Shown here: positions 1 to 44,112 of the stretch, piece by piece | Numbering within the stretch: position 1 is the first letter of the stretch | Layout: every line of letters begins with the position of its first letter | Source of the DNA: a virus | DNA: 44,112 bases | Virus genome (UHGV): UHGV-0127376 | Strand: one strand, 5' to 3' | Program-made: the position numbers and the translations under genes | Notes under the pieces: generated by a model | The model's input: the letters and a program-made list of their open reading frames with translations, nothing else | Databases searched by the model: none | Told to the model about the DNA's origin: nothing

Positions 1-1553
1 GTGTAGGTACAGCCTCGTCTGAGACAGCGTGGTACCAGTTCAGCTACAGCACCCGCACCTGGTCTGAGGTGGGAGCGTACGGCAGCATCACCAAGATTAC
101 GAACATGCCCCGAGAGCTTGCTGCAGATGACAACATTATTGCGCGGGATTGGGAGGGGCGTTTAGCTGGTAACGACGACAATAACAGCGACCCCGGATTC
201 GTGGAGAATGGATACATCACCGGCATTGCAGCTTTCCAGGGCCGCTTGGTTCTGCTTAGTGGTAGCTCCGTGGATATGTCTGCCTCAGGTCTGTACCAGC
301 GCTTCTACCGCTCCACTGTGACGTCTCTGCTGGATACGGACCGTATCAGCATTAGCTCTGCGTCTGCACAGGATTCTGTGTATCGTACCGCTGTGCAGTT
401 CAACCGGGACTTGGTCCTGTTTGCTAACAGCATGCAGGCGGTTGTGCCGGGTTCAGCGGTACTCACCCCCACTAACGCAAGTATTAGCATCACCAGCACC
501 TACGAGTGTGATAGCCGTGTGACTCCGGTAATGGCGGGGCAGACGGTAATCTACCCGAATAAGCGCAACAACAGCTACGCGGGTATACTGGAGCTAATCC
601 CATCACCATATACTGCGGCGCAGTACACTACGCAGGACGCCACGGTGCACCTGCCGCGGTACATTCCCGGCAGGGTATTGCAGATGCAAAACTCCAGTGT
701 CACCAATATGGCCTTCTCACGAATGTCCGGAGAGCGAAATAACCTGCTGGTCTATGAGTTTATGTGGGGTGGGAGTGATGGTGCTAAGATGCAAGCGTCG
801 TGGCATAAATGGACGTTCCCATATCCAATCCTGAGCGTGCAGGCGCTGGAGGATGAGGTGTTCTTGTATATGCAAGGGCCCAGTCCCAGCAACAAGCTTT
901 TGATTGTGTCTATGGACCCGCGTGAAGGTTATCAGCTGGGTTCGGAGTACCGCGAAGCCTACTCGGATTTGCAGAAGCAAGTTCAAGTGCAGGATGGGGT
1001 GTTTACTGTTCCGGCGGTACTGCGCCCCGTCGGGTGGGCTGACAACTACAAGGAAGAGCTTATCCTAACGTACTTGCCCAGCAACCCTATGGGGCCTACT
1101 GAGGTTGGCATCAAGGAGATTGCCGGGGAGAACACCCTGCGGGTTGTGCGTGGTGTACCTGATGGCACCTACGTAATTGGGAGACGCTACCGCAGTACGT
1201 TCACTCTAACTACGCCTATTCTACGGGACCAGAATGACAAGCTAGTGGGAAGTGGGCACGTGCGCCTGCTGCGCCTGGACGTAGCAGTACGTAACTCTGG
1301 GCACTTCGATGTACAGGTACTAGACACCCCACGGGACGTCAACTGGGGTGGGGAGCTAACCGGTATCTTGATGAACTCAAAGGAGCTAACGCTTGGGCAG
1401 GCCCTGCGTATGGACTTGGCTACGATTACCGTGCCGTGCCGTACTAACGCAGACACAACCGAGGTGACGTTATTTACTGAGGGTTCTATGGAACTGAACG
1501 TGCTGGATATCTCGTATATCCTGCGCTACAACCAACGCAGACGGAGAATTTAA
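1..1553 (+). CDS. Tail tubular protein B (T7 gp12-like), C-terminal part; reading frame is open from the first base of the window
   Basis: Frame of ORF 69..1553 has no stop back to position 3; the N-terminal part of the same protein is at 43307..44112; position between tail tubular A and the internal virion proteins. Confidence 0.75.
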   Translation, partial: VGTASSETAWYQFSYSTRTWSEVGAYGSITKITNMPRELAADDNIIARDWEGRLAGNDDNNSDPGFVENGYITGIAAFQGRLVLLSGSSVDMSASGLYQRFYRSTVTSLLDTDRISISSASAQDSVYRTAVQFNRDLVLFANSMQAVVPGSAVLTPTNASISITSTYECDSRVTPVMAGQTVIYPNKRNNSYAGILELIPSPYTAAQYTTQDATVHLPRYIPGRVLQMQNSSVTNMAFSRMSGERNNLLVYEFMWGGSDGAKMQASWHKWTFPYPILSVQALEDEVFLYMQGPSPSNKLLIVSMDPREGYQLGSEYREAYSDLQKQVQVQDGVFTVPAVLRPVGWADNYKEELILTYLPSNPMGPTEVGIKEIAGENTLRVVRGVPDGTYVIGRRYRSTFTLTTPILRDQNDKLVGSGHVRLLRLDVAVRNSGHFDVQVLDTPRDVNWGGELTGILMNSKELTLGQALRMDLATITVPCRTNADTTEVTLFTEGSMELNVLDISYILRYNQRRRRI

Positions 1554-1554
1554 T

Positions 1555-2142
1555 ATGTGGTGGATGGTTGCGGCCATGGCCGCTAAGGCCGTTCTGGGGC
1601 AGAGTGCTCAGATTGAAGTGTCCAAGGCCAGGAACAAGGCTGTGATTCAACAGACAGCCAAACAGTTAAACGATATAGCGCTGCAGCGTGCACAGTCCAG
1701 GGACAGGACTGAGGTATCCCTGTTTAACATCCAGCAGCAGAAACTGCAGGCGCAGAGCCAAGTAGGACTGCAGGCAGCAGCCTCTGGCACTATGGGGGCC
1801 TCTGTTAAAGACGCCGTAGCCACCGTGAACACAGTAGCAGGGCGACAAGAGGCTAGCGTACGGGACCAGCAGGCAACCCAGGAAGAGGGCTTCCGGCTAA
1901 TGACGGACAAGGCTGTGGATAGTGGTCTGGCTAACATGGACATGGAGGACCCGTACGATAACATGTTTAACTCGTTGCTAAGTGTTGGGGCATCTGCCGT
2001 TGGGCAGTACGCCGGTAACGCTGCGTCATCTTCTGACTCTGGCGGCTCATCCCCTGGTAGCGGTGCGTCGGCTACACAGAACACGGCATCCTCCTATGAC
2101 TTATGGGGGAGTAAGGGTAACAGCTCAGTTCATACCTGGTAA
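1555..2142 (+). CDS. Internal virion protein (small, first of three)
   Basis: 195 aa, ATG overlaps upstream stop (TAATATG); synteny after tail tube B; Ala/Gln/Ser-rich low-complexity protein. Confidence 0.5.
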   Translation: MWWMVAAMAAKAVLGQSAQIEVSKARNKAVIQQTAKQLNDIALQRAQSRDRTEVSLFNIQQQKLQAQSQVGLQAAASGTMGASVKDAVATVNTVAGRQEASVRDQQATQEEGFRLMTDKAVDSGLANMDMEDPYDNMFNSLLSVGASAVGQYAGNAASSSDSGGSSPGSGASATQNTASSYDLWGSKGNSSVHTW

Positions 2143-2159
2143 CTTAAGAGGAATATTAA

Positions 2160-4844
2160 ATGCCTGTGATTCAACCCAATAGACAGGGGCTAAATGTCGG
2201 TGGCGTACAATTGCAGGCCAACGATGTTAGCTTGCCGTCAACGGTGAGTGAGGTATCTGTTGATACCTCCAAAGCAAAACGTCTAGCCGCCCTGTCTGGG
2301 TTTGTGCAGGACTTCGGCGTAGGCTTTGACGAGGCAGTAAAAGAGAACGCCGCAGCCGCCACAGTGCGCGGCGCGATGGATGCTCAGGGTGCGGTGGACG
2401 CGATGGCCTCCAAGGACGAGGCTGTACAGAAGCAGAACATCTTCGTACGTGAAGCCTACCAGGATGGCTACGTATCCGCTGCTGCATACGACTCGCTAGC
2501 CAAGTGGCGCACAGACAGTATCGCCCGGGCTAAGAAAGCTGCCGAGTCCGGGTTGACTGACGAGGAGTTCCAGCAGCAGGAGCAAGAGCACGTCCAGTCT
2601 ATGTCGGACAAGCTCGGTATGTATCTACCGGATATGTCCAAGCAGTCCGCTACCACCATACTGCAGCAGCTCCGTGCTACTAGCATGGCGAACTATACAG
2701 CCTTCCAGAAAGGTCGAGCTGCGTTTGCCCTGGCGCAGGCTGACCGTGCCCTAGACCGCGGCCTTAGCTCGTCCAGTGATGAGTTCTATCAGCGCCTACA
2801 AGCAGGGCAGGGTGCCGCTGCGCAGATGTCTATCAAGACCGGCTTAGACAGCATCCTGGCTGCTGAGCACCTGGATAAGAGCAAAAAGCTTGACCGGGCC
2901 AAGCAGTATTTGGTCAGCGTAGCGCAGCAGACGCAGGACCCGCTGGTAATCAACCAGCTGCAAGAAATGGCCACTAAGGAACTTGGTGTCAACTCCGTAG
3001 ATGTCAACGCGGCGCTATATCAGGAGTTCAAGCGTGCTGGTGCTCAGATTGAGACCCAAGCCCGTTTCGAAATCTCTGATGCAATCCAGTCCCTTGAAGG
3101 GCAGACCCCAGAGCAGCAGGAACAGACTATGGCGCATATTCGTAGTCGTGTCATTGAGCTGTCTGCATCTGATGTGCTCAGCGCTGGCACCAGTATGGAG
3201 TTCTGGAACAAGGCCCAGACCATCCGCGAGAAGGCAGCGGACACCCAGGCATTGCGCACAGCAATCACTGGGAATATGCCAAGCTCTACTTTAGCAGGCA
3301 TGTTCAAAGGGGACTTAGATAAGGCGCGTACTCAGCTGCTCAAGAGCTTTCCGGACACCCCGGAAGGTAACCTGCAGTTGCTGGCATACGGGAGCAACAG
3401 CAAGGATGCGTGGGCAGTCAACGAGGCGCACAAGCGTATGTCTTCGGACATGGCACGTACGCTGACTACGCTGGACCAGCTCGGTGAGGATGGCGAGGTT
3501 TCCCGCGAGAACGTCAACAGCATCAACTTGTGGGCACAGGCTTATAGCACCAGTACGGACTTAGGTAAGATGGCCCTGCTGTCTGAGGTCCCGTCCGAGT
3601 GGCAGGGGGTGGTGCAGAAAGCTATTGCACAAAACCCAAGCAATGCCAGCAATACTATCTTGGACGACCTGCGCCGCCAGGCGCGTAACAAGGCCAGTGG
3701 GCGCTACAGCAATATCCAGAGTAACCCCACGGACAAGATGGTAGACCCTAGCGGTACCAGCAACTGGTTCAGTTTCTTTGGCGATGCCGACGCTCAGCGC
3801 CAGGAAGCGCGCGCTGCTATGGAGGAGGAGTACCGTTATACGTACAGCCGCAACCCAGAATCTCTGGTGGGTAAAGATGCCGAGGACATCAACACGATGC
3901 TAAAGGGTAACATCCAAGCCCGTAAGCTAGAGCTGGAAATTGCCGGTACGCCGAGGCACGTGTATCTGCCTGCCGGAACCTCTCTGCAGTCTATCATGGG
4001 TGACTACAAGGGCGACCAGGAGCAGTTCAAGGCTACGCTGCAACAGCAGATTCAAAACCAAGTACAGGCTATCACTGACCCCAGCAACATGGAACGTGTA
4101 GTGGTGCAAGCCGCCACTGCGGGCAACGCAGGTCAGAACATGACCGTAACCGTGTTCGACAAGAAGGGCACATTCCAGACTATGTCTGTGAACCTTCGTG
4201 ACGTTCAGGCTACTGCACAGGCTGCGTATGATTCAGCACTGGCGGGTGCTATGAAGATTGGTAGTGAGCAAGTAGGGGTACGTCCCGCCACCTTCTATGA
4301 CCACGATAATGGGCGCGCTGTCAGCGTGCAGGTCAACGGTCGTAACGCGGTGGGGCTGGAACCATCGCTGTTTAGTGACATCCTCGCCACCACTATGAAG
4401 TTCGAAGGGTTCCGAGAAGGCAAGGGCAAGGGTAGCGTAGGCTTCGGTCTGCACGTTAACTCGGGCATGCCTGTCCCTCAGAAAGTAACCATTGACGACG
4501 GTATCAGTATCCTTAAATCCTCTATGGAGAGGCAGTACGTTCCGAACGTGCAGAAGCAACTCAAGGGGCAGGGTTTGAATGCCTCCGATGAGGCGTTAAA
4601 GGTTATGGTGGACCTGAACTATCACGGTGGTAACGGTAGCTCTGGTCCTGTAGCAGAGGCGATGGCACAGGTACGTAAGGCTGCCAAGTCCCCGGTGGGG
4701 GCGTATCAGTATCCTGTATCTGAGGCCCAGGGTAGGGCTTGGCAAGCGCTGAGGAATACCCCGGCGTACAAGCAGGCCCAACCTGAGCGTAAGAAGTACC
4801 TGGAACAAAACCTACGTGATTGGCTCTTTGAGGCAACACACTAA
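2160..4844 (+). CDS. Internal virion protein with C-terminal lysozyme-like domain
   Basis: 894 aa; SD AAGAGGA upstream; C-terminal segment KFEGFREGKGKGSVGFGLH ... VTIDDGISIL ... MVDLNYHGG resembles GH24 (T4-lysozyme-type) motifs; synteny. Confidence 0.6.
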   Translation: MPVIQPNRQGLNVGGVQLQANDVSLPSTVSEVSVDTSKAKRLAALSGFVQDFGVGFDEAVKENAAAATVRGAMDAQGAVDAMASKDEAVQKQNIFVREAYQDGYVSAAAYDSLAKWRTDSIARAKKAAESGLTDEEFQQQEQEHVQSMSDKLGMYLPDMSKQSATTILQQLRATSMANYTAFQKGRAAFALAQADRALDRGLSSSSDEFYQRLQAGQGAAAQMSIKTGLDSILAAEHLDKSKKLDRAKQYLVSVAQQTQDPLVINQLQEMATKELGVNSVDVNAALYQEFKRAGAQIETQARFEISDAIQSLEGQTPEQQEQTMAHIRSRVIELSASDVLSAGTSMEFWNKAQTIREKAADTQALRTAITGNMPSSTLAGMFKGDLDKARTQLLKSFPDTPEGNLQLLAYGSNSKDAWAVNEAHKRMSSDMARTLTTLDQLGEDGEVSRENVNSINLWAQAYSTSTDLGKMALLSEVPSEWQGVVQKAIAQNPSNASNTILDDLRRQARNKASGRYSNIQSNPTDKMVDPSGTSNWFSFFGDADAQRQEARAAMEEEYRYTYSRNPESLVGKDAEDINTMLKGNIQARKLELEIAGTPRHVYLPAGTSLQSIMGDYKGDQEQFKATLQQQIQNQVQAITDPSNMERVVVQAATAGNAGQNMTVTVFDKKGTFQTMSVNLRDVQATAQAAYDSALAGAMKIGSEQVGVRPATFYDHDNGRAVSVQVNGRNAVGLEPSLFSDILATTMKFEGFREGKGKGSVGFGLHVNSGMPVPQKVTIDDGISILKSSMERQYVPNVQKQLKGQGLNASDEALKVMVDLNYHGGNGSSGPVAEAMAQVRKAAKSPVGAYQYPVSEAQGRAWQALRNTPAYKQAQPERKKYLEQNLRDWLFEATH

Positions 4845-4894
4845 CTAGAGGCCCTCCGGGGCCTCCCCTTATCAAAATTCTTTTAGGAGATATT

Positions 4895-7800
4895 ATGGCT
4901 CAGTTTCTGAACCAAGAACCGAATCCACAGGAAAAGGATTCTGCTAAGGGCGCAACACTTAAACCTGCGCCTGAGCGCGTAGATTGGAACGATGCCGGAG
5001 ACAACGGCTTAAACGCACTGGAGCGTGCCTCCTTACTGGCGCAGGCCAAGACCCCAGCTACTACAGCCGGGGAGAGCTTTGCGTCTGGTATGGGTAACAG
5101 CATCATCGCCGCAGCTATCCGTAAGGCCTCTGCCCCGGCATTTGACCGGGACCAGAACTTTAACGCCAAGCAGACTCTGAGCAGCGATACCAGGGCTAAG
5201 CTGTATGCTCCGAATCAGGAAGAGATTGAGTACCTGCACGACTCTGTATCGGTCGAGGATTACAACTACCGCATGCAGCAGATGCTTGAGCAACGCAACC
5301 GTGACCGCTTAATGGCTGACAACACGGTAGCCGGGTTCGCGGGTATGTTGGTGGGTGATTCTCCGTTCATCCTGGCCCCGATGTCTGCCGCTGGTATTGC
5401 TGGCCGCGCAGGCTTAGCTGCACGGACTGCTATCCGCGCTGCTGACGTAGGCTCCGCATTCTATGCGCAGGACCAACTGGGCCAGTCTGCTGCGGTAACT
5501 GCACTGGTAGCGGGCGTAGCTGGGTTGGACCAGCTCTGGGATATGTCTAGGGCTGCTAAAGCTGCTGCTAAGGCTCGTACTGGGCGTGAGCCTATGTTCG
5601 ACCCAGAAGCGCCTACAACTCGTACAGCGAGGGACGCTAATGTTACAGGAGTAGGAGAGGGAGAGGAAATCCTTACTAAGACACTGGATGAAAGCATCCA
5701 AGTATCTAGAAACAATACCGCCTCCGTGAACATGAAAGCACAGCACGTAGTTCAGTTCTTGAAGAAGTCCGAACACTTAACAGCAGGCCAGAAGGCTATT
5801 CTGGACACGCTGGGCGATGCTGTAAATGACATTGATTTTAAACTGGTAGCAGGCTCCGCAAACCGCAGCCGCTACACTTACGCACAGCAAGATTTAGCTA
5901 AGCGTGGAGAGGTGTCTCTACGCGCACCTAAGCGAGCTAATGGCAGCACATGGACTACAGCAGGGGACGCACTGCGTGCTATGGATGCAGACACAAGCAG
6001 GGTAGCCGTGCACGAACTGATTCATGCCGCCACTGCGCGCGCCGTTGACAGTAACCCAGAGATTGCTAAGCGCCTGGATGAAGTGCGCGCTGTTATTGCA
6101 GCGGACTCCACCTTGACGCCGCGTATGCGGTATTACGCTAGTAATGTGCACGAGATGCTGGCAGGCTTAGGTGACAGCCCTGAGTGGGTTGAGCATCTGG
6201 CGCGGACGAAATCCCCAACCGGTAAGAGCATGCTCCGCCAACTGGGCGAGTACATCATGAATGCCCTGGGCATCAAGGCCAAAGGTTCTGCCTTGGAAGA
6301 TGTCTTGGATGCGTACGAGGACGCCGTTAAGTGGACAGCTAAGGATTATGCAGACCAAGCCCAGAGCTTCCGTAGTGAAGCCTTCCAGGACCTGGCGGGC
6401 AGCACTACCCTAAACGAGGCTAAGGGTGCCCAAGCTATGCTGGATGGCGCTAAGAAGAAGCTCTCTACTATGTTTGCCCTGTACGATAACATCGCTCAAG
6501 GCAATGAAGAATTGGCTAAACTGCTAGTGTCGGATGCGTCCGCAGTAGGCGGCCGTCGCCCGTCTGTAGTGGACTTCAAGCGCAACCTCACTTTGGAGAT
6601 GGACGCCAGCGCTAGCGTAGTGGAAGACGCTATCCTGGGCGCGTTGAAGGATAAGGGTGTAGGTTTCTCTGAGCGCTTCTTCCATCGTAGTAAGTTCCGC
6701 GCTGAGCGGGCTGCGCTGGAGGACCGCCTGAGCAAGTACCTGGATGCTGCCTATAGCGCTGACGTAAACGGTAGAGCTGTTCCTGTGCCGGATGCAGAGA
6801 TTGCCACACTGGTTGACGCCTACCGCCGCTCTGGCTGGGCTAGCAAGTGGCACGAGCATATGCTCAATGCCGGGCTAGTGGATGATGGTGCGTTGGTTAA
6901 ATCCGACTACTACTTCCCGCGTCAGTACAGCTACGACAAGATGCGTCAAGGTATCGCACAGGGTAACACTCTGGACGACTACCGCGCCCTGTTCCGGTCC
7001 GCCTTGCGGGACGTGTACCCGAGCATGGAATCAGAGGTAGTGCAGCGTGTAGCCAAGGAGATGGTTGACGGTATATACAATGGCCGTGCCGGACAGTCTG
7101 GCCCTATGTGGAAGCAGCTGATTAACGGTATGGGTAACGATGAGGTCGTTATGGCTATGCGTAGCGCCGGTGTAGAGGAGTCTGCAATCCAGAGCTTCCT
7201 GGCTGGCAACGTACGCGAATCCGGCAGCACATCCCCTGCGCGGAACCTGCGTCAGCGTACTCGGTTCAACATGGACAAAGAGTATCTGGTGAACGGTAAG
7301 AGCATGCGCATGCAGGACCTGATGGATACTGATGTAGCCAAGGTTATGCACGGGTACACTAACCGTATGTCTGGACGTGTAGGCATGGCCTATGCAGGCG
7401 TACAGGACCTGGGACAGCTCGCTAAGATGATTGATGAGTCCAAGCACGCACTGGCGGATTCCGCTAAGTGGGAGAAGACAATCAATGACACCATCGACTT
7501 TATCCTGGGTGGGGCTCCTGCTGACGCAGGGCAGCTTCCGGATTTGCTACGCGCAGCCGGGAACATGGCTAACGCCACCATGCTTAAGAACTCCGGGCTG
7601 TATCAGCTGACGGATACTGCGCTGGCTATGAAGGAGTTCGGCATGGCTAGAGTGCTGCGCAGTATGCGTGACCAGCCTTGGTTCAAGGAAGGTGCCGTAG
7701 CTATCAAGACTCCGGATATGGCTGCCCGTCTAGACACCGTGCTGCGTGGTAATATCCAGAAGGAGATGCGCTTCCGCTGGTTGAATACGTACGCCGACGA

Positions 7801-8593
7801 TAACCTGGACCTGACCCGTCAGGCCTCTTGGTTCAATGTAACCCAGAACGTTGGGCAGGCTGCGCGTCACGTCAACGGTATGAGCATGGTGCACCGGCTG
7901 CAGGTTAACCTGAACTCCGGCATTGTGGCGGATGAGCTTACCCAGATGTTCAAGGGTGATGCTGCGGCGTTTAAGCGTCTGGAGCGTTTCGGGCTTACCC
8001 GCGACGTTGCTGACCGTGCCATCGCTGCCAACAAAGCCAACCCGGGCGCCATGTTCCAGCCGGACCTGCAAATGCAAGTTGAGGTTGTAGGGACGCGTAT
8101 GATGGACTACCTGGTACAGCAGGTTCGTACTGGAGAGACCTCACACTTTGCACAGTTCAACCCTATCGGCAAAGTCATTGTAGGGTACCAGAGCTTCGCA
8201 CTGGCCGCCACTAACAAGATTCTGCGTAGGGAGCTGAGCGACGCTGGGTGGATTGGCGTAGCCCATATTATGGCGTATCAATTCCCGCTGATGCTACTGG
8301 CTACTATGGCTAAGCACGGTATGGATGGGAAGGACGTAGACACCCAGAAACTCATCGGTGAGTCCGTGATGGGTATGAGTGCCATTGGCGGTGTATCCTT
8401 ACTACAGGATATCTTCCTGGGGGATTCTCCCCGTCACTCATTGGCATCTATGGGTTACGTCACAGGACTACTTGGGGCTGTGCAGGACCTGGCTACCGGT
8501 AATATGGATATCAAGACCTTCACTAAGCAGGTGCCGTTAATCCAGGAATTCGCACCTACGCGAGCTATCATCAATAACTTCGGAGACGATTAA
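4895..8593 (+). CDS. Large internal virion / ejection protein (T7 gp16-like by size and position)
   Basis: 1232 aa ORF, SD TAGGAGA upstream, located between internal virion protein and tail fiber. Confidence 0.55.
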   Translation: MAQFLNQEPNPQEKDSAKGATLKPAPERVDWNDAGDNGLNALERASLLAQAKTPATTAGESFASGMGNSIIAAAIRKASAPAFDRDQNFNAKQTLSSDTRAKLYAPNQEEIEYLHDSVSVEDYNYRMQQMLEQRNRDRLMADNTVAGFAGMLVGDSPFILAPMSAAGIAGRAGLAARTAIRAADVGSAFYAQDQLGQSAAVTALVAGVAGLDQLWDMSRAAKAAAKARTGREPMFDPEAPTTRTARDANVTGVGEGEEILTKTLDESIQVSRNNTASVNMKAQHVVQFLKKSEHLTAGQKAILDTLGDAVNDIDFKLVAGSANRSRYTYAQQDLAKRGEVSLRAPKRANGSTWTTAGDALRAMDADTSRVAVHELIHAATARAVDSNPEIAKRLDEVRAVIAADSTLTPRMRYYASNVHEMLAGLGDSPEWVEHLARTKSPTGKSMLRQLGEYIMNALGIKAKGSALEDVLDAYEDAVKWTAKDYADQAQSFRSEAFQDLAGSTTLNEAKGAQAMLDGAKKKLSTMFALYDNIAQGNEELAKLLVSDASAVGGRRPSVVDFKRNLTLEMDASASVVEDAILGALKDKGVGFSERFFHRSKFRAERAALEDRLSKYLDAAYSADVNGRAVPVPDAEIATLVDAYRRSGWASKWHEHMLNAGLVDDGALVKSDYYFPRQYSYDKMRQGIAQGNTLDDYRALFRSALRDVYPSMESEVVQRVAKEMVDGIYNGRAGQSGPMWKQLINGMGNDEVVMAMRSAGVEESAIQSFLAGNVRESGSTSPARNLRQRTRFNMDKEYLVNGKSMRMQDLMDTDVAKVMHGYTNRMSGRVGMAYAGVQDLGQLAKMIDESKHALADSAKWEKTINDTIDFILGGAPADAGQLPDLLRAAGNMANATMLKNSGLYQLTDTALAMKEFGMARVLRSMRDQPWFKEGAVAIKTPDMAARLDTVLRGNIQKEMRFRWLNTYADDNLDLTRQASWFNVTQNVGQAARHVNGMSMVHRLQVNLNSGIVADELTQMFKGDAAAFKRLERFGLTRDVADRAIAANKANPGAMFQPDLQMQVEVVGTRMMDYLVQQVRTGETSHFAQFNPIGKVIVGYQSFALAATNKILRRELSDAGWIGVAHIMAYQFPLMLLATMAKHGMDGKDVDTQKLIGESVMGMSAIGGVSLLQDIFLGDSPRHSLASMGYVTGLLGAVQDLATGNMDIKTFTKQVPLIQEFAPTRAIINNFGDD
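5640..5656 (+). promoter_or_regulatory. Copy 1 of exact 17-mer ATGTTACAGGAGTAGGA, inside the gp16-like gene
   Basis: Identical 17-mer at 16659..16675 and 37846..37862. Confidence 0.25.
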
Positions 8594-8594
8594 T

Positions 8595-9551
8595 ATGGCA
8601 TACAGCTGGCAAGAACAAATCAAGCCAGCTGGTACCCAGGATATCCAGTGCGATATTGAATATTTGGACAAGTCCTATATTCATGTATACCTAGACGGTG
8701 TGGAAACCACTGGGTACACCTGGACCAGCTCTACTAATATCAGGCTTAATTCGGCCTTAGCGGCAAGCACTACTGTGCTACTAATCCGTAAGACAGAGCG
8801 AGAGTATCTGTACATTGAGTTCGCCAGTGGTTCTCCGTTCATTGAGGTAAACGTAGACTCCCAAAACACGCAGTTCCTGCACCTTGCGCAGGAACTAGTG
8901 GAGGGCCGGGCTATACCCGGATTCTATGGCGCTATCAGCATGAACGGGTACCGGATAACCAACTTAGCCAACCCAATCAGTGCCCAAGATGCCGCCACTA
9001 AGGCTTATGTAGATGCCGCCGATGCCTTACTAGGACAGCGCATTGACGCAGAGCATTCGGGGCGGGTATCCGCTGTACAGGCCGAAGCCGTTACACGGAA
9101 GGCAGCAGATGACGCGCTGAGTGCCCGTACCTCCGCCTTGGAGAACACCTTTATAAGCGGTGTAGAGACGGTAAGCTACCCGTGGAGCACGGTCCTGGCC
9201 ACTGATACGGACGAAGTAACTCCAGGCTTAGCCTTCACTAAGGCTGTAGTAGAGGTTAACGGGGTTGGGCAGATTCGTGGCTACAGTTTCGATATTGTAG
9301 ATAATACCATACTGTTTGCAGAGACCTTACCTGCAGGCACTATTGTAGCCGCTCGGCTGGGGGTTGATGTAACTGCGGGGGACGGTTTTGCTACGCAAGC
9401 ATCCCTAGATTACTTAGCCGACTCTTTGGGAGATTTGGCGTATCTGGACAAGGCTGCAGCTGTATCCAACGCAACCGGCACCGGGGATGTAGTGGCTAAA
9501 TTTAACGCACTGCTGGCAGCGCTACGCACCAGTGGGGTGCTGTCTACATGA
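8595..9551 (+). CDS. Tail fiber / adaptor protein (T7 gp17 N-terminal-domain-like)
   Basis: 318 aa; motif YRITNLANPISAQDAATKAYVD resembles the conserved tail-attachment region of T7-type tail fibers (GRRIVNLANAVDDRDAV); short length suggests adaptor for the separate tailspike. Confidence 0.6.
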   Translation: MAYSWQEQIKPAGTQDIQCDIEYLDKSYIHVYLDGVETTGYTWTSSTNIRLNSALAASTTVLLIRKTEREYLYIEFASGSPFIEVNVDSQNTQFLHLAQELVEGRAIPGFYGAISMNGYRITNLANPISAQDAATKAYVDAADALLGQRIDAEHSGRVSAVQAEAVTRKAADDALSARTSALENTFISGVETVSYPWSTVLATDTDEVTPGLAFTKAVVEVNGVGQIRGYSFDIVDNTILFAETLPAGTIVAARLGVDVTAGDGFATQASLDYLADSLGDLAYLDKAAAVSNATGTGDVVAKFNALLAALRTSGVLST

Positions 9552-9563
9552 TAGGAGAAGAGC

Positions 9564-9866
9564 ATGGCAGGGGCAGCTAAACGCAGTCGCCTCTCGGAGC
9601 TGCACCGTATGTTCACCGAGGCCTTGATTGAAGAAATCAAGCAGTCTAAGGAAGATGAGGTGCCGCTCCCCGCAGCAGATAAATCGGTCATTGCTAAGTT
9701 CTTGAAGGATAACGACATCACCGCGGACGCAGATTCCGAGGAGATGCAGGACCTTCGTGACGAATTCGATGACGAGCTAGCGGCGCGCAGAGAGGCGCGT
9801 AAGCAAGAGATTCTAAATAAAGTTGGTGGTTCAGACTCTGAGGACTTACTAGAAGGAATTGTCTAA
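9564..9866 (+). CDS. Terminase small subunit (DNA maturase A)
   Basis: 100 aa charged protein immediately upstream of and overlapping the large terminase; SD AGGAG. Confidence 0.5.
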   Translation: MAGAAKRSRLSELHRMFTEALIEEIKQSKEDEVPLPAADKSVIAKFLKDNDITADADSEEMQDLRDEFDDELAARREARKQEILNKVGGSDSEDLLEGIV

Positions 9867-11722
9867 TGGTATCGGTGAAGACTGCGCGAAGACTGCGCAT
9901 GCTCAACCAGAAACTTACTGGTTATAGTGCGAATCCGCGCAGTATTCCCAAAGAGGAGCGCGAGGATATCGCGATGATGATGGCCGCGGCGCTAAGCGAC
10001 TTCCGGGAATTCGCGTACATCGGTATGCGGTTCCTGGGCTTTACGCTCACGGACATGCAGGCCGACATTGCAGAGTACATGCAGAAGGGCCCCCGGAAGC
10101 GCATGGTGGCCGCGCAGCGTGGTGAGGCTAAGTCTACACTAGCTGCACTGTACGCCGTCTGGAGGCTCATCCAGGACCAATCCTGCCGTATCCTGATTGT
10201 GTCCGGTGCAGAGAAGCAGGCGTCCGACGTAGCGAACTTAATCATTCGTATGATTGAGACATGGCCGCTGCTGTGCTATTTGAAGGCTGATCCTACTCGT
10301 GGGGACCGTACTTCATTCGAAGGTTATGACGTACACTGTGACCTCAAGCCGCTGGAGAAATCCGCCAGCGTAGCCTGTGTAGGTATCACTGCATCCCTGC
10401 AGGGTAAGCGCGCGGACCTGCTGATTCCGGATGATATCGAGACCACCAAGAATGGTTTAACGCAAACCCAGCGTGAGCAGCTGCTGATGATTTCTAAAGA
10501 CTTCGCGGCTATCTGTACGCACGGGGATACGCTGTACCTGGGTACACCACAGACCAAGGACAGTATCTATAAAACCCTGCCGGGACGTGGCTTCGAGGTC
10601 CGCGTGTGGCCCGGGCGCATTCCGTCTGTTGAAATGGAAGAGCGATATGGAAGTACACTTGCTCCTTATATCCTGGAGCTTATTGAGCGCGGCTATAAAC
10701 GCACCGGCTTCGGAGTCGACGGGACGCTAGGCGAGAGCACGGACACCGGGCGCTATGACGAGGATGCGCTGATTGAGAAGGAGCTGGACTTTGGTCCGGA
10801 AGGCTTCCAGCTGCAGTACATGCTCGACACCACCCTGTCCGACCAAATGCGTACGCGCATCAAGCTATCGGATATGCTGGTTTACTCTGGCAGCCAGGAT
10901 TCCTCCCCGGAGACGTTCTCCTACATTGCGGACCGCAGGCACCTGTACCAGCACGAGCATGAGGGGATTATGGGTCAGCAGATGTACTTCCCGGCATTCT
11001 ACGGGGACATGCACCTGCCGTACCAGCATAAGGTACTGGTGGTGGACCCGGCTGGTTGTGGTGGGGACGAAGTGTCCTACGCTGCTGGAGGTGCTGCGAA
11101 CTCGTACATTCACCTATTCTCCGTAGGCGGATTCCAAGGAGGTATCAGCGAAGAGAACATTGATAAACTGATTGACCTGTGTGTAGAGTTGGACATCCCG
11201 GATATGGTGGTGGAGAGCAATATGGGGCACGGTACCGTGTCTATGCTTATCCTGAACCGATTACGTGAGCGGCGTCTCGCCGGTATCGGTGTAAGGGACC
11301 TGAATAACTCCACGCAGAAAGAGCGTCGTATCATCGACACAATCAGCCCAGTTACTCGTCGCCATCGCCTGATAGTGCATGAGCGTGCTATTCACGACGA
11401 TATCAGTACCTGTATGGCATATTCCCGCGATAGGCGTTGGCTGTACTCTGCGTTCGCGCAGTTGTCCGGTATCACGTACGACCGCGGTAGCCTTGCGAAG
11501 GATGACCGGGCAGACGCAATCGCCATGATGGTGGCTACGCTGAATGGGCATCTGGTGGAAGATGAGAAAGTGGTGGCTGAGCGTGAGTCTGAGAAGATGG
11601 CTCGGGCCTTCATTGAGAACCCACTGGATTGGGCACAGAGCAAAGTGTCTAAGGGCCTTCGTGGTGTAGCTGCTCGGCTACATAACCGGGGCAGAGGTAA
11701 ACAACATAGAGGAAGAAGATAA
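9866..11722 (+). CDS. Terminase large subunit (DNA maturase B)
   Basis: 618 aa; size and position as T7 gp19; ATPase/nuclease-type acidic motifs (LIPDDIETT, VVDPAGCGGDE). Confidence 0.8.
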   Translation: MVSVKTARRLRMLNQKLTGYSANPRSIPKEEREDIAMMMAAALSDFREFAYIGMRFLGFTLTDMQADIAEYMQKGPRKRMVAAQRGEAKSTLAALYAVWRLIQDQSCRILIVSGAEKQASDVANLIIRMIETWPLLCYLKADPTRGDRTSFEGYDVHCDLKPLEKSASVACVGITASLQGKRADLLIPDDIETTKNGLTQTQREQLLMISKDFAAICTHGDTLYLGTPQTKDSIYKTLPGRGFEVRVWPGRIPSVEMEERYGSTLAPYILELIERGYKRTGFGVDGTLGESTDTGRYDEDALIEKELDFGPEGFQLQYMLDTTLSDQMRTRIKLSDMLVYSGSQDSSPETFSYIADRRHLYQHEHEGIMGQQMYFPAFYGDMHLPYQHKVLVVDPAGCGGDEVSYAAGGAANSYIHLFSVGGFQGGISEENIDKLIDLCVELDIPDMVVESNMGHGTVSMLILNRLRERRLAGIGVRDLNNSTQKERRIIDTISPVTRRHRLIVHERAIHDDISTCMAYSRDRRWLYSAFAQLSGITYDRGSLAKDDRADAIAMMVATLNGHLVEDEKVVAERESEKMARAFIENPLDWAQSKVSKGLRGVAARLHNRGRGKQHRGRR

Positions 11723-12096
11723 TGGCATCAATCATCGCAGCTAAAACTGCGGACGTCCAGTACGCCATTGTAGGCACGTGCCAGAACCTGGAGAAGCAGG
11801 TGCAGCCGGACTACAACGTAGGCTTCGTAGGTACGACTGCCCTGACTAAGCTGAACGCGTTCTTCACGTACATGCAGTCCCAGGGCTATACGGCTACCCG
11901 TGCCGGTACAGCCTTTAAGGATGACGGTACGCTGCAGGCGCGCCTGTTCAGCATGCTGTCACAGCTCTCTAAGACCGGCTACGTTGCCCTTACAGGTACA
12001 GGTATGCCGCTCGGTGAGGGCTCCGGTACAGCGTTTGATGATTCGTTCACTGCACTGCAGAGTGCATTCGTAGCCGCCACTGATGCGGCAGAATAA
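11722..12096 (+). CDS. Hypothetical protein
   Basis: 124 aa ORF with SD AGAGGAAG, start overlaps terminase stop. Confidence 0.5.
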   Translation: MASIIAAKTADVQYAIVGTCQNLEKQVQPDYNVGFVGTTALTKLNAFFTYMQSQGYTATRAGTAFKDDGTLQARLFSMLSQLSKTGYVALTGTGMPLGEGSGTAFDDSFTALQSAFVAATDAAE

Positions 12097-12107
12097 GGAG
12101 AGTACAC

Positions 12108-12290
12108 ATGGCAATTGCAAAAGCAACCTCAGCGCAACAGCAGGAGCTGTTGCGTCAGCTGAACATTCTCGGTAAGGACCTGTATGCTATCCTTACGCAG
12201 CCGCAGAACGTGGCCCAGACTGGTGCTGCCTTCGATACCAAGATTGCTGCGCTTGAAGCCGCGGTGGCCGCAGTGGAGGCTGCTAGCTAA
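12108..12290 (+). CDS. Hypothetical small protein
   Basis: 60 aa ORF with SD AAGGAGAG; Ala/Gln-rich. Confidence 0.4.
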   Translation: MAIAKATSAQQQELLRQLNILGKDLYAILTQPQNVAQTGAAFDTKIAALEAAVAAVEAAS

Positions 12291-12694
12291 TGCGTAAACT
12301 GGTCGCTGGGTTGCTGCTCGCGGTTACTCTGACTGGTTGCTCGGCGACCTCTGCACTCACCGGCTTAGTTGGTTCTAAGCCGGATGTATCTGCTCAGGTT
12401 GGTGCCGAGAACACCAAACAAACCGTTGGCTTGAATAACAAGGTGGACTCCAGCACCACCAACAAAACTGATGTACAGGATTCTAACGTAGGCACTTTGG
12501 ACACGTCCAGTAAGAAGCAGGTGCAAACTATTAGCACCGGGACAATCCAGGCAGAACGCCTGCAGGTGGTTAACAATGATAGTTACAGTCTTATCCTCGC
12601 CGGATTAGCTGGGGCCAGTATTCCTCTGGTCTTCCTAGTGGTCATTCTGGTGATTCGTAAGCTGTTCAGGAAGAAGGGGCAGCAGGATGATTAA
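12290..12694 (+). CDS. Putative unimolecular spanin (lipoprotein with C-terminal transmembrane helix)
   Basis: N-terminal lipobox LTGC after signal-like hydrophobic stretch; C-terminal TM segment LILAGLAGASIPLVFLVVILVI followed by basic residues; sits in lysis cassette. Confidence 0.55.
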   Translation: MRKLVAGLLLAVTLTGCSATSALTGLVGSKPDVSAQVGAENTKQTVGLNNKVDSSTTNKTDVQDSNVGTLDTSSKKQVQTISTGTIQAERLQVVNNDSYSLILAGLAGASIPLVFLVVILVIRKLFRKKGQQDD

Positions 12695-12938
12695 GGTGGG
12701 AGACATGGTTGGAGCAGACCTCGCTACCCGGGCAGGTGCAGCAGTTACCGGCGCTACGGTATCAGGAGGTTGGTTGGCAGAGTTAATGAGCTGGAACTGG
12801 AGCACTATCAGCTTCATCACTGCGACTATGTGCGCAGTGCTAACCCTGGCGTGGAATGCGTATTACAAGCGACGTACATTCAAGCTCCTAGAAGAGCAGG
12901 CGCGTAAGGGGACTATTAAATATGAGTTTAAGGACTAA
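12687..12938 (+). CDS. Putative holin (pinholin-like)
   Basis: 83 aa; Gly/Ala-rich weakly hydrophobic segment followed by a clear TM helix (WSTISFITATMCAVLTLAW) and charged C-terminus; immediately upstream of SAR endolysin. Confidence 0.5.
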   Translation: MIKVGDMVGADLATRAGAAVTGATVSGGWLAELMSWNWSTISFITATMCAVLTLAWNAYYKRRTFKLLEEQARKGTIKYEFKD

Positions 12939-13530
12939 GGTTATTGCGGCCCTCACGGGGGCCACTATGCTGGGTGGTGCTATTACCGGGGTGGTTCAGC
13001 ACAACGAGGGATTGAGCCTTACCGCCTATAAGGATAGTGCCGGTGTCCCTACAATCTGCTACGGGGAGACAAAGGGCGTCAAGATGGGCCAGAGAGCCAC
13101 GCTGAGCGATTGTCAGAAGCAACTGATAGAATCAGCAGGGGCACATGCAAAGGCTCTTGACGGGCTTCCTATGCAGCTCTCTGACGTAGCTCTGGTTGGG
13201 TCTGTAGACTTCATTTATAACGTAGGCGTAGCTGGCTTCAACGGCAGTGCTGTGAAGCGGCACCTCAAAAGCCTGAATTACGCAGAAGCTGGAAAGGCCG
13301 TACTGGACTGGCGCTATATTAGCAAGTATCAGCAGAAATCCCCGGGCATCGGTTGGGTGTACAAGGGCAGCAACCGCTGGACCTTCGACTGCTCTCAGTA
13401 TATTAACGGGCAGCGCAATAAAGTGTGCTGGGGCCTATGGGAGCGCAGACAGTGGCAGAGCAAGGCCATTGGGAATCAGTATAAGAATGTAAATGCTGCA
13501 GTGGCAGCCCTTACTAAGACCGGAGGATAA
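12922..13530 (+). CDS. SAR endolysin (GH24 lysozyme family)
   Basis: N-terminal Gly/Ala-rich signal-anchor-release segment (VIAALTGATMLGGAITGVV) followed by E-x8-D-x5-T catalytic spacing in NEGLSLTAYKDSAGVPTICYGET, as in T4/P21-type lysozymes. Confidence 0.8.
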   Translation: MSLRTKVIAALTGATMLGGAITGVVQHNEGLSLTAYKDSAGVPTICYGETKGVKMGQRATLSDCQKQLIESAGAHAKALDGLPMQLSDVALVGSVDFIYNVGVAGFNGSAVKRHLKSLNYAEAGKAVLDWRYISKYQQKSPGIGWVYKGSNRWTFDCSQYINGQRNKVCWGLWERRQWQSKAIGNQYKNVNAAVAALTKTGG

Positions 13531-15486
13531 ATGGCGTTAATTAGATTAGTAGCTCCAGAGCGGGTATTCTCCGACTTGGCGAGCATGGTAGCATATCCAA
13601 ACTTTCAGGTACAGGACAAGATTATCCTGCTGGGCAGCGCCGGTGGGGACTTCACCTTTACTACTGCCGCGTCGGTAGTGGATAACGGAACTGTGTTTGC
13701 TGTACCTGGTGGGTATCTACTCCGTAAATTCGTGGGTCCGGCATACAGCTCCTGGTTCAGCAATTGGGCGGGCATAGTAACGTTCATGAGCGCACCTAAT
13801 AGGCACCTGGTTGTGGACACAGTCCTGCAGGCCACGAGTGTGCTCAACATCAAAAGCAACTCTACGCTGGAGTTTACTGATACCGGAAGAATCCTGCCGG
13901 ATGCCTCGGTTGCACGTCAAGTGCTTAACATTATCGGCTCGGCACCCTCGGCATTCGTCCCGTTAGCGGCGGATGCCACAGCGGGCAGCAAAGTCATTAC
14001 GGTGGCTGCCGGGGCTTTGTCTGCGGTAAAAGGTACGTACTTGTATCTTCGCTCTAACAAGCTGTGTGATGGTGGTCCTAACACCTACGGTGTAAAGATT
14101 TCCCAGATTAGGAAAGTGGTGGGGGTTAGCACCTCCGGTGGCGTCACCAGTATTCGGCTGGATAAAGCGCTGCACTATAACTACTACCTGTCTGATGCCG
14201 CGGAAGTAGGTATCCCGACAATGGTGGAGAACGTAACCTTAGTATCCCCGTACATCAACGAGTTCGGCTACGACGATTTGAACCGGTTCTTTACTATCGG
14301 TATCTCTGCCAACTTTGCCGCGGACTTGCACATCCAGGACGGGGTTATTATTGGCAACAAACGCCCCGGGGCTTCTGATATAGAAGGGCGTAGTGCTATC
14401 AAGTTCAATAACTGCGTAGATAGTACCGTTAAGGGTACGTGCTTCTACAACATCGGATGGTACGGGGTAGAGGTGCTCGGCTGCTCAGAGGACACGGAAG
14501 TACACGATATCCACGCCATGGACGTACGCCACGCAATCTCTCTGAACTGGCAGAGCACTGCAGACGGGGACAAGTGGGGAGAGCCTATCGAGTTCTTAGG
14601 CGTTAACTGCGAAGCCTACAGCACAACCCATGCCGGGTTTGATACTCACGACATTGGTAAGCGTGTGAAGTTCGTTCGCTGCGTTTCATACGACAGTGCT
14701 GACGATGGGTTCCAAGCGCGCACTAACGGGGTAGAGTACTTGAACTGTCGAGCTTACCGCGCAGCATTTGATGGGTTCGCCTCCAACACCGGTGTAGGCT
14801 TCCCTATCTATAGAGAGTGCTTAGCTTATGACAACGTACGCTCTGGCTTTAACTGTTCGTACGGTGGTGGCTACGTTTATGACTGTGAGGCTCACGGTAG
14901 CCAGAACGGTGTCCGCACCAACGGGGGTTGTGTTAAAGGCGGTCGGTACACTCGCAACTCCAGCTCTCACATCTTCGTCACTAAGGATGTAGCTGAGACG
15001 GCGCAGACGTCCCTGGAGATTGATGGCGTGAGCATGCGCTACGACGGTACCGGAAGAGCTGTGTACTTCCACGGGACTATGGGCATTAACCCTACCATGG
15101 TATCTATGTCCAATAATGACATGACCGGTCACGGCTTGTCCTGGGCATTACTGAGTGGCTACACTGTTCAACCTACGCCTCCGCGCATGTCCAGGAACTT
15201 ACTGGATGACACAGGTATCCGTGGAGTGGCAACGCTGGTTGCTGGCGAGGCTACAGTCAACGCCCGTGTACGCGGAAACTTTGGCAGCGTAGCTAACTCC
15301 TTCAAGTGGGTGTCTGAGGTCAAGTTGACGCGGTTAACCTTTCCTTCTAGTGCTGGGGCCTTGACGGTTACTGGCGTAGCACAGAACCAGGATGTACCTA
15401 CACCTAATCCGGACCTAAACAGCTTCGTGATTAGGAGTAGTAACGCAGCGGATGTATCCCAGGTAGCCTGGGAGGTGTATCTCTAA
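13531..15486 (+). CDS. Tailspike protein, probable polysaccharide depolymerase
   Basis: 651 aa ORF at the end of the late region after the lysis genes; sequence rich in repetitive G/N/D/T segments typical of beta-helix tailspikes; no T7 gp17-type N-terminus, consistent with docking to the adaptor at 8595..9551. Confidence 0.6.
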   Translation: MALIRLVAPERVFSDLASMVAYPNFQVQDKIILLGSAGGDFTFTTAASVVDNGTVFAVPGGYLLRKFVGPAYSSWFSNWAGIVTFMSAPNRHLVVDTVLQATSVLNIKSNSTLEFTDTGRILPDASVARQVLNIIGSAPSAFVPLAADATAGSKVITVAAGALSAVKGTYLYLRSNKLCDGGPNTYGVKISQIRKVVGVSTSGGVTSIRLDKALHYNYYLSDAAEVGIPTMVENVTLVSPYINEFGYDDLNRFFTIGISANFAADLHIQDGVIIGNKRPGASDIEGRSAIKFNNCVDSTVKGTCFYNIGWYGVEVLGCSEDTEVHDIHAMDVRHAISLNWQSTADGDKWGEPIEFLGVNCEAYSTTHAGFDTHDIGKRVKFVRCVSYDSADDGFQARTNGVEYLNCRAYRAAFDGFASNTGVGFPIYRECLAYDNVRSGFNCSYGGGYVYDCEAHGSQNGVRTNGGCVKGGRYTRNSSSHIFVTKDVAETAQTSLEIDGVSMRYDGTGRAVYFHGTMGINPTMVSMSNNDMTGHGLSWALLSGYTVQPTPPRMSRNLLDDTGIRGVATLVAGEATVNARVRGNFGSVANSFKWVSEVKLTRLTFPSSAGALTVTGVAQNQDVPTPNPDLNSFVIRSSNAADVSQVAWEVYL

Positions 15487-15582
15487 GTAGCTCCCTGGGG
15501 TATCTCTATGGTATCCCGGGGCACTACTTGGGGTGCACGTCTATACCTGGACCTGAAATTTATTAGACTTTAAAATGAGGAT

Positions 15583-16044
15583 ATGTCTATGAACATCAAA
15601 TATGACACAACATCCCCTAGCTGCTTGGTGTGGCTCAAGGGTAGGCGCTCCGGTGCTCCAGCGGGTACCCGCAACACTCGTGGCTACTGGGTGGTACAGG
15701 TATCTGGTAGAAAGATACAGGCACACCGCCTCATCTGGGAACTACACAACGGGCCTATTCCAGACGGATATGTGGTGGACCACATCAACCAAAACCCCGG
15801 TGACAACAGATTAGAGAACCTGCGCTTAGCTACGGTTAGCGAAAACAACTGTAACGCACGCAGGTCTAAGCGGGAACATCCTAGGGGTGTATACTACACT
15901 GGCACCTGCTGGCGCGGGGAGTTCTGGAAGGACGGTAAGCGTTACATGAAGAAGCACAGCTCCTACGAAGTTATCTGCAAGTGGGTACTAGAGAAACGTC
16001 AAGAGCAACACAAGGCCTTCACCCCGGGGCAGGTGTATATCTGA
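15583..16044 (+). CDS. HNH homing endonuclease
   Basis: Motif VDHINQNPGDNRLENLRLATVSENNCN (HNH_3/AP2-type); free-standing between tailspike and repeat region. Confidence 0.8.
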   Translation: MSMNIKYDTTSPSCLVWLKGRRSGAPAGTRNTRGYWVVQVSGRKIQAHRLIWELHNGPIPDGYVVDHINQNPGDNRLENLRLATVSENNCNARRSKREHPRGVYYTGTCWRGEFWKDGKRYMKKHSSYEVICKWVLEKRQEQHKAFTPGQVYI

Positions 16045-16405
16045 AACCAAAAATTATTATACTCGCCCTTGAGCCTCCCTCACCCTCAACGACGCCAATT
16101 GCCCCCATAGGGGGTGCCTAGCGCATAAAAGGAGGGGTGGGGTGGGTGCCTAGACGTCTAGACGGCCCTAGGGCGCTCTCTGAGGTGTGGAGCGCCACGG
16201 CAGCTAAGACCGTGGCTATAGCGGAAGCCTCAGAGGGCCTCAGTGGCTCCCTGCGCTGCGCTGGGGCTATCGCTAGTGCTGCCCCACGGCTTGGCCTGTG
16301 CGTGGCACTGAGTGGCTCCTGTGCGCTCTACGGGGCACTAGGGGCTATCCCTGTGCGCTCCCTGTGGGCCATAGGGGTGCGCTCTGCCTTGCTTATTTTG
16401 CGCGT

Positions 16406-16462
16406 CCATAGTGGGCCCGCCTAGTGCCTGCATTGTGGGGCCATAGTGGGCCTGCCTAGTGC
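16406..16462. repeat. Two 22-bp direct repeats CCATAGTGGGCC(C/T)GCCTAGTGC (16406..16427, 16441..16462) with degenerate copies at 16105..16124 and about 16369..16388
   Basis: Read directly from sequence; part of an 822-bp non-coding, repeat-rich zone 16045..16866. Confidence 0.6.
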
Positions 16463-16658
16463 GCTGTAGTGCGTCACGGTGCTATCCCTAGTATGCACTA
16501 GGCTATCCACTGGCTATCCCTAGTGCTTTACATTGTGCCGATTATATGCTACGCTGCGCGCTCCCCACTAGGGCGCACATCCTCACCCAACACTATCCCG
16601 GCGCTATCTCTTTGCTATCCCTTTGCTCTTACTTTCATTCGAAAGCTGTCATGAAATG

Positions 16659-16675
16659 ATGTTACAGGAGTAGGA
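16659..16675 (+). promoter_or_regulatory. Copy 2 of exact 17-mer ATGTTACAGGAGTAGGA (candidate phage-RNAP promoter or other regulatory site)
   Basis: Identical 17-mer also at 5640..5656 and 37846..37862. Confidence 0.3.
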
Positions 16676-16866
16676 GGGTTTTAGGGCACTATATACACAC
16701 TACTTACTACTACTCACTAGTAGTCACTAGTATCCCCTAGTAATGCCCTGTATGACTGACCGTAGGGAGGGAAGCATTACCTAGAATCTTGTAACCTCCG
16801 CTCCTATCCCTCCGGGATATCGTCGCTATGGTTACGCTACTAATCACTATGTAAGGAGATATTGTT

Positions 16867-17283
16867 GTGGCTAGAACATTTAAGATTGTGGTTGATAAGG
16901 AAGGTTATCCAGTGATTAATGGTGCTGGGCCTGAGTATGTGAATAAGCGAGGTAAGAGAGACTATAAGACTGTGGCGCTGCATAGGGCCGTGGTTATGGA
17001 TGCTCTGGGAATCACTAGCTACGGTTCTGGCTATCACGTACATCACTGTGACAGTAACCGCCTTAACTGTGACTTCAATAACCTGATACTGGTTAGCGCT
17101 GACACTCACCGGGCCATACACTTAGCACAGATTCAGGAAGGGAGATGCTTCACAAAGGATGAGTTATTGGCTAGTCCTGAGTACGATACTAACTGGCGAG
17201 AGTTCGACGTGACTTATGGGGACTACAATAGTTTACTGCACGCAGACCTTTGGGGGTCTGCTTACTCTTTTTGCTCCCAGTGA
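16867..17283 (+). CDS. HNH endonuclease
   Basis: Motif YHVHHCDSNRLNCDFNNLILVSADTHRAIH; GTG start with SD AAGGAG 9 nt upstream. Confidence 0.75.
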   Translation: MARTFKIVVDKEGYPVINGAGPEYVNKRGKRDYKTVALHRAVVMDALGITSYGSGYHVHHCDSNRLNCDFNNLILVSADTHRAIHLAQIQEGRCFTKDELLASPEYDTNWREFDVTYGDYNSLLHADLWGSAYSFCSQ

Positions 17284-17303
17284 TAAAAAGTTTAAAAAAG
17301 TAC

Positions 17304-17333
17304 TTGCTTCTTTTGGTTCAATAGGGCTATAGT
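17304..17333 (+). promoter_or_regulatory. sigma70-like promoter (TTGCTT -18- TATAGT) with A/T-rich upstream element
   Basis: -35 17304..17309, -10 17328..17333; upstream AAAAAGTTTAAAAAAG. Confidence 0.35.
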
Positions 17334-17435
17334 TCAATCACCGGGAGGCACTGAGGCGCTAACCGGGGCAGAGTCGGGAGATTCAGCCGGATTAAAGCTA
17401 GATAGTGTGAAGGGTTAGACACTCAATAAAAAGAG

Positions 17436-17464
17436 TTGACACCGCGAAGAACATAAGCTAGATT
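17436..17464 (+). promoter_or_regulatory. sigma70-like promoter (TTGACA -17- TAGATT)
   Basis: Consensus -35 at 17436..17441, 17-nt spacer, -10 at 17459..17464; A-rich upstream. Confidence 0.5.
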
Positions 17465-17504
17465 GAATCCCGAAGTAAGCAGTAAGGCAGTAAGAAATAA
17501 ACGC

Positions 17505-17533
17505 TTGACAAGTTCTGATTCACTGAGTAACTT
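17505..17533 (+). promoter_or_regulatory. sigma70-like promoter (TTGACA -17- TAACTT), weaker -10
   Basis: Consensus -35 at 17505..17510; -10 match only 3/6. Confidence 0.3.
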
Positions 17534-17883
17534 AGATAGCGAACAAGGCAAGGATAACCACTCTAGGGCGCAAGGATGTGTGTCCCGTCGGATTAGGCTA
17601 GACGTTAAAAATGACCTCTTAAAGGTTTAGTAGTAAGCTGGTTTGCGGGGAGGCCCAGTACCTTGACTGGTACGTTGACGACCCACCCCTAGACAATCAG
17701 TTAAAGAGTAAACGTGCCGGACGTTATCACCGGGGTTCTGAGACAAACCACACTGTCGAGGCGAGAGCAGCTCGCTCCTCTGAATCGAGGGAACAAGGCG
17801 CGGAGTGTATCCCGCAAAGAGCATATAACATAGCGCAGCAGTAACAAGGTTGCGCTAGATTATGTTCTCTGAGAGGTAAGAGT

Positions 17884-18081
17884 ATGCGCAAATCAAAGCG
17901 TTTAGCATTACGGCGGAATATGCAATTATCACTGAATCCCACCGACGACGTGCCGCTTACTGTGAAGCCTAGCAAACAAGGGTTGAGCAGTGAGCACAGG
18001 GTGAGGGGAAAGCAAAAACAAAAGGGCAGTAGCAGGCAGCCATCTGGATGGCCTACTGTTAACTCCCAATTTGGTCGATAA
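17884..18081 (+). CDS. Possible first early ORF (basic, low-complexity 65 aa)
   Basis: ATG with SD AGAGG upstream, downstream of the promoter cluster; composition unusual so coding status uncertain. Confidence 0.3.
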   Translation: MRKSKRLALRRNMQLSLNPTDDVPLTVKPSKQGLSSEHRVRGKQKQKGSSRQPSGWPTVNSQFGR

Positions 18082-18085
18082 TTAC

Positions 18086-18117
18086 AGCCTATAGCATCCT
18101 ACGGGGTGCTATGTGAA
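18086..18117 (+). promoter_or_regulatory. Conserved 32-bp hairpin element, copy 1 (stem 18091..18099 / 18104..18112)
   Basis: 29/32 identical to 18802..18833; 9-bp stem with 4-nt loop. Confidence 0.4.
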
Positions 18118-18152
18118 GTAATTACCTAAACAACCAATCAAAGAGGTGCATT

Positions 18153-18728
18153 ATGACCCATTCAACTGGTAAAGTATTCAAGCTCACCGCTGCGGGCAGC
18201 ATTCGTAAAGCGCTGGGCGACGTAGTGGAAGCAAAGCGCAACATCACTATTAGCGCGCTCTTCCACGGCCTGATTAGCAGCAACGTTTCCTGGGCTATGG
18301 ATATGCAGCGCAGCGATGCCGCGGACTTCGATATGGTGCTGCGTACGCTGCTGCCTATCAAGTTCAACAAGGAGTCCGGCAAATACGAATTCAACGCGAA
18401 GAAGTGCTATGCGTCTGCTGAGAAGCTGGGCATCGAACTGGACACTATGCGTCTGGACTATAAACAAGCTGACAAGCAGGAGCGCGAAGTAATTGTAGCC
18501 AGCTTCTATAGCTCCTGTATGGCCCTGTACGCTGCCGAAGCGGAGCAGGTAAAGAATGACGCGCTGGATGCCGATGCAGTGCGCTTGCAAGCGCTGGGGC
18601 GCGTTAAAAACGCTATCAAGAAGGCAAAAGAGACTGGTGTAAGCGACGCTGACCTCGTGTCTATGCTGGTATCGCAGGGCGTGGATGTACGCGCTGTACT
18701 GGACGCAACTTTGAAGGCGGCGGCATGA
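18153..18728 (+). CDS. Early protein, unknown function
   Basis: 191 aa, SD AAAGAGGTG upstream; flanked by the two hairpin elements. Confidence 0.6.
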   Translation: MTHSTGKVFKLTAAGSIRKALGDVVEAKRNITISALFHGLISSNVSWAMDMQRSDAADFDMVLRTLLPIKFNKESGKYEFNAKKCYASAEKLGIELDTMRLDYKQADKQEREVIVASFYSSCMALYAAEAEQVKNDALDADAVRLQALGRVKNAIKKAKETGVSDADLVSMLVSQGVDVRAVLDATLKAAA

Positions 18729-18796
18729 GCGTAGAATTCATGGTTATCATAACGGCGGTGGTGCTGTTATTTGTAGTGGTGGGCGAATATCTCTAG
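18725..18796 (+). CDS. Possible 23-aa hydrophobic peptide (MSVEFMVIITAVVLLFVVVGEYL)
   Basis: ATGA overlap with upstream stop (translational coupling); single TM-like helix; too short for the ORF track. Confidence 0.3.
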   Translation: MSVEFMVIITAVVLLFVVVGEYL

Positions 18797-18801
18797 TAGC
18801 A

Positions 18802-18833
18802 AGCCTATAGCGTCCTGCGGGGCGCTATGTGAA
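18802..18833 (+). promoter_or_regulatory. Conserved 32-bp hairpin element, copy 2 (stem 18807..18815 / 18820..18828)
   Basis: A-T pair in copy 1 replaced by G-C pair here (compensatory change). Confidence 0.4.
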
Positions 18834-18857
18834 TGCAACTGGCGTATGAGGTTTCAT

Positions 18858-19079
18858 ATGAAAGCAATACTGGTCTATCCGGGCCATGAACTCTGGCCCG
18901 TGTGGTGCAATCGGGTATACGCAGAATACAACTACACTGTGGTCATATTCTCTGACAAAGACACTAATCAGGAATCCCCTTTAGAATTTGTGGATACCTA
19001 CACCGAAATGGCTGCCCGCACTGTGCTGGACGCCGTGAATCTTGGCATTATCAACGACTGGAGACAACTTTATGGTTAA
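18858..19079 (+). CDS. Early protein, unknown function
   Basis: ATG at 18858 preferred over 18846 because of SD GAGG 6 nt upstream; 73 aa. Confidence 0.5.
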   Translation: MKAILVYPGHELWPVWCNRVYAEYNYTVVIFSDKDTNQESPLEFVDTYTEMAARTVLDAVNLGIINDWRQLYG

Positions 19080-19335
19080 TGTATTCAACATCATTGTGAC
19101 CAGCGCTATGCTGGTGCTGGGCAACGACATAAACAACCCAATCCCATACTGCACTGTGCAGTTGCAGCAACCGGCAACGCAGGAGCCGCAGCCGCGCCCT
19201 GAGTACGACCTATTTGAAGACCCCGAGGGTGGTTGCAAAGAGCTGGGCGCACGTATCCTTGCGGCGGTGCAGGAGCAGTACCAGGACGCTGCGGTAACGC
19301 TCACGGTGGATGGTAAGAGCAATAACGAAATTTGA
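19072..19335 (+). CDS. Early protein, unknown function
   Basis: ATG 19072 overlapping upstream stop; ORF-track start 19042 is a TTG. Confidence 0.5.
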   Translation: MVNVFNIIVTSAMLVLGNDINNPIPYCTVQLQQPATQEPQPRPEYDLFEDPEGGCKELGARILAAVQEQYQDAAVTLTVDGKSNNEI

Positions 19336-19344
19336 GGTGGGGGC

Positions 19345-19524
19345 ATGCACGGAAAGAATCCTGAAACGCTGCTGATGCGTAAGCAGCAACCAACAATCGA
19401 CGGGCTGGCGCGGGAGTACAACGCGAAGGCAGCGCTGCGCCAGCACTATGAGAAACAAGCAAAGCGCCTGGGTATGACCCTGCGCGGCTACTGCTTCCGG
19501 TTTAATGTGCGGGGTGTAGTATGA
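19345..19524 (+). CDS. Small early protein (59 aa), unknown function
   Basis: ATG with SD GGTGGGGG; stop overlaps next start (ATGA); below ORF-track size cutoff. Confidence 0.45.
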   Translation: MHGKNPETLLMRKQQPTIDGLAREYNAKAALRQHYEKQAKRLGMTLRGYCFRFNVRGVV

Positions 19525-19739
19525 GCAAGCAGGACATTTATGACGTATATAAGCGCCCTAATGGGTTTCTTTACCGGGTACCTCTATTTAGTCCACTGCA
19601 CGCCCTCGCAGAATTCTATGCAGAGGAGACTAGACTGTGGTTGCCGTCCAGTCACACAGTTGGCGGGGTGGTAATGCTAAGTTGTAGCACCCTTGTGGCC
19701 CGCAACGTGGTATTCAAGGATAGCGCATGCTCACAGTAG
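19521..19739 (+). CDS. Early protein, unknown function
   Basis: 72 aa ORF in translationally coupled series. Confidence 0.45.
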   Translation: MSKQDIYDVYKRPNGFLYRVPLFSPLHALAEFYAEETRLWLPSSHTVGGVVMLSCSTLVARNVVFKDSACSQ

Positions 19740-20071
19740 ACGAAACAGCGCTGCTGTGCTGGCGTCTGCTGGAAACGCAGGGCAAGTGCGGTTGCACTTG
19801 GGAAACATTCAAAGAGGTTCCTAATGAACTCAAGCAAATCGTGCCAGTTGAGCGTCGATTACTCCGAGTTAGAAAAGAGGATATTGGCACTGTTCTCACA
19901 ACCTATCGAGAGTACACTGAGTCTGCCGCGCGGAAGCTGCAAGAGCACATTGCATTCGATGTGGTTGCAGCACTACGGCGGAATGGATACCGCGGAGCTT
20001 TTAAGCAATTTAGAGCCGCAGTCCGCGCCTATTATAAGCAGCAACAACTCTCCGCGTGGTACGCACGCTGA
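19727..20071 (+). CDS. Early protein, unknown function
   Basis: 114 aa ORF, start overlaps previous stop. Confidence 0.45.
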   Translation: MLTVDETALLCWRLLETQGKCGCTWETFKEVPNELKQIVPVERRLLRVRKEDIGTVLTTYREYTESAARKLQEHIAFDVVAALRRNGYRGAFKQFRAAVRAYYKQQQLSAWYAR

Positions 20072-20111
20072 ACTCTTAGTGCATGACGAAGTTCTATTAA
20101 CTCGGGAGCAA

Positions 20112-21794
20112 ATGAAAATGCAAGAAACTAACACAGCACCTATCGAATGGAAAGTAGTGTTACCGGAAGGTGCAAACGCACTGCCGATTAAAGAATCAAT
20201 GTATTCCAGCGGTGATTACTGGACCCCGTTCCAGGACTTGCAAATGCAAGGGGAGGACCATCCCCACACTGAGGGTCCGCTGCAGGTGCTTATGGGTCTC
20301 CGCACTGTCAGTGCGCACACTCCAGGCTTAGAGGTGACTATAGGCGGGGCACTGCACCCAGAGTATCGCGAATCAACGATGACGCTCGGCCCGTTGCAAA
20401 AGGTGGACCTGTACCGGTCCGGAACTTTCTGCGAACTCTTTGAACCGGTGCGAATCACCATAGACAGCAAGTTCTGGGAACGCCGCCGCGACTTCTATGA
20501 GGGCGAGGATGTAGTGGTTGAGCGCGTAGTTGCTTGCGTCGAAGAATTCACAGGTTACAAGGTGCACAAGCAGGCCGTGCAGTTATTTGAGCGCATCATG
20601 CTTGCACCAGAAGAGCAGCAGCGCCGCTTATACACTGGCTACGATTACGGCCGCCACACCCGCGATGGCAACTTAGCTGCGCTGCTCATGAAGTTGCACG
20701 GCTTCGTAGTGTCTAGATTCGCCGTGCCTTTGGGCTTTGGTTTCCGCAACGGCGAACCTATCGTGATGCTGGGGCAGCCGCGGATGCACAAGGACTTCGC
20801 AGCAGTTACTGAGTACCGCTGCGTAGAGATGCGCGTAGGTAAGTGGCTCGCTAACTACTACGGCAATGGCGTAGACTTCCGCGATGCTATCGAAGACCTC
20901 AAGGCTATGAACGTAGACCCTACAACGTACCTGTGCAAGACCGAGCAGGAATGGTACGACGCCTACGAGAATGGCCCGGGTAGCTGCATGAGCGGGTACT
21001 CATTTGAGCATAGCTCTGTGCGGACGTACGCTACCACCAGCCACGGGTTGCCGGATAATGGGCTGCGCCTGTTCATCCAGTACACCGGGGAGCTGTTCGG
21101 CGACGATTTCGAAGTGCAGGCACGGGCAATCGTTAACACAGAAACTAACGAGTACGTCCGCGCTTACGGCAACGCTGCGGATGCAATCCTGCGGGGGCAT
21201 GGGTACACCAAAAACATTGAATGTCTCGAAGGGGTAATGCTGGCGCGAATACCGCACCCAACATACAACGGCGCAGTGCTGATGCCATACCTAGATAGCA
21301 GCCAGTGCGGCGTAGATGAGTATGGGGATGATGCCTTTGTAATCCGTGATGCTTATGAGTACGAGGCACAAGACTCAGAAGGATACATCTACGTAGGCAC
21401 TGAGTCTGCTCGGTGCTGCTGCTGTGAATGTCGCTACTCTGTAGATGACATGCAGGAGACCGCAGATGGTGATATGGTCTGCGACGGCTGCGTAGAAGAA
21501 GGGGATTTTGTGTACGTAGTTGGGCGTGATGGTCTGCATAATCGCTGGAGCTGCACCTGGTCTGATTACCACGACGCCTATGTATACGACGAGGACATAG
21601 AGCGCTGCGAAGTAGAGGGTGTAGTGCACGACCAAGAGGAACTGGTGTTTGCACAGGACCGGCAAGTGCTTATTGAGCACGCAGAAGAACACCCAGTGCA
21701 CGGGTTAATTCTCACTGAGCATGCAGCTGATTGCTTGGGAGAGAAGTACCTGGGCAACGATGAAGATGAAGAAGAAGCAGAGGAGGCAGCTTAA
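20112..21794 (+). CDS. Large early protein with Cys cluster and acidic C-terminal tail, unknown function
   Basis: 560 aa from ATG 20112 (SD GGGAG); ORF frame is open back to 19824 but that overlaps the 19727..20071 gene; CCCCECRY...CDGC cluster; C-terminus NDEDEEEAEEAA. Confidence 0.6.
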   Translation: MKMQETNTAPIEWKVVLPEGANALPIKESMYSSGDYWTPFQDLQMQGEDHPHTEGPLQVLMGLRTVSAHTPGLEVTIGGALHPEYRESTMTLGPLQKVDLYRSGTFCELFEPVRITIDSKFWERRRDFYEGEDVVVERVVACVEEFTGYKVHKQAVQLFERIMLAPEEQQRRLYTGYDYGRHTRDGNLAALLMKLHGFVVSRFAVPLGFGFRNGEPIVMLGQPRMHKDFAAVTEYRCVEMRVGKWLANYYGNGVDFRDAIEDLKAMNVDPTTYLCKTEQEWYDAYENGPGSCMSGYSFEHSSVRTYATTSHGLPDNGLRLFIQYTGELFGDDFEVQARAIVNTETNEYVRAYGNAADAILRGHGYTKNIECLEGVMLARIPHPTYNGAVLMPYLDSSQCGVDEYGDDAFVIRDAYEYEAQDSEGYIYVGTESARCCCCECRYSVDDMQETADGDMVCDGCVEEGDFVYVVGRDGLHNRWSCTWSDYHDAYVYDEDIERCEVEGVVHDQEELVFAQDRQVLIEHAEEHPVHGLILTEHAADCLGEKYLGNDEDEEEAEEAA

Positions 21795-22855
21795 TGTTCT
21801 TGAATCCGCACGGGATTGATATGCAGCTGCTCTTGCAGATACTGCAAACGCACCGGCCTAGCTGGGGTAGCACTAAGTGGTTCGAGCCGCTGCTTATGCA
21901 GTCGCTACAGGCGCTGGGTAGTGGTATGCACTACGTAAAGGACAAGCACGGGAACTACTTCGTGCTGGTGGGGGACTCAGAGCAAAGTGACGTAGCGTTT
22001 ACGTCTCATCTCGACACAGTGGCACGACCAACCAGCGCTGCGCCGGACGTCGGCTGCACTAACAAGGGCGTGCTGTTCGTAAAGAATCCGCAACAAGCTG
22101 ACTGCTTGGGCGCCGACTGCGGCGCCGGTATCTACCTGATGCTGGAGATGCTGCGGCGCGGCGTGCACGGACGCTACTGCTTCTTCGTGGATGAAGAGGT
22201 AGGCTGCGAGGGTAGCGCTGCATCGGTCAAGGATGACTCTGGATTTTGGACTGGGGTCAAGGCGATGATTAGCTTCGACCGCCGCGGCGACGGTATCATT
22301 ACGCATCAAAGGTATATGCGCTGCTGCTCTGACACCTTTGCCAAGACCCTAGCAGAGCGCCTGGGACGCACGGAGCAGCACTTGCAGAAGGGTGTTTATA
22401 CTGACTCGGCTGAGTTCGTTGGCATCATTCCTGAGTGCACCAACGTCGGTGTAGGGTACATGCACGAGCACACCCCGGATGAGGTGCTGGACCTGAACAT
22501 ACTGGGCCAGGTGCTTGAGCGGGTACTACAAGACGGCACGTTCTCGCACCTCCCTATTGAGCGGGACCCGGCAGTAGCAGAGCCAGACCTATGCCAGTGG
22601 CTCGCTGCATCGACGCTCAGTTTACGGCAGCCGTGGGATATGCCGCCGGACGAGGACCCGCAGTTACTGGCCGCGTTCCGGGAAGTATCGCAGCTTTCTA
22701 AACAACAACTGGTTAGCTGGGTACAGGAGAATCCAGAGAAGGCGGCGGAGTACATAATGGTGTTCTCCGATTACGGCTTTAAAGAAGAACTGATTGAACT
22801 AGGCACCCGAGTCGTAGAAGACTGGGGCGGATACGATAATATTGTGGAGGGTTGA
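21794..22855 (+). CDS. Putative Zn-metallopeptidase / amidohydrolase-like protein (M20/M28-type motif order)
   Basis: Ordered motifs SHLDTV, GADCGAG, DEEVGCEGS, SFDRRGDG, HEHTPDE resemble H-x-D ... D ... EE ... D ... H metal ligands of the M20/M28 fold; unverified. Confidence 0.4.
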   Translation: MFLNPHGIDMQLLLQILQTHRPSWGSTKWFEPLLMQSLQALGSGMHYVKDKHGNYFVLVGDSEQSDVAFTSHLDTVARPTSAAPDVGCTNKGVLFVKNPQQADCLGADCGAGIYLMLEMLRRGVHGRYCFFVDEEVGCEGSAASVKDDSGFWTGVKAMISFDRRGDGIITHQRYMRCCSDTFAKTLAERLGRTEQHLQKGVYTDSAEFVGIIPECTNVGVGYMHEHTPDEVLDLNILGQVLERVLQDGTFSHLPIERDPAVAEPDLCQWLAASTLSLRQPWDMPPDEDPQLLAAFREVSQLSKQQLVSWVQENPEKAAEYIMVFSDYGFKEELIELGTRVVEDWGGYDNIVEG

Positions 22856-22857
22856 TT

Positions 22858-23304
22858 ATGTCTAAACTTTTTAAAGTAGGTGATAAGGTTCAGCGCATCA
22901 ATAAGATTGAAGGTAAGACCGTGCGCGGCGAGATAGTCACTAAGGGGCCTGGCCTCTATATAGACATCAAGCTAACCGAAGGCGCAGGGATTCATTATGC
23001 CGGGGATATCTATGGCGGCTCTGCCGACTTCTGGCAGCTAATCGAGGAGGCGGACGAGCTGCCACCGGTTCCGTCTAGTGTAGCATATTTAAACACTAAA
23101 CGAGACCCAGGAAACGACCAGCGGCTGGTATTAGAAAAGGACAGCGAGACTAACGAAGGACTACTATACATCGGAATAGTGCCTAGAAAAGGCAGCACCC
23201 GGGCAGAGCGAGAGATTGGTATTAATATGAGCCCCGATTCAGCCCTGCAGTTGGCACATGACATTCGTCGAATGGCTATGAAAGTTAAGCGAGAGATTCA
23301 GTAA
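22858..23304 (+). CDS. Early/middle protein, unknown function
   Basis: ATG 22858 with SD GGAGG; ORF-track start 22852 is TTG. Confidence 0.55.
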   Translation: MSKLFKVGDKVQRINKIEGKTVRGEIVTKGPGLYIDIKLTEGAGIHYAGDIYGGSADFWQLIEEADELPPVPSSVAYLNTKRDPGNDQRLVLEKDSETNEGLLYIGIVPRKGSTRAEREIGINMSPDSALQLAHDIRRMAMKVKREIQ

Positions 23305-24095
23305 TGGACCAGCCCTGGCTTAGAGCGTGCAAGCGCCTGGCCGTTGGGCAGAGGGCGCGCTTTCGGTGCTGCGGCAGGGACGCCGCCGGGGTGCTCTACA
23401 ATAACCCGGATGCCTGGGAATATTATTGCCACCGCTGCAAACAGGTGGGCAAGGAGCACAAGCAGTACCAGCGCATACAGTTACAGGAAGAGCCGAGGGT
23501 GCAGCCCTCTGCACCTGCAGATGCAATTTGCATTAGCCAAGCGCCTGCGGAAACGCAGAGTTTTCTTTACGGATTCCTGACCACAAAGGGAATCATGCCT
23601 GAAATGGTGGAGGATGCAGAATGGAGCAAAGAGAAACAGCGGATAATATTCCGTGTCGGAAGCGCTGCTCTGGGCCGTGCAGTGCATGCCCGACAGCAAC
23701 CGAAGTGGGTAATGTACGGCCAGCCAATGCCGTTCGCTGCCGCGGCACCTGCCGTAGCGCCGGATGTAGCTGCGGCCGCACCTCTAAAGGTCGTGCTCAC
23801 CGAGGACTATCTATCAGCGATCAAATATCAGCACGCGATTACGAACTACTCTGCAATGAACGTGCAGGCTATAGCTATGCTGGGTACTCGCTTGCCCGTG
23901 CAGTTAAGGGCGTGGCTGATACAGAACAAACCGACAGTGATACTGTCCCTGGATAATGACCAAGCGGGACACTCCGGCGCGGCCATGATACGGCGCGCGC
24001 TACGTCCCTTTATGTCGTGCCACGAAATCTACTACGACGGGGACCCAAAAGAGGCAACAATACAGGAGTTATTAGATGGTATTAGGCGCGTGTAA
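23304..24095 (+). CDS. DNA primase (zinc-binding + TOPRIM)
   Basis: N-terminal Cys motifs (RFRCCGRD ... YCHRCKQ) and TOPRIM-like VLTEDYLSA / ILSLDNDQAGHSGA. Confidence 0.8.
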   Translation: MDQPWLRACKRLAVGQRARFRCCGRDAAGVLYNNPDAWEYYCHRCKQVGKEHKQYQRIQLQEEPRVQPSAPADAICISQAPAETQSFLYGFLTTKGIMPEMVEDAEWSKEKQRIIFRVGSAALGRAVHARQQPKWVMYGQPMPFAAAAPAVAPDVAAAAPLKVVLTEDYLSAIKYQHAITNYSAMNVQAIAMLGTRLPVQLRAWLIQNKPTVILSLDNDQAGHSGAAMIRRALRPFMSCHEIYYDGDPKEATIQELLDGIRRV

Positions 24096-24522
24096 AGAGC
24101 ACAAACAGAAAGGCGGACCAAAGGGTTACGGAAATACCACGTTCAAAGGGCGGAAGATACCCCTGCATAGAAAGGTGTATTGCTCGGCGAACGATATATC
24201 TCCGGAGAGCATAGTGGGGCTAGTTGTGCGCCATAAGTGTGACAACCCGAGATGTATTAATCCCGAGCATTTAGAATTAGGTACGGTCAAGGATAACGTC
24301 CATGACTGTATTGCCAGGGGTAGGGCTAAACGCGGGGTTTCTAAAGGAGAGCATAATGGGTACTCCAAGCTAACGGAGCAACAGGTGGGCTATATCAGGG
24401 AGAACTACAGACGGTACAGCAGGGAGCACGGTATACCGGCTATAGCTGCCAGCCTTGGCGTGAGTGTGTCAGCAGTGCACGGTGTGTTGAAAGCTAAAAC
24501 TTGGAGGTTTAATTGGACCTAA
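24076..24522 (+). CDS. HNH homing endonuclease (paralog family A)
   Basis: Motif VVRHKCDNPRCINPEHLELGT; inserted between primase and helicase. Confidence 0.8.
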   Translation: MVLGACKEHKQKGGPKGYGNTTFKGRKIPLHRKVYCSANDISPESIVGLVVRHKCDNPRCINPEHLELGTVKDNVHDCIARGRAKRGVSKGEHNGYSKLTEQQVGYIRENYRRYSREHGIPAIAASLGVSVSAVHGVLKAKTWRFNWT

Positions 24523-25793
24523 TAGTAGTTAAAGCGATGTGCACGCAGAAGGTGTGGAACCGACTGCGTGAACAGATACCCAAGAGCATGCTAGCGCCGG
24601 ACACAGCGAACCTACTAGACTGGGTGGGGTTGTACTGGAACACGTACCCGGAGCACCAGGAGGTTCAGTGGGATGCAATGCAGAGCATGCTCAATCTCCG
24701 GGCGGGACACCTATCCCGGGAAGAGCGGGTAATCATGGACGAGCTTATGCGGGGAGTACAAGCCGTACCGCAGGATTCTGTGGTGGGGATTGTCCAGACC
24801 CTGAATGAGCTGGCCTACAGCGGAGAGGTGGCGGCGCTGACGCAGCGCTACCAAGACGGCGAGGAGATTGATTACCTACTGGAGATGAAGCACCTACAGC
24901 GCAAATACGGCGATGGTGCTGCGGTGCATGAGTCACTGCTTGAATGGGAGAGCGGTAGTGTTGACGAGATACTTGCCGCGACTGATGAGGGCGGCGGTCT
25001 TAAACTGGGCGTGTTCGAGCAACTCGCTAGCAACATCCGAGGTCTACGTGGCGGGGACTGCATCGCAGTGGCCGCCCCTGTGGACTCTGGTAAAACTAGC
25101 CTGCTTGCTGCTATTGCTGTGGACTTTGCTGAGCAGATGCAGCAGCAGCCGGAAGTATACGGGGACCGCCCGATTCTCTGGCTGGTTAACGAGGGCCCGG
25201 CGACGCGTACAGTGCCGAGGGTATATCAAGCGGCGCTGCACTGGACTCTGGCTGAGATTAAGGACCGGCACAGTAAGCAAGAGTTCGTGCCAGCCTACCT
25301 CAAGAAAGTAGGCAGGGCTGACCGGATTCGTGTTAAGGCTGCGCACTCCTTAACGATGGCGCAGATATCCACGCTCATGGAGGAGATGCGCCCTGCGGTA
25401 ATCATCATCGACATGGTGGCGAACATCCGTGGCGGCACTATGGAGACCGAGCACCAGAACCTCGAGGCGAAATGGCAGGAGCTGCGCATACTTGGGTGCG
25501 AGAACGACTGCGCTATTGTAGGCACTATGCAGCTTTCACTCGAAGGTTACAACATGCTGTTCCCGCCACTCACCGCTATGAAGCAAAGCAAGATTGGTGT
25601 ACAGGGTGCCTTGGACTTGGCGATTATGATGGGATGCTTGGACAGGAACGAGCAACCGCACATGCAAAACGTCCGTGGTATCAGTACTCCGAAGAACAAG
25701 ATGGCACTGTCTGGTAAAGAATCGCTCCTGCAATTCGAGGTGGGATTCGAGCCGGGGCGTTGCCGCTTTGACGAAGGCCAGATTAACCGGTGA
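24513..25793 (+). CDS. Replicative DNA helicase (DnaB-like)
   Basis: Walker A VDSGKTSLL and Walker B VIIIDMV; probable TTG start with SD GGAGG (alternative ATG 24537). Confidence 0.8.
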   Translation: MDLIVVKAMCTQKVWNRLREQIPKSMLAPDTANLLDWVGLYWNTYPEHQEVQWDAMQSMLNLRAGHLSREERVIMDELMRGVQAVPQDSVVGIVQTLNELAYSGEVAALTQRYQDGEEIDYLLEMKHLQRKYGDGAAVHESLLEWESGSVDEILAATDEGGGLKLGVFEQLASNIRGLRGGDCIAVAAPVDSGKTSLLAAIAVDFAEQMQQQPEVYGDRPILWLVNEGPATRTVPRVYQAALHWTLAEIKDRHSKQEFVPAYLKKVGRADRIRVKAAHSLTMAQISTLMEEMRPAVIIIDMVANIRGGTMETEHQNLEAKWQELRILGCENDCAIVGTMQLSLEGYNMLFPPLTAMKQSKIGVQGALDLAIMMGCLDRNEQPHMQNVRGISTPKNKMALSGKESLLQFEVGFEPGRCRFDEGQINR

Positions 25794-25798
25794 CTTCC

Positions 25799-25829
25799 CT
25801 AGCGCCTTCTATGAGGGCGCTATGTAGGT
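25799..25829 (+). promoter_or_regulatory. Hairpin element related to the 18086/18802 elements (TAGCGCC - loop - GGCGCTA TGTAGG)
   Basis: Shares 3' half GGGCGCTATGT with the early-region elements; about 20 nt upstream of ATG 25850. Confidence 0.25.
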
Positions 25830-25849
25830 ACATGGTATGGGAGGGTTAA

Positions 25850-26290
25850 ATGGAAATGAGTGAGTGTATCGACCACGGACGTTCGCGCAGCCTATCCCCA
25901 GAAGGCTACGCCTTGGTAGCTAAACCGGGGGTTAACAGTCGCTGCGTACGCCTGCACAGGCTGGTGCTGGCGGAGAAGTTAGGGGTGCCACTTAAAGCTC
26001 TAGATGGAGTGGTTGTCAGACACACCTGCGACAACCCGCGGTGCATTAACCCAGAGCACCTAATACCCGGAACCCCTGCAGATAACAACAAGGACCGAGC
26101 AGTGCGCGGTCGTAGTGCTAAGCGGGTGCCTAGCCGCCAACGCCTAACCCTTAAAGACTGCGAAGATATCTGCGCAAAGCATATACCTAGGGTTTATGGC
26201 GTCACCCACCTGGCCCGCGAGTACGGCGTAGACGCTAACGTCATATACAAAGTACTAAGAGGAGAGTACCCTTGTCAACAACCAGTATAA
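25850..26290 (+). CDS. HNH homing endonuclease (paralog family A)
   Basis: Motif VVRHTCDNPRCINPEHLIPGT; between helicase and DNA polymerase. Confidence 0.8.
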   Translation: MEMSECIDHGRSRSLSPEGYALVAKPGVNSRCVRLHRLVLAEKLGVPLKALDGVVVRHTCDNPRCINPEHLIPGTPADNNKDRAVRGRSAKRVPSRQRLTLKDCEDICAKHIPRVYGVTHLAREYGVDANVIYKVLRGEYPCQQPV

Positions 26291-28686
26291 TGCACATAGA
26301 TTTAGAGGTTCAAAACCATGAATATTACGGCTCTAAAGCAAGCCCATACTGCCCTGACAACTATGTTGTTGAGTCAGCATGGCGTATCGACACGACACAG
26401 GCTGACGGTACTACCACTGTTGGCGCGACTCAATCGGTGCGCTTCAATTCAAGAGCTGATTTCTTGGCGGGAAACAGTGCAGCAGAAGGCTGCCGGTGGT
26501 TTCATATCCCCGAGGATTGCTGGCTTATTGTTGCGCACAACGCAGCCTATGAGATTTCTTGGTTTCTCACGTACCAGCGACAGCAGTTTGAAGCCTTCCT
26601 CAAGCGCGGCGGCAGGGTGTTCTGCACAATGCACGGTGAATACATCGCCTCGGACTTTCAGAGCATGTATCCGTCATTGGACGAGACGGCTCCTAAGTAC
26701 GGCGGTACGCACAAAGTAGACGGGGTTAAGCTTCTGTGGGAGCAGGGTGTGCTAACCTCCCAGATTGACCCGATGCTGCTACATGACTACCTGGTTAACG
26801 GGGACATCCCGAACACGGCCCTGTGCTTCTACGGCCAGTGCGCTACGTTCGCCCAGCGCAATCAGATGCAGTACGTGTGGGAGCGTATGGATGCCTTGCT
26901 GGCTTGGGCGTACTGCGAATGGTTCGGCCTGTTCGTGAATATGCCAATTGCACGCAAGAACCAGGAGGAGCAGGAGCAGCGCATCCGTGAGATTAAGCAG
27001 GAACTGCAGCAGTACATCCCGAAGGACTTGCCGGAGACGCTGGACTTCAATTTCGGGTCGGACTTTCATATGTCTGCACTGGTGTACGGCGGGCCTATAA
27101 AGTACCGCAAGAAGGTCCCCTATGACCCTCCGCAGTACGTCAAGGCCGACTACTATAAGTACGAGGACGAAGATGGTGCGCACACCTATATACCTGTACA
27201 CGACACGCACATGCAAGAACTTCAAACGGAAGGCGGATGGTGGCGTGTAGTGACATATCGTGCGGGTAAGAACAAGGGGCTCCCTAAAGTATTCCGCCTC
27301 GATACCGAGGAAGAGAAACTTAAATGGGAAGACGACCTTTACTTCTGCCCGGGCCTAGTGAACATCCAGGAGCTTCCGGAAGTTATCCGGGAGAAGTACG
27401 CAGAGCGCGGGGAGTTCCGACAGGCGCGCACCCTGCAGGATGGCACCCCTGTGTATAGCACCAGCACTGATGCAATGGAGGCGCTGGCTCGCCAAGGGTT
27501 CGAGTTCTGTAAGTTGGTGAACGAACTGGCGGCGCTGGAGAAGGATACCGGCACTTACTATTTGCGAGAAGTACTGGACGCAGAAGGTAATGTAAAAGAG
27601 CGGAAGGGGATGCTGCAGTATGTAATCCCGGAGCGTCCCGATGGTTCCGGCATCATTCACCACCGGCTGAATACTTGCGCCACCGTAACCGGGCGCTTGA
27701 GTAGCTCTAACCCGAACCTGCAGAACCTACCCCGCCCGGATGAGGATGGCGACGGTGTGGCTAAATCCAAGGTGAAGCAGGTGTTCACCAGTAGATTCGG
27801 GGACAACGGACGTATCACTGAGGTTGACTACTCGGCACTGGAAGTGGTTATGTCCTGTGTACACACGGGTGACAAGAAACTGCTGGGACTGCTGCAGAGT
27901 GGTACGGATATGCACTGTTACCGCCTAGCTTTCCGCGAGGGATTACCGTATGAAGAAGTATATGAGCGCTGCCACAACAAGAAGCACGAGCTGCATCCGC
28001 TTTGGAAGGCAATGCGTACAGGTATTAAGGCTCCTAGCTTTGCAGCCCAGTATGGCGCTACGGCTAAGGGGATTGCGTTTGCTACTGGATGTACGGTGGA
28101 ATTTGCACAGGCTTTCTTGGACAACGAGGCTGCGCTGTTCCCGCAAACAATTGGCTTCCGCGCTGTTGTCAAGGAAGAGGTAGAACGTACCGGTGCGGAG
28201 GGGCGCATGTACCGGGAGCAGGCTGACGACGGCAGCTACCGAATCTACCGCATTGGGACGTGGACCAGCCCAGCCGGTGCCCGCTACAGTTTCCGTCAGA
28301 AAGAGCAGTGGAAAGAGGTTGTGCCTGGGCAGCGTAAGCAGAAGGTAATGGACTACAAGGAAACAGAGATGGCTAACTACTGGTGCCAGGGGGAAGCATT
28401 CTTCCTGATGGCGGTAGCCGCCGGTATGGTTCTGCGTGCACTCCTGGCCCGTGACTGGTTCGACAATCAGGTGTGCCTGATTACGAACGTGCACGATGCG
28501 TTGTATCTGGACAGCGCCAACCCGGAGGTTGGACGTGAGGCGAGCCTGCTGGTTAAGCAGTGCATGGAGGATGCACCTAAGCGTATTCACCAGCTCTGGC
28601 CTAACTACGGCATCATTGGTGAGGTCCCGTTCCCAGCAGAGGCTGAGATGGGTACGAGTATGTACAGTAAGGAGAAGGTAGAATGA
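26272..28686 (+). CDS. DNA polymerase (family A, T7 gp5-like)
   Basis: Exo motif HIDLE near N-terminus; polymerase motifs TGRLSSSNPNLQNLP and NVHDALYLD; start may be ATG 26290 rather than TTG 26272. Confidence 0.9.
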   Translation: MSTTSIMHIDLEVQNHEYYGSKASPYCPDNYVVESAWRIDTTQADGTTTVGATQSVRFNSRADFLAGNSAAEGCRWFHIPEDCWLIVAHNAAYEISWFLTYQRQQFEAFLKRGGRVFCTMHGEYIASDFQSMYPSLDETAPKYGGTHKVDGVKLLWEQGVLTSQIDPMLLHDYLVNGDIPNTALCFYGQCATFAQRNQMQYVWERMDALLAWAYCEWFGLFVNMPIARKNQEEQEQRIREIKQELQQYIPKDLPETLDFNFGSDFHMSALVYGGPIKYRKKVPYDPPQYVKADYYKYEDEDGAHTYIPVHDTHMQELQTEGGWWRVVTYRAGKNKGLPKVFRLDTEEEKLKWEDDLYFCPGLVNIQELPEVIREKYAERGEFRQARTLQDGTPVYSTSTDAMEALARQGFEFCKLVNELAALEKDTGTYYLREVLDAEGNVKERKGMLQYVIPERPDGSGIIHHRLNTCATVTGRLSSSNPNLQNLPRPDEDGDGVAKSKVKQVFTSRFGDNGRITEVDYSALEVVMSCVHTGDKKLLGLLQSGTDMHCYRLAFREGLPYEEVYERCHNKKHELHPLWKAMRTGIKAPSFAAQYGATAKGIAFATGCTVEFAQAFLDNEAALFPQTIGFRAVVKEEVERTGAEGRMYREQADDGSYRIYRIGTWTSPAGARYSFRQKEQWKEVVPGQRKQKVMDYKETEMANYWCQGEAFFLMAVAAGMVLRALLARDWFDNQVCLITNVHDALYLDSANPEVGREASLLVKQCMEDAPKRIHQLWPNYGIIGEVPFPAEAEMGTSMYSKEKVE

Positions 28687-28904
28687 GTATAAAGTCTGGC
28701 AGTGTTGTGGAGTTGATGGACCTGGGGCCTGAGCCGATAGACCCGCGGTATGCAGCATACTTCGCCCCGGGTACGAGGCACACGGTTATGTTCTTCGACC
28801 CGGTTACTGGGGAGATAGAACTAAGTTATCCTGGACTAGTAGTAAGTAGACCGGGGGATGGTGTTACCTTCTTCCCGGGGGAGTACAAGCTTATCGTGGA
28901 ATAG
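28683..28904 (+). CDS. Hypothetical small protein
   Basis: 73 aa ORF overlapping polymerase stop (ATGA). Confidence 0.5.
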   Translation: MSIKSGSVVELMDLGPEPIDPRYAAYFAPGTRHTVMFFDPVTGEIELSYPGLVVSRPGDGVTFFPGEYKLIVE

Positions 28905-29065
28905 TGATAGGTGGACCCTTGGGTGGTGTAGGGGGTTAGGGTAGCATGGAAATACACTGGGGTCAACTAAATAATTAAATAAAATTATTTGTTGACTCTA
29001 GCTTGATTCTGTGATTCATAGAGAATTAATGTGATACGAGTAGGAACAACACAAGAGGGTACCGA

Positions 29066-29504
29066 ATGTCGATGTGTATTGACCACGGGTATAACAAATG
29101 CCTTAACAAGAACGGATACCGCCGGGCATGGTATAAGCCGACCAGGCGATTGGAGCTGCTGCATCGGGTGGTGTATGCTGAGCATAACGGGCTGGATATA
29201 AGGGCGCTGGCTGGCCTGTCTGTTAGACATACCTGCGATAACCCCAGGTGCATTAACCCTAAGCACTTAGTATTGGGTGGGAACGCATATGGATAATATG
29301 CGGGACCGTGCAGAGCGCGGAAGGAACCCAGATGTGCGTGGGGATAGGAACCCAAAAGCGCAGTTAACTTGGGATGCTGTGCAGGATATCAGGGATAACT
29401 ATATCCCATACAAGAAAGGTATGCGGCAACACTTTGCTAATAAGTACGGTGTAGGTGTACATGTAATTAGTGACGTAATAAGTAACAGGAGCTGGAATGC
29501 CTAA
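29066..29504 (+). pseudogene. HNH homing endonuclease (paralog family A) interrupted by a +1 frameshift in a G-run near 29276..29281
   Basis: ORF 29066..29296 (..VRHTCDNPRCINPKHLVLGG) and ORF 29277..29504 (GTHMDNMRDRAERGRN..) align in series with the intact paralogs (..HLIPGTPADNNKDRAVRGR..); removing one G restores a 146-aa protein. Confidence 0.6.
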
Positions 29505-30477
29505 GTTAAACACAATAAAGCTATTCACCAAAGAGCAACACATAGATATCTTGAGCAAGCACAGCTCTAACGTGGATGCTGCTGCCGCCTATAATAAGCT
29601 GGCGGGACTGGACGAGCCAGTGGTGTATCGACAGATGGTGAAGTACTGGCGCAGCATATTCCTAGACCACGCTGGGAGCAAGGGTAAGGCAATATCCCAC
29701 ATGAAGGAGGCACTAAAGCTCATACAGCCCAGTCCCACTGATGACATCGGCAAAACCTTCGTGCCGGAAGTGTGCCACCGTATTCTCGTAGTTGGGGATT
29801 TGCATGCCCCCTATACGCACGTAGATGCTATGGCCTTCTTAGAATCTGTGCGAGACGCCTACTGTCCGGACATGGTTGTACAGGTAGGCGACGAGACGGA
29901 CGGCCACGCTATATCATTCCACGAAAGTAACCCGAACCTGGATAGCGCCGGGGTGGAGCTGGAGAAAGCTAAGCTCGTACTGGAGGAGCTACATGAACTG
30001 TTCCCGAACCTATTGGTTTGCGATTCCAATCACGGCAGTCTGGTTTACCGCAGGGCGAAAGCTCACGGGCTACCAGTGCAATTCATCAAGAAGTACCGAG
30101 ATATACTTTTCCCTGAGCATGGTGCCCCGGCGTGGTCTTGGGCTGACGCATGGGTACTCAATACCCCACTTGGCCCGGTTAGATTCCAGCATCAAGTGTC
30201 GGGCGATTTCATGCTCAATGCCAGCCACGAAAGAACCAGCCTTGTACTTGGCCACGAACATGGCCGCTTTGAGGTGCAATATGCAGCTAGCTCAACAGCT
30301 CTGTACTTTGGTGCGTACGCTGGGTGTCTGATTGACCGCAAGAGTATGGCCTTTGCTTACGGCAGACTCACTCGCAAGAAACCAATCCTGGGTGTGATGG
30401 TAATCACCGAGGGTTGCCCGCAGTTAATTTCGATGCTGCTTGACGACGATGGTCGTTGGGTTGGTCGTACTAAATAA
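29497..30477 (+). CDS. Calcineurin-like metallophosphoesterase
   Basis: Motifs VVGDLHAPY (GDxH), GDETDGH (GDxxD), CDSNHG (NH), LGHEHG (GHxH) in canonical order. Confidence 0.7.
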   Translation: MPKLNTIKLFTKEQHIDILSKHSSNVDAAAAYNKLAGLDEPVVYRQMVKYWRSIFLDHAGSKGKAISHMKEALKLIQPSPTDDIGKTFVPEVCHRILVVGDLHAPYTHVDAMAFLESVRDAYCPDMVVQVGDETDGHAISFHESNPNLDSAGVELEKAKLVLEELHELFPNLLVCDSNHGSLVYRRAKAHGLPVQFIKKYRDILFPEHGAPAWSWADAWVLNTPLGPVRFQHQVSGDFMLNASHERTSLVLGHEHGRFEVQYAASSTALYFGAYAGCLIDRKSMAFAYGRLTRKKPILGVMVITEGCPQLISMLLDDDGRWVGRTK

Positions 30478-30490
30478 CACAGAGGTGATG

Positions 30491-30658
30491 ATGAAAATGG
30501 GAATCTGTTCTGTACTGGGCCTTATCTTTGTAACCTTGAAACTGACTGGCGTTATCGCCTGGTCCTGGTTGTGGGTGCTGCTCCCGTTCTGGGGGCCTAT
30601 GGCACTCGGCGTAATCCTAGTGTTCTTGGCGGTGGCCCTCAAAGCTGCCTCCCGCTAA
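30491..30658 (+). CDS. Small membrane protein (two predicted TM helices)
   Basis: Hydrophobic 55-aa product; SD AGAGG 5 nt upstream of ATG 30491 (ORF-track start 30440 lacks SD). Confidence 0.5.
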   Translation: MKMGICSVLGLIFVTLKLTGVIAWSWLWVLLPFWGPMALGVILVFLAVALKAASR

Positions 30659-30709
30659 GCCCTGCATCTGCACGTAAATATCATTCAAACTAAACGAGGA
30701 AGTAATTAT

Positions 30710-31498
30710 ATGACGATGAATGCACTGGACACCCTGAACTCCCTGGTAGCGGCTGCTATTGAAACGCAGGATGTTGATATGACTGAAACCGCACAGGGCG
30801 GTGCGTATGAGGACGTACTGCTGCCGAAGGGTGAGTACTACGGTTACTTCACTGAGTATGTAGAAATCGGTAAGCGCCTGCCGACTAAGGGCGGTAAGCC
30901 GACCGGTAAGCCTGCAGTGGCTAACGTACGCATCGGCATTGTAGTGTTTGGCCCTAACGGTGAAGTGAAGCGTATCCGTCCGTTCCCGATGGCTATCAGT
31001 AACTTTGAGCGCGCAGGCTTCAAGAAGTTCTTCGACAAGCTCAACTACGACAATAGCATTAAGCATGCGGCACAGCGCCTGGGCCAGGCCTTCACCTTCC
31101 CCATTGATGAGCACACCAGCGCCGCGGGCAAGAAGTCCAACATCGCGGACCTGTCCGGTATCCGCCCGATTCCGAAATTCGACCCGAACACTGGCGAGCC
31201 TATCAAGATGCCTGCCCTGGATGCCTCTGAGATTAAGCTGTTCCTGTGGAACAACCCAACCAAAGAGACCTGGGATAGCCTGCACATCGAAGGCACCTTC
31301 GACGATGGTAAGAGCAAGAACTGGATTCAGGAGGATATGTACAAGGCTGTAGACTTCCCTGGCAGTGCTCTGGATATTCTGCTGAACGCTGGCTCGGTTC
31401 CTAGTCCGGCGGCTATGCAGGCACCCGCAGCCCCGGCTGCACCAGTGGCCCCTGCAGCCCCTGTGGCGCCAGCAGCACCCGCCGCACCTCAAGCCTAA
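30710..31498 (+). CDS. Hypothetical protein with Pro/Ala-repeat C-terminal tail
   Basis: 262 aa, SD GAGGAAG, strongly biased codon usage; C-terminus PAAPAAPVAPAAPVAPAAPAAPQA. Confidence 0.6.
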   Translation: MTMNALDTLNSLVAAAIETQDVDMTETAQGGAYEDVLLPKGEYYGYFTEYVEIGKRLPTKGGKPTGKPAVANVRIGIVVFGPNGEVKRIRPFPMAISNFERAGFKKFFDKLNYDNSIKHAAQRLGQAFTFPIDEHTSAAGKKSNIADLSGIRPIPKFDPNTGEPIKMPALDASEIKLFLWNNPTKETWDSLHIEGTFDDGKSKNWIQEDMYKAVDFPGSALDILLNAGSVPSPAAMQAPAAPAAPVAPAAPVAPAAPAAPQA

Positions 31499-31551
31499 TC
31501 AACCCTAACCTAAACTAATACGGCCCCTCCTAGGGGCCTTAGAGGAAGCCT

Positions 31552-31806
31552 ATGAACATCATCAAGATTCTCATCAAACTCCTGAGCGCAGCCTACACAG
31601 CAGAAGCTAAACGCGCCGATGCCAAAGCGCAGTTTAACGAGCAGTTGTCAGTTAAATTCGCAGACGACGCAGTGCGTCTGGCCGCTCAATCCGAGGCGCG
31701 CGTAGAGGCATCCAAGCATAGCAAAGAGTTAGCCGAGGCGTGCGCTTGCCATGCTGATAACCTGCGCGCTAAGCGTGATGAAGTAGCTAACTTCCTGGAG
31801 GTATAA
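31552..31806 (+). CDS. Hypothetical protein
   Basis: 84 aa ORF with SD AGAGGAAG. Confidence 0.5.
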   Translation: MNIIKILIKLLSAAYTAEAKRADAKAQFNEQLSVKFADDAVRLAAQSEARVEASKHSKELAEACACHADNLRAKRDEVANFLEV

Positions 31807-32085
31807 ATGCGCATAATCACATGGGCCAAAGAACAGTACGCTGTGTTTCTGCTTCTGCGTGCACAGCGTTTGCAGAAGCGAGCAAACGACTGGCACCGGG
31901 CAGCTAATTCTCACGCACACAGGGCAAGCCTTCTGGGTGCCGAGATTAGCGCACACCGCTATCACTTGACTCGCCAGTGCGCCAAGTCCCGACGCCGTGC
32001 ATACGCCCTGGGTGCAGAGGCTACGGCCACTGAGACCAAAGCCCACAATTTCATTTCAAAACACAAATTGAAAGGATTTGACTAA
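31807..32085 (+). CDS. Hypothetical protein
   Basis: 92 aa ORF with SD GGAGGT; basic. Confidence 0.5.
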   Translation: MRIITWAKEQYAVFLLLRAQRLQKRANDWHRAANSHAHRASLLGAEISAHRYHLTRQCAKSRRRAYALGAEATATETKAHNFISKHKLKGFD

Positions 32086-32459
32086 TGGACAAAGTACTAG
32101 ACGCATACAAGAAACTGGTTCTGGCTGTAGGTTACGTGAACTGTAGCGCCGTTCAAGGTTTCGACAATGGTGACCAGCTCGGCGCTGTGTACGATGCTCT
32201 GGACAAGCTGGCGGCCCTGTACGGCATGGACCTGGAGTTGGCTGCTACCGCCTTCAAGGAGCACAATGACCTGGCGGCACATGCCGATAAGTTACGGGGT
32301 GATGACCTAGTGCTTATCCGCATTGTGGGTACCCTAAGCATCGGGCTGGCGGAGATTGGTTCCTGCATCTACGACGTAGACCAGAGCCTGCGTACCACGG
32401 AAGTAATCGGGGACATGCTTGGCACCGTGTTGGTGCTATCTGAACTGGAGGGTATATAA
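32085..32459 (+). CDS. Hypothetical protein
   Basis: 124 aa ORF with SD AAAGGA, start overlaps previous stop. Confidence 0.5.
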   Translation: MDKVLDAYKKLVLAVGYVNCSAVQGFDNGDQLGAVYDALDKLAALYGMDLELAATAFKEHNDLAAHADKLRGDDLVLIRIVGTLSIGLAEIGSCIYDVDQSLRTTEVIGDMLGTVLVLSELEGI

Positions 32460-32620
32460 TGCGTAAATTTATATCCTACATAATTTCAGTCCCAGCACTG
32501 GTACTACTTGCAATCAGCTTGATGCTAATGGCGCTGGCGCTCAGTGTAGCCGGAGGCTCTAAGGGCGTGGCTATGCTGGGCCGTGCAATCCATGCTTTTA
32601 CTGACCACTTAAAGGTGTAG
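32459..32620 (+). CDS. Small membrane protein (53 aa, MRKF...), first of tandem pair
   Basis: ATG overlaps upstream stop; single TM helix; below ORF-track cutoff. Confidence 0.45.
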   Translation: MRKFISYIISVPALVLLAISLMLMALALSVAGGSKGVAMLGRAIHAFTDHLKV

Positions 32621-32623
32621 AGA

Positions 32624-32785
32624 ATGCGTAACTTCTTTGCAAAATCATTTTACTTCCTGTTAGTAGCCCCGCTAGTGCCTGTAGCTATCCTGTGCTGGGC
32701 ATTTGAGAAGGTAGAAAACAGTCAGGCGCTGACCGCCTGGGAATCCTGGGCGCGTAAGTTGACCAAGAAGGTTACGGGGGTCTGA
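32624..32785 (+). CDS. Small membrane protein (53 aa, MRNF...), second of tandem pair
   Basis: Starts 4 nt after previous stop; same length and architecture; stop overlaps exonuclease start. Confidence 0.45.
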   Translation: MRNFFAKSFYFLLVAPLVPVAILCWAFEKVENSQALTAWESWARKLTKKVTGV

Positions 32786-33753
32786 TGATTATCAACGGGG
32801 TTGACTTGTCCCAGCTCGGGGAGCAGTTAGCTCCGCAGAACTCTGGGAAGATTCTGCTGTACGACGCGGATTTCACAGTTTATAAATCTGCTGCTACAGT
32901 GAAACGTTTGGATACCGCGATACGCCGCTTCTATCAGCTGGTGCTTGAGGACATGTTCCTGGTCGGCTGCTCAGAAGCAGTGGCGTATCTGACGCCTACG
33001 GGGTGTGCTAAGTGCCTGCGCTGGCACCTGCCTACGGCTAAGCCGTACCAAGGGAACCGCAATAAGCGTCAGGAGCTGCCACTCAAGGCACCGTTGAAGC
33101 GGCACCTGATTGAGAACCCGGACCAGTATTCTGAGCATGGCATACAAGTGGTAAGCAGTGACTACTTCGAGGCGGATGACCTGTTCATAATGGATTCGTA
33201 CAGCTTCGGGGACCGTGGAATCCTGATGTCTCAGGACAAGGACTCCTGGCTCAGCCCTATGGCCCGGTTCGATATCCCAACCGGAACCGTATGGCCTGCC
33301 TTGGATAACCCCTTCGGATGGATTAAGTGGGATGATACCCAGGCTATGCCGGTACGAGCGCATGGCACTAAGTTCTTCTGGTGGCAGATGCTAGCAGGAG
33401 ATGACGCAGATAACGTCAAAGGCATCACATTGCTTGATGGGAAGCTCTGTGGGAAGCGAACGGCCTTTGATGCTATCTACCCTATTACCTCAGAGCAGGA
33501 CGCCGCAGAATTCGTTGTAGCGGCTTACGCTCGAAACAACCAAGATGTACTCGCAGAGGCAGAATGCCTGTTCCTGCGGCGCTCCCCGTCAGATTCAGCG
33601 TACCTGTATCTGATGTCACTGTTGACTACTCCCAGTCTGCGTGACTGGGTGCATTCGCTGCACGAGTACCATAAACAGCATATACAGTGGATACAGGAGC
33701 ACCCAGACAATGGCGAAGATGTCTGCGAAGGAAATGAGCCTGCGGGCGATTGA
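32785..33753 (+). CDS. 5'-3' exonuclease (T7 gp6 / FEN-like)
   Basis: ILLYDADFTVYKSAAT, YFEADDLF, SQDKDSW and KGITLLDGK align with conserved acidic motifs of T7 gene 6 exonuclease. Confidence 0.8.
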   Translation: MIINGVDLSQLGEQLAPQNSGKILLYDADFTVYKSAATVKRLDTAIRRFYQLVLEDMFLVGCSEAVAYLTPTGCAKCLRWHLPTAKPYQGNRNKRQELPLKAPLKRHLIENPDQYSEHGIQVVSSDYFEADDLFIMDSYSFGDRGILMSQDKDSWLSPMARFDIPTGTVWPALDNPFGWIKWDDTQAMPVRAHGTKFFWWQMLAGDDADNVKGITLLDGKLCGKRTAFDAIYPITSEQDAAEFVVAAYARNNQDVLAEAECLFLRRSPSDSAYLYLMSLLTTPSLRDWVHSLHEYHKQHIQWIQEHPDNGEDVCEGNEPAGD

Positions 33754-33910
33754 GTTATACTACGAGGGGAAACATGATGAACTTGAAACTATTCTGGTTG
33801 CGCTGCGTGAACGAGCACCCAAAACACATCGAAGAACGGTTGAGCATTTGGATTCTCTCATTCACGACAATGCTCTGCTGGATGTAGTTGGGGAGATTGA
33901 GGTATGGTAA
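33710..33910 (+). CDS. Hypothetical small protein
   Basis: ATG 33710 with SD AGGAG upstream; overlaps the exonuclease 3' end in another frame (ORF-track start 33641). Confidence 0.4.
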   Translation: MAKMSAKEMSLRAIELYYEGKHDELETILVALRERAPKTHRRTVEHLDSLIHDNALLDVVGEIEVW

Positions 33911-34371
33911 GTTGGGTGCCGCTAGTTAACGGCAGAAAAGATTACTTGGTAAATGATAATGGGGAGATAACAGGACCATCCGGCAAAGTGTTGAAACCTG
34001 CTCGACAGGGTGGCGGTTATCTGTATGTAAACACTAGCCCTAAGAACGTCTATGTGCATAGGGCTGTTGCTGAGGCCTTTGTACCTAATCCACACAATCT
34101 GCCAGAAGTTAACCACATAGACGGGGATAAAGAAAACAATAGAGCCGGCAATCTAGAGTGGGTCACTAGGCGCTCTAATGTAATACATCAAGTGGACAAC
34201 GGACTACACTGTAAAGTTAGACTATGCCCGGATACTGTACGCTATTTGCGGACGATGTATTTACCAAGAGACAGAGACTGGGGTGTATCTGCAATCGCGC
34301 GTAGATTGGGTATGTCTAAGGCAGCAATAGGTTTGATGCTACAGGGGGCAACTTGGCGACACGTCGAATAA
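33904..34371 (+). CDS. HNH homing endonuclease
   Basis: Motif EVNHIDGDKENNRAGNLEWVTRRSN (HNH_3-type); between exonuclease and endonuclease VII. Confidence 0.8.
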   Translation: MVSWVPLVNGRKDYLVNDNGEITGPSGKVLKPARQGGGYLYVNTSPKNVYVHRAVAEAFVPNPHNLPEVNHIDGDKENNRAGNLEWVTRRSNVIHQVDNGLHCKVRLCPDTVRYLRTMYLPRDRDWGVSAIARRLGMSKAAIGLMLQGATWRHVE

Positions 34372-34775
34372 CTAGAGGACAGGTAAGGGCGGTATCATTA
34401 AAGATACTAAAGGAGCAGGGGGGTGTCTGCGCCCTTACTAAACGTCCTATAGATACCTCTGCCGCCCGCGGAAGCGCCAGCAGTATGGTACTAGATCACG
34501 ACCACCTCACTGGGCGTATACGCGGAGTGCTGTCACGCGGAGCGAACGGCGCAGAGGGTAAAGTGTATAATGCCGTAGCCAGGTGGGCTGGTTACGGTAT
34601 GCAGGACAAGGAGGGGATACTGCAGTTCTTGGAGAACATGGTGGCGTACCTCCGTAAAGAACCGTACGATTTGCTTTATTACACGCACCGCAGTCCGGAA
34701 GAATTGGCGCAGGCACAGAAGCTCAAGGCCCGCAAGGCCCGGGCACGACGTAAAGCACGGGAGACTATTAAATGA
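34353..34775 (+). CDS. Endonuclease VII-type Holliday junction resolvase
   Basis: Motif VLDHDHLTGRIRGVLSRGANGAEG matches the T4 endo VII signature (DHDH-x-G-x-RG-LC-x-CN); only in-frame start is TTG 34353. Confidence 0.8.
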   Translation: MATRRITRGQVRAVSLKILKEQGGVCALTKRPIDTSAARGSASSMVLDHDHLTGRIRGVLSRGANGAEGKVYNAVARWAGYGMQDKEGILQFLENMVAYLRKEPYDLLYYTHRSPEELAQAQKLKARKARARRKARETIK

Positions 34776-35227
34776 GTAATATTAAAGTTGGTGATGTGGT
34801 AGTTCGTAAAGCTACGCACGTGTCGGGTGACTGGTCTCGAATCTGCGAGTCTCTTCATATCTCCCCATACGCCTCCAGGGGGGTGCTTGAGGTTAGTGGC
34901 ACCACAATTACACTAAGCGGAGACCTAGCTGGCGGTTGGCGCGCGGACTACTTCCATGTAGTGGGGGAAGTCCCCATAACCAGCACACAAGCGCCCGACG
35001 CAGTGAACTCACCCAAGCACTACCAGTTCTTCCCGGACCTGGAGGCAATTGAGGTGATTGCACGCAGTATGACGAAAGAGCAGTTCTACGGATACTGCCT
35101 GGGGAACCGGCTCAAGTACAGACTGCGCGCCGGGAACAAGGATAAGCTGGAACAAGACATTGCCAAGTCCGACAAGTACTCAGAACTATACGAGCAACAC
35201 AGAGGTAAGTGCATTGACGCCAAGTGA
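34772..35227 (+). CDS. Conserved phage protein, DUF3310-like motif
   Basis: SPKHYQ ... EAIEVI ... GNRLKYRLRAGNK ... resembles the HY / KY-R-G-K signature recalled for DUF3310; family name unverified. Confidence 0.5.
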   Translation: MSNIKVGDVVVRKATHVSGDWSRICESLHISPYASRGVLEVSGTTITLSGDLAGGWRADYFHVVGEVPITSTQAPDAVNSPKHYQFFPDLEAIEVIARSMTKEQFYGYCLGNRLKYRLRAGNKDKLEQDIAKSDKYSELYEQHRGKCIDAK

Positions 35228-35368
35228 GTGGTGCCACGGGATGTGGCAGAAAGCAGTAGAGCGGGGAGACGAACGCGCCGCTAAAGACTACCTGGAGATG
35301 TACAATCTCTGGGTAAGTCGCAATCAGTAGTTAGAAGTACCGGACATAACCAAGGAGACTAAGCGCCT

Positions 35369-37837
35369 ATGATTAGCGCCCTGAATACGGTTGTAGTACC
35401 AGAGGAAGCACTGGTGAAACGCCAGCTGGAGCTTGAAGAGACCTATAAGATTCGCGGAATCGAGCGGGCACGTAAGCTGATTACGGACGCATTGCAGAAC
35501 GGTGGGATTATGAACCTGCCGATGACGCAGCGTATGCTCACCTCGGCATATGAGGTGGCCGCCGCCGCTATCGATGAGATGCGAAATGTAAAAGCCCCGG
35601 GCATTGGCGGTAAGTACCGCCGGTTCCTGCGCTTAGTCCCCTTGGATGTCCTGACCACCCTGAGCCTATGCACAATGTTTGAGGCATTTAGCGTAGCTCC
35701 TGGCGAGTCCGCTAGCCGCCGCCAGACTGCACAGGCGGTAATGTCCGCGCTGGGCCGGAACGTACAATCGGAACTGCTGGCCCTGCAGTTACGCAACGTG
35801 GCTCCGGCGTACATGGACCGTGTGTACGAGTACCTTACGGAGCGTAAGACCAAGTCTCCCACGCACATCCTGCGTACGCTGCGGGCCAGTGCTGAGAACG
35901 TGCACTATGGGCACGAGCCATGGACCAACTCCCAGAATATCTCAGTAGGTCGGCTGCTATGTGCCGCGGTGTTTGAGACTGGCCTGTTCCAATGGAAGAA
36001 CTGTAGTGGGAACCTGAGCATGCTCTACCCGGCTGACGATGTTATGGAGGCCTTCCAGAAACTGGTAGAGTCCGCTGATACCGTAACCATGAAGCCGCCT
36101 ATGCTGGTGCCACCGGTACAGCACACCACTATGTGGGATGGCGGGTACCTTACCCCCATCGACAATCGCGGGACCTATCACAACTCGCACATCGACCGCG
36201 CGCGACTCCGTGAAGTAGCAGAAGCATTCAAGTCCGCGGACGGCATCAAAAAGGCGCTTAATAAGGCGCAGGAAACCCCATACCGTATTAATAAGCGCAT
36301 ACTGGAACTGGTGCAAGAAGCACGGGCCCTGGGTATTGGGGTGGGCATGCCCCGCTCAGTACCAGAGCCTAAACCGGAGTGGTACTTGGATGGAGTACCA
36401 AAAGAGAACTACACCGAAGAAGAACTGGACCGCTTCGGTGAGTGGAAGACGCGCATGTCCCTATGGTACAGCGCAGACCGTAAGCGTGTGTCACAACTAC
36501 GCAGCCTGTTGACCACGCTGGAAATGGCGGAGGAATTCAAAGATGAGAAAGCCCTGTACTTCCCGACTTGTGTGGACTGGCGCTACCGCCTGTACTTCAA
36601 GTCCTCGCTGCATCCCCAAGGTTCTGATTTGCAGAAAGCCCTTCTTGAATTCGGACGTGGCAAGCCTCTGGGAGAGCGCGGACTTTTCTGGCTTAAAGTG
36701 CACGTCGCCACTTGCTTTGGTTATGACAAAACCCTATTCGAAGACCGTGCAGCTTGGGTTGATGCGAACTATGCAGAGATTGAGAGGCTCGCGGATTCTC
36801 CTCTTGATGCCCCTGCTTTTTCCTCTGCGGATAGCCCCTGGTGCCTGCTGGCCGCCGCTATCGACTTGGTTAATGCGGTTCGTTCTGGATGCCCAGAAGA
36901 GCATATTAGCCGAATCCCAGTTGCTATGGACGCTACAAACTCAGGTGGACAGCATCTCTCAGCGCTCCTGAGAGACCCTGTGGGCGGACGCTTGACGAAC
37001 CTGTACTGGGAGGGTAATGATAAGAAAGCGGACCTGTACATGGACGTGAAGCGCCGTACGGACGAGAAGGTGATACTGGACCTGGACAAGGAGGATTTCG
37101 TTATCCAGAGCACGTACTGGAGAGAGAACGAAATCACCCGCAGCATGACCAAGCGCCCTAGTATGACCTACTTCTACAGCGCCACTGTGCGCAGCTGCAG
37201 CGACTACATCTTCGAAGGCGCTTGCGCTGAGGGGTACGAGGGTACTGAGACTAACAGTCTGTGGAACTTGTCATGCTACCTGGCTCCGCGTATGCGCACT
37301 GCTATCGAGGAGGCAAACCCAGCCGCAGCCGCAGTTATGGGGTACTTGCAGAACCTCGCTAGGCGTGTACCGGCAAGCCAGCATCTGCAGTGGTATACGC
37401 CGCTGGGTGGGCTCGTAATGAACCGCTACACGCAGCGTGAAGAAGTGCGCGTACGTATTGACTGCATGAACCTATCAGCGGTACTGGTACACAACCGGGA
37501 CTTCAAAACTTGCAACAAGCGCAAGGCAGCCTCCGGGATTGCCCCGAACTTTGTGCATAGCCTGGACAGTACGCACTTGATGATGGTGCTCTGCGCTGCG
37601 GAGGGTCTGGATATTGTGCCTATTCACGACTCGCTGGCTACTCACGCAGCTGACGTTGACGCTATGCATAGGCACATCCGTGAGCAGTTTGTGCGCCTGT
37701 ATGAAGAGAATGACCTGCTTGGCGACATTACTCGCGCAGCAGCAGCAGCCGGGGCAGACTTGACGGACCTGGACATGCCGGAAGTGGGCACTTTGGACAT
37801 CCGGCAAGTGCTAGAATCCCCGTTCTTCTTCTGCTAA
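35369..37837 (+). CDS. Single-subunit DNA-dependent RNA polymerase (T7-like)
   Basis: 822 aa; C-terminal catalytic motif PIHDSLATHAADVD (T7: HDSFGT); located at the end of the replication module. Confidence 0.9.
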   Translation: MISALNTVVVPEEALVKRQLELEETYKIRGIERARKLITDALQNGGIMNLPMTQRMLTSAYEVAAAAIDEMRNVKAPGIGGKYRRFLRLVPLDVLTTLSLCTMFEAFSVAPGESASRRQTAQAVMSALGRNVQSELLALQLRNVAPAYMDRVYEYLTERKTKSPTHILRTLRASAENVHYGHEPWTNSQNISVGRLLCAAVFETGLFQWKNCSGNLSMLYPADDVMEAFQKLVESADTVTMKPPMLVPPVQHTTMWDGGYLTPIDNRGTYHNSHIDRARLREVAEAFKSADGIKKALNKAQETPYRINKRILELVQEARALGIGVGMPRSVPEPKPEWYLDGVPKENYTEEELDRFGEWKTRMSLWYSADRKRVSQLRSLLTTLEMAEEFKDEKALYFPTCVDWRYRLYFKSSLHPQGSDLQKALLEFGRGKPLGERGLFWLKVHVATCFGYDKTLFEDRAAWVDANYAEIERLADSPLDAPAFSSADSPWCLLAAAIDLVNAVRSGCPEEHISRIPVAMDATNSGGQHLSALLRDPVGGRLTNLYWEGNDKKADLYMDVKRRTDEKVILDLDKEDFVIQSTYWRENEITRSMTKRPSMTYFYSATVRSCSDYIFEGACAEGYEGTETNSLWNLSCYLAPRMRTAIEEANPAAAAVMGYLQNLARRVPASQHLQWYTPLGGLVMNRYTQREEVRVRIDCMNLSAVLVHNRDFKTCNKRKAASGIAPNFVHSLDSTHLMMVLCAAEGLDIVPIHDSLATHAADVDAMHRHIREQFVRLYEENDLLGDITRAAAAAGADLTDLDMPEVGTLDIRQVLESPFFFC

Positions 37838-37845
37838 AAAATTTA

Positions 37846-37862
37846 ATGTTACAGGAGTAGGA
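37846..37862 (+). promoter_or_regulatory. Copy 3 of exact 17-mer ATGTTACAGGAGTAGGA, abutting the start codon of the first gene after RNAP
   Basis: Identical 17-mer at 5640..5656 and 16659..16675; here it also supplies the SD (AGGAG) for ATG 37863. Confidence 0.3.
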
Positions 37863-38303
37863 ATGAAGTTAAAACACACTAGTAAAACTTCCGACTACAC
37901 TCTCAGAGTTCTGTATAAGTCTGACGACATTACGGACGCAGTGAAGCAACTGCATGAACTGGGCCACGGCATTAGTCGGGGCCTGGCTCCAGAGCAGCAC
38001 TACTGGAGGGTGCTGGGAAGTATACTGGGTAAACAGTATATACTAGGAGTCTATGACTCCCAAGGCGACTTAGTCGGTGCTGTCAGCTACTACCCAGAGG
38101 CTGTAGAGGACTGTCATTACGTAGAGCCTGTGCTGTATACAGACTTCTTCGTATTGAAACCGGACAACGGCGCGGCAGTGTCTGTGATTATGCAAGGCCT
38201 GCGCGCAATAGCCAAATGCATGCGCGCTGGGCGTATAGCCATTAGCCGGAGTACATCGGATAACACGTACAAGACAACTTATCATTTAGTGAGGTCAGAA
38301 TGA
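37863..38303 (+). CDS. Hypothetical protein (first gene of late region)
   Basis: 146 aa ORF directly preceded by the 17-mer/SD. Confidence 0.55.
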   Translation: MKLKHTSKTSDYTLRVLYKSDDITDAVKQLHELGHGISRGLAPEQHYWRVLGSILGKQYILGVYDSQGDLVGAVSYYPEAVEDCHYVEPVLYTDFFVLKPDNGAAVSVIMQGLRAIAKCMRAGRIAISRSTSDNTYKTTYHLVRSE

Positions 38304-38566
38304 GTGGTGGTAATTTAGGTAAGCTGTTAGGTAAGGCCACGGACATGCTCGGCCTTACTGACAACGCAGGATTAGAGGCGCAGCAGCGCTTGGCAGAGCA
38401 GCAGGCCAGCGCAGCTAAACAACAGGCTGCCTTAGAGGCTAATAGCGCCGCAGATAACATTGCTGAGATTGACCCCGCAGGGGCTGCCTCTGAATCTGCA
38501 GATGCAATTACGTCTGAGCAGAAGAAACGGCGACAAGCAGGGCAGAGCAATCCTCTGGGCCTGTAA
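38300..38566 (+). CDS. Hypothetical protein
   Basis: 88 aa ORF with SD GAGGT, start overlaps previous stop. Confidence 0.5.
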   Translation: MSGGNLGKLLGKATDMLGLTDNAGLEAQQRLAEQQASAAKQQAALEANSAADNIAEIDPAGAASESADAITSEQKKRRQAGQSNPLGL

Positions 38567-38575
38567 GGGGGTAGC

Positions 38576-40171
38576 TTGGAACAAAAAGCAACATTAGCAG
38601 AACTCTTTAAGAAGGACCAGGACGCAGGTGTATTGGATGCCTCCGAGAAGTTCGCGCAGTGGACGCTCAGCACTATCTTTACCCGGGACGATTCCCTGGA
38701 CGGTAGACGCAGACCGCTAGAGCGTGACTACCAGAGCACCGGCGCGCAGCTGGTCAACACTGCAGCCACTAAGATTGTAGGGGCACTGTTCCCTCAGGGC
38801 ACTAGCTTCTTCCGGTTCTCCAAGAGTTCGGACCTGGACGAGTTCATTAGTTCGCTGGGCAGTGCAGCTACGGCAGAATCTAAGCTGGCTGAGGTTGAGA
38901 ACACAGCGTCACAGAAAGTATTTGAGAAAGACGGTTATGCTGCGAAGTTGCAAGCTGTGAAGCTGCTGCTGGTTACAGGTAACGCGTTGGAGTATATTGA
39001 TGAGCGGACAGGTAAATCCATCGTCTACTCAGTTCGTAACTTTACCGTTCGAAGGGATGGCAGCGGGAACGTCCTGCGACTCATTATCAGAGAGCGCACA
39101 AGCGTCCAGGACCTGCCAGAGGATTTCCAGAACACCTTCTACCGTGACAAAGACCCATACGGCGACGTTGATATCTACACTGCCGCTTGTCGCAAAGTTA
39201 AGCGGACAGAGGAAGGCGTAGAGGTAGTAAGCTACGAGGTGTATCAAGAAGCCGATGGACACCGTATCGGGGACAGCAGCACCTATCCGGAGCTGGAGCT
39301 CCCCTACAACGTGCTGGTGTGGAACCTTGTTAGTGGCGAGCACTACGGGCGCGGCTTGGTAGAGGACTACGCTGGGGACTTTGCCCGATTATCGGTACTG
39401 TCGGAAGCACTGACTAACTACGAGGTCGAAGCCTCTCGGCTGATTCCACTAGTAGATTCTAGTTCTGGCCTGGATGTGGACGAGTTCTCTGCGGCGGAGA
39501 CCGGGGAGGCCGTGCAGGTGGGCGGCGGTGGTTCCAACGGAAACACTAAGTCTCCTGTCACTGCTTACGAGGGCGGCTCTGCCCAGAAGATTCAGTGGAT
39601 TGCCAGCAACATCCAGATGCTCGAACAGAAACTGTCTCGTGCGTTTATGTACACCGGCAACTCCCGGCAGGGTGAGCGTGTCACGGCTTATGAGATTCGC
39701 CAGAACGCCAAAGAGGCGGAAGCCGCTATGGGTGGTGGGTTCAGTATCCTGAGCGACACCTGGCTGCGTAAGCTGGCGTACCTGTACACTGCACTGGTGT
39801 ACCCTCGCTTTAAGTTGTACCTCAGCGAAGGCGTGGTGAGCATCAACGTTACAGTAGGTACCTCTGCGCTGGCTAAGGCCGCAGCAGCGGACAAGCTGTT
39901 AGAGGCGGCACAGTCCATGCAGCTGGCTATCCCGGTGCTTGAGCAGATTACTCCGCGCTTCAACAAGGATGCGTGTGTAGACTGGTACTTCGACGCCTAT
40001 GGTATCGTCAGCGAGCCGTTCATGTACACCGAAGAGCAGCTGCAGCAGAAGCAACAGGTTCAAGATGCGTCTGCCGATGTATCCGCAGGTGCAGCACAGG
40101 ACCAACTCCAGGGCTTGACAGCAGCGGACCCGACAGTAGCAGGTAAGCAGCTGGGCTTATTACCAAGTTAA
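38576..40171 (+). CDS. Portal (head-tail connector) protein
   Basis: 531 aa; AFMYTGNSRQGERVTAYEIRQNAKEAEAAMGGGFSILS aligns with T7 gp8 FAFMLNSAVQRTGERVTAEEIRYVASELEDTLGGVYSILS; TTG start with SD AAGGGGG. Confidence 0.85.
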   Translation: MEQKATLAELFKKDQDAGVLDASEKFAQWTLSTIFTRDDSLDGRRRPLERDYQSTGAQLVNTAATKIVGALFPQGTSFFRFSKSSDLDEFISSLGSAATAESKLAEVENTASQKVFEKDGYAAKLQAVKLLLVTGNALEYIDERTGKSIVYSVRNFTVRRDGSGNVLRLIIRERTSVQDLPEDFQNTFYRDKDPYGDVDIYTAACRKVKRTEEGVEVVSYEVYQEADGHRIGDSSTYPELELPYNVLVWNLVSGEHYGRGLVEDYAGDFARLSVLSEALTNYEVEASRLIPLVDSSSGLDVDEFSAAETGEAVQVGGGGSNGNTKSPVTAYEGGSAQKIQWIASNIQMLEQKLSRAFMYTGNSRQGERVTAYEIRQNAKEAEAAMGGGFSILSDTWLRKLAYLYTALVYPRFKLYLSEGVVSINVTVGTSALAKAAAADKLLEAAQSMQLAIPVLEQITPRFNKDACVDWYFDAYGIVSEPFMYTEEQLQQKQQVQDASADVSAGAAQDQLQGLTAADPTVAGKQLGLLPS

Positions 40172-40185
40172 CAACAGAGGCATAG

Positions 40186-41028
40186 ATGGATAACGTAGAA
40201 AACGGTCAAAACGTAGAAACTACACAGGTAGAGAACCAAGGTGGTCCTAAGATTCCGGGCCTAGGTGCTCCCCTTAGCGCCCCGAACAATCAAGGCGTGC
40301 AGGATGCACAGACACCTACCCAGCAGCAACAGGGCAAAGATTCCCCTGACCCTGCTAAGATTCCTCTGGATATCGAAGCCCTAAAAGCGGCCCTGGATAA
40401 GGGTGGCGATAGCGCTAAAGAGCAGCCCCAGGAGCTGGCTAAGACTGGCAACCCGACGATTGACGCCGGTGTAGCTATGTTGCAGAAAGTCTCTGGGTTA
40501 ACTGACTCTGATATGGTGCGGGCACTTGGTAAGGCCCTGGAGTACCAGGACCCTAACCTAATCGATACGGCCTTCATTAAGGAACGTTTCGGCGAGCACG
40601 CTGCTTATGCAGAGCTGCTGGCCAAGGCGTACCTGGAAGACCAGGTTGGCCAAGCCACCAAAGCAGTACAGGAAGCTTACGATATCGTGGGTGGTAAGGA
40701 GAACTGGGAGGTAGCAGCGCAGCTGTTTAATTCCAAGGCCCCTGAACCTCTGCGTAACGCAGCTCGTGTACTCGCTAACTCGGGTGAGCTCAAGCAGGCC
40801 GCTGAGTTGGTAGCAAGCTTCTGCCGGGATATGGGTCTTATCAAGACACAGAACCCAATGGTACGCGGTGTAGCCAGCAACAATGCACTATCTGCTGCGG
40901 AATTCCGCGCAGAGTACACCAAACTCCGTCAGGAAGCGGGCAACCGTAGCTTGGCATCCCCACAGTTCAGTCAACGTTATAACGATTTGCTCGCACGCCG
41001 TGAAGCTGGTAAGCGCGTAGGTCTTTAA
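40186..41028 (+). CDS. Scaffolding protein
   Basis: 280 aa hydrophilic Gln/Ala/Lys-rich protein between portal and capsid genes (T7 gp9 position). Confidence 0.55.
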   Translation: MDNVENGQNVETTQVENQGGPKIPGLGAPLSAPNNQGVQDAQTPTQQQQGKDSPDPAKIPLDIEALKAALDKGGDSAKEQPQELAKTGNPTIDAGVAMLQKVSGLTDSDMVRALGKALEYQDPNLIDTAFIKERFGEHAAYAELLAKAYLEDQVGQATKAVQEAYDIVGGKENWEVAAQLFNSKAPEPLRNAARVLANSGELKQAAELVASFCRDMGLIKTQNPMVRGVASNNALSAAEFRAEYTKLRQEAGNRSLASPQFSQRYNDLLARREAGKRVGL

Positions 41029-41053
41029 TCTCATTTAAAAGGAAAAGTAAGAT

Positions 41054-42073
41054 ATGGCAGATACTATCTATAAAAGCGCCCTGACCCGAGCCCATTGGGG
41101 CGGCGCGGCATCTGATGTAGACATTCACCTGGAAGTGTATCAGAATGAAGTAGACACCCGCTTCCAGTACCAGGCTCTGTTCCTGGGCCTATCCAGCCAG
41201 CGCTCTATCAGCGGTTCCAATACCTACCGTATTGACCGCCTGAACACCTCTTCGGTGAAGGGTCGTCGCTCTGGCGAGGCGCTGGATAGCACCCCGGTCC
41301 GTAACGATAAGATGATTATCGTGGTGGATACGGTGCTGTATATCCGTAACCCGATTGACTACCAGGATGACTGGACCGGTCCGGACTTCCTGACTGAGAT
41401 GGGCCAGAACAACGGCTCGGAGTTCGCGGAGACCTTCGACCAGGCGCACCTGATTCAGCTCATCAAGGGCCGCTCCTGGGTTGCTCCGGAGCACCTTAAA
41501 CCGGCATTCAACGACGGTATCGAAGTGGGTGCCTCTATCCTGGTTCCGGGCACCACTACCGCCACGCAGCTGACCCAGGCTGAGATGGAAGCGAACGCCA
41601 TGAACATCAACCTGGCCCACAAGGCTGGTATTGATGAGCTCATCAAGCGTAAGACTCCGCTGGCGGACATGATTACCCTGGTGGATGTCGATACCTATTC
41701 GCGTCTGCTGGAGCATCCGAAGCTCCTGAACCTGGACTTTGGTGCATCCAACAACGACGGTTACAAAGACCGCCGTGTAGTGAAGATGAACGGAGTGCCT
41801 GTAGTAGAGTGCACTGAGTTCCCGACCGCTGCTGGTACGCACCCGCTGGGCTCTGCTTACACCGTCACCTCTGACGACGCGCTGTGCCGTATGGTGACTT
41901 TCAGCAAGTCCAAGACCCTGGTGACTGTTGAGGCCAAGCCGTTCACCTCCCGTATCTGGGACGATACGCGCGAGTTCAGCAACGTACTGGACTGCTACGC
42001 GATGTACAACATCGGCCTGCGTCGTCCAGACACCGCTGCAGTGACCAAGTTCACCCTCACCACCAAGTCCTAA
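41054..42073 (+). CDS. Major capsid protein
   Basis: 339 aa; T7 gp10 position and size; strongest codon bias in the window; strong SD AAAAGGAAAAG. Confidence 0.75.
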   Translation: MADTIYKSALTRAHWGGAASDVDIHLEVYQNEVDTRFQYQALFLGLSSQRSISGSNTYRIDRLNTSSVKGRRSGEALDSTPVRNDKMIIVVDTVLYIRNPIDYQDDWTGPDFLTEMGQNNGSEFAETFDQAHLIQLIKGRSWVAPEHLKPAFNDGIEVGASILVPGTTTATQLTQAEMEANAMNINLAHKAGIDELIKRKTPLADMITLVDVDTYSRLLEHPKLLNLDFGASNNDGYKDRRVVKMNGVPVVECTEFPTAAGTHPLGSAYTVTSDDALCRMVTFSKSKTLVTVEAKPFTSRIWDDTREFSNVLDCYAMYNIGLRRPDTAAVTKFTLTTKS

Positions 42074-42084
42074 TTGGAGGTTCA

Positions 42085-42267
42085 ATGGCAGTAATCGCTA
42101 CGTTCGGTCTGGAGACTCTCCAGGCCAATGCAGCTCAGCGGGAGGCGGTTAAGGCCGCCACCGATGTAGCGAAGAACATCCAGGTGGCTTCGGTTGAATC
42201 TGGCCGCAAGGCTACCAAGAAAACCCGTAAGGCGGCTGACGCAGCCGCTGATACTACGGAAGAGTAA
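42085..42267 (+). CDS. Hypothetical small protein downstream of capsid gene
   Basis: 60 aa ORF with SD GGAGG; Ala/Lys-rich. Confidence 0.4.
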   Translation: MAVIATFGLETLQANAAQREAVKAATDVAKNIQVASVESGRKATKKTRKAADAAADTTEE

Positions 42268-42316
42268 ACAGTTAACGGCAATTGAACCTGCCTAGTTCCG
42301 TTTGATGAGGAAACCT

Positions 42317-42649
42317 ATGAAAGATATCCGTAACATTATAACCGGTATGACCCGCATGGAGGCCATAACCCAAGGTGGTGTAGAGTACGGCACAGAGGTG
42401 TGGCACAAACGCTGCACTGGGGACAGTACAGCCAATGCTCTGCGCATCATCTCAGAGGCCATGTTAAAGCAGGCTGTACCTGTTAGGGTTGAGCAGTACG
42501 TAGTAAGCGGCACCCACACCCGGGAACCTAAGCACGTGTTTGATTTGTGCCGATATCTGGTGGATGTTATGGGTCTTCGGGGTTTTACGTTTAACGCAGC
42601 AGCTAGAACTGTTGAGTGTAACGTGTTCGAGCCTGTTAACAAACAGTAA
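42317..42649 (+). CDS. Hypothetical protein upstream of terminator
   Basis: 110 aa from ATG 42317 (SD GAGGA); followed directly by intrinsic terminator. Confidence 0.5.
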   Translation: MKDIRNIITGMTRMEAITQGGVEYGTEVWHKRCTGDSTANALRIISEAMLKQAVPVRVEQYVVSGTHTREPKHVFDLCRYLVDVMGLRGFTFNAAARTVECNVFEPVNKQ

Positions 42650-42654
42650 TACGC

Positions 42655-42691
42655 GCCCCTGGTGCCTTCGGGTGCCAGGGGCTTTTTTTTT
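42655..42691 (+). terminator. Rho-independent terminator (12-bp GC-rich stem, TTCG loop, T9 tract)
   Basis: GCCCCTGGTGCC TTCG GGTGCCAGGGGC followed by TTTTTTTTT; analogous position to T7 T-phi after the capsid gene. Confidence 0.75.
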
Positions 42692-42736
42692 GTCCCTGTC
42701 TTAAGGGTCCAAGGGGTCTTTAATAGAGGAACAAAT

Positions 42737-43297
42737 ATGAGAGAATTAGACGCTGTGAACCTGACGCTGGAAGCCCTGGGGGAGTCCCGCGTTATGGACA
42801 TCAACACCAGCAACCCAAGCGCTGGGTTAGCTCGCTCTGCGCTTGCGCGCAATCGGCGCGGGCTGCTCAGCACAGGGTTCTGGTTTAACGTGGTCGAGCG
42901 TGAAGTTGCCCCTACTGCTGACGGCTTTATTAAAGTGCCGTGGAACCAACTGGCCGTGTACGATGCTGGCTCTGACTCCAAATACGGGGTCCGTGATGGG
43001 AACCTGTACGACCTTATGGAGCAGAACCAGTACTTCGACAGCTCCGTTAAGCTCAAAATAGTCCTGGACTTGGACTTTGAGGACCTGCCGGAGCATGCGG
43101 CTATGTGGGTGGCTAACTACACCACTGCACAGGTGTATCTAAACGACCTGGGCGGCGACAGTAACTACGCTAATTACGCACAGGAAGCTGAGCGCTACAA
43201 GAGCATGGTGCTGCGTGAGCATCTGCGCAACCAGAGATTCAGCACCAGCAAGACCCGCTTTGCTCGTAGAATCCGCCGCGCTCGTTTTATGGTTTAA
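42737..43297 (+). CDS. Tail tubular protein A (T7 gp11-like)
   Basis: 186 aa from ATG 42737 (SD AGAGGA); GFWFN motif as T7 gp11 GWTFN; ORF-track start 42662 runs through the terminator. Confidence 0.75.
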   Translation: MRELDAVNLTLEALGESRVMDINTSNPSAGLARSALARNRRGLLSTGFWFNVVEREVAPTADGFIKVPWNQLAVYDAGSDSKYGVRDGNLYDLMEQNQYFDSSVKLKIVLDLDFEDLPEHAAMWVANYTTAQVYLNDLGGDSNYANYAQEAERYKSMVLREHLRNQRFSTSKTRFARRIRRARFMV

Positions 43298-43306
43298 GGA
43301 GAGGTT

Positions 43307-44112
43307 ATGGCGCAATCATTAGAAGGTACTATTCAGAGCTTGCTGCAGGGCGTTTCCCAGCAGGTTCCGAGAGAGCGCCAACCAGGACAACTGGGGGCGC
43401 AGCTGAACATGCTCAGCGACCCGGTTTCCGGTATCCGCCGCAGACCCCCGGGTGAGATTGTCTGGGAAAGCACGATTGATAATCCAGGGCTTGATTCCCT
43501 GTTCACTGAATACGTAGAGCGTGGAACTGACGGCAGGCACCTGCTGATTAACACCAGCAACGGTAACTGGTGGTTACTGGCTAAGAATGGAAAGACCATC
43601 CTTAACTCCGGAAACGACCCGTACTTTATTACCGCCGTGGGTCAGACCTCTTTGCAGACCGCGAGTATTGCTGGACTGACTTATATCCTGAATACGGAGA
43701 TGGCCCCGAACACAACCGTGGACAATACGGGGCGTATTGACCCAGGCACCACTGGGTTCTTCTACGTTAAATCTGCAGCATTCCAGAAACGCTGGAACGT
43801 CACTGTTACATCTGCCGGGGTAGATTACTCCGGGGACTACACCGCCCCAGCTGCTGGCAGTACCAGTGGTAACGCTGAGGAGGTATCAGGTGCCTACGTT
43901 GCTCAGCAGCTGCGAGACTCTCTTGTAGCGAATGGATTGCCAGCTGGGAACGTTAGCGTACGCGGCGCATACTTGTTCTTCTATGGGTTGAGCAACTGTG
44001 TGGTATCCTCCGACGCTGGCGATACTTATGCTGGGGTATCCAACCAGTCTCGTGTAGACCAGGAGCAGGACCTACCTGCACAGCTCCCAGCGCAAGCTGA
44101 CGGGGCGATGTG
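43307..44112 (+). CDS. Tail tubular protein B (T7 gp12-like), N-terminal part; runs off the window end
   Basis: MAQSLEGTIQSLLQGVSQQVP resembles T7 gp12 N-terminus (MALISQSIKNLKGGISQQPD); no stop before window end. Confidence 0.8.
   Translation, partial: MAQSLEGTIQSLLQGVSQQVPRERQPGQLGAQLNMLSDPVSGIRRRPPGEIVWESTIDNPGLDSLFTEYVERGTDGRHLLINTSNGNWWLLAKNGKTILNSGNDPYFITAVGQTSLQTASIAGLTYILNTEMAPNTTVDNTGRIDPGTTGFFYVKSAAFQKRWNVTVTSAGVDYSGDYTAPAAGSTSGNAEEVSGAYVAQQLRDSLVANGLPAGNVSVRGAYLFFYGLSNCVVSSDAGDTYAGVSNQSRVDQEQDLPAQLPAQADGAM

Follow-up and report, generated by a model that had tools for sequence, protein, structure and literature searches.

Probable concatemer junction with a single merged copy of the direct terminal repeat in a permuted genome assembly of a KP34-like Klebsiella phage

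[quoted passage not shown] The ends of fHe-Kpn01 were mapped by restriction analysis, ligation with Sanger sequencing, and PhageTerm, and its 222-bp DTR has blunt ends (PMC7291057). In KP34, the promoter S2 of the phage RNA polymerase is active in vitro (PMC6834552). At the left end of T7, a 160-bp repeat with CCTAAAG words inside it is followed by an array of eight such words (nt 175-340), the first phage promoter phiOL (405) and the host promoters A1-A3. The right repeat boundary of T7 carries the class II pause signal ATCTGTT at nt 161-167 (bioRxiv 10.1101/2021.01.11.426313), at which the polymerase-lysozyme complex has been reported to pause and to engage gp18 and gp19 (PMC3276506). Packaging of T7 phagemids requires a pac site together with the terminal repeat (PMC13236587), and in T7-like Yersinia phages the interval from the left repeat to the first phage promoter holds repeat arrays that vary (PMC5923468). 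The loss of DTRs is frequent in short-read assemblies (PMC10438801).

The window, i.e. the whole stretch of viral DNA analysed here (44,112 bases), has every long open reading frame (ORF) on the plus strand. Pfam searches identified genes for a T7-type single-subunit RNA polymerase at 35369-37837 and for a K1-capsule lyase tailspike at 13531-15486. The gene order is collinear with that of Klebsiella phage KP34, and alignment matched KP34 28084-41606 to window 1-13558 and KP34 26610-28081 to window 42642-44112. In KP34 coordinates, the window ends meet inside the tail tubular B gene, so that the whole Drulisvirus genome is present in permuted order. By its sequence, the virus is a Drulisvirus, i.e. 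a KP34-like podovirus of Klebsiella whose tailspike is a K1 lyase, and the window represents its complete genome in a circularly permuted assembly. At the 44112/1 join, two bases (CC in KP34) are missing, and simple joining breaks the tail tubular B frame. The terminase genes were assigned as follows:

9564-9866, plus strand: terminase small subunit, identified from its synteny with KP34 gp50 and gp51
9866-11722, plus strand: terminase large subunit (Pfam Terminase-T7_RNaseH-like, E = 1.3e-30)

The two subunits (9564-11722) are expected to be the enzymes that cut at the DTR boundaries. Two further features were seen elsewhere in the window. The major capsid gene contains a perfect 16-bp palindrome, TTGATGAGCTCATCAA, at 41631-41646, the sole self-complementary 16-mer in the window. 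A tandem repeat with periods of 18 and 27 bp occupies 31420-31482, within the plus-strand ORF 30710-31498 and in a stretch of negative GC skew. A tRNA/tmRNA scan of the whole window yielded none.

The zone at 16045-16866 had been proposed, in a sequence-only reading, to be a repeat-rich genome terminus holding one collapsed terminal repeat. We put the probability that this zone of a KP34-like (Drulisvirus) phage comprises the concatemer junction and the left-end control region at about 0.9. BLAST of 16045-16866 matched 245 phage records, nearly all of them from Klebsiella Drulisvirus. Its predicted position between the tailspike gene and the early promoters was confirmed, with the tailspike gene ending at 15486, a sigma-70 promoter starting at 17436 and a gene order collinear with KP34. 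The HNH genes described on both sides were likewise found, as ORFs 15583-16044 and 16867-17283 both match Pfam HNH_3. In the following list and below, a slash within a sequence marks the right DTR boundary.

15583-16044, plus strand: gene for an HNH endonuclease immediately before the junction (Pfam HNH_3, E = 3.9e-22)
16045-16077, plus strand: unique right-end DNA before the DTR, with the box ...AAAWTTATTATACTCRCCCTTGRGCCTC; AT-rich (39% GC) and conserved
16078-16384, plus strand: putative DTR, single collapsed copy (~307 bp, 66% GC), placed by homology to the annotated DTRs of relatives
16078-16117, plus strand: left-terminal box CCTCACCCTCAACGACGCCAATTGCCCCCATAGGGGGTGC, which holds the 5+5 inverted repeat CCCCC-ATA-GGGGG
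16125-16230, plus strand: indel-rich variable core of the DTR, with a G-run, the palindrome CTAGACGTCTAG and the segment 16183-16222
16350-16400, plus strand: right-boundary box CCTGTGCGCTCCCTGTGGGCCATAGGGGTGCGCTC/TGCCTTGCTTATTTTG, which spans the DTR end and is nearly invariant

Twelve relatives were aligned (AttikonH4, AttikonH5, KpV71, JKT6, KP34, Kp_Pokalde_001, Dlv622, NTUH-K2044-K1-1, fHe-Kpn01, KPPK108.1, KpV48 and SAA231). A DTR of 192-311 bp is annotated in eleven of them, NTUH-K2044-K1-1 having none. The left ends of all twelve begin with (C)(C)CTCACCCT..., which aligns with window 16078. Ten of the eleven annotated DTRs end with ...GGGGTGCGCTC(TG), just before CCTTGCTTATTTTG, which corresponds to window 16384-16386; the DTR of KPPK108.1 starts as in the others, and its annotation stops earlier, inside the homologue of the window's DTR. 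Further records also start or stop at nucleotides homologous to these boundaries. We infer from these alignments that the left physical end of the genome lies at window 16078 (CCTCACCCT...) and the right DTR boundary at 16384 ±2 (...GGGGTGCGCTC/TGCCTTGCTTATTTTG). Because the ends were deduced from relatives, they carry an uncertainty of about ±2 nt, and the annotations of different depositors disagree by 1-2 nt at either end. The Drulisvirus DTRs are homologous to that of the window in sequence, with the same start (CCTCACCCT...), the same end and a variable core, and they occupy the same place, after the tailspike gene and an optional HNH gene and before the early region. With ~307 bp, the window DTR is at the long end of the Drulisvirus range.

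The DTR sequence occurs only once in the window, and the two terminal copies would therefore have been merged by assembly. The junction is likewise present as a single copy in two IMG/VR contigs with 99.7-99.9% identity over the region. The proposal of a single collapsed terminal repeat is thus borne out by the homology of the relatives' DTR boundaries to 16078 and 16384 ±2, by the single occurrence of the sequence and by the nature of the window as a full permuted genome. The broader claim that the 822-bp zone is a terminus was right insofar as the DTR lies within it, but only 16078-16384 is repeat. Most of the GCTATCC copies, the 22-bp repeats and the CACTAGT repeats are located to the right of the DTR, in unique left-end DNA. 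Headful packaging, with circularly permuted ends and a repeat-rich zone that is merely a regulatory intergenic region, would agree with the absence of duplicated ends from the window. We consider it extremely improbable. The large terminase belongs to the T7 type, and in close relatives the genome ends are defined, have been mapped by experiment and carry identical terminal copies (left and right copies were identical in all three relatives checked, AttikonH4, KpV71 and AttikonH5). We rejected headful packaging on these grounds; in addition, numerous independent records share these nucleotides as their first or last. The merged terminal repeat is an ordinary, already known feature of the genus. 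The main use of its identification is practical, and current understanding is unchanged: the true virion genome would comprise ~44.4 kb, i.e. the window plus a second repeat copy of ~307 bp, the sequence should be re-oriented to begin at window 16078, and ORF calls across 16078-16650 should be left out of the gene annotation.

Conservation was followed in two alignments, one of 24 sequences (the window and 23 IMG/VR contigs) and one of the window with the 12 GenBank relatives. The left-terminal box (16078-16117) is nearly invariant in both the 13-sequence and the 24-sequence alignment. The 33-nt box before the DTR is conserved ahead of the right DTR copy in AttikonH4, AttikonH5, KpV71, JKT6 and KP34, regardless of the upstream gene. 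The upstream HNH gene itself is optional, being present in KpV71 and JKT6 and missing from KP34 and the Attikon phages; the last ~45 nt before the DTR are conserved with or without it. In MW590329, the homologous 23 nt of the right-boundary box are annotated as 'concatemer junction'. The variable core differs among relatives. Its palindrome CTAGACGTCTAG, which the earlier reading had correctly placed at 16150-16161 and which occurs once in the window, is found in some relatives only. Conservation drops to ~0 over the ~40 bp at 16183-16222, which are absent from the 23 aligned IMG/VR contigs and the 12 aligned GenBank relatives. An 11-nt inverted repeat, with its arms at 16175-16185 and 16228-16238, flanks this segment. 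When four sub-regions, including the boundaries, were folded as single-stranded DNA, the result was unremarkable (z-scores of -0.66 to -1.58), with small hairpins only, such as CCCCC-ATA-GGGGG.

A box of the form CTTGCTT(A/C)TTTTG occurs twice in the window, at the right DTR boundary (16388-16400) and just past the second HNH gene (17303-17315), possibly by chance; in KPPK108.1 and SAA231 it is duplicated after the DTR. The string CTTGCTTNTTTTG, found at 16388 and 17303, was considered as a repeated signal and discarded as too weak, since at least two matches were obtained in 4 of 100 shuffles.

The earlier description of the zone as lacking a convincing ORF needs qualification, as a 95-aa ORF exists at 16137-16424, albeit without a coding signature. 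Some relatives' records annotate hypothetical proteins at this place (ORF1 of NTUH-K2044-K1-1; kpv71_01), in line with the idea that the region encodes small proteins. This idea is very unlikely and failed a coding test: variable columns are spread evenly over the codon positions (40/36/45 of 75 each) with no third-position bias, the lengths of most indels among relatives are not divisible by three, the ORF has no Pfam match, and it crosses the DTR boundary. Searches for other elements gave no match in Rfam (E ≤ 1) over 15400-18300 and no promoter-like site in a sigma-70 scan within 16045-16866, in which TTTACA at 16527 had no properly spaced -10 element.

With respect to composition, no other 822-bp stretch of the genome is as rich in repeats as 16045-16866, which has a repeated-8-mer score of 101 against a mean of 21 (sd 12.4). 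It was previously called GC-rich, which applies to 16078-16384 (66%) but not to the zone overall (55.4% vs 54.0% for the genome); 16651-16866 is AT-rich, with 43.5% GC. The tetranucleotide CTAG is enriched about eight-fold (16 observed vs 2.1 expected from length). Exact GCTATCC is present in five copies in the zone, short of the six or more previously claimed, whereas the hexamer GCTATC has seven copies in 16045-16866. The other repeats were located where they had been reported. The only two copies of the 22-mer CCATAGTGGGCC[CT]GCCTAGTGC in the window start at 16406 and 16441. The degenerate copies at 16105 and 16369 share with these two the word CCATAG, which has four copies in the zone and one in the other 43 kb. 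CACTAGT occurs at 16715 and 16725, within a 10-bp tandem array of 3.2 copies. The 17-mer ATGTTACAGGAGTAGGA is present once in the zone, at 16659, and elsewhere in the window at 5640 and 37846, with 0.07 matches expected by chance. The elements to the right of the DTR are as follows:

16406-16462, plus strand: pair of 22-bp direct repeats CCATAGTGGGCCYGCCTAGTGC, offset by 35 bp, to the immediate right of the DTR
16478-16585, plus strand: conserved block of ~100 bp with GCTATCC at 16481, 16502 and 16513 and with CTAGTG/CACTAG words
16592-16635, plus strand: (G/A)CTATC(C/T) array with an 11-bp period (Tandem Repeats Finder, 2.3-3 copies)
16657-16672, plus strand: predicted strong phage RNA polymerase promoter S2, TGATGTTACAGGAGTA, with a 16/16 match to KP34 S2
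16701-16732, plus strand: the CACTAGT repeats, a tandem array TACTCACTAG of 10-bp units within the predicted transcribed leader, with a copy number that varies among relatives
16867-17283, plus strand: second HNH endonuclease gene (Pfam HNH_3, E = 1.8e-7), between the phage and host promoters
17436-17464, plus strand: sigma-70-type early promoter TTGACA-17-TAGATT, strong, the first of the early promoter region

The 17-mer of the earlier reading is the strong promoter S2 of the KP34 RNA polymerase, as predicted here from its match. The KP34 strong-promoter consensus T(A/G)ATGTTACAGGAGTA (PMC6834552) is matched exactly by the TG form at 16657-16672 and by the TA form at 5638 and 37844. KP34 carries S2 at the same relative place (nt 475-490), and the TAATG... 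copies at 5638 and 37844 correspond to its S1 sites at nt 33721 and 22197; in KP34, too, one such copy follows the RNA polymerase gene and another falls within the gene for the internal virion protein. Transcription from S2 would be expected to start at 16673. At the left-end promoter site, many relatives have a three-base variant, TGAAGTAACCGGAGTA, or a variant of one to two bases in place of TGATGTTACAGGAGTA. The early promoter at 17436-17464 is homologous to the annotated KP34 promoter at 931-959. The second HNH gene is present in AttikonH4 and KPPK108.1 and missing from KP34, KpV71 and fHe-Kpn01; because of this presence in some relatives and absence from others, it looks like a mobile homing-endonuclease insertion.

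The 22-mers, the GCTATCC units spaced by 11 bp and the block at 16478-16585 might alternatively form an iteron-like replication origin, or binding sites of another protein, rather than packaging elements. T7 has a secondary origin in the corresponding position, close to phiOL; the short direct repeats are spaced by about one helical turn, and the block, in which conservation is at least 0.9 in most columns (24 sequences), is strongly conserved though non-coding. An origin is nevertheless unlikely, given that the copy numbers of the 22-mer and of the 10-bp array vary freely among relatives, and it could coexist with the DTR at 16078-16384.

The DTR reading also places the zone beside the left end of T7, which has the same order of elements: DTR, short repeat arrays, first phage promoter and host promoters. 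In the window, the short-word array (22-mers, GCTATCC units and CTAGTG words) spans 16385-16650, before the first phage promoter, and CCTAGTG, GCTATCC and CCATAG words stand in equivalent places instead of CCTAAAG. The earlier comparison with a T7 DTR flanked by short arrays therefore applies to the right-hand side; a left array is absent, only 33 nt lying between the HNH stop codon and the DTR, whereas T7 has an array to the left of its repeat. The window further differs from T7 in the length of its DTR, which is about twice that of the T7 repeat, and in the HNH gene inserted ahead of the host promoters.

By analogy with T7, the ends of this phage would be processed as follows. Replication would yield head-to-tail concatemers with one repeat copy per junction, and a T7-type terminase would recognise conserved boxes at or near both boundaries and cut at 16077/16078 and at ~16384/16385. 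DNA synthesis during packaging would duplicate the repeat, leaving a copy at each end of the packaged genome. After injection, the host RNA polymerase would start from the promoters at 17436 onward, and the phage polymerase would later use S2. An assembly opened elsewhere than at the termini would show the junction in mid-window.

The right boundaries of the two systems were compared at the level of the pause signal. ATCTGTT is present at the right repeat boundary of T7, T3 and SP6, and ATCTGT at that of gh-1. It was not found at the right DTR boundary of the window, which has CTCTGCC (4/7 match). The right-boundary box of the window, CTCTGCCTTGCTTATTTTG, differs from ATCTGTT, is equally conserved and lies at the same position.

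At the left end, T7 and the window share the signature CTCAC-N18-CCCCCATAGGGGGT. In both, CTCAC is located at nt 2-6 and CCCCCATAGGGGGT at nt 25/26, the signature spanning nt 2-39 in T7; the left ends read TCTCAC...(19 nt)...CCCCCATAGGGGGTACCTAAAG in T7 and CCTCAC...(18 nt)...CCCCCATAGGGGGTGCCTAGCG in the window. Similar sequences are present in gh-1, SP6 and phiKMV and, with a looser match, in T3. A full-text literature search for the string CCCCATAGGGGG retrieved no paper stating a similarity between the left ends of T7 and KP34. The left-terminal signature and the order of elements are kept between T7 and the distant KP34 group, which supports a common end-processing mechanism across the family. 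This likeness in signature and layout is the one point of wider interest, and it is drawn from sequences that have been public for decades.

We tentatively suggest that the left box CTCAC-N18-CCCCCATAGGGGGT and the right box GCGCTC/TGCCTTGCTTATTTTG could be maturation signals shared across Autographiviridae subfamilies, a possibility that we regard as rather doubtful. The idea is only partly new, because a GenBank depositor had already labelled the right box as a concatemer junction. If it is true, T7 and KP34-like phages would have retained the left box as an element for terminase or end recognition, and the right box would play, for the KP34-type polymerase, the part of the T7 class II pause site, coupling transcription to concatemer cutting.

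Four IMG/VR contigs that are not Drulisvirus-like (L047, L071, L072 and L058) also carry CTCAC-N16/17-CCCCCATAGGGGGT, for example as ...CTCACTTACCCTCTATGGATTGCCCCCATAGGGGGTAATTTTTCTTGAC..., so that the left-end signature reaches further lineages.

Follow-up and report, generated by a model that had tools for sequence, protein, structure and literature searches.

The hairpins that lie between the early genes of bacteriophage T7 are RNase III sites. Five of them (R0.3, R0.5, R1, R1.1 and R1.3) fold into an upper stem of 9-10 bp closed by a GNRA or UNCG tetraloop, followed by an internal loop and a lower stem. Stem-loops of another kind, the PeSL (promoter-early stem-loop) cassettes of T4-type phages, were reportedly described by Arbiol et al. 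in 2010. A third element has been found in the KP34-like phages: Eriksson 2015 (PMC4411677) reported the motif AGCCTATAGCGTCCTACGGGGCGCTATGTGAA twice per genome as a Kp34likevirus 'putative phage promoter', and named two alternatives, a nick site and a replication signal.

We analysed a window of 44,112 nucleotides, the whole stretch of virus genome UHGV-0127376 studied here, to which all positions refer. It carries two copies of an element with the sequence of the Kp34likevirus motif in the same early-region positions. The motif itself is already published, but its extent of about 50 nt, its covariation as RNA and its occurrence outside the genus are new here.

Two copies of a two-tier hairpin

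The 32-nt conserved core of copy 1 (18086..18117, + strand) is the 'putative phage promoter' motif of Table 3 in Eriksson 2015, and the core of copy 2 lies at 18802-18833 on the same strand. An earlier note, made from the sequence of this DNA, had described a pair of 29/32-identical hairpins at 18086-18117 and 18802-18833, and both the coordinates and the identity were borne out. The copies differ at only three of 32 positions, and shuffled sequences give a chance expectation of no such pair. One difference is an A/G change in the loop. The other two are both sides of one pair, A-U against G-C, so the compensatory change that the note had seen in the stem (A-T to G-C) is real.

The 32-mer is the conserved core of an element of about 50 nt, with a 10-bp upper stem, a conserved 4x4 internal loop holding one isolated C-G pair, and a lower stem of 6-9 bp that flanks the 32-mer. 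The whole hairpin of copy 1 occupies 18079..18124 (+ strand), as indicated by its fold, a covariance model match and covariation. Its lower stem pairs 18079-18085 with 18118-18124 (UAAUUAC/GUAAUUA), its internal loop sets AGCC (18086-18089) opposite UGAA (18114-18117) with the isolated pair C18088-G18115, and its upper stem pairs 18090-18099 with 18104-18113 around the loop UACG (18100-18103). Copy 2 spans 18793..18842 (+ strand; fold and covariance model match). Here, the lower stem pairs 18793-18801 with 18834-18842, with one A.A mismatch, and takes in the stop codon of a 23-aa ORF, while the upper stem pairs 18806-18815 with 18820-18829 around the loop UGCG (18816-18819). On refolding, each upper stem has 10 pairs rather than the 9 bp first proposed, whereas the proposed 4-nt loop stands. 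Two of these pairs are G.U: one is the U.G at the end of the stem, the other a U.G inside it. The tetraloops, c(UACG)g in copy 1 and c(UGCG)g in copy 2, are of the UNCG type. Folding energies are -19.4 kcal/mol for copy 1 (z-score -4.9) and -21.6 kcal/mol for copy 2 (z-score -3.3).

The hairpins start no more than a few nucleotides from the upstream stop codon and finish 12-35 nt ahead of the next start. The end of copy 1 is 35 nt from the ATG at 18153, within the 25-35 nt previously given for both copies. Copy 2 ends 12 nt before an ATG at 18846 and 24 nt before another at 18858. The latter is probably the true start of the gene 3' of copy 2, because the PHROG profile alignment begins at residue 5. 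The sequence 3' of copy 1 is AU-rich and single-stranded.

Like intrinsic terminators, the repeats place a G+C-containing tetraloop hairpin after a gene. However, neither is followed by a U-tract: the stems run into UGUGAAGUAAUU and UGUGAAUGCAAC. The lower stem and the internal loop are not terminator features either. The terminator scan called neither repeat, in agreement with the previous view that these are not classic terminators. The genuine terminator of the window, at 42655-42682, has a UUCG loop. An Rfam cmscan of positions 16000-27000 at E up to 10 gave two chance-level matches, both elsewhere, and no family fits the repeats.

Covariation and strand restriction

The lower stem played no part in the selection of sequences for the covariation alignments. 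Its pairs (alignment columns 6-12 with 46-52) nevertheless show 3-5 pair types each. The paired cells amount to 90.7% in the first alignment and 91.4% in the larger one, compared with 22-46% when the partners are slid. In the larger alignment, 14 of 20 pairs changed on both sides and all five covariation measures lay above all 500 shuffles. In the first alignment, three of the five measures did so. There, 264 of the 500 shuffles reached the count of pairs changed on both sides (12 of 20), and 34 of 500 reached the count of further pair types. The isolated C-G pair is kept in 71 of the 72 distinct sequences of the larger alignment. The core and the single-stranded AGCC/UGAA nucleotides are almost invariant across phage genera; the SP6 copy shows a C-G to U-A exchange inside this otherwise invariant core.

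The element is also restricted to one strand. G.U pairs make up 13% of the paired cells, and for 39 of 41 sequences the better fold is that of the + strand. In the window, the covariance model matches copy 1 at 18074-18129 (70 bits) and copy 2 at 18790-18845 (69 bits), on the + strand only, with scores of about 70 bits compared with 12-14 bits on the - strand. Outside the window, the model has 86 matches, every one of them on the sense strand, and those copies for which we looked at the surrounding genes all lie between genes. These patterns strongly support selection on a sense-strand RNA stem. The earlier note had argued for selection on structure and proposed covariance across homologous phages as the check; the persistence of lower-stem pairing despite sequence change across many phages gives that argument strong backing.

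Distribution among phages and the promoter label

The core is also present in Drulisvirus, SP6, K1-5/K1E-like phages, ACG-C91, Klebsiella SP6-like phages, J8-65, the Pectobacterium phages PPWS1 and CB5, and phiEco32. A pattern scan of IMG/VR returned many chance matches among the matches listed, and the upper stem was then required as a filter. The copies occupy gaps between genes, directly after stop codons, and some genomes have three of them. Outside the KP34-like phages, they sit in early or leftward operons ahead of unrelated genes. In the 5.5-kb stretch examined of the Vibrio relative vB_VpP_3, a homologue of the 191-aa gene that follows copy 1 is present and a comparable hairpin was not seen. 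The phages concerned (KP34-like, SP6-like, J8-65-like, Pectobacterium phages and phiEco32) are otherwise unrelated and all infect enterobacteria. Their polymerases differ as well: that of SP6 uses a different promoter from the KP34-type enzymes, and phiEco32 has no phage single-subunit RNA polymerase, yet carries the core. We identified no phage protein common to Drulisvirus, SP6-like phages and phiEco32. Since neither the polymerases nor the neighbouring genes of these phages are related, the shared core implies a host factor.

This distribution bears directly on the label 'promoter', which the motif still carries in at least one GenBank record (KX856662) as well as in Eriksson 2015. The motif does hold CTATAG, which resembles the 3' part of T7- and SP6-type promoters. 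Yet KP34 RNA polymerase gave no transcript from a motif-bearing fragment (Lu 2019, PMC6834552), albeit in a test that relied on a linear PCR template. The verified KP34 promoters have the sequence T(A/G)ATGTTACAGGAGTA (PMC6834552), which we found in the window at 5638, 16657 and 37844, away from the repeats. A sigma-70 scan gave no match at either repeat. A promoter, whether for a phage single-subunit RNA polymerase or for a modified host polymerase, would also leave the RNA covariation unexplained and is at odds with the G.U pairs, the restriction to a single strand, and the presence of the element in SP6 and phiEco32. The early/middle promoter listed among the candidate roles in the earlier note is contradicted on the same grounds. 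This reading is already largely refuted, and we give it almost no credence.

The early transcript and the cassette between the repeats

A promoter scan identified a sigma-70-type early promoter (TTGACA, 17 nt, TAGATT) at 17436..17464 on the + strand; the same sequence is given as a host promoter in Eriksson 2015. Its upstream position places both repeats within the early transcript of the host polymerase. They bracket a cassette at 18153..18796 (+ strand), defined by ORFs, PHROG annotation and comparison with relatives. It encodes a 191-aa protein of unknown function (18153-18728, + strand; PHROG 5277 by profile) and a hydrophobic 23-aa ORF (18725-18796, + strand; MSVEFMVIITAVVLLFVVVGEYL), which are the gene and the tiny hydrophobic ORF that the pair had been said to enclose. 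Two relatives, L071 and L162, have exactly one hybrid repeat where the cassette would be, and a search covering the 191-aa gene did not find that gene in them.

We considered whether the element could be an operator dedicated to the gene that follows it. This was ruled out because the genes downstream of the element belong to unrelated families and J8-65 gp02 shows no similarity to the 191-aa protein. A gene-specific translational element, another of the roles put forward earlier, is unlikely for the same reason, since unrelated genes follow the element in different phages.

The arrangement recalls the PeSL cassettes of T4-type phages. In both cases, short conserved stem-loop repeats flank small early genes of unknown function, and the repeats coincide with the gain or loss of those genes between related genomes. 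However, PeSLs include an early promoter and none is evident here. The likeness extends only to a side effect on genome plasticity. As such a side effect, identical copies may serve as short homology blocks for the gain, loss and exchange of early-gene cassettes.

A third hairpin near 25800

The third hairpin lies at 25790..25833 (+ strand), between a DnaB-like helicase gene and an HNH endonuclease gene. Its upper stem (25800-25822) pairs 25800-25809 with 25813-25822 around the loop UAU, and its lower stem pairs 25790-25796 with 25826-25833, with an isolated pair C25798-G25824 in between. An 11-nt 3' arm, GGGCGCTATGT, is common to it and copy 2. Conservation of this 43-nt hairpin extends to about 240 Drulisvirus records; similarity stops right after it. 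The earlier note had seen a diverged relative of the repeats at 25799..25829. A conserved hairpin is indeed there, but it is not a member of their sequence family: the covariance model of the family gives no score at this site. The third hairpin belongs to the same structural class and to a different sequence family.

Shape by itself is not diagnostic of this class, as a hand-written descriptor of the two-tier hairpin also matched several coding-region sites in the window. The descriptor was dropped, having missed copy 2, the third hairpin, and T7 R1.1 and R1.3. A MAFFT alignment of 23 early hairpins without the UAUAGC core (from T7, J8-65, SP6, ACG-C91, CB5, PPWS1 and Micant) was structurally inconsistent, so no class-wide model was made.

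The third hairpin adds to the case for a role at the level of DNA, i.e. a recombination linker or module junction for cassette exchange, a nick site or a replication signal. Similarity ends at this hairpin and the HNH gene is inserted beside it, the two relatives without the cassette retain exactly one hybrid repeat, and some genomes have three copies. We nevertheless find such a role very unlikely. A duplex-DNA site would not be expected to conserve G.U pairs, to keep to the sense strand or to change in ways that preserve RNA pairing, and any repeated sequence will give rise to recombination as a by-product.

Comparison with RNase III sites

The likeness to the early hairpins of T7 is much closer. 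Like the T7 hairpins, the repeats lie between cistrons, in the sense orientation of an early polycistronic transcript that is expected from the host polymerase. Both groups combine an upper stem of 9-10 bp and a stable tetraloop (UGCG also in T7 R1) with an internal loop and a lower stem of 5-9 bp. Where the upper stem ends there is a C.U (or A.A) mismatch, and eight positions higher a U.G pair. Within any one genome, the copies agree in the sequence around the internal loop; this too holds for T7. There are also differences. The core here is CCUAUAGC...GCUAUGUGA, compared with AAGGUC...GGCCUUUAUGAU in T7, and the family model finds no match in the T7 early region. The internal loop is a symmetric 4x4 loop with a C-G pair, whereas the T7 loops are asymmetric. 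Finally, cleavage at the repeats is a prediction. J8-65 has both kinds of hairpin: T7-like hairpins are found in five early intergenic gaps, one with almost the sequence of T7 R1 and one with the T7 ACUCAAG...CUUUAUG frame, and a UAUAGC-type element is found in the sixth.

By analogy with these sites, we think it fairly probable that host RNase III recognises the two repeats and the hairpin near 25800 as processing signals and leaves a protective hairpin at the 3' end. They would act as intercistronic signals in early and middle mRNA, which is expected to be made by the host RNA polymerase. RNase III would bind the stacked helices, and the internal loop would allow a cut in the 3' strand only, at a distance of 13 nt from the loop (UGUGA^A). 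The upstream message would then keep a stable hairpin at its 3' end as a block to 3'-5' exonucleases, and the downstream cistron would be freed with a short 5' leader. The T7 early sites R0.3 to R1.3 function in this way. The predicted main cuts are at 18116/18117 in copy 1 and 18832/18833 in copy 2. By comparison with T7 R1.1, the predicted product of copy 1 is C18089..A18116, and the 32-nt core equals this predicted 28-nt product plus 3 nt on its 5' side and 1 nt on its 3' side. Among the earlier candidate roles, the evidence favours an RNA processing site, specifically one for RNase III. A stability element also fits, as a consequence of single-strand cleavage leaving a 3' hairpin on the upstream message.

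The geometry of the repeats appears to match, position for position, that of the early RNase III sites of T7. The T7 cleavage coordinates in our alignment are those reportedly mapped by Dunn and Studier 1983, checked only indirectly against the 28-nt product in PMC1540722; the two T7 sequence records that we inspected do not annotate these sites. Substrates of RNase III contain about two helical turns of coaxially stacked double-stranded RNA (PMC1540722), and the 10 bp of the upper stem, the four loop positions (one paired) and the 6-9 bp of the lower stem give about 20-23 positions. When the target site contains an internal loop or a bulge, cutting is limited to a single strand and a 3' hairpin remains (PMC1540722). 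The 4x4 loop starts at position 11 from the apical loop, as does the C.U at proximal-box position 4 of R1.1, from which we infer that one strand would be cut. Between the cuts, RNase III sites in vivo usually carry one or more G-C or C-G pairs (PMC6212723). Of the two positions concerned in the repeats, position 12 is paired (the isolated C-G pair) and position 13, with G.A, is not.

The sequence boxes agree in part. The optimal distal box is UA/UG and the optimal proximal box is G-C, A-U or U-A, A-U, A-U or U-A, while G-C at proximal-box positions 2 and 4 is an antideterminant (PMC1540722). Copies 1 and 2 have C-G/U.G in the distal box, like T7 R0.3 and R1 in this alignment, and U-A, A-U, U.G, C.U in the proximal box, with no antideterminant at positions 2 or 4. 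In copy 1, the U.G at position 3 from the loop is distal-box position 2, eight pairs above proximal-box position 4, and T7 R1.1, R0.3 and R1 have the same placement. Its C.U mismatch at position 11 is proximal-box position 4, where native R1.1 also has a C.U mismatch (PMC1540722), and A-U stands at proximal-box position 2. Both copies depart from the optimum at proximal position 1 (U-A, not G-C), proximal position 3 (U.G, not A-U) and distal position 1 (C-G, not U-A); such changes in uR1.1 RNA reduced binding or cleavage (PMC1540722). The third hairpin reads from its loop C-G, U-A, U.G, then G-C, A-U, U-A and a C.U mismatch. This gives a canonical UA/UG distal box and a proximal box of G-C (position 1), A-U, U-A and C.U, with a predicted RNase III cut at 25825/25826.

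Alternatively, the element could be a passive hairpin for stability or insulation, not cut by RNase III, which blocks 3'-5' exonucleases or shields the downstream 5' end after cleavage elsewhere (e.g. by RNase E). The very stable stem with its UNCG-type tetraloop, the location directly after stop codons and the AU-rich single-stranded sequence 3' of copy 1 all fit this explanation. A passive hairpin, however, has no need for a covarying lower stem, a 4x4 loop with an invariant C-G pair and fixed U.G pairs, which resemble the reactivity elements of RNase III. Hence, we regard it as unlikely.

Some observations argue against RNase III. The lower stem is short and that of copy 2 has an A.A mismatch. 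Moreover, distant phages share more of the core sequence CCUAUAGC...GCUAUGUGA than RNase III is known to need. This excess could reflect another sequence-specific factor or simple horizontal spread of the element. The former would be an RNA-binding protein other than RNase III, from the host or a widespread phage early protein, controlling translation, antitermination or decay. Near invariance of the core and AGCC/UGAA across genera is what such a protein would predict, as RNase III sites are usually less conserved. But the element stands ahead of non-homologous genes, its carriers (Drulisvirus, SP6-like phages and phiEco32) share no phage protein that we could identify, profile annotation gives no known RNA-binding domain in the neighbouring proteins, and the Rfam search revealed no family. 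We consider a protein of this kind decidedly improbable. Our literature search retrieved nothing on Drulisvirus transcript ends or on RNase III sites in phiKMV-, KP34- and SP6-like phages.

Implications

More speculatively, the CCUAUAGC...GCUAUGUGA hairpin may move horizontally between these phages as a junction module, at once an RNA signal for a conserved host factor (which need not be RNase III) and a homology block for swaps of early-gene cassettes between phage families. It would then be the podovirus counterpart of the T4 PeSL cassettes, a proposal that we hold to be rather doubtful.

The motif is the only long repeated motif of KP34-like phages. Its promoter role, predicted in 2015, was disproved in 2019, and it has been without function since. 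The natural deletion variants indicate that the hairpins mark natural break points for deletion or insertion of early genes. The hairpins are also compact, portable parts to stabilise or separate cistrons in engineered phages of Klebsiella and E. coli. If the repeats are RNase III sites, they define a second, easily recognised sequence family of such sites. If the processing proposed here is true, T7-style maturation of early mRNA would reach phiKMV/KP34-like, SP6-like and phiEco32-like phages.

Structure and strand of the paired hairpins

The window is a KP34-like Klebsiella phage genome (Drulisvirus, Autographiviridae), complete and circularly permuted. Its + strand carries two 32-nt repeats (copy 1, 18086-18117; copy 2, 18802-18833) that differ at three positions, where no such pair is expected by chance, and that flank a 191-aa ORF (18153-18728, PHROG 5277) and a 23-aa hydrophobic ORF (18725-18796), as the earlier note had described. 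Each repeat folds into a stem, although with 10 pairs, two of them G.U, rather than the 9 bp first proposed. The tetraloops are of the UNCG type and closed by C-G (UACG in copy 1, UGCG in copy 2), and the folding energies of both copies are well under those of shuffles. Two of the differences fall on opposite strands of a single stem pair, A-U in one copy and G-C in the other, so that the compensatory change claimed earlier is real; the third is a loop position. A 1.3-kb query spanning the repeats matched 291 phage records, predominantly of Klebsiella phages, and the matched segment lies 1.2-2.8 kb from the left end of conventionally oriented genomes. The promoter scan retrieved a sigma-70-type promoter (TTGACA-17 nt-TAGATT) at 17436-17464, which Eriksson et al. 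(2015, PMC4411677) give as the host promoter for this phage group. Both repeats are thus expected within the early transcript made by the host polymerase.

Folding with flanks revealed a second, lower stem beyond the 32-mer, UAAUUAC/GUAAUUA in copy 1 and CUAGUAGCA/UGCAACUGG in copy 2. It is separated from the upper stem by a 4 × 4 internal loop, AGCC opposite UGAA, that holds one C-G pair. We collected copies from 40 IMG/VR relatives found via the 191-aa protein, from an IMG/VR pattern scan (among the matches listed) and with a covariance model trained on 41 diverse copies; the lower stem played no part in the choice of sequences. The lower stem covaries strongly, with 3-5 pair types at each central pair and variants such as AAUUAC/GUAAUU, GGUUAAU/AUUAACC, AUGGUA/UACCGU, GAGUGAUG/CAUCAUUC and GAGUAAAUA/UAUUUACUU, which bears out the proposed selection on an RNA stem through the suggested covariance check across homologous phages. 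Paired cells made up 90.7% of the first alignment (41 sequences) and 91.4% of the larger one (86 sequences, 72 distinct), versus 23-46% and 22-44%, respectively, when the partners were slid. Pairs changed on both sides numbered 12 of 20 in the first alignment and 14 of 20 in the larger. In the larger alignment all five measures exceeded every one of the 500 shuffles; in the first, three of five did, and there 264 of 500 shuffles reached the count of both-side changes and 34 the count of further pair types. Covariation extends to the top of the upper stem (AUCC/GGGU, GUCC/GGGC, CUGC/GUGG, CUUC/GAGG), and SP6 has U-A in place of C-G within an otherwise invariant core. Of the 72 distinct sequences, 71 keep the isolated C-G pair, 71 keep the U.G pair that forms the foot of the upper stem, and 69 have U.G at the third position from the loop.

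The element is a sense-strand RNA. All 86 matches of the covariance model, at 48 loci, are on the coding strand, and in the window the model scores about 70 bits on the + strand versus 12-14 bits on the - strand. G.U pairs, which become C.A on the opposite strand, account for 13% of the paired cells, and the + strand is the better folder in 39 of 41 sequences. Together these patterns argue against a site in duplex DNA, and we regard a role at the DNA level, such as the nick sites once offered as an alternative for this motif (PMC4411677), as very unlikely.

Published interpretation of the motif

The repeat is not new: Eriksson et al. (2015, PMC4411677) found exactly this sequence twice per genome in KP34 and in the SP6-unrelated relatives SU503, SU552A, NTUH-K2044-K1-1 and F19, and termed the copies 'putative phage promoters' with the consensus AGCCTATAGCGTCCTACGGGGCGCTATGTGAA. 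GenBank KX856662 (KX856662.1) still labels both hairpin cores, at 1802-1833 and 2981-3012 (1508-1539 and 2687-2718 in the phage sequence L171), as 'promoter, discovered using MEME', and a promoter was among the roles listed in the earlier note. This label is at odds with published in vitro transcription: the KP34 RNA polymerase gave no RNA from a PCR fragment with the motif (Lu et al. 2019, PMC6834552). According to the same study, the actual KP34 promoters comprise T(A/G)ATGTTACAGGAGTA and a weak promoter within the polymerase gene (PMC6834552). The observation was therefore known and its published interpretation is refuted; that the hairpins are promoters now seems extremely improbable. In our literature search, which covers older phage work sparsely, no publication turned up that describes the extended structure, its covariation, the spread to other phage families or the RNase III reading.

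The experimentally defined strong KP34 promoter sequence is absent at the repeats; exact copies lie at 5638-5653, 16657-16672 and 37844-37859 (+). One is internal to the 1232-aa ORF 4895-8593, and another directly 3' of the 822-aa ORF 35369-37837, like the strong promoter 3' of the polymerase gene in the published KP34 layout. An intrinsic terminator, GCCCCTGGTGCC-ttcg-GGTGCCAGGGGC followed by T9, at 42655-42682 (+), is identical to the published terminator of KP34-like phages. The strongest hairpin of the window (15481-15533, +, about -34 kcal/mol, no U-tract) has the two-tier shape, with a 12-bp upper stem, a 2 × 2 internal loop and a 10-bp lower stem. It covers the last bases of the 651-aa ORF 13531-15486, runs beyond the stop codon and could be a processing or 3'-end element of a late transcript. 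Within a 161-nt gap (28905-29065, fold z-score -4.7) downstream of the 804-aa ORF 26272-28686, a G+C-richer stem encloses a perfect hairpin that is very rich in A+T, AAAUAAUU...AAUUAUUU (28957-29001, +). Finally, 43815-43833 (+) reads CCGGGGTA-gat-TACTCCGG, where TACTCCGG resembles the 3' part of the reported phiKMV-like nick-site consensus.

Distribution across phages

The core occurs in the same two-tier frame well beyond Drulisvirus. It lies between genes 6 and 7 in SP6, between genes 5 and 6 in K1-5, between gp46 and gp45, upstream of the polymerase gene, in ACG-C91/K1E, in the early region of Klebsiella SP6-like phages (K1-ULIP33 and relatives), between the SAMase gene and gp02 in J8-65 (Bonnellvirus), and immediately 5' of the 191-aa gene homologue in Pectobacterium phages PPWS1 and CB5. 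In phiEco32 (Kuravirus), which is not known to have a single-subunit polymerase, it is on the sense strand of a leftward operon, where its span takes in the final bases of the phi32_91 coding sequence. The covariance-model search found no copy in the T7 early region. Genes downstream of the element belong to unrelated families. An element common to enterobacterial phages with differing polymerases and neighbouring genes points to a host factor.

Copy number varies within Drulisvirus. Two contigs from IMG/VR, L071 and L162, are natural deletion variants without the 191-aa gene: their single repeat (L071 9130-9184, L162 205-259) is a hybrid whose 5' flank is that of copy 1 and whose 3' flank is that of copy 2; it links the homologues of the upstream 65-aa and downstream 77-aa genes, and the halves of its lower stem are mismatched. 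Three other genomes have three copies each, two of them in tandem upstream of the 191-aa gene (L004 1519-1662, L025 3830-3977, L029 3834-3977), with cores 56-60 nt apart; a separate lower stem, GGUUAAU/AUUAACC, flanks the core of the extra copy. A third hairpin of the window (25790-25833, +, upper stem 25800-25822) has the same architecture in another sequence family. Similarity among about 240 records stops right after it; some records share its 43 nt only, and the adjoining HNH gene is present in few. Hence, the hairpins coincide with break points of early and middle gene modules, probably as a by-product of repeated sequence.

Comparison with RNase III sites

We compared the element with the T7 early intergenic regions that carry the RNase III sites R0.3, R0.5, R1, R1.1 and R1.3, whose identities and coordinates reportedly go back to Dunn and Studier in 1983. 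These regions share one fold, in which an internal loop separates a 5-9-bp lower stem from an upper stem of 9-10 bp with GCAA or UGCG at its tip. We found 23 further hairpins of this shape in J8-65, SP6, ACG-C91, CB5, PPWS1 and Erwinia phage Micant, most of them in annotated early intergenic gaps. In J8-65 one has almost the sequence of T7 R1, CAGGCCAUC-UGCG-GGUGGCCUG, and another the T7 frame ACUCAAG...CUUUAUG, and in the same operon a further gap has the UAUAGC-type element at the corresponding position. Our main argument that the two sequence families do the same job rests on this. Two-tier hairpins occupy early gaps in J8-65 (six of six, L168 1933-3968), Micant (four, L043 1616-3997) and CB5 (three, L042 1787-2779), several with a common lower stem, GCGUGAUU (with the upstream stop codon) and AAUCAUGC.

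The E. coli enzyme recognizes its target within an 11-bp helix, with UA and UG pairs in the distal box and, in the proximal box, G-C, A-U or U-A, A-U, and A-U or U-A; proximal positions 2 and 4 do not allow G-C, and native R1.1 has a U.C pair at position 4 (Pertzev and Nicholson 2006, PMC1540722). Internal loops restrict cleavage to one strand, leaving a protective 3' hairpin, and the upper product is 28 nt (PMC1540722), which we interpret as the tetraloop with 11 nt before it and 13 nt after it. Numbered outward from the apical loop, positions 1-11 are C-G, U-A, U.G, A-U, C-G, U.G, G-C, G-C, A-U, A-U and C.U in R1.1; C-G, C-G, U.G, A-U, C-G, G-C, A-U, U-A, A-U, U.G and C.U in copy 1, where C-G, G.A and A.A (positions 12-14) precede the lower stem; and C-G, U-A, U.G, C-G, C-G, G-C, C-G, G-C, A-U, U-A and C.U in the hairpin near 25800. 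In R1.1 the C.U mismatch lies 8 positions from the U.G pair at position 3, as it does in copy 1, which has no G-C at proximal positions 2 and 4 and whose distal box, C-G/U.G, is that of T7 R0.3 and R1 in our alignment. In the hairpin near 25800 the distal box and proximal position 1 are both canonical. Both positions between the cuts are as a rule base-paired, one or both of them as G-C or C-G (Altuvia et al. 2018, PMC6212723); position 12, between the predicted cuts, is the invariant isolated C-G. Departures from the optimum affect distal position 1 and, in the proximal box, positions 1 and 3, and none of the new in vivo sites of Gordon et al. (2017, PMC5371410) matches the consensus perfectly.

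By analogy with T7 R1.1, the main cut would fall after UGUGA, at 18116/18117 in copy 1 and 18832/18833 in copy 2, and at 25825/25826 in the third hairpin. The 32-mer is the predicted 28-nt product plus 3 nt 5' and 1 nt 3'. Given the agreement with RNase III rules, we judge it unlikely that the hairpin is a passive stabiliser of the message. The near-invariance of the core could instead suit a different sequence-specific binding factor, a reading that we find distinctly improbable. Structure, strand, context and distribution are shown here, as is the fit to RNase III rules apart from the departures above; we infer that host RNase III probably processes the element and leaves the upstream message with a 3' hairpin, in line with the RNA processing role first suggested. 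This reading would explain a motif that had been left without a function and corrects its annotation in GenBank.

Follow-up and report, generated by a model that had tools for sequence, protein, structure and literature searches.

The open reading frame that ends at position 21,794 of the window, by which we mean the whole 44,112-nucleotide stretch of DNA analysed here, is best read as one partner in a conserved phage module of two genes, the other being the peptidase gene next to it; its product is most likely a cysteine-dependent enzyme working with that peptidase, a reading that we favour while holding it tentatively. The window comes from the genome of a Drulisvirus (KP34-like), a phage of Klebsiella. 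The near-constant adjacency of the gene to that of a zinc peptidase suggests a module of two enzymes, and not a T7-style replication accessory protein. A preliminary description of this DNA had taken the gene as stand-alone, which the tight linkage to the downstream peptidase gene contradicts; the location that it gave, after the small early genes and before the primase gene, was confirmed. The features referred to below are as follows, with residues numbered from the Met at 20118 (98 are added for the long form, Cys290 becoming Cys388).

19727..20071, plus strand: upstream gene of 114 aa, phrog_6167 (function unknown), a real conserved gene
19814..19817, plus strand: GAGG, Shine-Dalgarno-like, 6 nt 5' of ATG 19824
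19824..21794, plus strand: target CDS in its long form, 656 aa plus stop, from the list of open reading frames
19824..20117, plus strand: N-terminal extension of 98 codons, fast-evolving, yet open
20104..20120, plus strand: GGGAG followed by ATG 20118, candidate internal start
20118..20450, plus strand: residues 1-111, short N-terminal strands and a variable insertion (44-111)
20451..20717, plus strand: helical region, residues 112-200 (AlphaFold, pLDDT 85-94)
20718..21413, plus strand: alpha/beta core, residues 201-432, the family-defining domain, of possible, remotely GNAT-like topology
20964..20990, plus strand: signature motif Y-x-x-G-P-x-S-C-M, residues 283-291
21414..21491, plus strand: predicted C4 zinc ribbon, C433-x2-C436 ... 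C455-x2-C458 (conservation and model)
21498..21716, plus strand: beta-hairpin repeat region, residues 461-533 (AlphaFold, pLDDT >95)
21717..21791, plus strand: C-terminal helix (ILTE.A..LG..Y), then the acidic tail
21781..21786, plus strand: AGGAGG, putative Shine-Dalgarno site of the peptidase gene, inside Glu-Glu-Ala codons of the target tail
21794..22855, plus strand: partner gene, encoding a predicted M28/M20/M42-like (clan MH) di-zinc exopeptidase of 353 aa

Linkage of the target to a peptidase gene

The target stop codon TAA (21792-21794) and the peptidase ATG at 21794 have one base in common, and the arrangement predicts that the target is translationally coupled to the peptidase gene. 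The two genes are also adjacent in Cronobacter phage Peggy, Vibrio Maculvirus OWB, Pectobacterium phage Nobby and the 121 kb Bradyrhizobium phage BDU-MI-1 (peptidases 35-40% identical in the two of these phages that were compared), and the pair recurs in other Autographiviridae, in jumbo-phage contigs and in prophages, whose hosts belong to the Proteobacteria, Bacteroidota, Acidobacteriota, Saccharibacteria and other groups. A family gene adjoins the peptidase at 33 of 43 distant IMG/VR peptidase loci and at 22 of 31 GTDB loci, contig ends cutting most of the GTDB negatives and three of the ten IMG/VR negatives. When the test was reversed, a peptidase gene was found within the flank at 66 of 96 family loci, or about 82% of the loci with room for it, and co-occurrence thus stands at around 80% in both directions. 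The partner is not obligatory, since, where the flanks are long enough to judge, about 18% of the family genes lack a neighbouring peptidase gene; no other enzyme emerged as a consistent partner at family loci without the peptidase. The pair lies beside rIIA, at prophage ends between tail-fibre and integrase genes and, in one Pasteurella element, between a VapE-like primase and an SNF2 helicase. Gene adjacency could mean co-regulation only.

The partner matches Pfam Peptidase_M28 at 23 bits (cut-off 21.3; 26.7-33.1 bits for its homologues) and corresponds to phrog_4191, annotated as 'peptidase'. Seven of its residues (H72, D74, D108, E134, E135, D162 and H226) are invariant across five distant homologues of 29-55% identity, and these comprise the co-catalytic metal ligands (His, Asp, Glu, Asp, His) and the catalytic Glu. 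Profile matches were obtained to PepT 3gb0 (2e-8), a tripeptidase, TET1 and PepD, the PepT alignment spanning the HxD, GADD and EE motifs; by these matches the nearest solved relatives of the partner are tri- and dipeptidases and the TET aminopeptidase. Taken at the level of sequence, this evidence argues for a catalytically intact clan-MH di-zinc exopeptidase. An HHpred match to DapE has been reported for the peptidase orthologue of phage fHe-Kpn01.

The conserved core and the zinc ribbon

The target belongs to a widespread protein family that has gone undescribed, of which we collected 282 cluster representatives with a common core of about 230 aa (E<=1e-3). Neither the target nor diverse family members gave a match in Pfam, in NCBIfam or, by sequence or by profile, in PDB, and PADLOC had no match for the target, the partner or the prophage and jumbo-phage members. 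Matches in PHROGs were only to families of unknown function, Foldseek against BFVD returned uncharacterised relatives only ('PcfJ-like' and 'amidoligase' matches were set aside as too weak or too local), and a search with the remote alignment as query recovered three proteins only. The remote homology and structure check suggested in the preliminary description gave no detectable homology to a known enzyme family. In the literature we found no functional study of the target gene or of the pair, and, for PcfJ, C. elegans plasmid names only.

Among 138 representatives of 20-65% identity, S289, C290 and R336 are invariant, and M291, Y350, Y391 and D393 are at least 98% conserved, the last two forming a Tyr-x-Asp motif. 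The earlier remark that no catalytic motif is recognisable is therefore misleading, given an invariant Ser-Cys and Arg together with a near-invariant Met, Tyr and Tyr-x-Asp. A DNA pattern derived from the signature motif retrieved 96 of 96 true family genes from IMG/VR, and of all regions the core is under the strongest purifying selection. The models are confident, at pLDDT 84 and pTM 0.73 for the whole protein and at pLDDT 94 and pTM 0.84 for the core. Within the variable N-terminal insertion the amino acid varies within the genus in 85% of columns, and residues 64-111 fall below pLDDT 50 (AlphaFold). Judging by their conservation, the invariant core residues look like an active or ligand-binding site; the invariant Cys could instead be structural or metal-binding, and not a nucleophile.

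In 87% of the family the core is followed by a C4 zinc ribbon. Its cysteines C433, C436, C455 and C458 are each kept in 86-88% of the 138 representatives, so that the cluster is not due to chance, and its hairpins were modelled with pLDDT near 90 or above. The assignment to C4 zinc ribbons, predicted from sequence and model, follows from a pair of CxxC knuckles, separated by about 15-20 residues and carried on beta-hairpins, and weak LIM and treble-clef profile matches were also obtained; further cysteines at 434, 435 and 438 are lineage-specific. The zinc-ribbon reading that had been proposed for the cluster CCCCECRY...CDGC is thus upheld, family-wide and in a confident model, with the correction that 14 residues, not 17, separate its two halves. 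Stretches of about 120 columns matched other kinds of phage proteins in BFVD, one of them named amidoligase, and these matches seem to correspond to the beta-hairpin repeat domain.

Reading frame, start sites and expression

Both the 560-aa frame from ATG 20112 and its open continuation upstream to 19824 are present in the sequence, and we agree with the preliminary description that the true start is ambiguous: ATG 20112 is confined to part of the genus, ATG 20118 is found in nearly all Drulisvirus members, and GenBank start annotations conflict, giving products of 556-562, 610 and 655 aa. The stop-free frame across the extension from 19824 is maintained against expectation in every lineage looked at, and the spacer indels within it are all multiples of three; no amino-acid-level constraint is visible in its 98 codons. 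The extension is apparently kept open by selection, so that the 656-aa form overlapping the 114-aa gene is probably real, and it is probably the true or major reading frame. At the 19824 start, AAAGAGG-N6-ATG is kept in the window and in L001-L006, and Peggy and L064 have AGGAG-N7-ATG at the equivalent position.

ATG 20118 is a possible internal start, for a 558-aa isoform. It is accompanied by GGAG in most relatives (L002 has AAG for ATG, and L005 has lost GGAG), and the distant relatives P0123-P0128 start at its position. That it might be the sole true start was considered and dropped after the frame-openness and indel tests.

The reported overlap with a gene in another frame is real as well, that gene being genuine and conserved. 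Its 114-aa product is kept in six Drulisvirus relatives and shows 32-44% identity to its counterparts in phages Peggy, OWB, Nobby and L064, and the fast-evolving positions within it are its third codon positions; the long form of the target covers its 3' two-thirds. Several GenBank records carry no annotation of this gene. The idea of a third universal component of the module was abandoned, the 114-aa and 191-aa early genes occurring only in Autographiviridae relatives.

Lack of expression had been raised beforehand as a possible objection. Gp12 of phage fHe-Kpn01, the orthologue of the target, was detected by LC-MS/MS, which means that the gene is expressed; a toxicity screen left this orthologue out (PMC7291057).

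Proposed function, alternatives and known systems

In the reading that we favour, the core would be an enzyme or a tight ligand-binding domain using Cys290, and it would share a substrate stream with the peptidase in the early phase of infection. Candidate substrates are peptides, conjugates of amino acids and protein termini. One of the two proteins would transfer an acyl, aminoacyl or peptidyl group, or cleave in a thiol-dependent way, and its partner would trim as an exopeptidase or deacylase. Targeting would fall to the zinc ribbon together with the hairpin domain, and the acidic Ala-Ala tail would either dock the partner or, like ssrA, signal turnover. What the analysis shows is the family with its motifs, a confidently modelled fold, the linkage of the genes, selection on the frame and the expression of an orthologue; that the protein is an enzyme, what its substrate is and what the tail does are the elements that we infer.

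A bolder proposal, possible although we regard it as doubtful, is that the pair is an unrecognised phage host-takeover or counter-defence module. It would combine a Cys-dependent, remotely GNAT-like enzyme, zinc-ribbon targeting and a dedicated exopeptidase, and would either rewrite protein termini, for instance so that degrons are gained or lost, or synthesise or break down a small molecule linked to a peptide or an amino acid, for example an immune signal. Such a module would be at work in lytic and temperate phages with hosts of many bacterial phyla, and in Drulisvirus its enzyme gene would overprint the upstream neighbour. If the two-enzyme reading holds, one of the largest hypothetical genes of Drulisvirus, a therapeutically important genus with hundreds of sequenced isolates, is half of a two-enzyme module; so widespread, and absent from Pfam, NCBIfam and PADLOC, this module would then be likely to serve a general step in phage-host conflict or takeover. 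Experimental handles are provided by the invariant Cys, Arg and Asp, a partner with a predictable active site, the Ala-Ala tail and a deletable unit; for annotation, the consequences concern the conflicting GenBank starts and the unannotated 114-aa gene.

The C-terminus bears on the first alternative. The acidic tail noted earlier, NDEDEEEAEEAA (21756-21791), has Asp or Glu at 10 of its last 12 residues and ends in Ala-Ala; such acidic tails are common in the family, recurring in relatives down to about 30% identity. Terminal Ala-Ala is found in 43 of 43 unique Drulisvirus orthologues and in 47 of the 138 representatives (Ala in 67 of 138), with 0.8 expected from composition, that is, in a third of the family against an expectation of about 1%. 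Many members end in LAA, VAA or IAA, as in ssrA tags. Ala-Ala tails also occur where no peptidase gene follows (L121 and L156), which argues that they are not a mere by-product of the embedded Shine-Dalgarno site. All this would suit a non-catalytic partner, namely one that regulates the peptidase, serves as its adaptor or is its substrate, or else a decoy or adaptor aimed at host ClpXP; in such a protein the tail would be the functional element (active-site docking or an ssrA-like degron) and the core would do no more than bind a host target. We nonetheless consider such a protein unlikely: Ala-Ala is confined to about one third of the family and does not clearly track whether the peptidase is present (19 of 66 versus 2 of 13), the embedded Shine-Dalgarno site may contribute to the Glu-Ala pattern in Drulisvirus, and the invariant polar residues of the core resemble an active site more than an interaction surface. 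The likeness to the ssrA degron (ClpX C-motif 1, ...LAA-COOH) lies in the terminal Ala-Ala with its free carboxylate, enriched in the family; it differs in that the window has Glu at -3 (EEAA) and not a hydrophobic residue (Leu in ssrA), although some relatives have L, V or I there.

We think it improbable that the target is a virion-associated protein, one that is loaded into the particle along with the peptidase and delivered to the cell by ejection. Gp12, Gp13 (the peptidase) and Gp14 of fHe-Kpn01 were all detected by LC-MS/MS in gradient-purified particles, but so were 29 of 56 proteins in the same preparation, some of which the authors describe as carried over (PMC7291057). In two prophages the pair adjoins tail-collar genes, but these stand on the opposite strand, and in the window the gene stands among the early genes transcribed by the host, well away from the structural module.

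We give still less credit to a DNA mimic or anti-restriction protein, as suggested by the GenBank record KPPK108.1 ('putative DNA mimic protein'). The target is an early gene product and very acidic (pI 4.5, with 101 Asp+Glu against 45 Lys+Arg), but the peptidase partner, at pI 4.8, is equally so, and acidity is therefore not distinctive here. No similarity to Ocr, ArdA or other mimics was found in the libraries searched; moreover, a multidomain protein of 63-74 kDa with enzyme-like invariant residues, a zinc ribbon and an obligate-looking peptidase pairing does not have the features of a DNA mimic.

The least probable reading is a replication accessory protein whose acidic tail contacts the phage DNA polymerase, as had been proposed by analogy with T7 gp2.5 and gp4: the target does share with these an Asp/Glu run at its extreme C-terminus and a place near replication genes, just upstream of those for primase, helicase and DNA polymerase (compare the Pasteurella element), but the tails of gp2.5 and gp4 require a C-terminal aromatic residue (Phe) for polymerase binding, and the target ends in Ala-Ala. 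It is neither an SSB nor a primase-helicase, an OB fold, a helicase or another replication domain having been looked for and not detected; its conserved partner is a peptidase and not a replication gene, the pair also occurs beside rIIA and in prophage ends, and phages whose replication modules are unrelated carry members of the family.

Returning to the two-enzyme reading, three known systems offer further comparison. The starts at 19824 and 20118, each with a Shine-Dalgarno-like site, recall the in-frame internal start of T7 gene 4A/4B; unlike in T7, both isoforms are predicted from sequence, and over 248 nt the long form also shares its DNA with a different, older gene that is read in another frame.

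In fold, the closest candidate is the GNAT superfamily (N-acetyltransferases; FemA/FemX, ATE1, N-myristoyltransferase), to which the core topology seems only remotely similar. The GNAT fold comprises a mixed beta-sheet with a beta4/beta5 splay and helices alpha1-alpha4, and its motif A (Q/R-x-x-G-x-G/A), at the beta4-alpha3 junction, binds the CoA pyrophosphate. Motif A was not found in the core, the family consensus at this junction being G-[RK]-[YFW]-L (G241, K242, W243); the query has no GNAT profile match in Pfam or in NCBIfam, and Acetyltransf_6 was matched by one of 84 family members (E=0.05).

The partner, with all metal ligands intact, belongs by its sequence to clan MH together with PepT, PepD, the TET aminopeptidases and DapE/ArgE. 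Deacylases of clan MH often have an acyltransferase as partner in pathways of protection and deprotection, as in ArgA/ArgE and DapD/DapE, and these provide a functional analogy for a transferase-like protein acting with an MH hydrolase. Unlike the acyltransferases of those pairs, the target has no recognisable acyltransferase identity, and its module belongs to phages and prophages rather than to biosynthetic operons.

Genomic setting, sequence and start site of the large early gene

A 3-kb region around the large early gene was matched by 247 phage records, nearly all from Klebsiella phages of the genus Drulisvirus (Autographiviridae, Slopekvirinae), the closest at 95% identity. In the annotated relative BUCT631, small hypothetical genes are followed by the 114-aa gene, a large hypothetical gene, a 'peptidase', small genes, and the genes for DNA primase, helicase and DNA polymerase. 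Given this order, and a primase in the window confirmed by Toprim and PHROG matches, the location proposed in the preliminary description, after the small early genes and before the primase, is correct. The features concerned are:

16100..18100, low-G+C stretch with few ORFs (G+C 0.48 at 17001-18000)
17242-17261, terminator-like hairpin
17436-17464, strong promoter-like site
18153..18728 (+), 191-aa early protein
19727..20071 (+), 114-aa gene
19824..21794 (+), large gene
21794..22855 (+), peptidase gene, 353 aa
22852..23304, 150-aa ORF with a TTG start
23304..24095, primase

The first three fit a left genome end with its early promoter, so that the window represents a circularly permuted whole genome. 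The 150-aa ORF matches phrog_4317 (function unknown) only at positions 205-353 of 455; its orthologue in the Drulisvirus fHe-Kpn01, Gp14, was detected by mass spectrometry and has a weak HHpred match to type 2 DHFR (PMC7291057). In five Drulisvirus relatives (OR532808, OR287808, OR532832, PQ133627 and MZ208805; H14, H30, H33, H35 and H36 among the matching records) the region match is split in two, and the NKA196 record lists an HNH endonuclease under it, which suggests that homing endonucleases have inserted close to the gene in some members of the genus.

The frame 19824..21794 is open throughout (656 aa) and includes the 560-aa form from ATG 20112 described previously. Both halves of the cysteine cluster noted there, CCCCECRY and CDGC, are present, but 14 rather than 17 residues apart. 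Residue numbers here take the Met at 20118 as 1, and those of the long form are higher by 98. With a pI of 4.5 and 101 Asp+Glu versus 45 Lys+Arg, the protein is very acidic; it ends NDEDEEEAEEAA. It belongs to phrog_6980, with a weaker match to phrog_13313, both of unknown function. Neither the protein nor diverse members of its family matched Pfam, NCBIfam or PADLOC, and PDB searches by sequence and by profile returned nothing beyond chance-level zinc-finger matches; for the fHe-Kpn01 orthologue, HHpred gave 'no significant hits' (PMC7291057). The libraries searched thus hold no confident homology to a known enzyme. Public records name the product 'hypothetical protein' and, in one case, 'putative DNA mimic protein'. 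Its annotated length varies among them (556-562, 610 or 655 aa), the phrog_6980 profile is 655 positions long, and several records lack the 114-aa gene.

Where translation begins bears on this 114-aa gene. ATG 20118 was at first favoured: the 114-aa protein is well conserved and the translated extension is not, across 19824-20071 it is the third positions of the 114-aa gene's codons that evolve fast, most relatives have ATG 20118 together with a GGAG 9-10 nt before it, and the proteins of more distant relatives begin at the equivalent position. This choice was revised after further tests. Synonymous-codon resampling of the 114-aa gene predicts 3.2-4.0 stops in the overlapping frame and none is observed (P = 0.0015-0.008 for the window and each of six relatives at 71-90% nucleotide identity); genome-wide the procedure is roughly calibrated (582 stops observed versus 658 expected); one caution is that stop-free windows of 83 codons make up 4.5% of all. 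Of 37 unique sequences from the genus, 36 have the extension frame open. From the 114-aa stop to ATG 20118, the spacer measures 51, 54, 48 or 39 nt, all multiples of three, and its substitutions show no codon-position bias. In phage 2019KP1 (locus L002) the otherwise conserved ATG 20118 is AAG, so that, barring sequencing error, only an upstream start is usable there; P252 has lost the GGAG, and GAGG-N6-ATG at 19814-19826 is conserved. This layout recurs in Cronobacter phage Peggy and a second relative (large proteins 38-48% identical): a Shine-Dalgarno sequence precedes an ATG that lies within the 114-aa homologue, and a 79-codon stop-free overlap follows (P = 0.09 and 0.015). Maculvirus and Phimunavirus have the two genes side by side, with no overlap.

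On balance, the 656-aa form from ATG 19824 is probably translated, and a fast-evolving N-terminal extension would then overprint the 3' two-thirds of the 114-aa gene. Such overprinting, in the +1 frame of that gene, would be a genuine overlapping-gene arrangement. An additional 558-aa isoform may arise from the internal start at 20118. The earlier remark that the frame is open up to 19824 holds; ATG 20112 occurs in only part of the genus.

Linkage to the adjacent peptidase gene

The stop codon TAA of the large gene (21792-21794) and the ATG of the peptidase gene overlap by one base, and the peptidase Shine-Dalgarno sequence AGGAGG (21781-21786) sits within Glu-Glu-Ala codons of the large gene. 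The product matches Pfam above its curated cut-off as an M28-type metallopeptidase (and phrog_4191), and its co-catalytic di-zinc site residues H72, D74, D108, E134, E135, D162 and H226 are invariant in five homologues of 29-55% identity. Its profile matched peptidase T, a tripeptidase, TET1 and PepD in the PDB, and the published HHpred match of the fHe-Kpn01 orthologue is DapE, at 99.8% (PMC7291057).

A tblastn search of 50,697 phage genomes recovered the large-gene family in Klebsiella, Vibrio, Pectobacterium, Escherichia, Shigella, Cronobacter, Pseudomonas and Bradyrhizobium phages. A homologous peptidase lies directly 3' of the family gene in Peggy, Vibrio Maculvirus OWB and Pectobacterium Nobby (40% identity to the window peptidase), and the same order recurs in the unrelated 121-kb Bradyrhizobium phage BDU-MI-1 (35%). 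When IMG/VR was scanned with the peptidase, a family gene adjoined it in 33 of 43 distant loci, on contigs of 5 to 476 kb, and three of the ten negatives lack upstream sequence; the family gene is upstream in 26 pairs, and in seven a version of about 330 aa without the zinc ribbon is directly downstream. The pair was also found at 22 of 31 GTDB loci, most negatives being on truncated contigs, in Alpha-, Beta- and Gammaproteobacteria, Bacteroidota, Spirochaetota, Saccharibacteria, Acidobacteriota and Actinomycetota. Of the chromosomal loci, two that were examined proved to be prophages and have tail-collar, integrase and ribonucleotide reductase genes close by, and a Pasteurella locus has a VapE-like primase on one side of the pair and an SNF2 helicase on the other. 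Conversely, a peptidase was present in the available flank of 66 of 96 motif-defined family loci; 16 of the 30 negatives have less than 1 kb of downstream sequence, which puts the peptidase in about 82% of loci with room for it. Those without it showed no recurring alternative partner, and no further gene was consistently linked to the pair in the loci compared, the 114-aa and 191-aa early genes being restricted to Autographiviridae relatives. Judged from gene order, this bidirectional linkage marks the two genes as a functional unit, of which we found no description in the literature searched.

Conserved core and predicted fold

HMMER, run exhaustively over 1.84 billion cluster representatives, yielded 282 relatives at E<=1e-3 (48 at E<=1e-10), nearly all aligning over residues 225-475. 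Among 138 representatives of 20-65% identity, S289, C290 and R336 are invariant, M291, Y350, Y391 and D393 are at least 98% conserved, and Y283, G286, Y304, L358, G362, G372, P390 and G422 at least 90%; for the zinc-ribbon cysteines 433, 436, 455 and 458 the figure is 86-88% in each case. The consensus sequence is VY..GP.SCM ... HP..VYA ... ARA.VN...K.Y.R.YG ... GY ... PY.DG ... CxxC-18-CxxC. Its first motif is diagnostic, since all 96 stretches found in IMG/VR with the back-translated DNA pattern were true family members. Within the genus, the core is under the strongest purifying selection of all regions (variable sites at codon positions 1/2/3, 0.33/0.30/0.89). A few invariant polar residues in an otherwise divergent domain suggest an active site or a specific ligand pocket.

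The short version (loci L106, L111, L117, L123-L125, L136 and L141, on IMG/VR contigs of 5.6-476 kb) retains the SCM, R and PYLD residues along with an acidic tail, and lies downstream, not upstream, of the peptidase in a block that includes a PhoH-like ATPase. Related contigs L116, L138 and L143 have the peptidase and lack the short version.

AlphaFold2 with the family alignment gave a mean pLDDT of 84 and a pTM of 0.73, with residues 270-540 above 90 and a low-confidence insertion at residues 64-111; the core alone reached 94 and 0.84. The modelled regions are:

N-terminus, short strands, then a variable insertion
Residues 112-200, helical region
Residues 201-432, alpha/beta core
Residues 433-458, C4 zinc ribbon (also from the conserved cysteines)
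Residues 461-533, run of beta-hairpins
After residue 533, C-terminal helix and acidic tail

The predicted fold is thus confidently modelled, and its resemblance to GNAT appears only remote. The Foldseek matches in BFVD were to uncharacterised proteins of Shigella phage Buco, Vibrio DE17, Pectobacterium Nobby and CB5, a P. putida phage, Caulobacter Lullwater and marine phages; short local alignments spanning about 120 columns link it to other types of phage protein, one of which is named amidoligase, and probably reflect the zinc-ribbon and hairpin module.

Proposed role of the gene pair and possible roles of the Ala-Ala tail

The large gene is real and expressed, and its undescribed family has an enzyme-like signature, a conserved C4 zinc ribbon and an enriched Ala-Ala terminus, and is strongly linked, in both directions, to an intact clan-MH exopeptidase in unrelated phages and prophages. 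We propose that the two products would share one pathway, acting on peptides, amino-acid conjugates or protein termini, with Cys290 as the catalytic residue of the large protein. A non-catalytic adaptor or substrate is a rival reading that explains the gene pair less well. The same holds for a T7-like replisome accessory, to which the position before the primase and the acidic tail had pointed: the tail analogy with T7 gp2.5 and gp4 fails, the defining terminal aromatic residue being absent and the protein ending in Ala-Ala. A DNA mimic would suit the acidic composition and the one public name, and accounts less well for the pair. A virion protein, finally, could be read from the LC-MS/MS of gradient-purified fHe-Kpn01, where the orthologue Gp12 (556 aa as annotated), the peptidase Gp13 and Gp14 were all detected under criteria of two or more unique peptides and coverage above 5%, and Gp12 was for that reason left out of the toxicity screen; this too explains the pair less well, and the authors say that some of the 29 of 56 proteins detected were carried over (PMC7291057).

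Relatives as distant as about 30% identity keep the acidic tail, often with EEAA at its end. C-terminal Ala-Ala occurs in 47 of the 138 representatives (0.8 expected from composition; binomial p about 1e-69) and a C-terminal Ala in 67, with endings that include LAA, VAA, IAA, QAA, KAA and EAA. All 43 unique Drulisvirus orthologues end in AA, preceded by EE, QE, EG or GE, and there the embedded peptidase Shine-Dalgarno sequence could favour Glu-Ala codons. Across family loci, AA ends showed no association with the presence of the peptidase and are seen in members that no peptidase follows (loci L121 and L156), so that Ala-Ala is a protein-level feature of part of the family.

Among 56 selected plus-strand ORFs of the window, only the large protein and the 191-aa early protein (...LKAAA) end in AA; the latter has homologues in Maculvirus and Phimunavirus phages, that of Nobby ending ...PDAA and the Vibrio ones without AA. 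In a Bradyrhizobium-phage-like group, the peptidase is directly followed by a 706-778-aa protein whose acidic tail also ends in AA (L068 4213..6336, annotated rIIA; L112, L113, L114 and L120), and several other proteins of these contigs share this feature; in total, AA ends 35 of 312 large plus-strand ORFs. In some phages, C-terminal Ala-Ala may thus be a more general signal.

The tail might serve as a partner-docking element. The Ala-Ala carboxylate at the C-terminus is the main ClpX determinant of the ssrA tag, and by analogy a turnover signal is a reasonable hypothesis for the tail of the large protein.

Follow-up and report, generated by a model that had tools for sequence, protein, structure and literature searches.

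The closest described relatives of the protein analysed here come from KP34-like phages. The papers on KP34 and on PhiM1 go no further than calling the gene a putative peptidase (M28 entry IPR007484) and a conserved ORF of the pre-primase region, and in KP34 itself gp11 ('peptidase') is flanked by the hypothetical gp10 and the primase. The metallopeptidase identity is already known: the annotation dates from the VP93 and KP34 genomes and is present in hundreds of phage records, and the NCBI record of one relative (P0009) is titled 'peptidase M28-domain containing/Zn-dependent exopeptidase superfamily protein'. In the literature searched we found annotation-level mentions only, and no experimental study of any member of the family.

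The known enzymes to which the phage protein can be compared share the fold of peptidase clan MH, found in families M18, M20, M28 and M42. PepT, TET and M28 enzymes are nutritional exopeptidases, and many M28 enzymes are secreted. In M42 enzymes a PDZ-like dimerisation domain separates the first His from the bridging Asp, and both M28 and M42 enzymes are active without the lid of the M20 family. The M20 enzyme DapE, when engineered to lack its lid, is inactive (PMC4012986).

The stretch of DNA analysed here, which we call the window, is UHGV virus genome UHGV-0127376 (44,112 nucleotides). Its closest relatives are the KP34-like Klebsiella phages (Drulisvirus, Slopekvirinae, Autographiviridae), with 93-94% DNA identity to the window. 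The peptidase gene occupies the position of KP34 gp11, and its product is 95-98% identical to the closest KP34-like phage records (93% at the nucleotide level). It matches PHROG 4191 'peptidase' with an E-value of 2.9e-155, residues 6-352 covering profile positions 1-342 of 342. The members of this group (KP34 gp11 and PHROG 4191, with VP93, PhiM1_10 and Shigella phage Buco) are orthologous to the window's protein with no material difference, and their records carry a predicted name. The earlier note had remarked that such an enzyme is not a standard T7 function; this holds for T7, but the gene is conserved and long annotated in KP34-, PhiM1- and VP93-like phages.

The metallopeptidase finding reproduces this annotation and adds little to it. 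What our analysis adds is context, namely the near-constant adjacency of the peptidase to one partner gene across very different phages. Three results stand out: a naturally lid-less PepT-like enzyme with an intact predicted active site, its genetic lock to the partner, and the -Ala-Ala C-terminus of that partner. We found no description of the two-gene module, of the lid-less architecture or of the -Ala-Ala tails in the literature searched. All three are worth following up, as they offer a cheap experimental entry to a conserved early-gene module found in therapeutic Klebsiella phages and in many marine phages. We consider it probable (about 0.7) that the protein is an active clan-MH exopeptidase or amidohydrolase functionally tied to the gp10-like partner, a function that we infer for the pair.

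The catalytic domain

The peptidase gene and the features of its product are as follows.

21794..22855, + strand: peptidase gene, orthologue of KP34 gp11 'putative peptidase' (PHROG 4191); ATG start, 353 aa plus stop
21821..22579, + strand: catalytic domain, residues ~10-262, clan-MH alpha/beta fold, closest to PepT, without the M20 lid
22007..22015, + strand: H72-L73-D74, first metal-ligand His and the Asp of HxD; invariant, aligned to PepT tsHmDTV
22115..22117, + strand: D108 (LGAD motif), predicted bridging metal ligand; invariant, aligned to PepT LGADDKAG
22193..22198, + strand: E134-E135, predicted general base and metal ligand; invariant, aligned to PepT GEESG
22277..22279, + strand: D162 (SFDRRG), predicted fourth metal ligand; invariant, aligned to the cellular PepT-like Asp
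22469..22471, + strand: H226 (EHTxxE), predicted fifth metal ligand, from conservation and the PepT alignment
22580..22852, + strand: C-terminal tail, residues 263-353, helical, with low model confidence

The earlier note had delimited this gene exactly and had read in it five ordered motifs, all of which are present (SHLDTV at residues 71-76, GADCGAG at 106-112, DEEVGCEGS at 133-141, ISFDRRGDG at 159-167 and HEHTPDE at 224-230). Its reading of them as the His/Asp/Glu-Glu/Asp/His ligands of a co-catalytic metallopeptidase fold of M20/M28 type was sound, and is supported by profiles, by the predicted structure and by the invariance of the ligand positions. Two of the checks that it had proposed, profile searches and structure prediction, gave significant matches (Pfam M28, PHROG 4191, PepT-like structures) and a predicted clan-MH fold in which every ligand position is invariant.

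Placing the protein within the clan requires several kinds of match to be weighed together. In Pfam, Peptidase_M28 (PF04389) is the sole match, at 23.0 bits against a threshold of 21.3 and over profile positions 6-98 of 193; a precomputed match to this entry exists for only a minority of the homologues. The peptidase has no Pfam match to M20 or M20_dimer, and the NCBIfam PepT-like model TIGR01883 scores 16.6 bits, far below its cut-off of 274.25. A search of the PDB with the single sequence returned one chain, PepT 3gb0, matched in two pieces that skip the lid. With a profile of 100 homologues, the PepT-like tripeptidases 3rza (E 2.5e-14) and 3gb0 (E 4.4e-14) were recovered, followed by TET1 (3.6e-5), and the match to the PepT-like structures aligned the motifs tsHxDTv, LGADDKAG, gEEvG and HTxxE. 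The AlphaFold2 model has a mean pLDDT of 83, with the core (residues ~10-265) mostly above 90 and a helical tail of low confidence after residue ~265. A Foldseek search of the PDB with this model gave E-values of 1e-8 to 1e-11 for PepT, M42 TET enzymes, an M28 aminopeptidase and the catalytic domain of DapE. In structure comparison, M28 enzymes rank below those of M20 and M42.

The predicted active site is under strong constraint. H72, D74, D108, E134, E135, D162, H226 and E230 are invariant in alignments of 35 and of 100 sequences, down to ~35% identity, and they remain so once the alignment takes in four cellular PepT-like proteins as well as the remote homologues from Bacillus phage pW2 and Cellulophaga phage Calle_1. 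H224 is variable among homologues, and H226 is therefore the predicted ligand. In the model, the ligand positions fall where strands end or helices begin, which is the expected placement in the clan-MH fold. Further residues are invariant in this family specifically (R163, Q172, C178-S179, T203-D204 and E214-C215-T216-N217) and may line the substrate site. The tail is conserved in the KP34-like clade only, other peptidase clades having different tails. There is no hydrophobic or membrane segment in the peptidase (maximum 19-residue Kyte-Doolittle score 1.1), which argues for a soluble, cytoplasmic enzyme.

The protein belongs to clan MH, and the most accurate label for it is a naturally lid-less, PepT-like catalytic domain. 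It does not have the M20 architecture, because there is no lid/dimerisation domain between the fourth and fifth ligands: only 63 residues separate D162 from H226, where cellular PepT-like proteins have a large insertion. In cellular PepT the lid comes directly after the D162 equivalent, where the phage model has a short predicted hairpin (residues 163-172) instead. Nor does the phage protein have the M42 architecture: the stretch separating H72 from D108 is only 35 residues long, has no PDZ-like insert and shows no extra domain in the model.

The PepT-like tripeptidases (MEROPS M20B; 3gb0, 3rza, 1fno, 1vix) are the best match in both sequence and fold, with near-verbatim common motifs (sHxDTV, LGADDKAG, gEExG, xD, HTxxE) and all ligand positions aligned; unlike them, the phage protein has no lid and has its own invariant residues and C-terminal tail. 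The M28 aminopeptidases (PF04389; AAP 1rtq, SGAP 1cp7, LapA 6zeq) give a marginal half-profile match, and the phage protein is predicted to be cytoplasmic. The M42 enzymes TET, FrvX and YpdE (2cf4, 1y0r, 1ylo) have the PDZ-like domain that is missing here. The engineered lid-less DapE domains (4h2k, 4onw; Foldseek target TM-scores 0.61-0.66) resemble it in general shape, being M20 catalytic domains that lack the lid. However, these are artificial, inactive truncations, whereas the phage proteins form a natural and widespread family with strong purifying selection on the active site. The inactivity of lid-less DapE means that a lid-less M20-like enzyme may need compensating elements. Thus, the phage enzyme might work as M28 and M42 enzymes do, or its own residues, its tail or its partner might compensate.

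These comparisons also bear on the possibility that the protein is an amidohydrolase or deacylase for small molecules, like DapE, ArgE or CPG2. Its substrate would then be a metabolite (for example an N-acyl amino acid, a cell-wall precursor or a folate-like compound) and not a peptide or protein. We regard this as unlikely, as M20 enzymes of these types bind substrate and catalyse with the help of the lid, DapE is inactive once its lid is deleted (PMC4012986), and the phage protein lacks one. In addition, the NCBIfam equivalog models for small-molecule M20 enzymes score only 10-17 bits against cut-offs of 274-399, the top sequence and fold matches are the peptidases PepT, PepD and TET, and no biosynthetic pathway genes recur near the peptidase in the 51 loci described below.

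The gene pair

The partner gene and its junction with the peptidase gene are as follows.

19824..21794, + strand: partner gene, 656 aa, KP34 gp10-like (PHROG 6980, category unknown function), adjoining the peptidase gene
21780..21796, + strand: translational coupling signal, Shine-Dalgarno sequence GAGGAGG (21780-21786), spaced 7 nt from the ATG (21794-21796)

The TAA stop codon of the partner (21792-21794) overlaps the peptidase ATG as TAATG. The conservation of this arrangement was assessed in 51 divergent viral loci that have peptidases of 31-45% identity to that of the window, with an iterated profile seeded with the window's 656-aa protein. A partner homologue was detected in 42 of the 51 loci, upstream of the peptidase in 38 and downstream, at ~220-260 nt, in 4; 36 of the 38 upstream partners are -56 to +94 nt away from the start of the peptidase gene. 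It was not found in the remaining 9 loci, 4 of which have less than 260 nt of upstream sequence. No other neighbour in the window recurs in more than 2 of the 51 loci. The reciprocal test gave the same result, as all three contigs seeded from distant partner proteins have a peptidase homologue downstream. In Cellulophaga phage Calle_1 the pair occurs in reversed order, with the hallmark motifs of the partner kept. The peptidase and its gp10-like partner are a recurrent gene pair across very different phages.

The peptidase family is large and essentially viral. Searches matched 1702 protein clusters at E <=0.001. Cellular occurrence is rare: the 185,579 species genomes of bacteria and archaea yielded only ~8 loci, of which 6 are on MAG contigs. 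In 4 of these ~8 bacterial-genome-derived loci the partner adjoins the peptidase. The cellular lid-bearing PepT-like genes that were examined have no such neighbour.

Could the peptidase be a stand-alone general aminopeptidase that recycles host peptides for phage protein synthesis, with the neighbouring gene merely syntenic? PepT, TET and M28 enzymes do act in nutrition, and some homologues lack a detectable partner (it was not detected beside those of Bacillus phage pW2 and of the loci L003, L052 and L081). Part of the synteny is also due to descent: 27 of the 51 loci have a primase/helicase-like gene, which indicates that many of the 51 come from related T7-like marine podoviruses. However, the pair is maintained at partner identities of 15-22%, on contigs of ~25 kb to 464 kb and with a flipped gene order, and the two genes are translationally coupled. 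Moreover, the variable C-terminal tails of the peptidases suggest targeting rather than bulk turnover, and many such peptidases are already encoded by the host. A purely nutritional role therefore appears improbable, somewhat more so than a metabolite substrate, and we favour an enzyme that acts with or on its partner.

The partner protein

Three regions of the partner were distinguished.

20811..21383, + strand: conserved core, residues ~330-520, with invariant S387-C388, R434 and D491
21384..21713, + strand: CxxC...CxxC zinc-ribbon-like beta-hairpin repeats, residues ~521-630
21741..21791, + strand: acidic C-terminal tail, ending ...EEAEEAA

A search of the whole library found 301 relatives of the partner, with a conserved region spanning residues ~330-610. 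Among 131 sequences, S387, C388, R434 and D491 are invariant, and at least 90% keep Y381, M389, Y402, Y448, P488 and Y489 as well as the two CxxC pairs C531, C534, C553 and C556. The structural model is confident over residues ~220-640, where it predicts a helical segment followed by an alpha/beta core and by a series of short hairpins that would fit zinc ribbons. The family has no Pfam match and no PDB sequence match, it falls only in PHROGs of unknown function, LIM and RING matches were insignificant, and no strong fold match was found.

The C-terminus of the partner is unusual. In 131 representatives the protein ends in -AA in 48 and in -A in 71, against an alanine background of 7.4%, and an acidic stretch usually precedes this end. 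The Shine-Dalgarno sequence lying within the last partner codons can account for the abundance of Glu there, though not for the Ala at the end, and the same endings are found in loci with a gap of 9-33 nt between the two genes. Candidate roles for the tail are a degron, a docking tail or a substrate of the peptidase. A tmRNA lies 1.3 kb from the cassette in Calle_1, but its tag ends in ...VAVGV, and a tmRNA link to the -AA tails was rejected.

Proposed function and genomic setting

By analogy with the family, two divalent metal ions would be held by H72/D108/E135 and by D108/D162/H226, with D108 bridging them. The metal pair would activate a water molecule, which E134 would deprotonate for attack on a terminal amide bond; like PepT, TET and AAP, the protein would probably be an exopeptidase or deacylase. 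The alternative that it is a pseudoenzyme, a scaffold without catalytic activity, or an M28-fold enzyme of the single-zinc glutaminyl-cyclase type is highly improbable, given that such proteins usually lose some of the ligand and general-base set, that the five ligand positions and the general base are here invariant over 100 diverse sequences, and that cyclases rank well below PepT, TET and DapE in structure comparison.

An active enzyme of this kind would act together with, or on, the gp10-like partner in the early-to-middle phase of infection, and translational coupling would provide the two proteins in a roughly fixed ratio. The open, lid-less site would suit a peptide or protein terminus better than a small enclosed metabolite. 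The earlier note had suggested host cell-wall precursors, peptides or a defence component as possible targets; with its conserved partner gene, the enzyme seems instead to serve a dedicated function of two proteins. It is tempting to speculate, as a tentative extension, that the pair is an unrecognised and widespread phage two-gene module that edits protein termini for host takeover or counter-defence. The lid-less exopeptidase might then trim a terminus of the partner or of a target, and the -AA tail of the partner might engage host recognition of the ClpXP type. The partner, in this proposal, would be a structurally novel protein with a Ser-Cys/Arg/Asp core, at best remotely GNAT-like, and zinc-ribbon repeats.

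Other roles were considered from the genomic setting. A prohead-protease or endolysin role was set aside, as the gene is one of a group of pre-replication genes and is distant from the modules for structure and lysis, and its fold appears unlike that of known prohead proteases. In the surroundings of distant homologues (L002, L003/L004), genes for an RNA ligase, a 2H phosphoesterase, a NUDIX protein and PhoH are found nearby. These genes are not recurrent in the clustering of the 51 loci, and a link to RNA repair was rejected. Scans for sigma-70 promoters and intrinsic terminators over positions 12000-26000 of the window gave counts no higher than in shuffled sequence. The window is a circular permutation of a KP34-like genome, with the left end of KP34 mapping near position 16077, which places the start of the peptidase gene ~5.7 kb from the physical left end.

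C-terminal endings of the partner and the downstream gene

In the family of the gp10-like partner, which is encoded directly upstream of the peptidase, the proteins tend to end in alanine. Across the 131 representatives in alignment A4, alanine is the last residue in 71, against 7.4% alanine overall, and 48 of the 131 end in -AA, with an acidic tail mostly present before the C-terminal end. The same tail region in the window, together with the gene on the other side of the peptidase, is as follows:

21741-21791, +: C-terminus of the partner
22852-23304: downstream gene, 150 aa, PHROG 4317 (unknown function)

Certain gp10-like endings, such as ...LALAA and ...SALAA, resemble the ssrA tag. In this regard, Cellulophaga phage Calle_1 encodes its own tmRNA (2147-2506 of its locus, L088; tag AQIEANMEAVNAILNLEVAVGV), which lies with a tRNA-Glu 1.3-3 kb upstream of the peptidase/partner pair. 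Because its tag does not end in -AA, there is no apparent link between this tmRNA and the partner tails.

The PHROG 4317 gene directly adjoins the peptidase stop, which it overlaps by 4 nt from its listed TTG start. An in-frame ATG two codons past this TTG would agree with KP34 gp12, whose start is 3 nt after gp11. Beyond the KP34 clade, this gene is not a conserved neighbour of the peptidase.

Genome permutation and HNH ORFs

The window (1-44112) is a circularly permuted phage genome. The left terminal region of KP34 maps to ~16077 onward, and therefore structural and late genes stand at both window ends; the first 600 bases have no repeat at the opposite end. The window also carries three HNH homing-endonuclease-like ORFs (Pfam HNH_3):

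15583-16044: HNH homing-endonuclease-like ORF
16867-17283: HNH homing-endonuclease-like ORF
24076-24522: HNH homing-endonuclease-like ORF

In the alignment with KP34, the stretches holding the second and third have no counterpart; in the primase-helicase interval, where the window has the third ORF, KP34 has a small hypothetical gene instead.

Gene order and copy number in divergent loci

Very large phage contigs carry several peptidase paralogues: the 635-kb uncultured phage LR745206.1 has them at five places, and loci L035 and L053 are two paralogues on one 150-kb contig. In the large contigs (150-464 kb) of L035, L036, L066 and L067, the partner is found downstream, not upstream, of the peptidase. 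For the remote peptidase homologue of Bacillus phage pW2 (L087, 3929-5020), no partner gene is detectable; some 0.8 kb upstream of this homologue is a gene with the annotation 'ocr-like anti-restriction' (2619-3119 of that locus).

Follow-up and report, generated by a model that had tools for sequence, protein, structure and literature searches.

The seg and mob genes of phage T4, for example those for SegF, SegG and MobE, are free-standing homing endonuclease genes of the T-even phages. I-HmuI of Bacillus phage SPO1 (PDB 1u3e) is encoded in a group I intron of the DNA polymerase gene, and I-PpoI is encoded in an intron of eukaryotic nuclear rDNA. HNH genes of the HK97 gp74 type are conserved, lie beside the terminase genes and are needed for packaging. 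In the T7 gp7.7 family, T7 itself has three such genes, 2.8, 3.8 and 7.7 (bioRxiv 10.1101/2025.09.07.674715), as compared with six in the genome described here, and it was noted earlier that homing endonuclease content differs between close Drulisvirus phages (PMC7013548).

The stretch of DNA analysed (the window, 44,112 nt) is the circularly permuted genome of a KP34-like Klebsiella podophage (genus Drulisvirus). The initial annotation had listed six HNH genes, and the ORF starts at 15583, 16867, 24076, 25850, 29066 and 33904 were confirmed (Table 1). The ORFs are small and free-standing; five have intact reading frames and one has a broken frame. All six match Pfam HNH_3 (PF13392) at 29.6-78 bits, the gathering cutoff being 24.8 bits, and also match PHROG HNH families. 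Each is placed between core genes without an intron or intein, and the genes flanking the HNH slots are uninterrupted in relatives. None of the six adjoins the terminase genes (9564-11722) or is conserved across relatives, which sets them apart from the HK97 gp74 type. The count of six is high for the Drulisvirus group but not unique: OU509534 has six HNH genes inside the 17-kb replication module alone, and KpV475 and KpV41 have none in that module, with all four slots empty. A search with all lineages known from relatives revealed no extra HNH remnants in the window. One candidate remnant at 28612-28683 was rejected, as it is the C-terminal tail of the DNA polymerase, which resembles the end of an HNH ORF in RCIP0106. 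The six genes are very probably free-standing homing endonuclease genes, that is, selfish mobile genes located between essential genes and not in introns, and they are typical of that class, belonging to the T7 gp7.7 family with an I-HmuI-like fold. This kind of system is already known, and no new kind is revealed. The four genes of the replication module are referred to below as HNH-A to HNH-D, in slots A to D.

Table 1. HNH genes of the window and the associated features, in order of position.
Feature	Position	Strand	Basis
HNH_3 endonuclease gene, 153 aa	15583..16044	+	Pfam HNH_3, 78 bits
HNH_3 endonuclease gene, 138 aa, GTG start, early region	16867..17283	+	Pfam HNH_3, 31.1 bits
Primase 3'-end allele linked to HNH-A	23800..24075	+	Sliding identity among relatives
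HNH-A, endonuclease gene, 148 aa, primase/helicase slot	24076..24522	+	Pfam HNH_3, 33.1 bits
HNH-B, endonuclease gene, 146 aa, helicase/DNA polymerase slot	25850..26290	+	Pfam HNH_3, above cutoff
Substitution cluster, 5' end of DNA polymerase gene	26296..26316	+	8-9 substitutions in 21 nt
Resident promoter-like region upstream of slot C, outside mobile DNA	28947..29042	+	Conserved in HNH-less relatives
HNH-C, frameshifted endonuclease gene, DNA polymerase(+73-aa ORF)/phosphoesterase slot	29066..29504	+	N-terminal fragment: Pfam HNH_3, 29.6 bits
TGGGTGGG, 4-nt tandem duplication of TGGG	29274..29281	+	Alignment with five relatives
Phosphoesterase 5'-end allele linked to HNH-C	29505..29900	+	Sliding identity among relatives
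HNH-D, HNH_3 endonuclease gene, 155 aa	33904..34371	+	Pfam HNH_3, 42.7 bits
Endonuclease VII 5'-end allele accompanying slot D HNH genes	34372..34680	+	Sliding identity among relatives

In all four slots, flank differences separate endonuclease-bearing from endonuclease-less alleles and could be a basis for self-immunity: in slots A, C and D the HNH gene is accompanied by a distinct allele of a neighbouring gene, and in slot B it lies beside a 21-nt patch. In slot A, homology with HNH-less relatives is broken over 24057-24502. The 3' end of the primase gene is 92-100% identical to that of HNH-A genomes and 55-75% identical to that of genomes lacking HNH-A, while 5' of 23800 identity is 82-100% in all genomes compared. 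The primase allele was found at an identity of at least 95% in 17 records, 11 of which have a megablast match to HNH-A, partial and split in the case of cp48; the HNH-A check in this tally covered all but four sister phages of PWKp1. VLCpiA1b combines the primase allele with an HNH-A that is 89% identical at the protein level, and PWKp1 combines it with an internally deleted HNH-A remnant. In slot C, the 5' end of the phosphoesterase gene is 85-100% identical in HNH-C genomes and 45-82% identical in genomes without HNH-C, with 42-60% protein identity between alleles over codons 1-80. By megablast this allele occurs in 14 records, all of them among the 17 HNH-C carriers. HNH-D lies between the ORF following the exonuclease gene and endonuclease VII, and homology with relatives stops at 33907. 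The 5' end of the endonuclease VII gene shows 78-100% identity with HNH-D genomes and 29-65% with others, and the alleles share 34-54% protein identity over codons 1-105. Twelve records carry the allele, six of them with HNH-D; the two HNH-D-less carriers that were checked, RCIP0014 and VLC4, have another HNH lineage in slot D. The genes found in slot D have a common C-terminal domain and differ in nuclease type. A seventh nuclease gene in the window (34353-34775; Pfam Endonuclease_7, PHROG endonuclease VII) is annotated in every relative examined and stands outside the HNH set.

HNH-B takes the position of a 51-aa ORF present in KpV475. Against KpV475, KpV41 and KpV71, codons 3-9 of the DNA polymerase gene differ at 8-9 positions and the following 31 codons at 0-1 (Poisson p 2e-10 to 2e-6). 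All five HNH-B-bearing sequences have this patch, and the alternative patch adjoins HNH-B in 0 of 27. The patch is not exclusive to HNH-B genomes, because two IMG/VR contigs carry it without HNH-B, and that reading was rejected. It is predicted from these alignments to be a target or immunity patch for HNH-B.

From the comparative pattern we infer cleavage, target sites and homing of the following kind. Each protein combines an N-terminal His-Me-finger (HNH) nuclease with a C-terminal helix-turn-helix DNA-binding domain. On co-infection with an HNH-less relative, the endonuclease would nick or cut that phage's DNA at a defined position within the adjoining gene. The predicted sites are, for HNH-A, the 3' end of the primase gene; for HNH-B, the first DNA polymerase codons; for HNH-C, the 5' end of the phosphoesterase gene; and for HNH-D, the 5' end of the endonuclease VII gene. 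Repair by recombination with the endonuclease-bearing genome would then bring in the HNH gene and, with it, the flanking cleavage-resistant allele. The flanks in slots A, C and D are old alternative alleles, since they differ by 40-66% at the protein level, and their linkage to the HNH genes could be ordinary modular block recombination instead of endonuclease-driven co-conversion. Only tentatively can it be suggested that the HNH genes are the main engine of mosaicism in the replication module, dragging 300-400-nt divergent alleles of primase, phosphoesterase and endonuclease VII between lineages, perhaps with nuclease domains swapped onto slot-specific DNA-binding domains. If this were true, five active copies would amount to a weapon set that excludes several markers of co-infecting relatives at once.

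HNH-C reads as 29066-29296 (76 aa) followed by 29277-29504 (75 aa, +1 frame), and is not intact because the TGGG tandem duplication shifts the frame directly after the HL(V)LG motif, parting it from the downstream D-N and the DNA-binding half. The N-terminal fragment matches zf-His_Me_endon at 27.8 bits. The duplication is missing from RCIP0044, RCIP0106, RMN1, KpV71 and OU509534, and its removal from the window sequence gives a 144-aa protein. HNH-C is probably a pseudogene, and its inactivation by a 4-nt duplication is consistent with the decay phase of a homing cycle. An assembly or sequencing error, with the gene intact in the actual phage, is unlikely. The alteration is short, it lies within a G-rich stretch, and the database homologues are intact at 427 nt in 17 of 17 records; however, a 4-nt tandem duplication is atypical of homopolymer errors, precisely this 76-aa truncated product has been recorded in four contigs (the longest of 44,195 nt), although these possibly derive from the same underlying data, and such genes also decay in relatives.

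The intact frames of the other five genes would also be expected if the endonucleases were kept for the benefit of the phage, through interference competition against co-infecting relatives or through anti-defence, and were not purely selfish. GAPS4 defence was weakened by homing endonucleases from a BASEL phage and from T7 (gene 3.8) that were catalytically dead, and interference competition mediated by homing endonucleases is cited in the same work (bioRxiv 10.1101/2025.09.07.674715). Because catalytically independent roles have been reported there, a purely selfish role is not established. On the other hand, each gene occurs in just 3-11% of relatives, decayed copies recur, and sequence features do not tell benefit from selfish spread. 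We consider benefit to the phage an improbable reason for the presence of these genes, and one that is compatible with homing and does not exclude it.

By whole-genome comparison, some relatives have the HNH genes and others do not, as expected of mobile, insertion-type genes and unlike ancestral, syntenic ones. Breakpoints are clean at the ORF edges. HNH-A was found in 11 records, HNH-B in 8, HNH-C in 17, HNH-D in 10, the 15583 gene in 27 phage records (by megablast) and the 16867 gene in 16, out of approximately 235-287 related GenBank records; the frequency per gene is thus about 3-11% of ~235, in counts that are limited by the sensitivity of megablast and by phylogenetic dependence among the records. 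Among the records listed, the maximum overlap with the window set is three of the six genes. The 15583 gene follows the tail-fibre gene at the genome's natural right end, and positions 15570-16025 have no counterpart in RCIP0106, which also carries approximately 175 nt in place of positions 16723-17257. It is improbable that HNH genes were ancestral in the Drulisvirus replication module and were lost from most lineages without active mobility. Decay is real, since HNH-C is frameshifted in the window, cp48 has a split copy and PWKp1 a deletion remnant, but the six genes assort independently, a single slot may house three or more unrelated HNH lineages, and the same lineages are found in Escherichia phages. 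RCIP0106 is 98.5% identical to the window over 28.6-33.9 kb, yet lacks HNH-A and HNH-B and has another lineage in slot D. In addition, four of the six HNH genes have a GC content of 46.6-49.7%, below the 54.0% of the whole genome.

The genes at 24076, 25850 and 29066 had been described as a family of three paralogs with a near-identical core and similar C-terminal halves, in separate slots of the replication module, and repeated homing or duplication within the genome had been suggested. Their placement in separate slots was borne out, and they form one subfamily apart from the other three HNH genes, with a common core R-H-x-C-D-N-P-R-C-I-N-P-x-H-L and a common C-terminal helix-turn-helix half. 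HNH-A bears a His-Cys-box-like motif, and its core, RHKCDNPRCINPEHL, reads RHKC with a K and not, as first given, RHTC with a T. In a 46-sequence alignment of the HNH-B family, H58, N62, H70 and N79 are fully conserved and N80 almost fully. Near-identity is confined to the core motif; outside it, the pairwise identities are 33%, 42% and 47%. In contrast, each of HNH-A, HNH-B and HNH-C is 90-100% identical to its same-slot counterparts in other Drulisvirus phages, and the slot-specific clades show 90-100% identity within and 30-50% between them. In a tree, the three copies group with same-slot genes of other phages and not as a clade of their own. HNH-B is closer to proteins of Pectobacterium phages MA2 (64%) and PP90 (57%) and Acinetobacter phage Abp1 (52%) than to its genome-mates. 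The slot identities and these outside matches therefore point to three old lineages, each specialised for its slot and acquired separately, and not to within-genome duplicates. Despite the shared core and domain layout, it is hardly credible that one endonuclease gene duplicated or homed recently inside this genome. That reading is unsupported because over 110 database clusters stand nearer to the HNH-B protein than its genome-mates do, and relatives have one or two of these genes in varying combinations.

The suggestion that the HNH genes carry their own regulatory elements did not hold, as the DNA that distinguishes the four replication-module slots from those of HNH-less relatives begins just 0-17 nt 5' of the start codons. 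The HNH genes have no room for a promoter of their own. A Shine-Dalgarno-like sequence precedes each of them, and their ends overlap adjacent genes: HNH-A shares 20 nt with the end of the primase gene and 10 nt with the start of the helicase gene, and for HNH-D the shared stretches are 7 nt with the ORF before it and 19 nt with the start of endonuclease VII. Scans of 22800-35400 gave no excess of sigma-70 sites (6, against 9.4 in shuffled sequence) or of terminators (9, against 9.9). Exact KP34 RNA-polymerase promoters are located at 5638, 16657 and 37844, none of them within an HNH cassette; the second (16657-16672) is upstream of the 16867 gene. Two promoter-like elements lie 5' of slot C, at 28947-28975 and 29027-29042. 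Positions 28947-28967 match a promoter annotated in KpV475 with one mismatch, and 29027-29042 match the KP34 strong promoter with three mismatches (PMC6834552). They were rejected as elements of HNH-C itself, since this flank is conserved in HNH-less relatives. The HNH genes would be expressed as passengers within resident operons, each with a ribosome-binding site of its own and with stop and start codons that overlap.

Members of Drulisvirus are commonly isolated with Klebsiella phage therapy in view, and they are frequently combined in cocktails. If the homing endonucleases are active, co-infecting members of a cocktail would cut and convert each other, with altered gene content and possibly a biased winner. 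The comparative pattern yields testable target predictions, the clearest being the first DNA polymerase codons of HNH-less phages, and a well-sampled phage genus here shows gain, neighbour-allele linkage and decay of homing-type genes.

Among known systems, I-PpoI (PDB 1a73, 1a74) was recovered by Foldseek at E 0.3-0.8, which is not significant; only one of three window proteins reached the 27-bit cutoff of zf-His_Me_endon (PF05551), and the gene context of I-PpoI differs from that of the window genes. By sequence, HNH-B matched no PDB chain even at E 10. The window proteins have the layout of I-HmuI, a nuclease core followed by a C-terminal helix-turn-helix DNA-binding domain, but I-HmuI is intron-encoded whereas the window genes are intergenic, and the window catalytic core has Cys residues in a His-Cys-box-like arrangement. 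T7 gp7.7 is of the same family as the window proteins, aligning with 92% of HNH-B at 35% identity (E 1e-12), and is likewise encoded by a small ORF of similar size in a T7-like phage genome, although its slots and probable targets are not those of the window genes; a literature search found no biochemical target data for T7 gp7.7. The T4 seg and mob genes are similar in being small endonuclease ORFs between essential genes, with a patchy distribution among close relatives, sequence differences in adjacent genes, and an expected spread in which the endonuclease-less allele is cut and the flanks are co-converted. They differ in that the Seg proteins are GIY-YIG enzymes, whereas the window proteins are of the HNH_3/His-Me-finger type and are carried by a T7-like podovirus of Klebsiella.

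In a database search the 22000-35000 region of the window matched 287 phage records, of which 234 are from Klebsiella phages; the top matches are 90-96% identical. The annotated relatives KpV71, KpV475 and KpV41 belong to the Autographiviridae, Slopekvirinae, genus Drulisvirus (KP34-like phages). Comparison with KpV71 showed that the genome is circularly permuted in the window; its natural ends lie at ~16100-16800, where the terminal-repeat region maps, between the HNH genes at 15583 and 16867. This places the former gene at the right end, behind the tail-fibre gene, and the latter in the early region. All six ORF starts listed by the initial annotation as HNH endonuclease genes were found, and each of the six ORFs scored above the Pfam HNH_3 cutoff and matched PHROG HNH families. 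The set is a real, well-defined feature of a known kind. Four of the genes (HNH-A to HNH-D) occupy positions in the replication module that are here called slots A to D, and by their sequence the window holds five apparently intact HNH copies and one decayed copy.

The genes were found in some relatives and absent from others, with homology breakpoints at the ORF edges in slots A to D (local BLAST, 15 fetched relatives). Per-gene megablast counts were set against the roughly 235 records in which the adjacent primase segment has a match. There was little overlap between the six record lists: OU509534 has three of the six genes, and the other listed records have at most two. The replication module of KpV475 and KpV41 contains no HNH gene, while that of OU509534 contains six in 17 kb. 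RCIP0106, which is 98.5% identical to the window over 28.6-33.9 kb, has neither HNH-A nor HNH-B and carries a different HNH gene in slot D. That homing endonuclease content differs between close Drulisvirus phages has been mentioned in passing (PMC7013548). An HNH ORF also follows the DNA polymerase gene of RCIP0106 (L002, 17778-18257), its final 17 residues matching the C-terminal tail of the window polymerase (28612-28683); it appears to have been inserted within the polymerase 3' end and to have taken over the tail of the polymerase. The 73-aa ORF that follows the polymerase in the window (28683-28904) exists as two alleles (50-72% and 85-100% identity over 28680-28860), whose linkage to HNH-C is not strict. 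A further mosaic patch, at 34800-35000 within the 5' part of the nucleotide kinase gene (34772-35227), has only 30-65% identity to almost every relative examined, with 68-88% to KpV475, and no HNH gene adjoins it in the window.

HNH genes of the window, their occurrence among related records, and the identity of linked flanking segments to relatives with and without the HNH gene
Gene	Start	Slot	Homology breakpoints	Records with megablast match	Linked flank	Identity, with HNH	Identity, without HNH
HNH-A	24076	A, primase/helicase	24057-24502	11	primase last ~280 nt, 23800-24075	92-100%	55-75%
HNH-B	25850	B, helicase/DNA polymerase	25833-26277	8 (match over at least 80% of gene)			
HNH-C	29066	C, upstream of phosphoesterase	29058-29622	17	phosphoesterase first ~400 nt, 29505-29900	85-100%	45-82%
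HNH-D	33904	D, upstream of endonuclease VII	33907 to about 34658	10	endonuclease VII first ~300 nt, 34372-34680	78-100%	29-65%
15583 gene	15583			27			
16867 gene	16867			16			

HNH-A, HNH-B and HNH-C had been proposed to be paralogs with a near-identical core, arising by repeated homing or duplication within the genome. A shared core was confirmed, although HNH-A reads RHKC and not RHTC, and pairwise alignment gave overall identities of only 33%, 42% and 47%. A neighbour-joining tree that combined family members of the window, its relatives and outside phages resolved about ten tight clades, each restricted to one slot, with 90-100% identity inside clades and 30-50% across them. Slot B alone has three HNH lineages, and the three copies of the window fall into three separate clades. 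In the alignment used for the tree, HNH-B is 32% and 43% identical to its genome-mates, below its identity to HNH proteins of Pectobacterium phages MA2 (64%) and PP90 (57%) and Acinetobacter phage Abp1 (52%), and more than 110 database clusters are nearer to it than the best in-genome paralog. Judged by sequence, then, the three genes are not duplicates.

The decayed copy is HNH-C; its split into 29066-29296 and 29277-29504 had been missed. The gene measures 431 nt, compared with 427 nt for homologues in relatives, and alignment with five relatives traced the difference to a tandemly duplicated TGGG, giving TGGGTGGG, at 29274-29281. Without the duplication the gene would encode a 144-aa protein with 99-100% identity to the RCIP0106 and RCIP0044 proteins. 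The frameshift falls directly after the HL(V)LG motif, which leaves the 76-aa product without the conserved Asp-Asn that lies downstream and without the entire DNA-binding half. An identical truncated product is recorded from four contigs, which may have common source data; this makes a one-off assembly error slightly less likely.

A sliding-window comparison of the window with each relative was used to measure flank identity at slots A, C and D (table). On its helicase side, slot A is conserved in all genomes. Database-wide, the phosphoesterase allele of slot C occurs in 14 records, all of which are among the 17 HNH-C carriers. The primase allele of slot A was found in 17 records at 95% identity or above, and 11 of these have a megablast match to HNH-A; the match in cp48 is partial and split, the gene being in two pieces of 71 aa and 95 aa (L005, 4172-4686). 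Also with this allele are VLCpiA1b, whose HNH-A protein shows 89% identity, and PWKp1, which has an internally deleted remnant (L016, 1476-1617): ~41 nt from the start of the ORF and ~110 nt from its end are left, and window 24117-24408 is missing. Of PWKp1 and its four sister phages (PWKp2, PWKp3, PWKp7 and PWKp9B), PWKp1 was the one checked for a remnant. Twelve records have the endonuclease VII allele of slot D; HNH-D is present in six, and of the other six two were examined (RCIP0014 and VLC4), both having other HNH lineages there. With 40-66% of protein positions differing, the slot A, C and D alleles are old alternatives and not recent point-mutation patches. Block-wise recombination with no role for an endonuclease could be the source of part of this linkage.

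At slot B both flanks share 98-100% identity with HNH-less genomes, apart from a 21-nt stretch at the 5' end of the DNA polymerase gene. The helicase-polymerase junction reads ATGCACATTGACCTGGAGACGGAGAACCATG in KpV475 and KpV41 and ATGCACATAGATTTAGAGGTTCAAAACCATG in the window allele. The end of the HNH-B ORF runs through the former polymerase start (ATGACAACCAGTATAATG to TCAACAACCAGTATAATG), and the polymerase must therefore start at TTG 26272 or ATG 26290. The 21-nt patch (26296-26316) contains 8-9 substitutions, followed by 0-1 over the next 93 nt, a clustering with a Poisson p of 2e-10 to 2e-6, varying with the background rate. All five HNH-B-bearing sequences examined have the patch, and an upstream HNH gene was found in none of 27 sequences with the alternative patch (five fetched relatives and 22 IMG/VR contigs). 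In two further IMG/VR contigs (L020 and L021) the HNH-B-type patch goes with an intact polymerase start codon and no HNH-B; such resistant alleles may be in circulation independently of the endonuclease. The patch appears to be needed for HNH-B carriage, yet is not limited to carriers, and is probably a resistant form of the HNH-B recognition or cleavage site. P0009, an HNH-B homologue (73% identity), starts with MTTSIMHID, the N-terminus of the DNA polymerase (compare window 26272-26300), which suggests that in its phage an HNH gene was inserted just inside the polymerase start. The two remaining slot B lineages are carried by cp48/mtp6 and RMN1/phi1_066009 (L005, L006, L007, L015), in which ~350 nt of the polymerase 5' region is only 40-80% identical to the window (26280-26640).

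It had also been suggested that the HNH genes may carry their own regulatory elements, an idea that gained no support. In slots A to D, DNA found only in HNH-bearing genomes starts 0-17 nt ahead of the start codon. All four genes have a Shine-Dalgarno-like sequence and overlap adjacent genes at their start or stop. Scans for generic promoters and terminators found no excess over shuffled sequence. Exact matches to the strong form of the experimentally defined KP34 RNA-polymerase promoter, T(A/G)ATGTTACAGGAGTA (PMC6834552), were located at 5638-5653, 16657-16672 and 37844-37859, and a match with three mismatches at 29027 lies in flank common to HNH-less relatives. The match at 5638 sits within a large ORF (4895-8593). 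With so little specific DNA, such overlaps and no extra promoters or terminators, we consider HNH-A to HNH-D to be passengers of resident transcripts.

Recent work suggests that proteins of this kind can also weaken host defence without relying on catalysis (bioRxiv 10.1101/2025.09.07.674715), and the HNH proteins of the window might possibly do so. Taken together, the findings agree with the standard life cycle of free-standing homing endonuclease genes, in which a specific slot would be invaded by an endonuclease gene, a resistant allele of the neighbouring gene would be carried along, and the endonuclease gene would then decay and be lost. Cleavage, target sites and homing are what we infer from these comparisons.

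At least four HNH types occur in slot D (including VLC4, L019 749-1195; RCIP0014, L018 716-1195; window 33904-34371). Only the C-terminal 74 residues are common to HNH-D and the VLC4 protein (49% identity), and the nuclease half of the latter resembles His-Cys-like lineages, a pairing that looks like domain shuffling. This pattern hints that DNA-binding domains are slot-specific and nuclease domains exchangeable. A search of the PDB with the HNH-B sequence gave no match, and Foldseek with an AlphaFold2 model of HNH-B (46 homologues, mean pLDDT 86) ranked I-PpoI top, below significance. By tblastn the HNH-B family was found in 519 phage records and includes T7 gene 7.7 (35% identity, E 1e-12), and in the model the layout of HNH-B, a nuclease core plus a DNA-binding domain, looks like that of I-HmuI.

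Follow-up and report, generated by a model that had tools for sequence, protein, structure and literature searches.

The two overlapping open reading frames at 29066..29504 of the window (the whole 44,112-nucleotide stretch of viral DNA that was analysed) are halves of one 144-aa HNH / His-Me finger endonuclease gene, and sequence comparison makes it very probable that they record the recent inactivation of a free-standing HNH homing endonuclease gene by a TGGG duplication in one Drulisvirus lineage, a case of ordinary decay. The window is the genome of a Klebsiella podophage, a Drulisvirus (KP34-like, Autographiviridae). The features discussed are the following.

28905..29065, plus strand: conserved intergenic leader, holding the ribosome-binding site AAGAGGG (29053..29059) that drives the HNH gene
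29066..29504, plus strand: whole HNH / His-Me finger pseudogene, 439 nt (435 nt in intact orthologues)
29066..29296, plus strand: N-terminal fragment, 76 aa, with the zinc ligands, His55 and both beta strands, then out-of-frame GNAYG and a stop
29242..29245, plus strand: C-run in the invariant Cys-Asp-Asn-Pro codons, C4 and intact in the window; a +1 frameshift site in the related copies L093 (C5) and L175 (C6, where the frame needs C5)
29274..29281, plus strand: the lesion, TGGG followed by TGGG; a single TGGG in orthologues
29289..29504, plus strand: C-terminal fragment from the first ATG (29289), 71 aa according to public gene callers; the frame is open from the GTG at 29277
29497..30477, plus strand: metallophosphoesterase gene (phrog_221, E 2.7e-106), its start overlapping the HNH stop (ATGCCTAA)
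24076..24522, plus strand: first intact paralogue, 148 aa, same subfamily; absent from RCIP0044
25850..26290, plus strand: second intact paralogue, 146 aa, same subfamily, containing ...HLIPGTPADNNKDRAVRGR...; absent from RCIP0044

The first frame (29066..29296, plus strand) encodes 76 aa with the C-terminus ...HLVLGGNAYG*, and the second (29277..29504, plus strand), 75 aa from a GTG start, begins GTHMDNMRDRAERGRN... and lies in the +1 frame relative to the first. Both are as an earlier, sequence-only reading of this DNA gave them, and the collinearity of the two pieces with the intact paralogues that it described is borne out at 24076..24522 (38% identity) and 25850..26290 (43% identity). That reading joined the pieces by removing one G; this does restore the frame, but the 145-aa product carries an extra Gly present in no relative. 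With TGGG as the inserted unit and a difference of exactly 4 nt from the orthologues, an extra G in a homopolymer is rejected as the historical event. A DNA alignment with four orthologues (RCIP0044, RCIP0106, K66PH128C1, and KpV71, of which two match the window throughout the gene) identifies the lesion as a tandem duplication of 4 nt, TGGG to TGGGTGGG, occupying 29274..29277 and 29278..29281; the relatives read GTATTGGGAACG where the window reads GTATTGGGTGGGAACG, and pairwise alignment to RCIP0044 gives a 4-nt insertion, TGGG, at 29278. The longest mononucleotide run at the lesion is GGG. The duplication produces a net +1 shift after codon Gly71, and translation ends five codons later at the stop 29294..29296. 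Deletion of the 4 nt yields a 144-aa product 100% identical to RCIP0044 WPJ52045.1, with 432 of 432 coding nucleotides identical, and as the coding sequence has no other change, the event is very young. Replication slippage on a short G-rich repeat probably generated the duplication, with the 76-aa product as the remnant that the resulting +1 shift and early stop would leave.

The repaired product scores 37.3 bits against PF13392 HNH_3 (gathering cut-off 24.8) and 28.5 bits against PF05551 zf-His_Me_endon (gathering cut-off 27), and its PHROG match is 6254/59, HNH endonuclease; the first frame alone still scores 29.6 bits (PF13392) and 27.8 bits (PF05551), and a Pfam profile search of the second frame alone gives no match. 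A single-sequence phmmer search of the repaired protein against the PDB also gives no match, and a 42-sequence profile is required to reach I-PpoI. The zinc ligands C4, C57, C62, and H67 do not vary in alignments of 42 and 49 sequences and correspond to C100, C105, and H110 of I-PpoI, and the repaired product has the ββα-metal fold of HNH / His-Me finger nucleases. In an AlphaFold model built on the 49-sequence alignment (a single-sequence model, pLDDT 36, was discarded), the C-terminal half forms a separate three-helix HTH-like DNA-binding domain. The break lies exactly where β2 passes into α in the ββα-Me motif: the first frame keeps Cys4, Cys57, Cys62, and His67 together with the general-base His55, while the second holds the catalytic helix with Asp75 and the metal-binding Asn76, plus the HTH-like domain. 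The general-base His and the metal-binding Asn are on separate fragments in the window, which makes this copy a pseudogene of the HNH / His-Me finger family and not an active member. By the mechanism of I-PpoI and I-HmuI, the 76-aa product, being without Asn76, the catalytic helix, and the HTH domain, would be catalytically dead, and neither fragment should cleave DNA.

Where it is unbroken, the protein is functional, as intact orthologues have dN/dS of 0.04-0.08 over dS of 0.17-1.37. The intact protein could also serve the phage, since a dN/dS of about 0.05 at dS near 1 indicates a stronger and longer constraint than a cyclically decaying selfish element might show.

The locus has the properties expected of a mobile gene. 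A total of 260 phage records match the region 28600..30600, and 233 of these are from Klebsiella phages; the best matches, RCIP0044 and RCIP0106, reach 98.9%. An orthologue is present in 17 of the approximately 260 related records (about 7%), so that presence and absence are sporadic at a fixed site among close relatives. The sequence-only reading had suggested comparison with orthologues in related isolates; every orthologue outside the lineage of the window has a single TGGG and an uninterrupted frame, including all 17 GenBank records with an orthologue plus 5 metagenomic or viral contigs. In RCIP0044, RCIP0106, K66PH128C1, and KpV71 the slot contains a single 435-nt ORF flanked on one side by a 73-aa ORF that follows the DNA polymerase gene and on the other by the metallophosphoesterase gene. 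In phage F19 the site is empty, and the phosphoesterase gene directly follows the same leader and ribosome-binding site. The insertion lies precisely between the conserved ribosome-binding site and the phosphoesterase start codon, and the flanking genes are intact. In KP1-1 (PQ571298.1, the record L087), the same slot holds a different 130-aa HNH gene (768..1160) with about 43% identity to the gene studied here and 45% to the paralogue at 25850 in the window, and the intergenic slot thus seems to be a reusable landing site for different family members.

Six backbones (RCIP0044, RCIP0106, L006, L007, L095, and L093) that otherwise diverge by 5-10% share a block of near-zero divergence with the HNH gene at its centre (from about 28300 or 28900 to 30100). 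The shared part is the allele with 0.5-1 kb of flanking sequence, which could be a co-conversion tract or the product of ordinary homologous recombination. KP34- and phiM1-like phages have variable HNH homing endonuclease genes among their replication genes (PMC6115819). A literature search for HNH homing endonucleases in Drulisvirus found no paper, and the broader literature gives general support only. On family membership and distribution, the gene resembles homing endonuclease genes of the free-standing type: in a minority of Drulisvirus phages, an HNH (His-Me finger, I-PpoI/I-HmuI-like) gene of this type would have entered the slot that separates the leader, with its ribosome-binding site, from the metallophosphoesterase gene. 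A decaying homing endonuclease pseudogene had been among the options listed by the sequence-only reading, and this option is well supported by the sporadic distribution, the precise intergenic insertion, the other orthologues intact under purifying selection, and the split catalytic motif. The state of the window would match the degeneration phase of a homing endonuclease cycle of invasion, fixation, degeneration, and loss.

The break would need no biological explanation if the true genome had a single TGGG and an intact gene, the duplication being a sequencing or assembly artefact. Several observations agree with this: the repaired gene is 100% identical to the intact RCIP0044 allele, as an artefact would also give; the site is G-rich; and a nearby G-run differs from RCIP0044 in length (G5 against G6 at 28931..28935). 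In a public protein collection, the exact 76-aa and 71-aa fragments are each found on 4 contigs, against 38 for the exact intact protein. The duplicated junction occurs in assemblies from three datasets. Two of these, the contigs from ENA ERZ28623008 (label QINJ12-1_SAMN00715264) and JGI 3300045988, match the window at 100% over 20.2 kb; they were probably assembled from the same reads, the window's own source, and this also leaves room for an artefact. The third, from JGI 3300056514, carries TGGGTGGG and shares the lineage-specific 29059 A>G, but departs from the window in two further places, with an in-frame deletion of 3 nt at 29611..29613 and C>T at 30686. An exact search for the duplicated junction in IMG/VR, a collection that seems to exclude the window's own contig, gave no match. 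A homopolymer sequencing error, another option of the sequence-only reading, does not fit a lesion that duplicates a 4-nt unit without changing a run length and that recurs in three datasets. The sample label (QINJ12, SAMN00715264) presumably points to an Illumina short-read cohort, and 4-nt insertions in Illumina consensus sequences are very rare. Nor does the assembly appear prone to indels: no other frame-breaking indel in coding sequence is present in the approximately 16 kb aligned to RCIP0044, a census that is partly informative because the window is mosaic and about 87-96% identical outside the shared block. Recovery of the 4-nt duplication by several assemblers (at least two pipelines) and in a variant genome makes a real mutation much likelier, and an artefact is unlikely. 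The duplication, judged from assembled contigs, is probably a real and very recent mutation.

If the duplication is real, the two fragments could in principle be a functional split, with the C-terminal polypeptide made by reinitiation at the ATG at 29289 or 29298 and either reassembling with the N-terminal one or acting as a lone HTH protein, for example by masking the cleavage site. The geometry is suitable, in that the ATG at 29289 overlaps the end of the first frame and the ATG at 29298 is 2 nt past its stop; in addition, the 71-aa ORF is called by gene callers in three public datasets, the C-terminal half is modelled as a separate three-helix HTH domain, and the same 71-aa ORF remains in the L093 allele, which was broken independently. 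However, neither ATG is preceded by a good Shine-Dalgarno sequence, the active site is severed between strand and helix, the allele is limited to one lineage, and there is no sequence change after the split that would suggest adaptation. His-Me fingers are not known to reassemble from fragments. Reassembly and a lone HTH role are together very unlikely.

Breaks of this type are not confined to the window. The allele in L093 (Logan SRR28432133_5832) is the same one on a different backbone and has a single TGGG; it has an extra C (C4 to C5) at about 9950..9960, approximately 30 nt upstream of the position of the window's duplication, and is thus an independent +1 frameshift. In L175 (Logan SRR21426206_2482), a family member with approximately 70% identity lies at 1332..1779, in another slot after an endonuclease VII gene; it too is broken by a +1 frameshift in that C-run (C6 where C5 is required), and this contig is reported from 3 samples. 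The lesions in L093 and L175 are true homopolymer changes, and some of them may be errors. Two further proteins, P0031 (124 aa) and P0061 (114 aa), both from Logan contigs, have normal N-terminal halves and scrambled C-termini, e.g., ...KFKKKKRIRGRN, which suggests further frameshifted copies in other phages. In this family, short G or C runs within the conserved catalytic codons appear to be hotspots at which slippage breaks the frame repeatedly; such recurrence is expected of homing endonuclease genes, which decay after becoming fixed.

The repeated breaks raise the question of whether they are all simple decay. The three independent lesions are all net +1 at quadruplets that allow re-pairing (G_GGA, C_CCC), so low-level +1 slippage might yield full-length nuclease; alternatively, the freed 71-aa HTH fragment might bind the target and hinder cleavage by intact relatives during co-infection. 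If the first of these were true, a trickle of full-length protein would be maintained, and the broken gene would count as an attenuated allele of a homing enzyme with potential toxicity. There is only a very slim chance that either applies.

A specific form of translational rescue is +1 frameshifting at the lesion itself, in which tRNA-Gly would slip from GGG (29279..29281) to GGA (29280..29282) and produce, at a reduced level, a 145-aa enzyme with an extra Gly and the junction peptide ...HLVLGGTHMDNMR. The quadruplet GGG_A (29279..29282) does let peptidyl-tRNA-Gly re-pair in the +1 frame, and the two other independent lesions are in a C-run (CCC_C), a quadruplet that is prone to +1 shifts. 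Starting 2 nt downstream of the slip site, a perfect 7-bp hairpin at 29284..29302 (CGCAUAU-GGAUA-AUAUGCG) encloses the ATG at 29289, the stop of the first frame, and the ATG at 29298; the 121-nt region around it folds better than shuffled sequences (z = -3.1). Reviews also describe translational correction of indels (PMC5009743). However, the hairpin is also present in intact alleles and is not kept in orthologues of approximately 90% identity, the A-site codon is the common AAC and is neither a stop nor rare, and the slip site is without a properly spaced upstream Shine-Dalgarno-like stimulator. Conservation is the decisive test for programmed FRAMESHIFTING, and it fails: the duplicated site is missing from every orthologue examined outside the lineage of the window, all of which are uninterrupted, so there is no conserved recoding site. 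The programmed frameshift that the sequence-only reading had listed as its less likely option is therefore not supported, frameshifting that yields appreciable enzyme is scarcely credible, and any read-through is expected to be at background level. Phase-variation-like switching is rejected: high switching rates require many more repeat units than the two tetranucleotide copies present here, and only one lineage has the two-copy state.

Decay of a homing endonuclease gene, the preferred reading, is a kind of feature that is already known, and the present gene can be compared with several known systems. I-PpoI (PDB 1a73, 1cz0; PF05551) is encoded in a nuclear group I intron in Physarum; it is a dimer, 163 aa long, that has a second zinc site and lacks a C-terminal HTH. 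The protein of the window, in contrast, is free-standing, phage-borne, and 144 aa long with an HTH domain, and its similarity to I-PpoI is marginal (E about 5e-3). I-HmuI is a nicking enzyme that is intron-encoded within a DNA polymerase gene; the Bacillus phage SPO1 protein (PDB 1u3e) has 19% identity to the present one and is without the Cys/His zinc knuckle found here. The free-standing homing endonuclease genes of phages, such as T4 seg and mob and the HNH genes of KP34- and phiM1-like phages, occur, like this gene, sporadically between conserved replication genes and in several copies per genome; unlike them, the copy here is broken, and its homing role is putative. Degenerate homing endonuclease genes are reportedly part of the cycle of Goddard and Burt, and I-TevIII is said to be truncated in T4 and intact in RB3. 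As in such degenerate genes, a small frame-breaking mutation is found here beside an intact gene in close relatives, and decay is independent in L093 and L175. Unlike these precedents, the gene in the window is at the earliest stage of decay, with a single lesion and no further substitutions.

The practical consequence is for annotation: the two small "hypothetical proteins" that public assemblies list here need to be combined into a single entry, marked as an HNH homing endonuclease pseudogene. The locus is also a clean, datable example of the first step of decay, with one slippage event, no later substitutions, and many intact orthologues, while the recurrent frameshifts suggest that the codon composition of the catalytic motif makes such genes fragile. 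For the phage-therapy genomics of Klebsiella Drulisvirus, the gene is shown to be dispensable. Beyond correct annotation the significance is small.

The frameshift should not be polar on the phosphoesterase gene, because that gene has its own Shine-Dalgarno sequence (AGGAG, 29487..29491) 5 nt upstream of its ATG, and a polar effect is rejected for this reason. The leader at 28905..29065 (approximately 160 nt) is nearly invariant across the window, F19, KP1-1, and RCIP0044, although the gene that follows it differs, and in empty-site phages it directly precedes the phosphoesterase gene. A scan of 28650..29650 for sigma-70 promoters and terminators returned one weak site, no more than in shuffled sequences, and the leader may hold a phage-RNA-polymerase promoter or another signal. 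Two small differences lie within it. The intergenic G-run at 28931..28935 is G5 in the window, F19, and KP1-1 and G6 in RCIP0044, and the A>G change at 29059, which converts the HNH ribosome-binding site from AAGAGGA to AAGAGGG, is found only in the duplication-bearing lineage (the window and L090) and is absent from intact alleles.

The sequence-only reading called the broken gene the third HNH paralogue. It is the third member of one subfamily, but the window has six HNH_3-type ORFs in all (15583..16044, 16867..17283, 24076..24522, 25850..26290, 29066..29504, and 33904..34371). Four of the six (16867, 24076, 25850, and 33904) are without a counterpart in RCIP0044, and therefore approximately 6% of the 44-kb genome consists of variable nuclease genes. 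RCIP0106 (OR532900.1, the record L002) has an extra 480-nt ORF at 565..1044, between the DNA polymerase gene and the 73-aa ORF, that is absent from the window and from RCIP0044 and may be another mobile nuclease gene.

Follow-up and report, generated by a model that had tools for sequence, protein, structure and literature searches.

The closest described system is that of Klebsiella phage KP34, whose RNA polymerase (RNAP) recognizes a strong promoter with the sequence T(A/G)ATGTTACAGGAGTA, as defined by Lu et al. (2019, Front Microbiol 10:2487; PMC6834552). Purified KP34 RNAP transcribed a template consisting of the RNAP gene and the intergenic region that follows it, and the main 5' end was placed at nucleotide 22213 by 5'-RACE of the in vitro transcripts (PMC6834552). 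The promoter occurs in the KP34 genome in two versions, TAATGTTACAGGAGTA (S1) at 22197-22212 and 33721-33736 and TGATGTTACAGGAGTA (S2) at 475-490, which are similarly efficient in vitro (PMC6834552). Initiation takes place at the G right after the 16-mer, as determined by run-off transcription and 5'-RACE, and the upstream T(A/G) at -16/-15 is needed, the 14-nt common core alone being much weaker in vitro (PMC6834552). A weak promoter of unrelated sequence, ACTTTGGACATCCGTCAAGT (W), is located in the 3' end of the RNAP gene, and initiation from it is weak and heterogeneous in vitro (PMC6834552). The published validation of the KP34 promoters is in vitro only (PMC6834552), and our literature search found no in vivo map of transcription start sites for any Drulisvirus. 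The more recent PhageProm article (NAR 2025, PMC11880802) gives 467 predicted KP34-like promoters in 135 genomes. This class represents the same promoter family as the elements analyzed here, with about 3.5 promoters per genome in Drulisvirus-type genomes.

The repeated motif and its KP34 counterparts

The window, i.e., the whole stretch of DNA analyzed in this study, is the 44,112-nt virus genome UHGV-0127376. Megablast places it in the genus Drulisvirus (KP34-like Klebsiella podophages; Autographiviridae, Slopekvirinae), with about 250 matching GenBank records at identities of mostly 90-95%. It represents a whole genome in circularly permuted form, the first base corresponding to approximately coordinate 28084 of KP34. 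The counterpart of the 216-bp direct terminal repeat of KP34 is found at about 16077-16384, with only 77-88% identity and with indels. In this permuted assembly the terminal repeat is present as a single copy, and the physical ends of the phage are not fixed by sequence alone. [quoted passage not shown] (PMC6834552), are conserved. The ORF at 4895-8593 (1232 aa) is a homologue of KP34 gp48, a T7 gp16-like internal virion protein. For the metagenomic viral contig IMGVR_UViG_3300045988_001730 (43741 bp; loci L126 and L193), the RNAP and a fragment of gp48 are 100% identical to their counterparts in the window, and the contig probably represents the same phage or a nearly identical one.

The initial annotation of this genome had pointed to an exact 17-mer, ATGTTACAGGAGTAGGA, occurring three times and more often than expected by chance. 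We found the three copies at 5640-5656, 16659-16675 and 37846-37862, every one of them on the + strand. Up to three mismatches being allowed, a fourth match appears at 29029-29045 (three mismatches); under the same setting, dinucleotide-shuffled sequences contain 0.07 matches on average and none of 100 shuffles reaches four, which bears out the claim. Matches to a degenerate consensus with three to four mismatches include those at 23476, 30851 (- strand) and 43841 (- strand), all of which are intragenic. Alignment of the flanks revealed that the identity among the three exact copies takes in two more bases on the 5' side, giving T(A/G)AT, and stops after GGA, so that the extended copies read TAATGTTACAGGAGTA at 5638 and 37844 and TGATGTTACAGGAGTA at 16657. 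Judged by sequence, the functional unit is the 16-mer at these three places (Table 1), and the GGA that closes the 17-mer is the predicted transcript start. The 17-mer as originally delimited does not stand as the functional unit, since in vitro its 14-nt core performs much worse than the 16-mer, the upstream T(A/G) being needed (PMC6834552).

The three 16-mers are letter-for-letter identical to S1, S1 and S2 of KP34, with the same A/G variant at each syntenic position. The GGA at +1 to +3 is the same as in KP34 as well, and about 30 nt of flank are identical or near-identical at all three sites; for the copy behind the RNAP gene, the identity to KP34 includes the flanks. The three elements thus come without any difference to KP34, compared with one mismatch in the W homologue (Table 1). 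Among relatives, the W site carries from zero to more than three mismatches, and it is doubtful whether W is conserved as a promoter. Every sequence-level feature that defines the KP34 strong promoter class is found in the three copies, which would make them members of this class and not just similar sequences. We estimate a probability of roughly 95% that they are strong promoters of the phage's own T7-family ssRNAP. The earlier proposal of a phage RNAP promoter core is thereby upheld, given that the enclosing 16-mers are the validated KP34 S1 and S2 elements at three syntenic places (PMC6834552). The accompanying remark that the motif may be undescribed has to be withdrawn: it was described in 2019 (PMC6834552), the PhageProm predictions followed in 2025 (PMC11880802), and the finding of a KP34-type promoter is hence not new. 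Activity in this phage, use in vivo, the boundaries of the transcription units and the role of the left-end copy are what we infer from these sequence comparisons.

Table 1. Coordinates of the RNAP gene, the predicted promoters and the associated elements in the window.
Feature	Coordinates	Strand	Remarks
Predicted strong promoter S1, in gp48-like gene	5638-5653	+	Identical to KP34 33721-33736; predicted +1 = G 5654
Predicted strong promoter S2	16657-16672	+	Identical to KP34 475-490; predicted +1 = G 16673
Hairpin, 19 bp, AT-rich interior	28957-29001	+	Directly upstream of the 29027 candidate; conserved among relatives
Candidate variant-class promoter, TAATGTGATACGAGTA+GGA	29027-29045	+	Predicted +1 = G 29043
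ssRNAP gene, T7 family	35369-37837	+	822 aa; 97.4% identical to KP34 RNAP
W homologue, ACTTTGGACATCCGGCAAGT	37790-37809	+	In 3' end of RNAP gene; one mismatch (T to G) to KP34
Predicted strong promoter S1	37844-37859	+	Identical to KP34 22197-22212; predicted +1 = G 37860
Intrinsic-type terminator, strong	42655-42682	+	12-bp stem with 9 G-C pairs, then T9; after the capsid module

The genomic surroundings of the three copies are those given in the initial annotation. The 5640 copy is located in frame within the gp48/gp16-like ORF (codons AAT GTT ACA GGA GTA). The 16659 copy is non-coding and close to the genome end; it is located about 270 nt into the left terminal-repeat region, and the nearest start of an ORF is about 190 nt away. 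The last base of the 37846 copy adjoins the ATG (37863) with which the first ORF downstream of the RNAP gene begins. These positions bear on the possibility that the motif is a shared translation-initiation region, namely an AGGAG Shine-Dalgarno sequence with a conserved context before genes. The motif does contain AGGAG, and in the 37846 copy it is positioned 5 nt before the ATG, where it can act as Shine-Dalgarno sequence for the 37863 ORF, but only on read-through or W-initiated transcripts. However, this is the only copy with a proper Shine-Dalgarno distance to a start codon (5-10 nt), one of the other two being buried in an ORF of 1232 aa and the other far from any ORF start. A ribosome-binding site also leaves unexplained the exact identity over 16-19 nt, the need for T(A/G) in vitro and the covariation with the RNAP described below. 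The probability of this explanation is negligible in our view, in line with the earlier argument that the motif is not merely a shared ribosome-binding site.

The sites could also be promoters of the host sigma-70 RNA polymerase instead of the phage enzyme. TAATGT loosely resembles a -10 hexamer, a likeness with nothing specific to it, and a scan for the sigma-70-type consensus (-35/-10 with a spacing of 16-18 nt) gave no match at the three copies or at 29027. Moreover, KP34 RNAP alone suffices for transcription in vitro (PMC6834552), and a host promoter would not track residues of the phage RNAP. We assign next to no probability to a host origin of the activity and retain the reading as promoters of the phage RNAP.

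Conservation among relatives and covariation with the RNAP

The conservation statistics rest on loci selected through the RNAP and gp48 proteins. For the former, 65 IMG/VR loci were gathered via the RNAP protein, and not via the motif, and were combined with four whole GenBank genomes and the window. For the latter, 46 loci gathered via the gp48 protein yielded 41 unique sequences. A scan of IMG/VR for the exact 16-mer returned at least 120 stretches, many of them on short environmental contigs; this number is approximately at chance level for a collection that large and the stretches are selected by the motif itself, and they were left out of the conservation statistics.

Absence of the motif at syntenic positions in related phages had been named beforehand in the initial annotation as an outcome that speaks against a promoter. 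The motif is present at such positions: behind the RNAP gene, T[AG]A[TA]GTTAC[AC]GGAGTA is found in all 61 Drulisvirus sources with a readable RNAP gene and downstream flank. The post-RNAP site is located 4-6 nt past the RNAP stop codon, or 351-488 nt past it where an HNH gene is inserted, and the ATG of the downstream gene always adjoins the site, even with an HNH gene inserted. Among 67 promoter sites of the sampled Drulisvirus sources, the junction with the ATG reads GGAATG in 65 and GGGATG in the remaining 2. In the window, the transcript predicted from 37860 would start with GGAAUG and would place the AUG of ORF 37863-38303 after a leader of only 3 nt. Such a leader is unusual for an efficiently translated gene and counts against the promoter reading. 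The next Met of this first late ORF is residue 110, and no Pfam family was matched by the ORF.

The other two sites are conserved as well. The 19-nt promoter segment inside gp48 has a total entropy of 1.15 bits versus a mean of 5.45 and ranks 6 of 680 (41 unique sequences), and the third positions are invariant in five of the seven codons spanned by the internal copy (GTT, GGA, GTA, GGA, and GAG). The invariant synonymous positions and the low entropy together indicate a constraint at the DNA level beyond that on the protein. The left-end site is kept at the same place in phages KPV811, KMI6, and VKV295.

The sole common variable base of the promoter is the one at -7 (5647, 16666, and 37853 in the window), which is either A or C and which is synonymous (ACA/ACC) in the gp48-internal copy. 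The internal and the post-RNAP copy, 11.5 kb apart, carry the same -7 base in 42 out of 42 contigs (24 C/C, 18 A/A), and in whole genomes this base is shared by the left-end copy too. We found that two of the 173 variable columns in 61 RNAPs show perfect covariation with the -7 base, namely residue 704 (A or I) and residue 706 (L or R), and that residues 703 and 705 track this base almost perfectly; the next-best column has a mutual information of 0.54. Across the 61 genomes, SAVL at residues 703-706 goes with A at -7, and TIMR, apart from rare variants at 703 and 705, goes with C. The RNAP of the window has SAVL (codons 37475-37486). In the alignment of T7 and KP34 RNAPs, where residue equivalence is approximate given an overall identity of about 28% and a 5-residue gap in the specificity loop, residues 703-706 correspond to T7 Q758-I761 in the specificity-loop hairpin. 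[quoted passage not shown]

A-type and C-type RNAPs do not form two deep, separate clades. Their mean identity is 96.4% within types versus 95.7% between types, the nearest neighbour is of the opposite type for 7 of the 61 RNAPs, and near the specificity loop some cross-type pairs differ in the four residues alone. The covariation pattern is what a polymerase-promoter pair changing together would look like, and the SAVL/TIMR cassette at 703-706 looks like a natural specificity switch for the -7 base. The combination of SAVL/TIMR with A/C at -7 suggests a natural orthogonal polymerase-promoter pair. KP34 RNAP is under development as an in vitro transcription enzyme, which gives these comparative by-products a modest practical value.

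The same data bear on the explanation that the repeats are non-transcriptional DNA signals, serving packaging or replication or representing recombination hot spots or targets of homing endonucleases. One copy is indeed located near the genome end, HNH ORFs follow the 16657 and 29027 sites, and in relatives an HNH gene is found beside the post-RNAP site. Yet the HNH insertions vary between genomes while the motif is constant, the motif covaries with the specificity-loop region of the RNAP, and a near-identical RNAP transcribes identical sequences in vitro (PMC6834552). We consider a purely non-transcriptional signal very unlikely. By analogy with phiOL of T7, a replication or packaging role of the left-end copy would add to its promoter function and not replace it.

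Three HNH endonuclease ORFs (Pfam HNH_3) were identified in the window, at 15583-16044, 16867-17283, and 29066-29296, the latter two directly downstream of the 16657 and 29027 sites, respectively. The HNH gene after the left-end copy is absent in KP34, which, together with the circular permutation of the record, distinguishes the window from this phage. Relatives frequently have an HNH gene inserted in the interval from the RNAP gene to the post-RNAP promoter. Promoter or promoter-like junctions of this kind seem to be places where homing endonuclease genes cluster.

The candidate fourth promoter at 29027

The inexact fourth match belongs to a 19-mer starting at 29027 (Table 1). The surrounding intergenic block is conserved; it is preceded by the DNA-polymerase module and followed by a variable gene, and the rest of the DNA-metabolism genes as well as the RNAP gene are located further downstream. 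The 19-mer differs from S1 at -10, -8, and -6 only and keeps -16 to -11, -9, -7, -5 to -1, and +1 to +3. The predicted start at 29043 would be followed by the leader GGAACAACACAAGAGGG and then an ATG at 29066. The 19-mer is invariant in 55 of the 56 Drulisvirus loci that cover the site. The hairpin preceding it has a fold energy z-score of -3.2, and none of 200 shuffled sequences folds as well.

Sister genera have a promoter-like repeat directly after the RNAP gene, with a sequence that differs from the KP34 type. Candidate promoters of the form ATAGAGGTTGCACG-N4-G are located at 410, 3520, and 20739 in the Koutsourovirus phiKDA1 (locus L124), the first just inside the left terminal repeat and the last 27 nt after the RNAP gene. 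An uncultivated relative with 58% RNAP identity (locus L180) contains GACACGTTRTAGAG twice after the RNAP gene, its sites being found at 4417, 12448, and 12532. No clear multi-copy motif was found after the RNAP gene of the more distant Salmonella phage S.Kent 1-2-1 and Vibrio phage M9, and these two phages carry no weight for or against a promoter behind the DNA-polymerase gene. The intergenic region of phiKDA1 that is syntenic to the 29027 block (11638 in L124) comprises a hairpin followed by ATAGAAGTATCACG-AATA-GGACAACACAGGAG, which corresponds to the phage's own motif with three mismatches and then a leader nearly the same as that of the window. Similarly, at 4417 in L180, about 330 nt after the DNA-polymerase gene, a hairpin precedes a near-exact copy of the L180 motif. 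The arrangement of a hairpin and a promoter variant thus recurs in three genera, each with a genus-specific motif. As the site follows the promoter sequence of each genus, we favour its reading as a promoter used by the phage RNAP.

Two findings speak against this assignment. The base at -7 stays A even in genomes with a C-type RNAP and C-type strong promoters, and the conservation covers the whole block and not the 16-mer alone. In addition, the three central changes are expected to weaken recognition strongly if T7 rules apply, and the site, if it is a promoter, probably belongs to a weaker class. A host sigma-70 promoter at 29027 is a weak alternative: the best arrangement by eye, TTGATT-N18-TAATGT, is below the scan criteria, and the -10 position that pairs with a better -35 (TTGACT) is the least conserved part of the block. 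Weighing these points, we see even chances that 29027-29042 is a fourth, unreported promoter for the same RNAP, of a second, class II-like type that is possibly auto-amplifying. By analogy with T7 phi1.1A/B, the site could serve as an RNAP-primed replication origin. The sequence TAATGTGATACGAGTA occurs neither in PMC6834552 nor elsewhere in the literature searched, which covered the main text of PMC11880802, and the candidate may be new. If active, the variant promoter would make the transcription map of this group of phages complete.

A further degenerate relative of the motif had been noted before the gene at 29497. This sequence, TAACAGGAGCTGGA at 29483-29496, has 6 mismatches over 16 positions in the promoter register and was rejected as a promoter; it contains an AGGAG Shine-Dalgarno sequence 7 nt before the ATG at 29497.

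Proposed transcription layout and comparison with known systems

In the proposed mechanism, T(A/G)ATGTTACAGGAGTA at -16 to -1 would constitute the promoter element and transcription would start at the following G (5654, 16673, and 37860). If contacts follow the T7 pattern, the AT-rich recognition loop would contact T(A/G)AT, the specificity-loop hairpin would recognize the centre (about -12 to -5) through the major groove, and the strands would melt for initiation at AGTA. The reading of the centre by the specificity loop is supported by the covariation of the -7 base with the RNAP.

The RNAP would first be produced from early and middle mRNA transcribed by the host enzyme. Its post-RNAP promoter would then switch on the head and tail genes up to the terminator at 42655, which probably ends or attenuates the unit begun at 37860 and which is the counterpart of a terminator annotated in KP34 at 26623-26660. 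The gp48-internal promoter would re-initiate transcription for the tail fibre, terminase, lysis, and tailspike genes. The left-end copy lies between the terminal repeat and host-type early promoters (e.g., TTGACA-17-TAGATT at 17436) and would hold the position of phiOL, which in T7 likewise has the left terminal repeat on one side and the early promoters read by the host enzyme on the other. This copy may function in late read-through of the early region, or in replication or packaging. The three promoters, their start sites and the terminator provide a useful annotation for this Drulisvirus genome.

Two regions of the window contain further features. A segment of about 374 bp (42268-42641), situated between a small post-capsid ORF and the terminator, has no KP34 counterpart; it contains an ORF at 42302-42649 (115 aa, TTG start). 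Two copies of a 32-mer predicted by Eriksson et al. (2015) as a KP34 promoter are present at 18086-18117 and 18802-18833; the 32-mer was inactive as a promoter in vitro (Lu et al., 2019; PMC6834552). Each copy forms an 8-bp stem closed on an UNCG-type tetraloop (TAGCRTCC-TRCG-GGGYGCTA), and the copies differ in one stem pair, G-C being replaced by A-T; this compensatory change suggests that the early region forms a hairpin here, as structured RNA or as DNA.

Outside the KP34-like phages, a close comparison is offered by LUZ19. The initial annotation knew of no defined promoter consensus for phiKMV-like phages, a premise that is out of date: the consensus of LUZ19 and Phikmvvirus, GgtTATGTCACacACAnnGG, has been mapped by ONT-cappable-seq (Putzeys et al., 2024; PMC10914365), and these authors explicitly liken the LUZ19 layout to that of KP34. 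LUZ19 and the window share a low number of copies per genome and the location of sites directly after the RNAP gene and within the structural region (PMC10914365). They also share an ATGTyACA core and GG at the start, as aligned by eye in a register inferred here. The sequence outside the ATGTyACA core is different, the RNAP gene of LUZ19 is followed by two copies in tandem, and the LUZ19 copy in the early region is antisense (PMC10914365), whereas the left-end copy of the window is on the sense strand.

With T7, the window shares the enzyme family, a compact promoter of about 16-19 bp that begins with TAAT and ends at a +1 G, A/T-containing positions -4 to -1, a central part that would be read by the specificity loop, and a phiOL-like copy at the left end. 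The class III promoters of T7 and phiOL are well established (Dunn and Studier, 1983; Cheetham, Jeruzalmi and Steitz, 1999). Features general to the T7 family are found in the window as well, with several near-identical copies on the coding strand before late gene blocks and a coupling, observed in silico, between the -7 base and the RNAP. The T7 consensus, TAATACGACTCACTATAG, matches the 16-mer at only 6 of 16 positions in the best register, in which the shared TAAT is aligned, and the promoter specificity, as judged from this comparison, differs from that of the T7 promoter proper. T7 has 17 promoter copies, compared with three, or perhaps four, in the window. Finally, the RNAP gene of T7 belongs to the early region, whereas that of the window is located at the end of the DNA-metabolism region, leaving no T7-style class II set upstream of it, except possibly the site at 29027.
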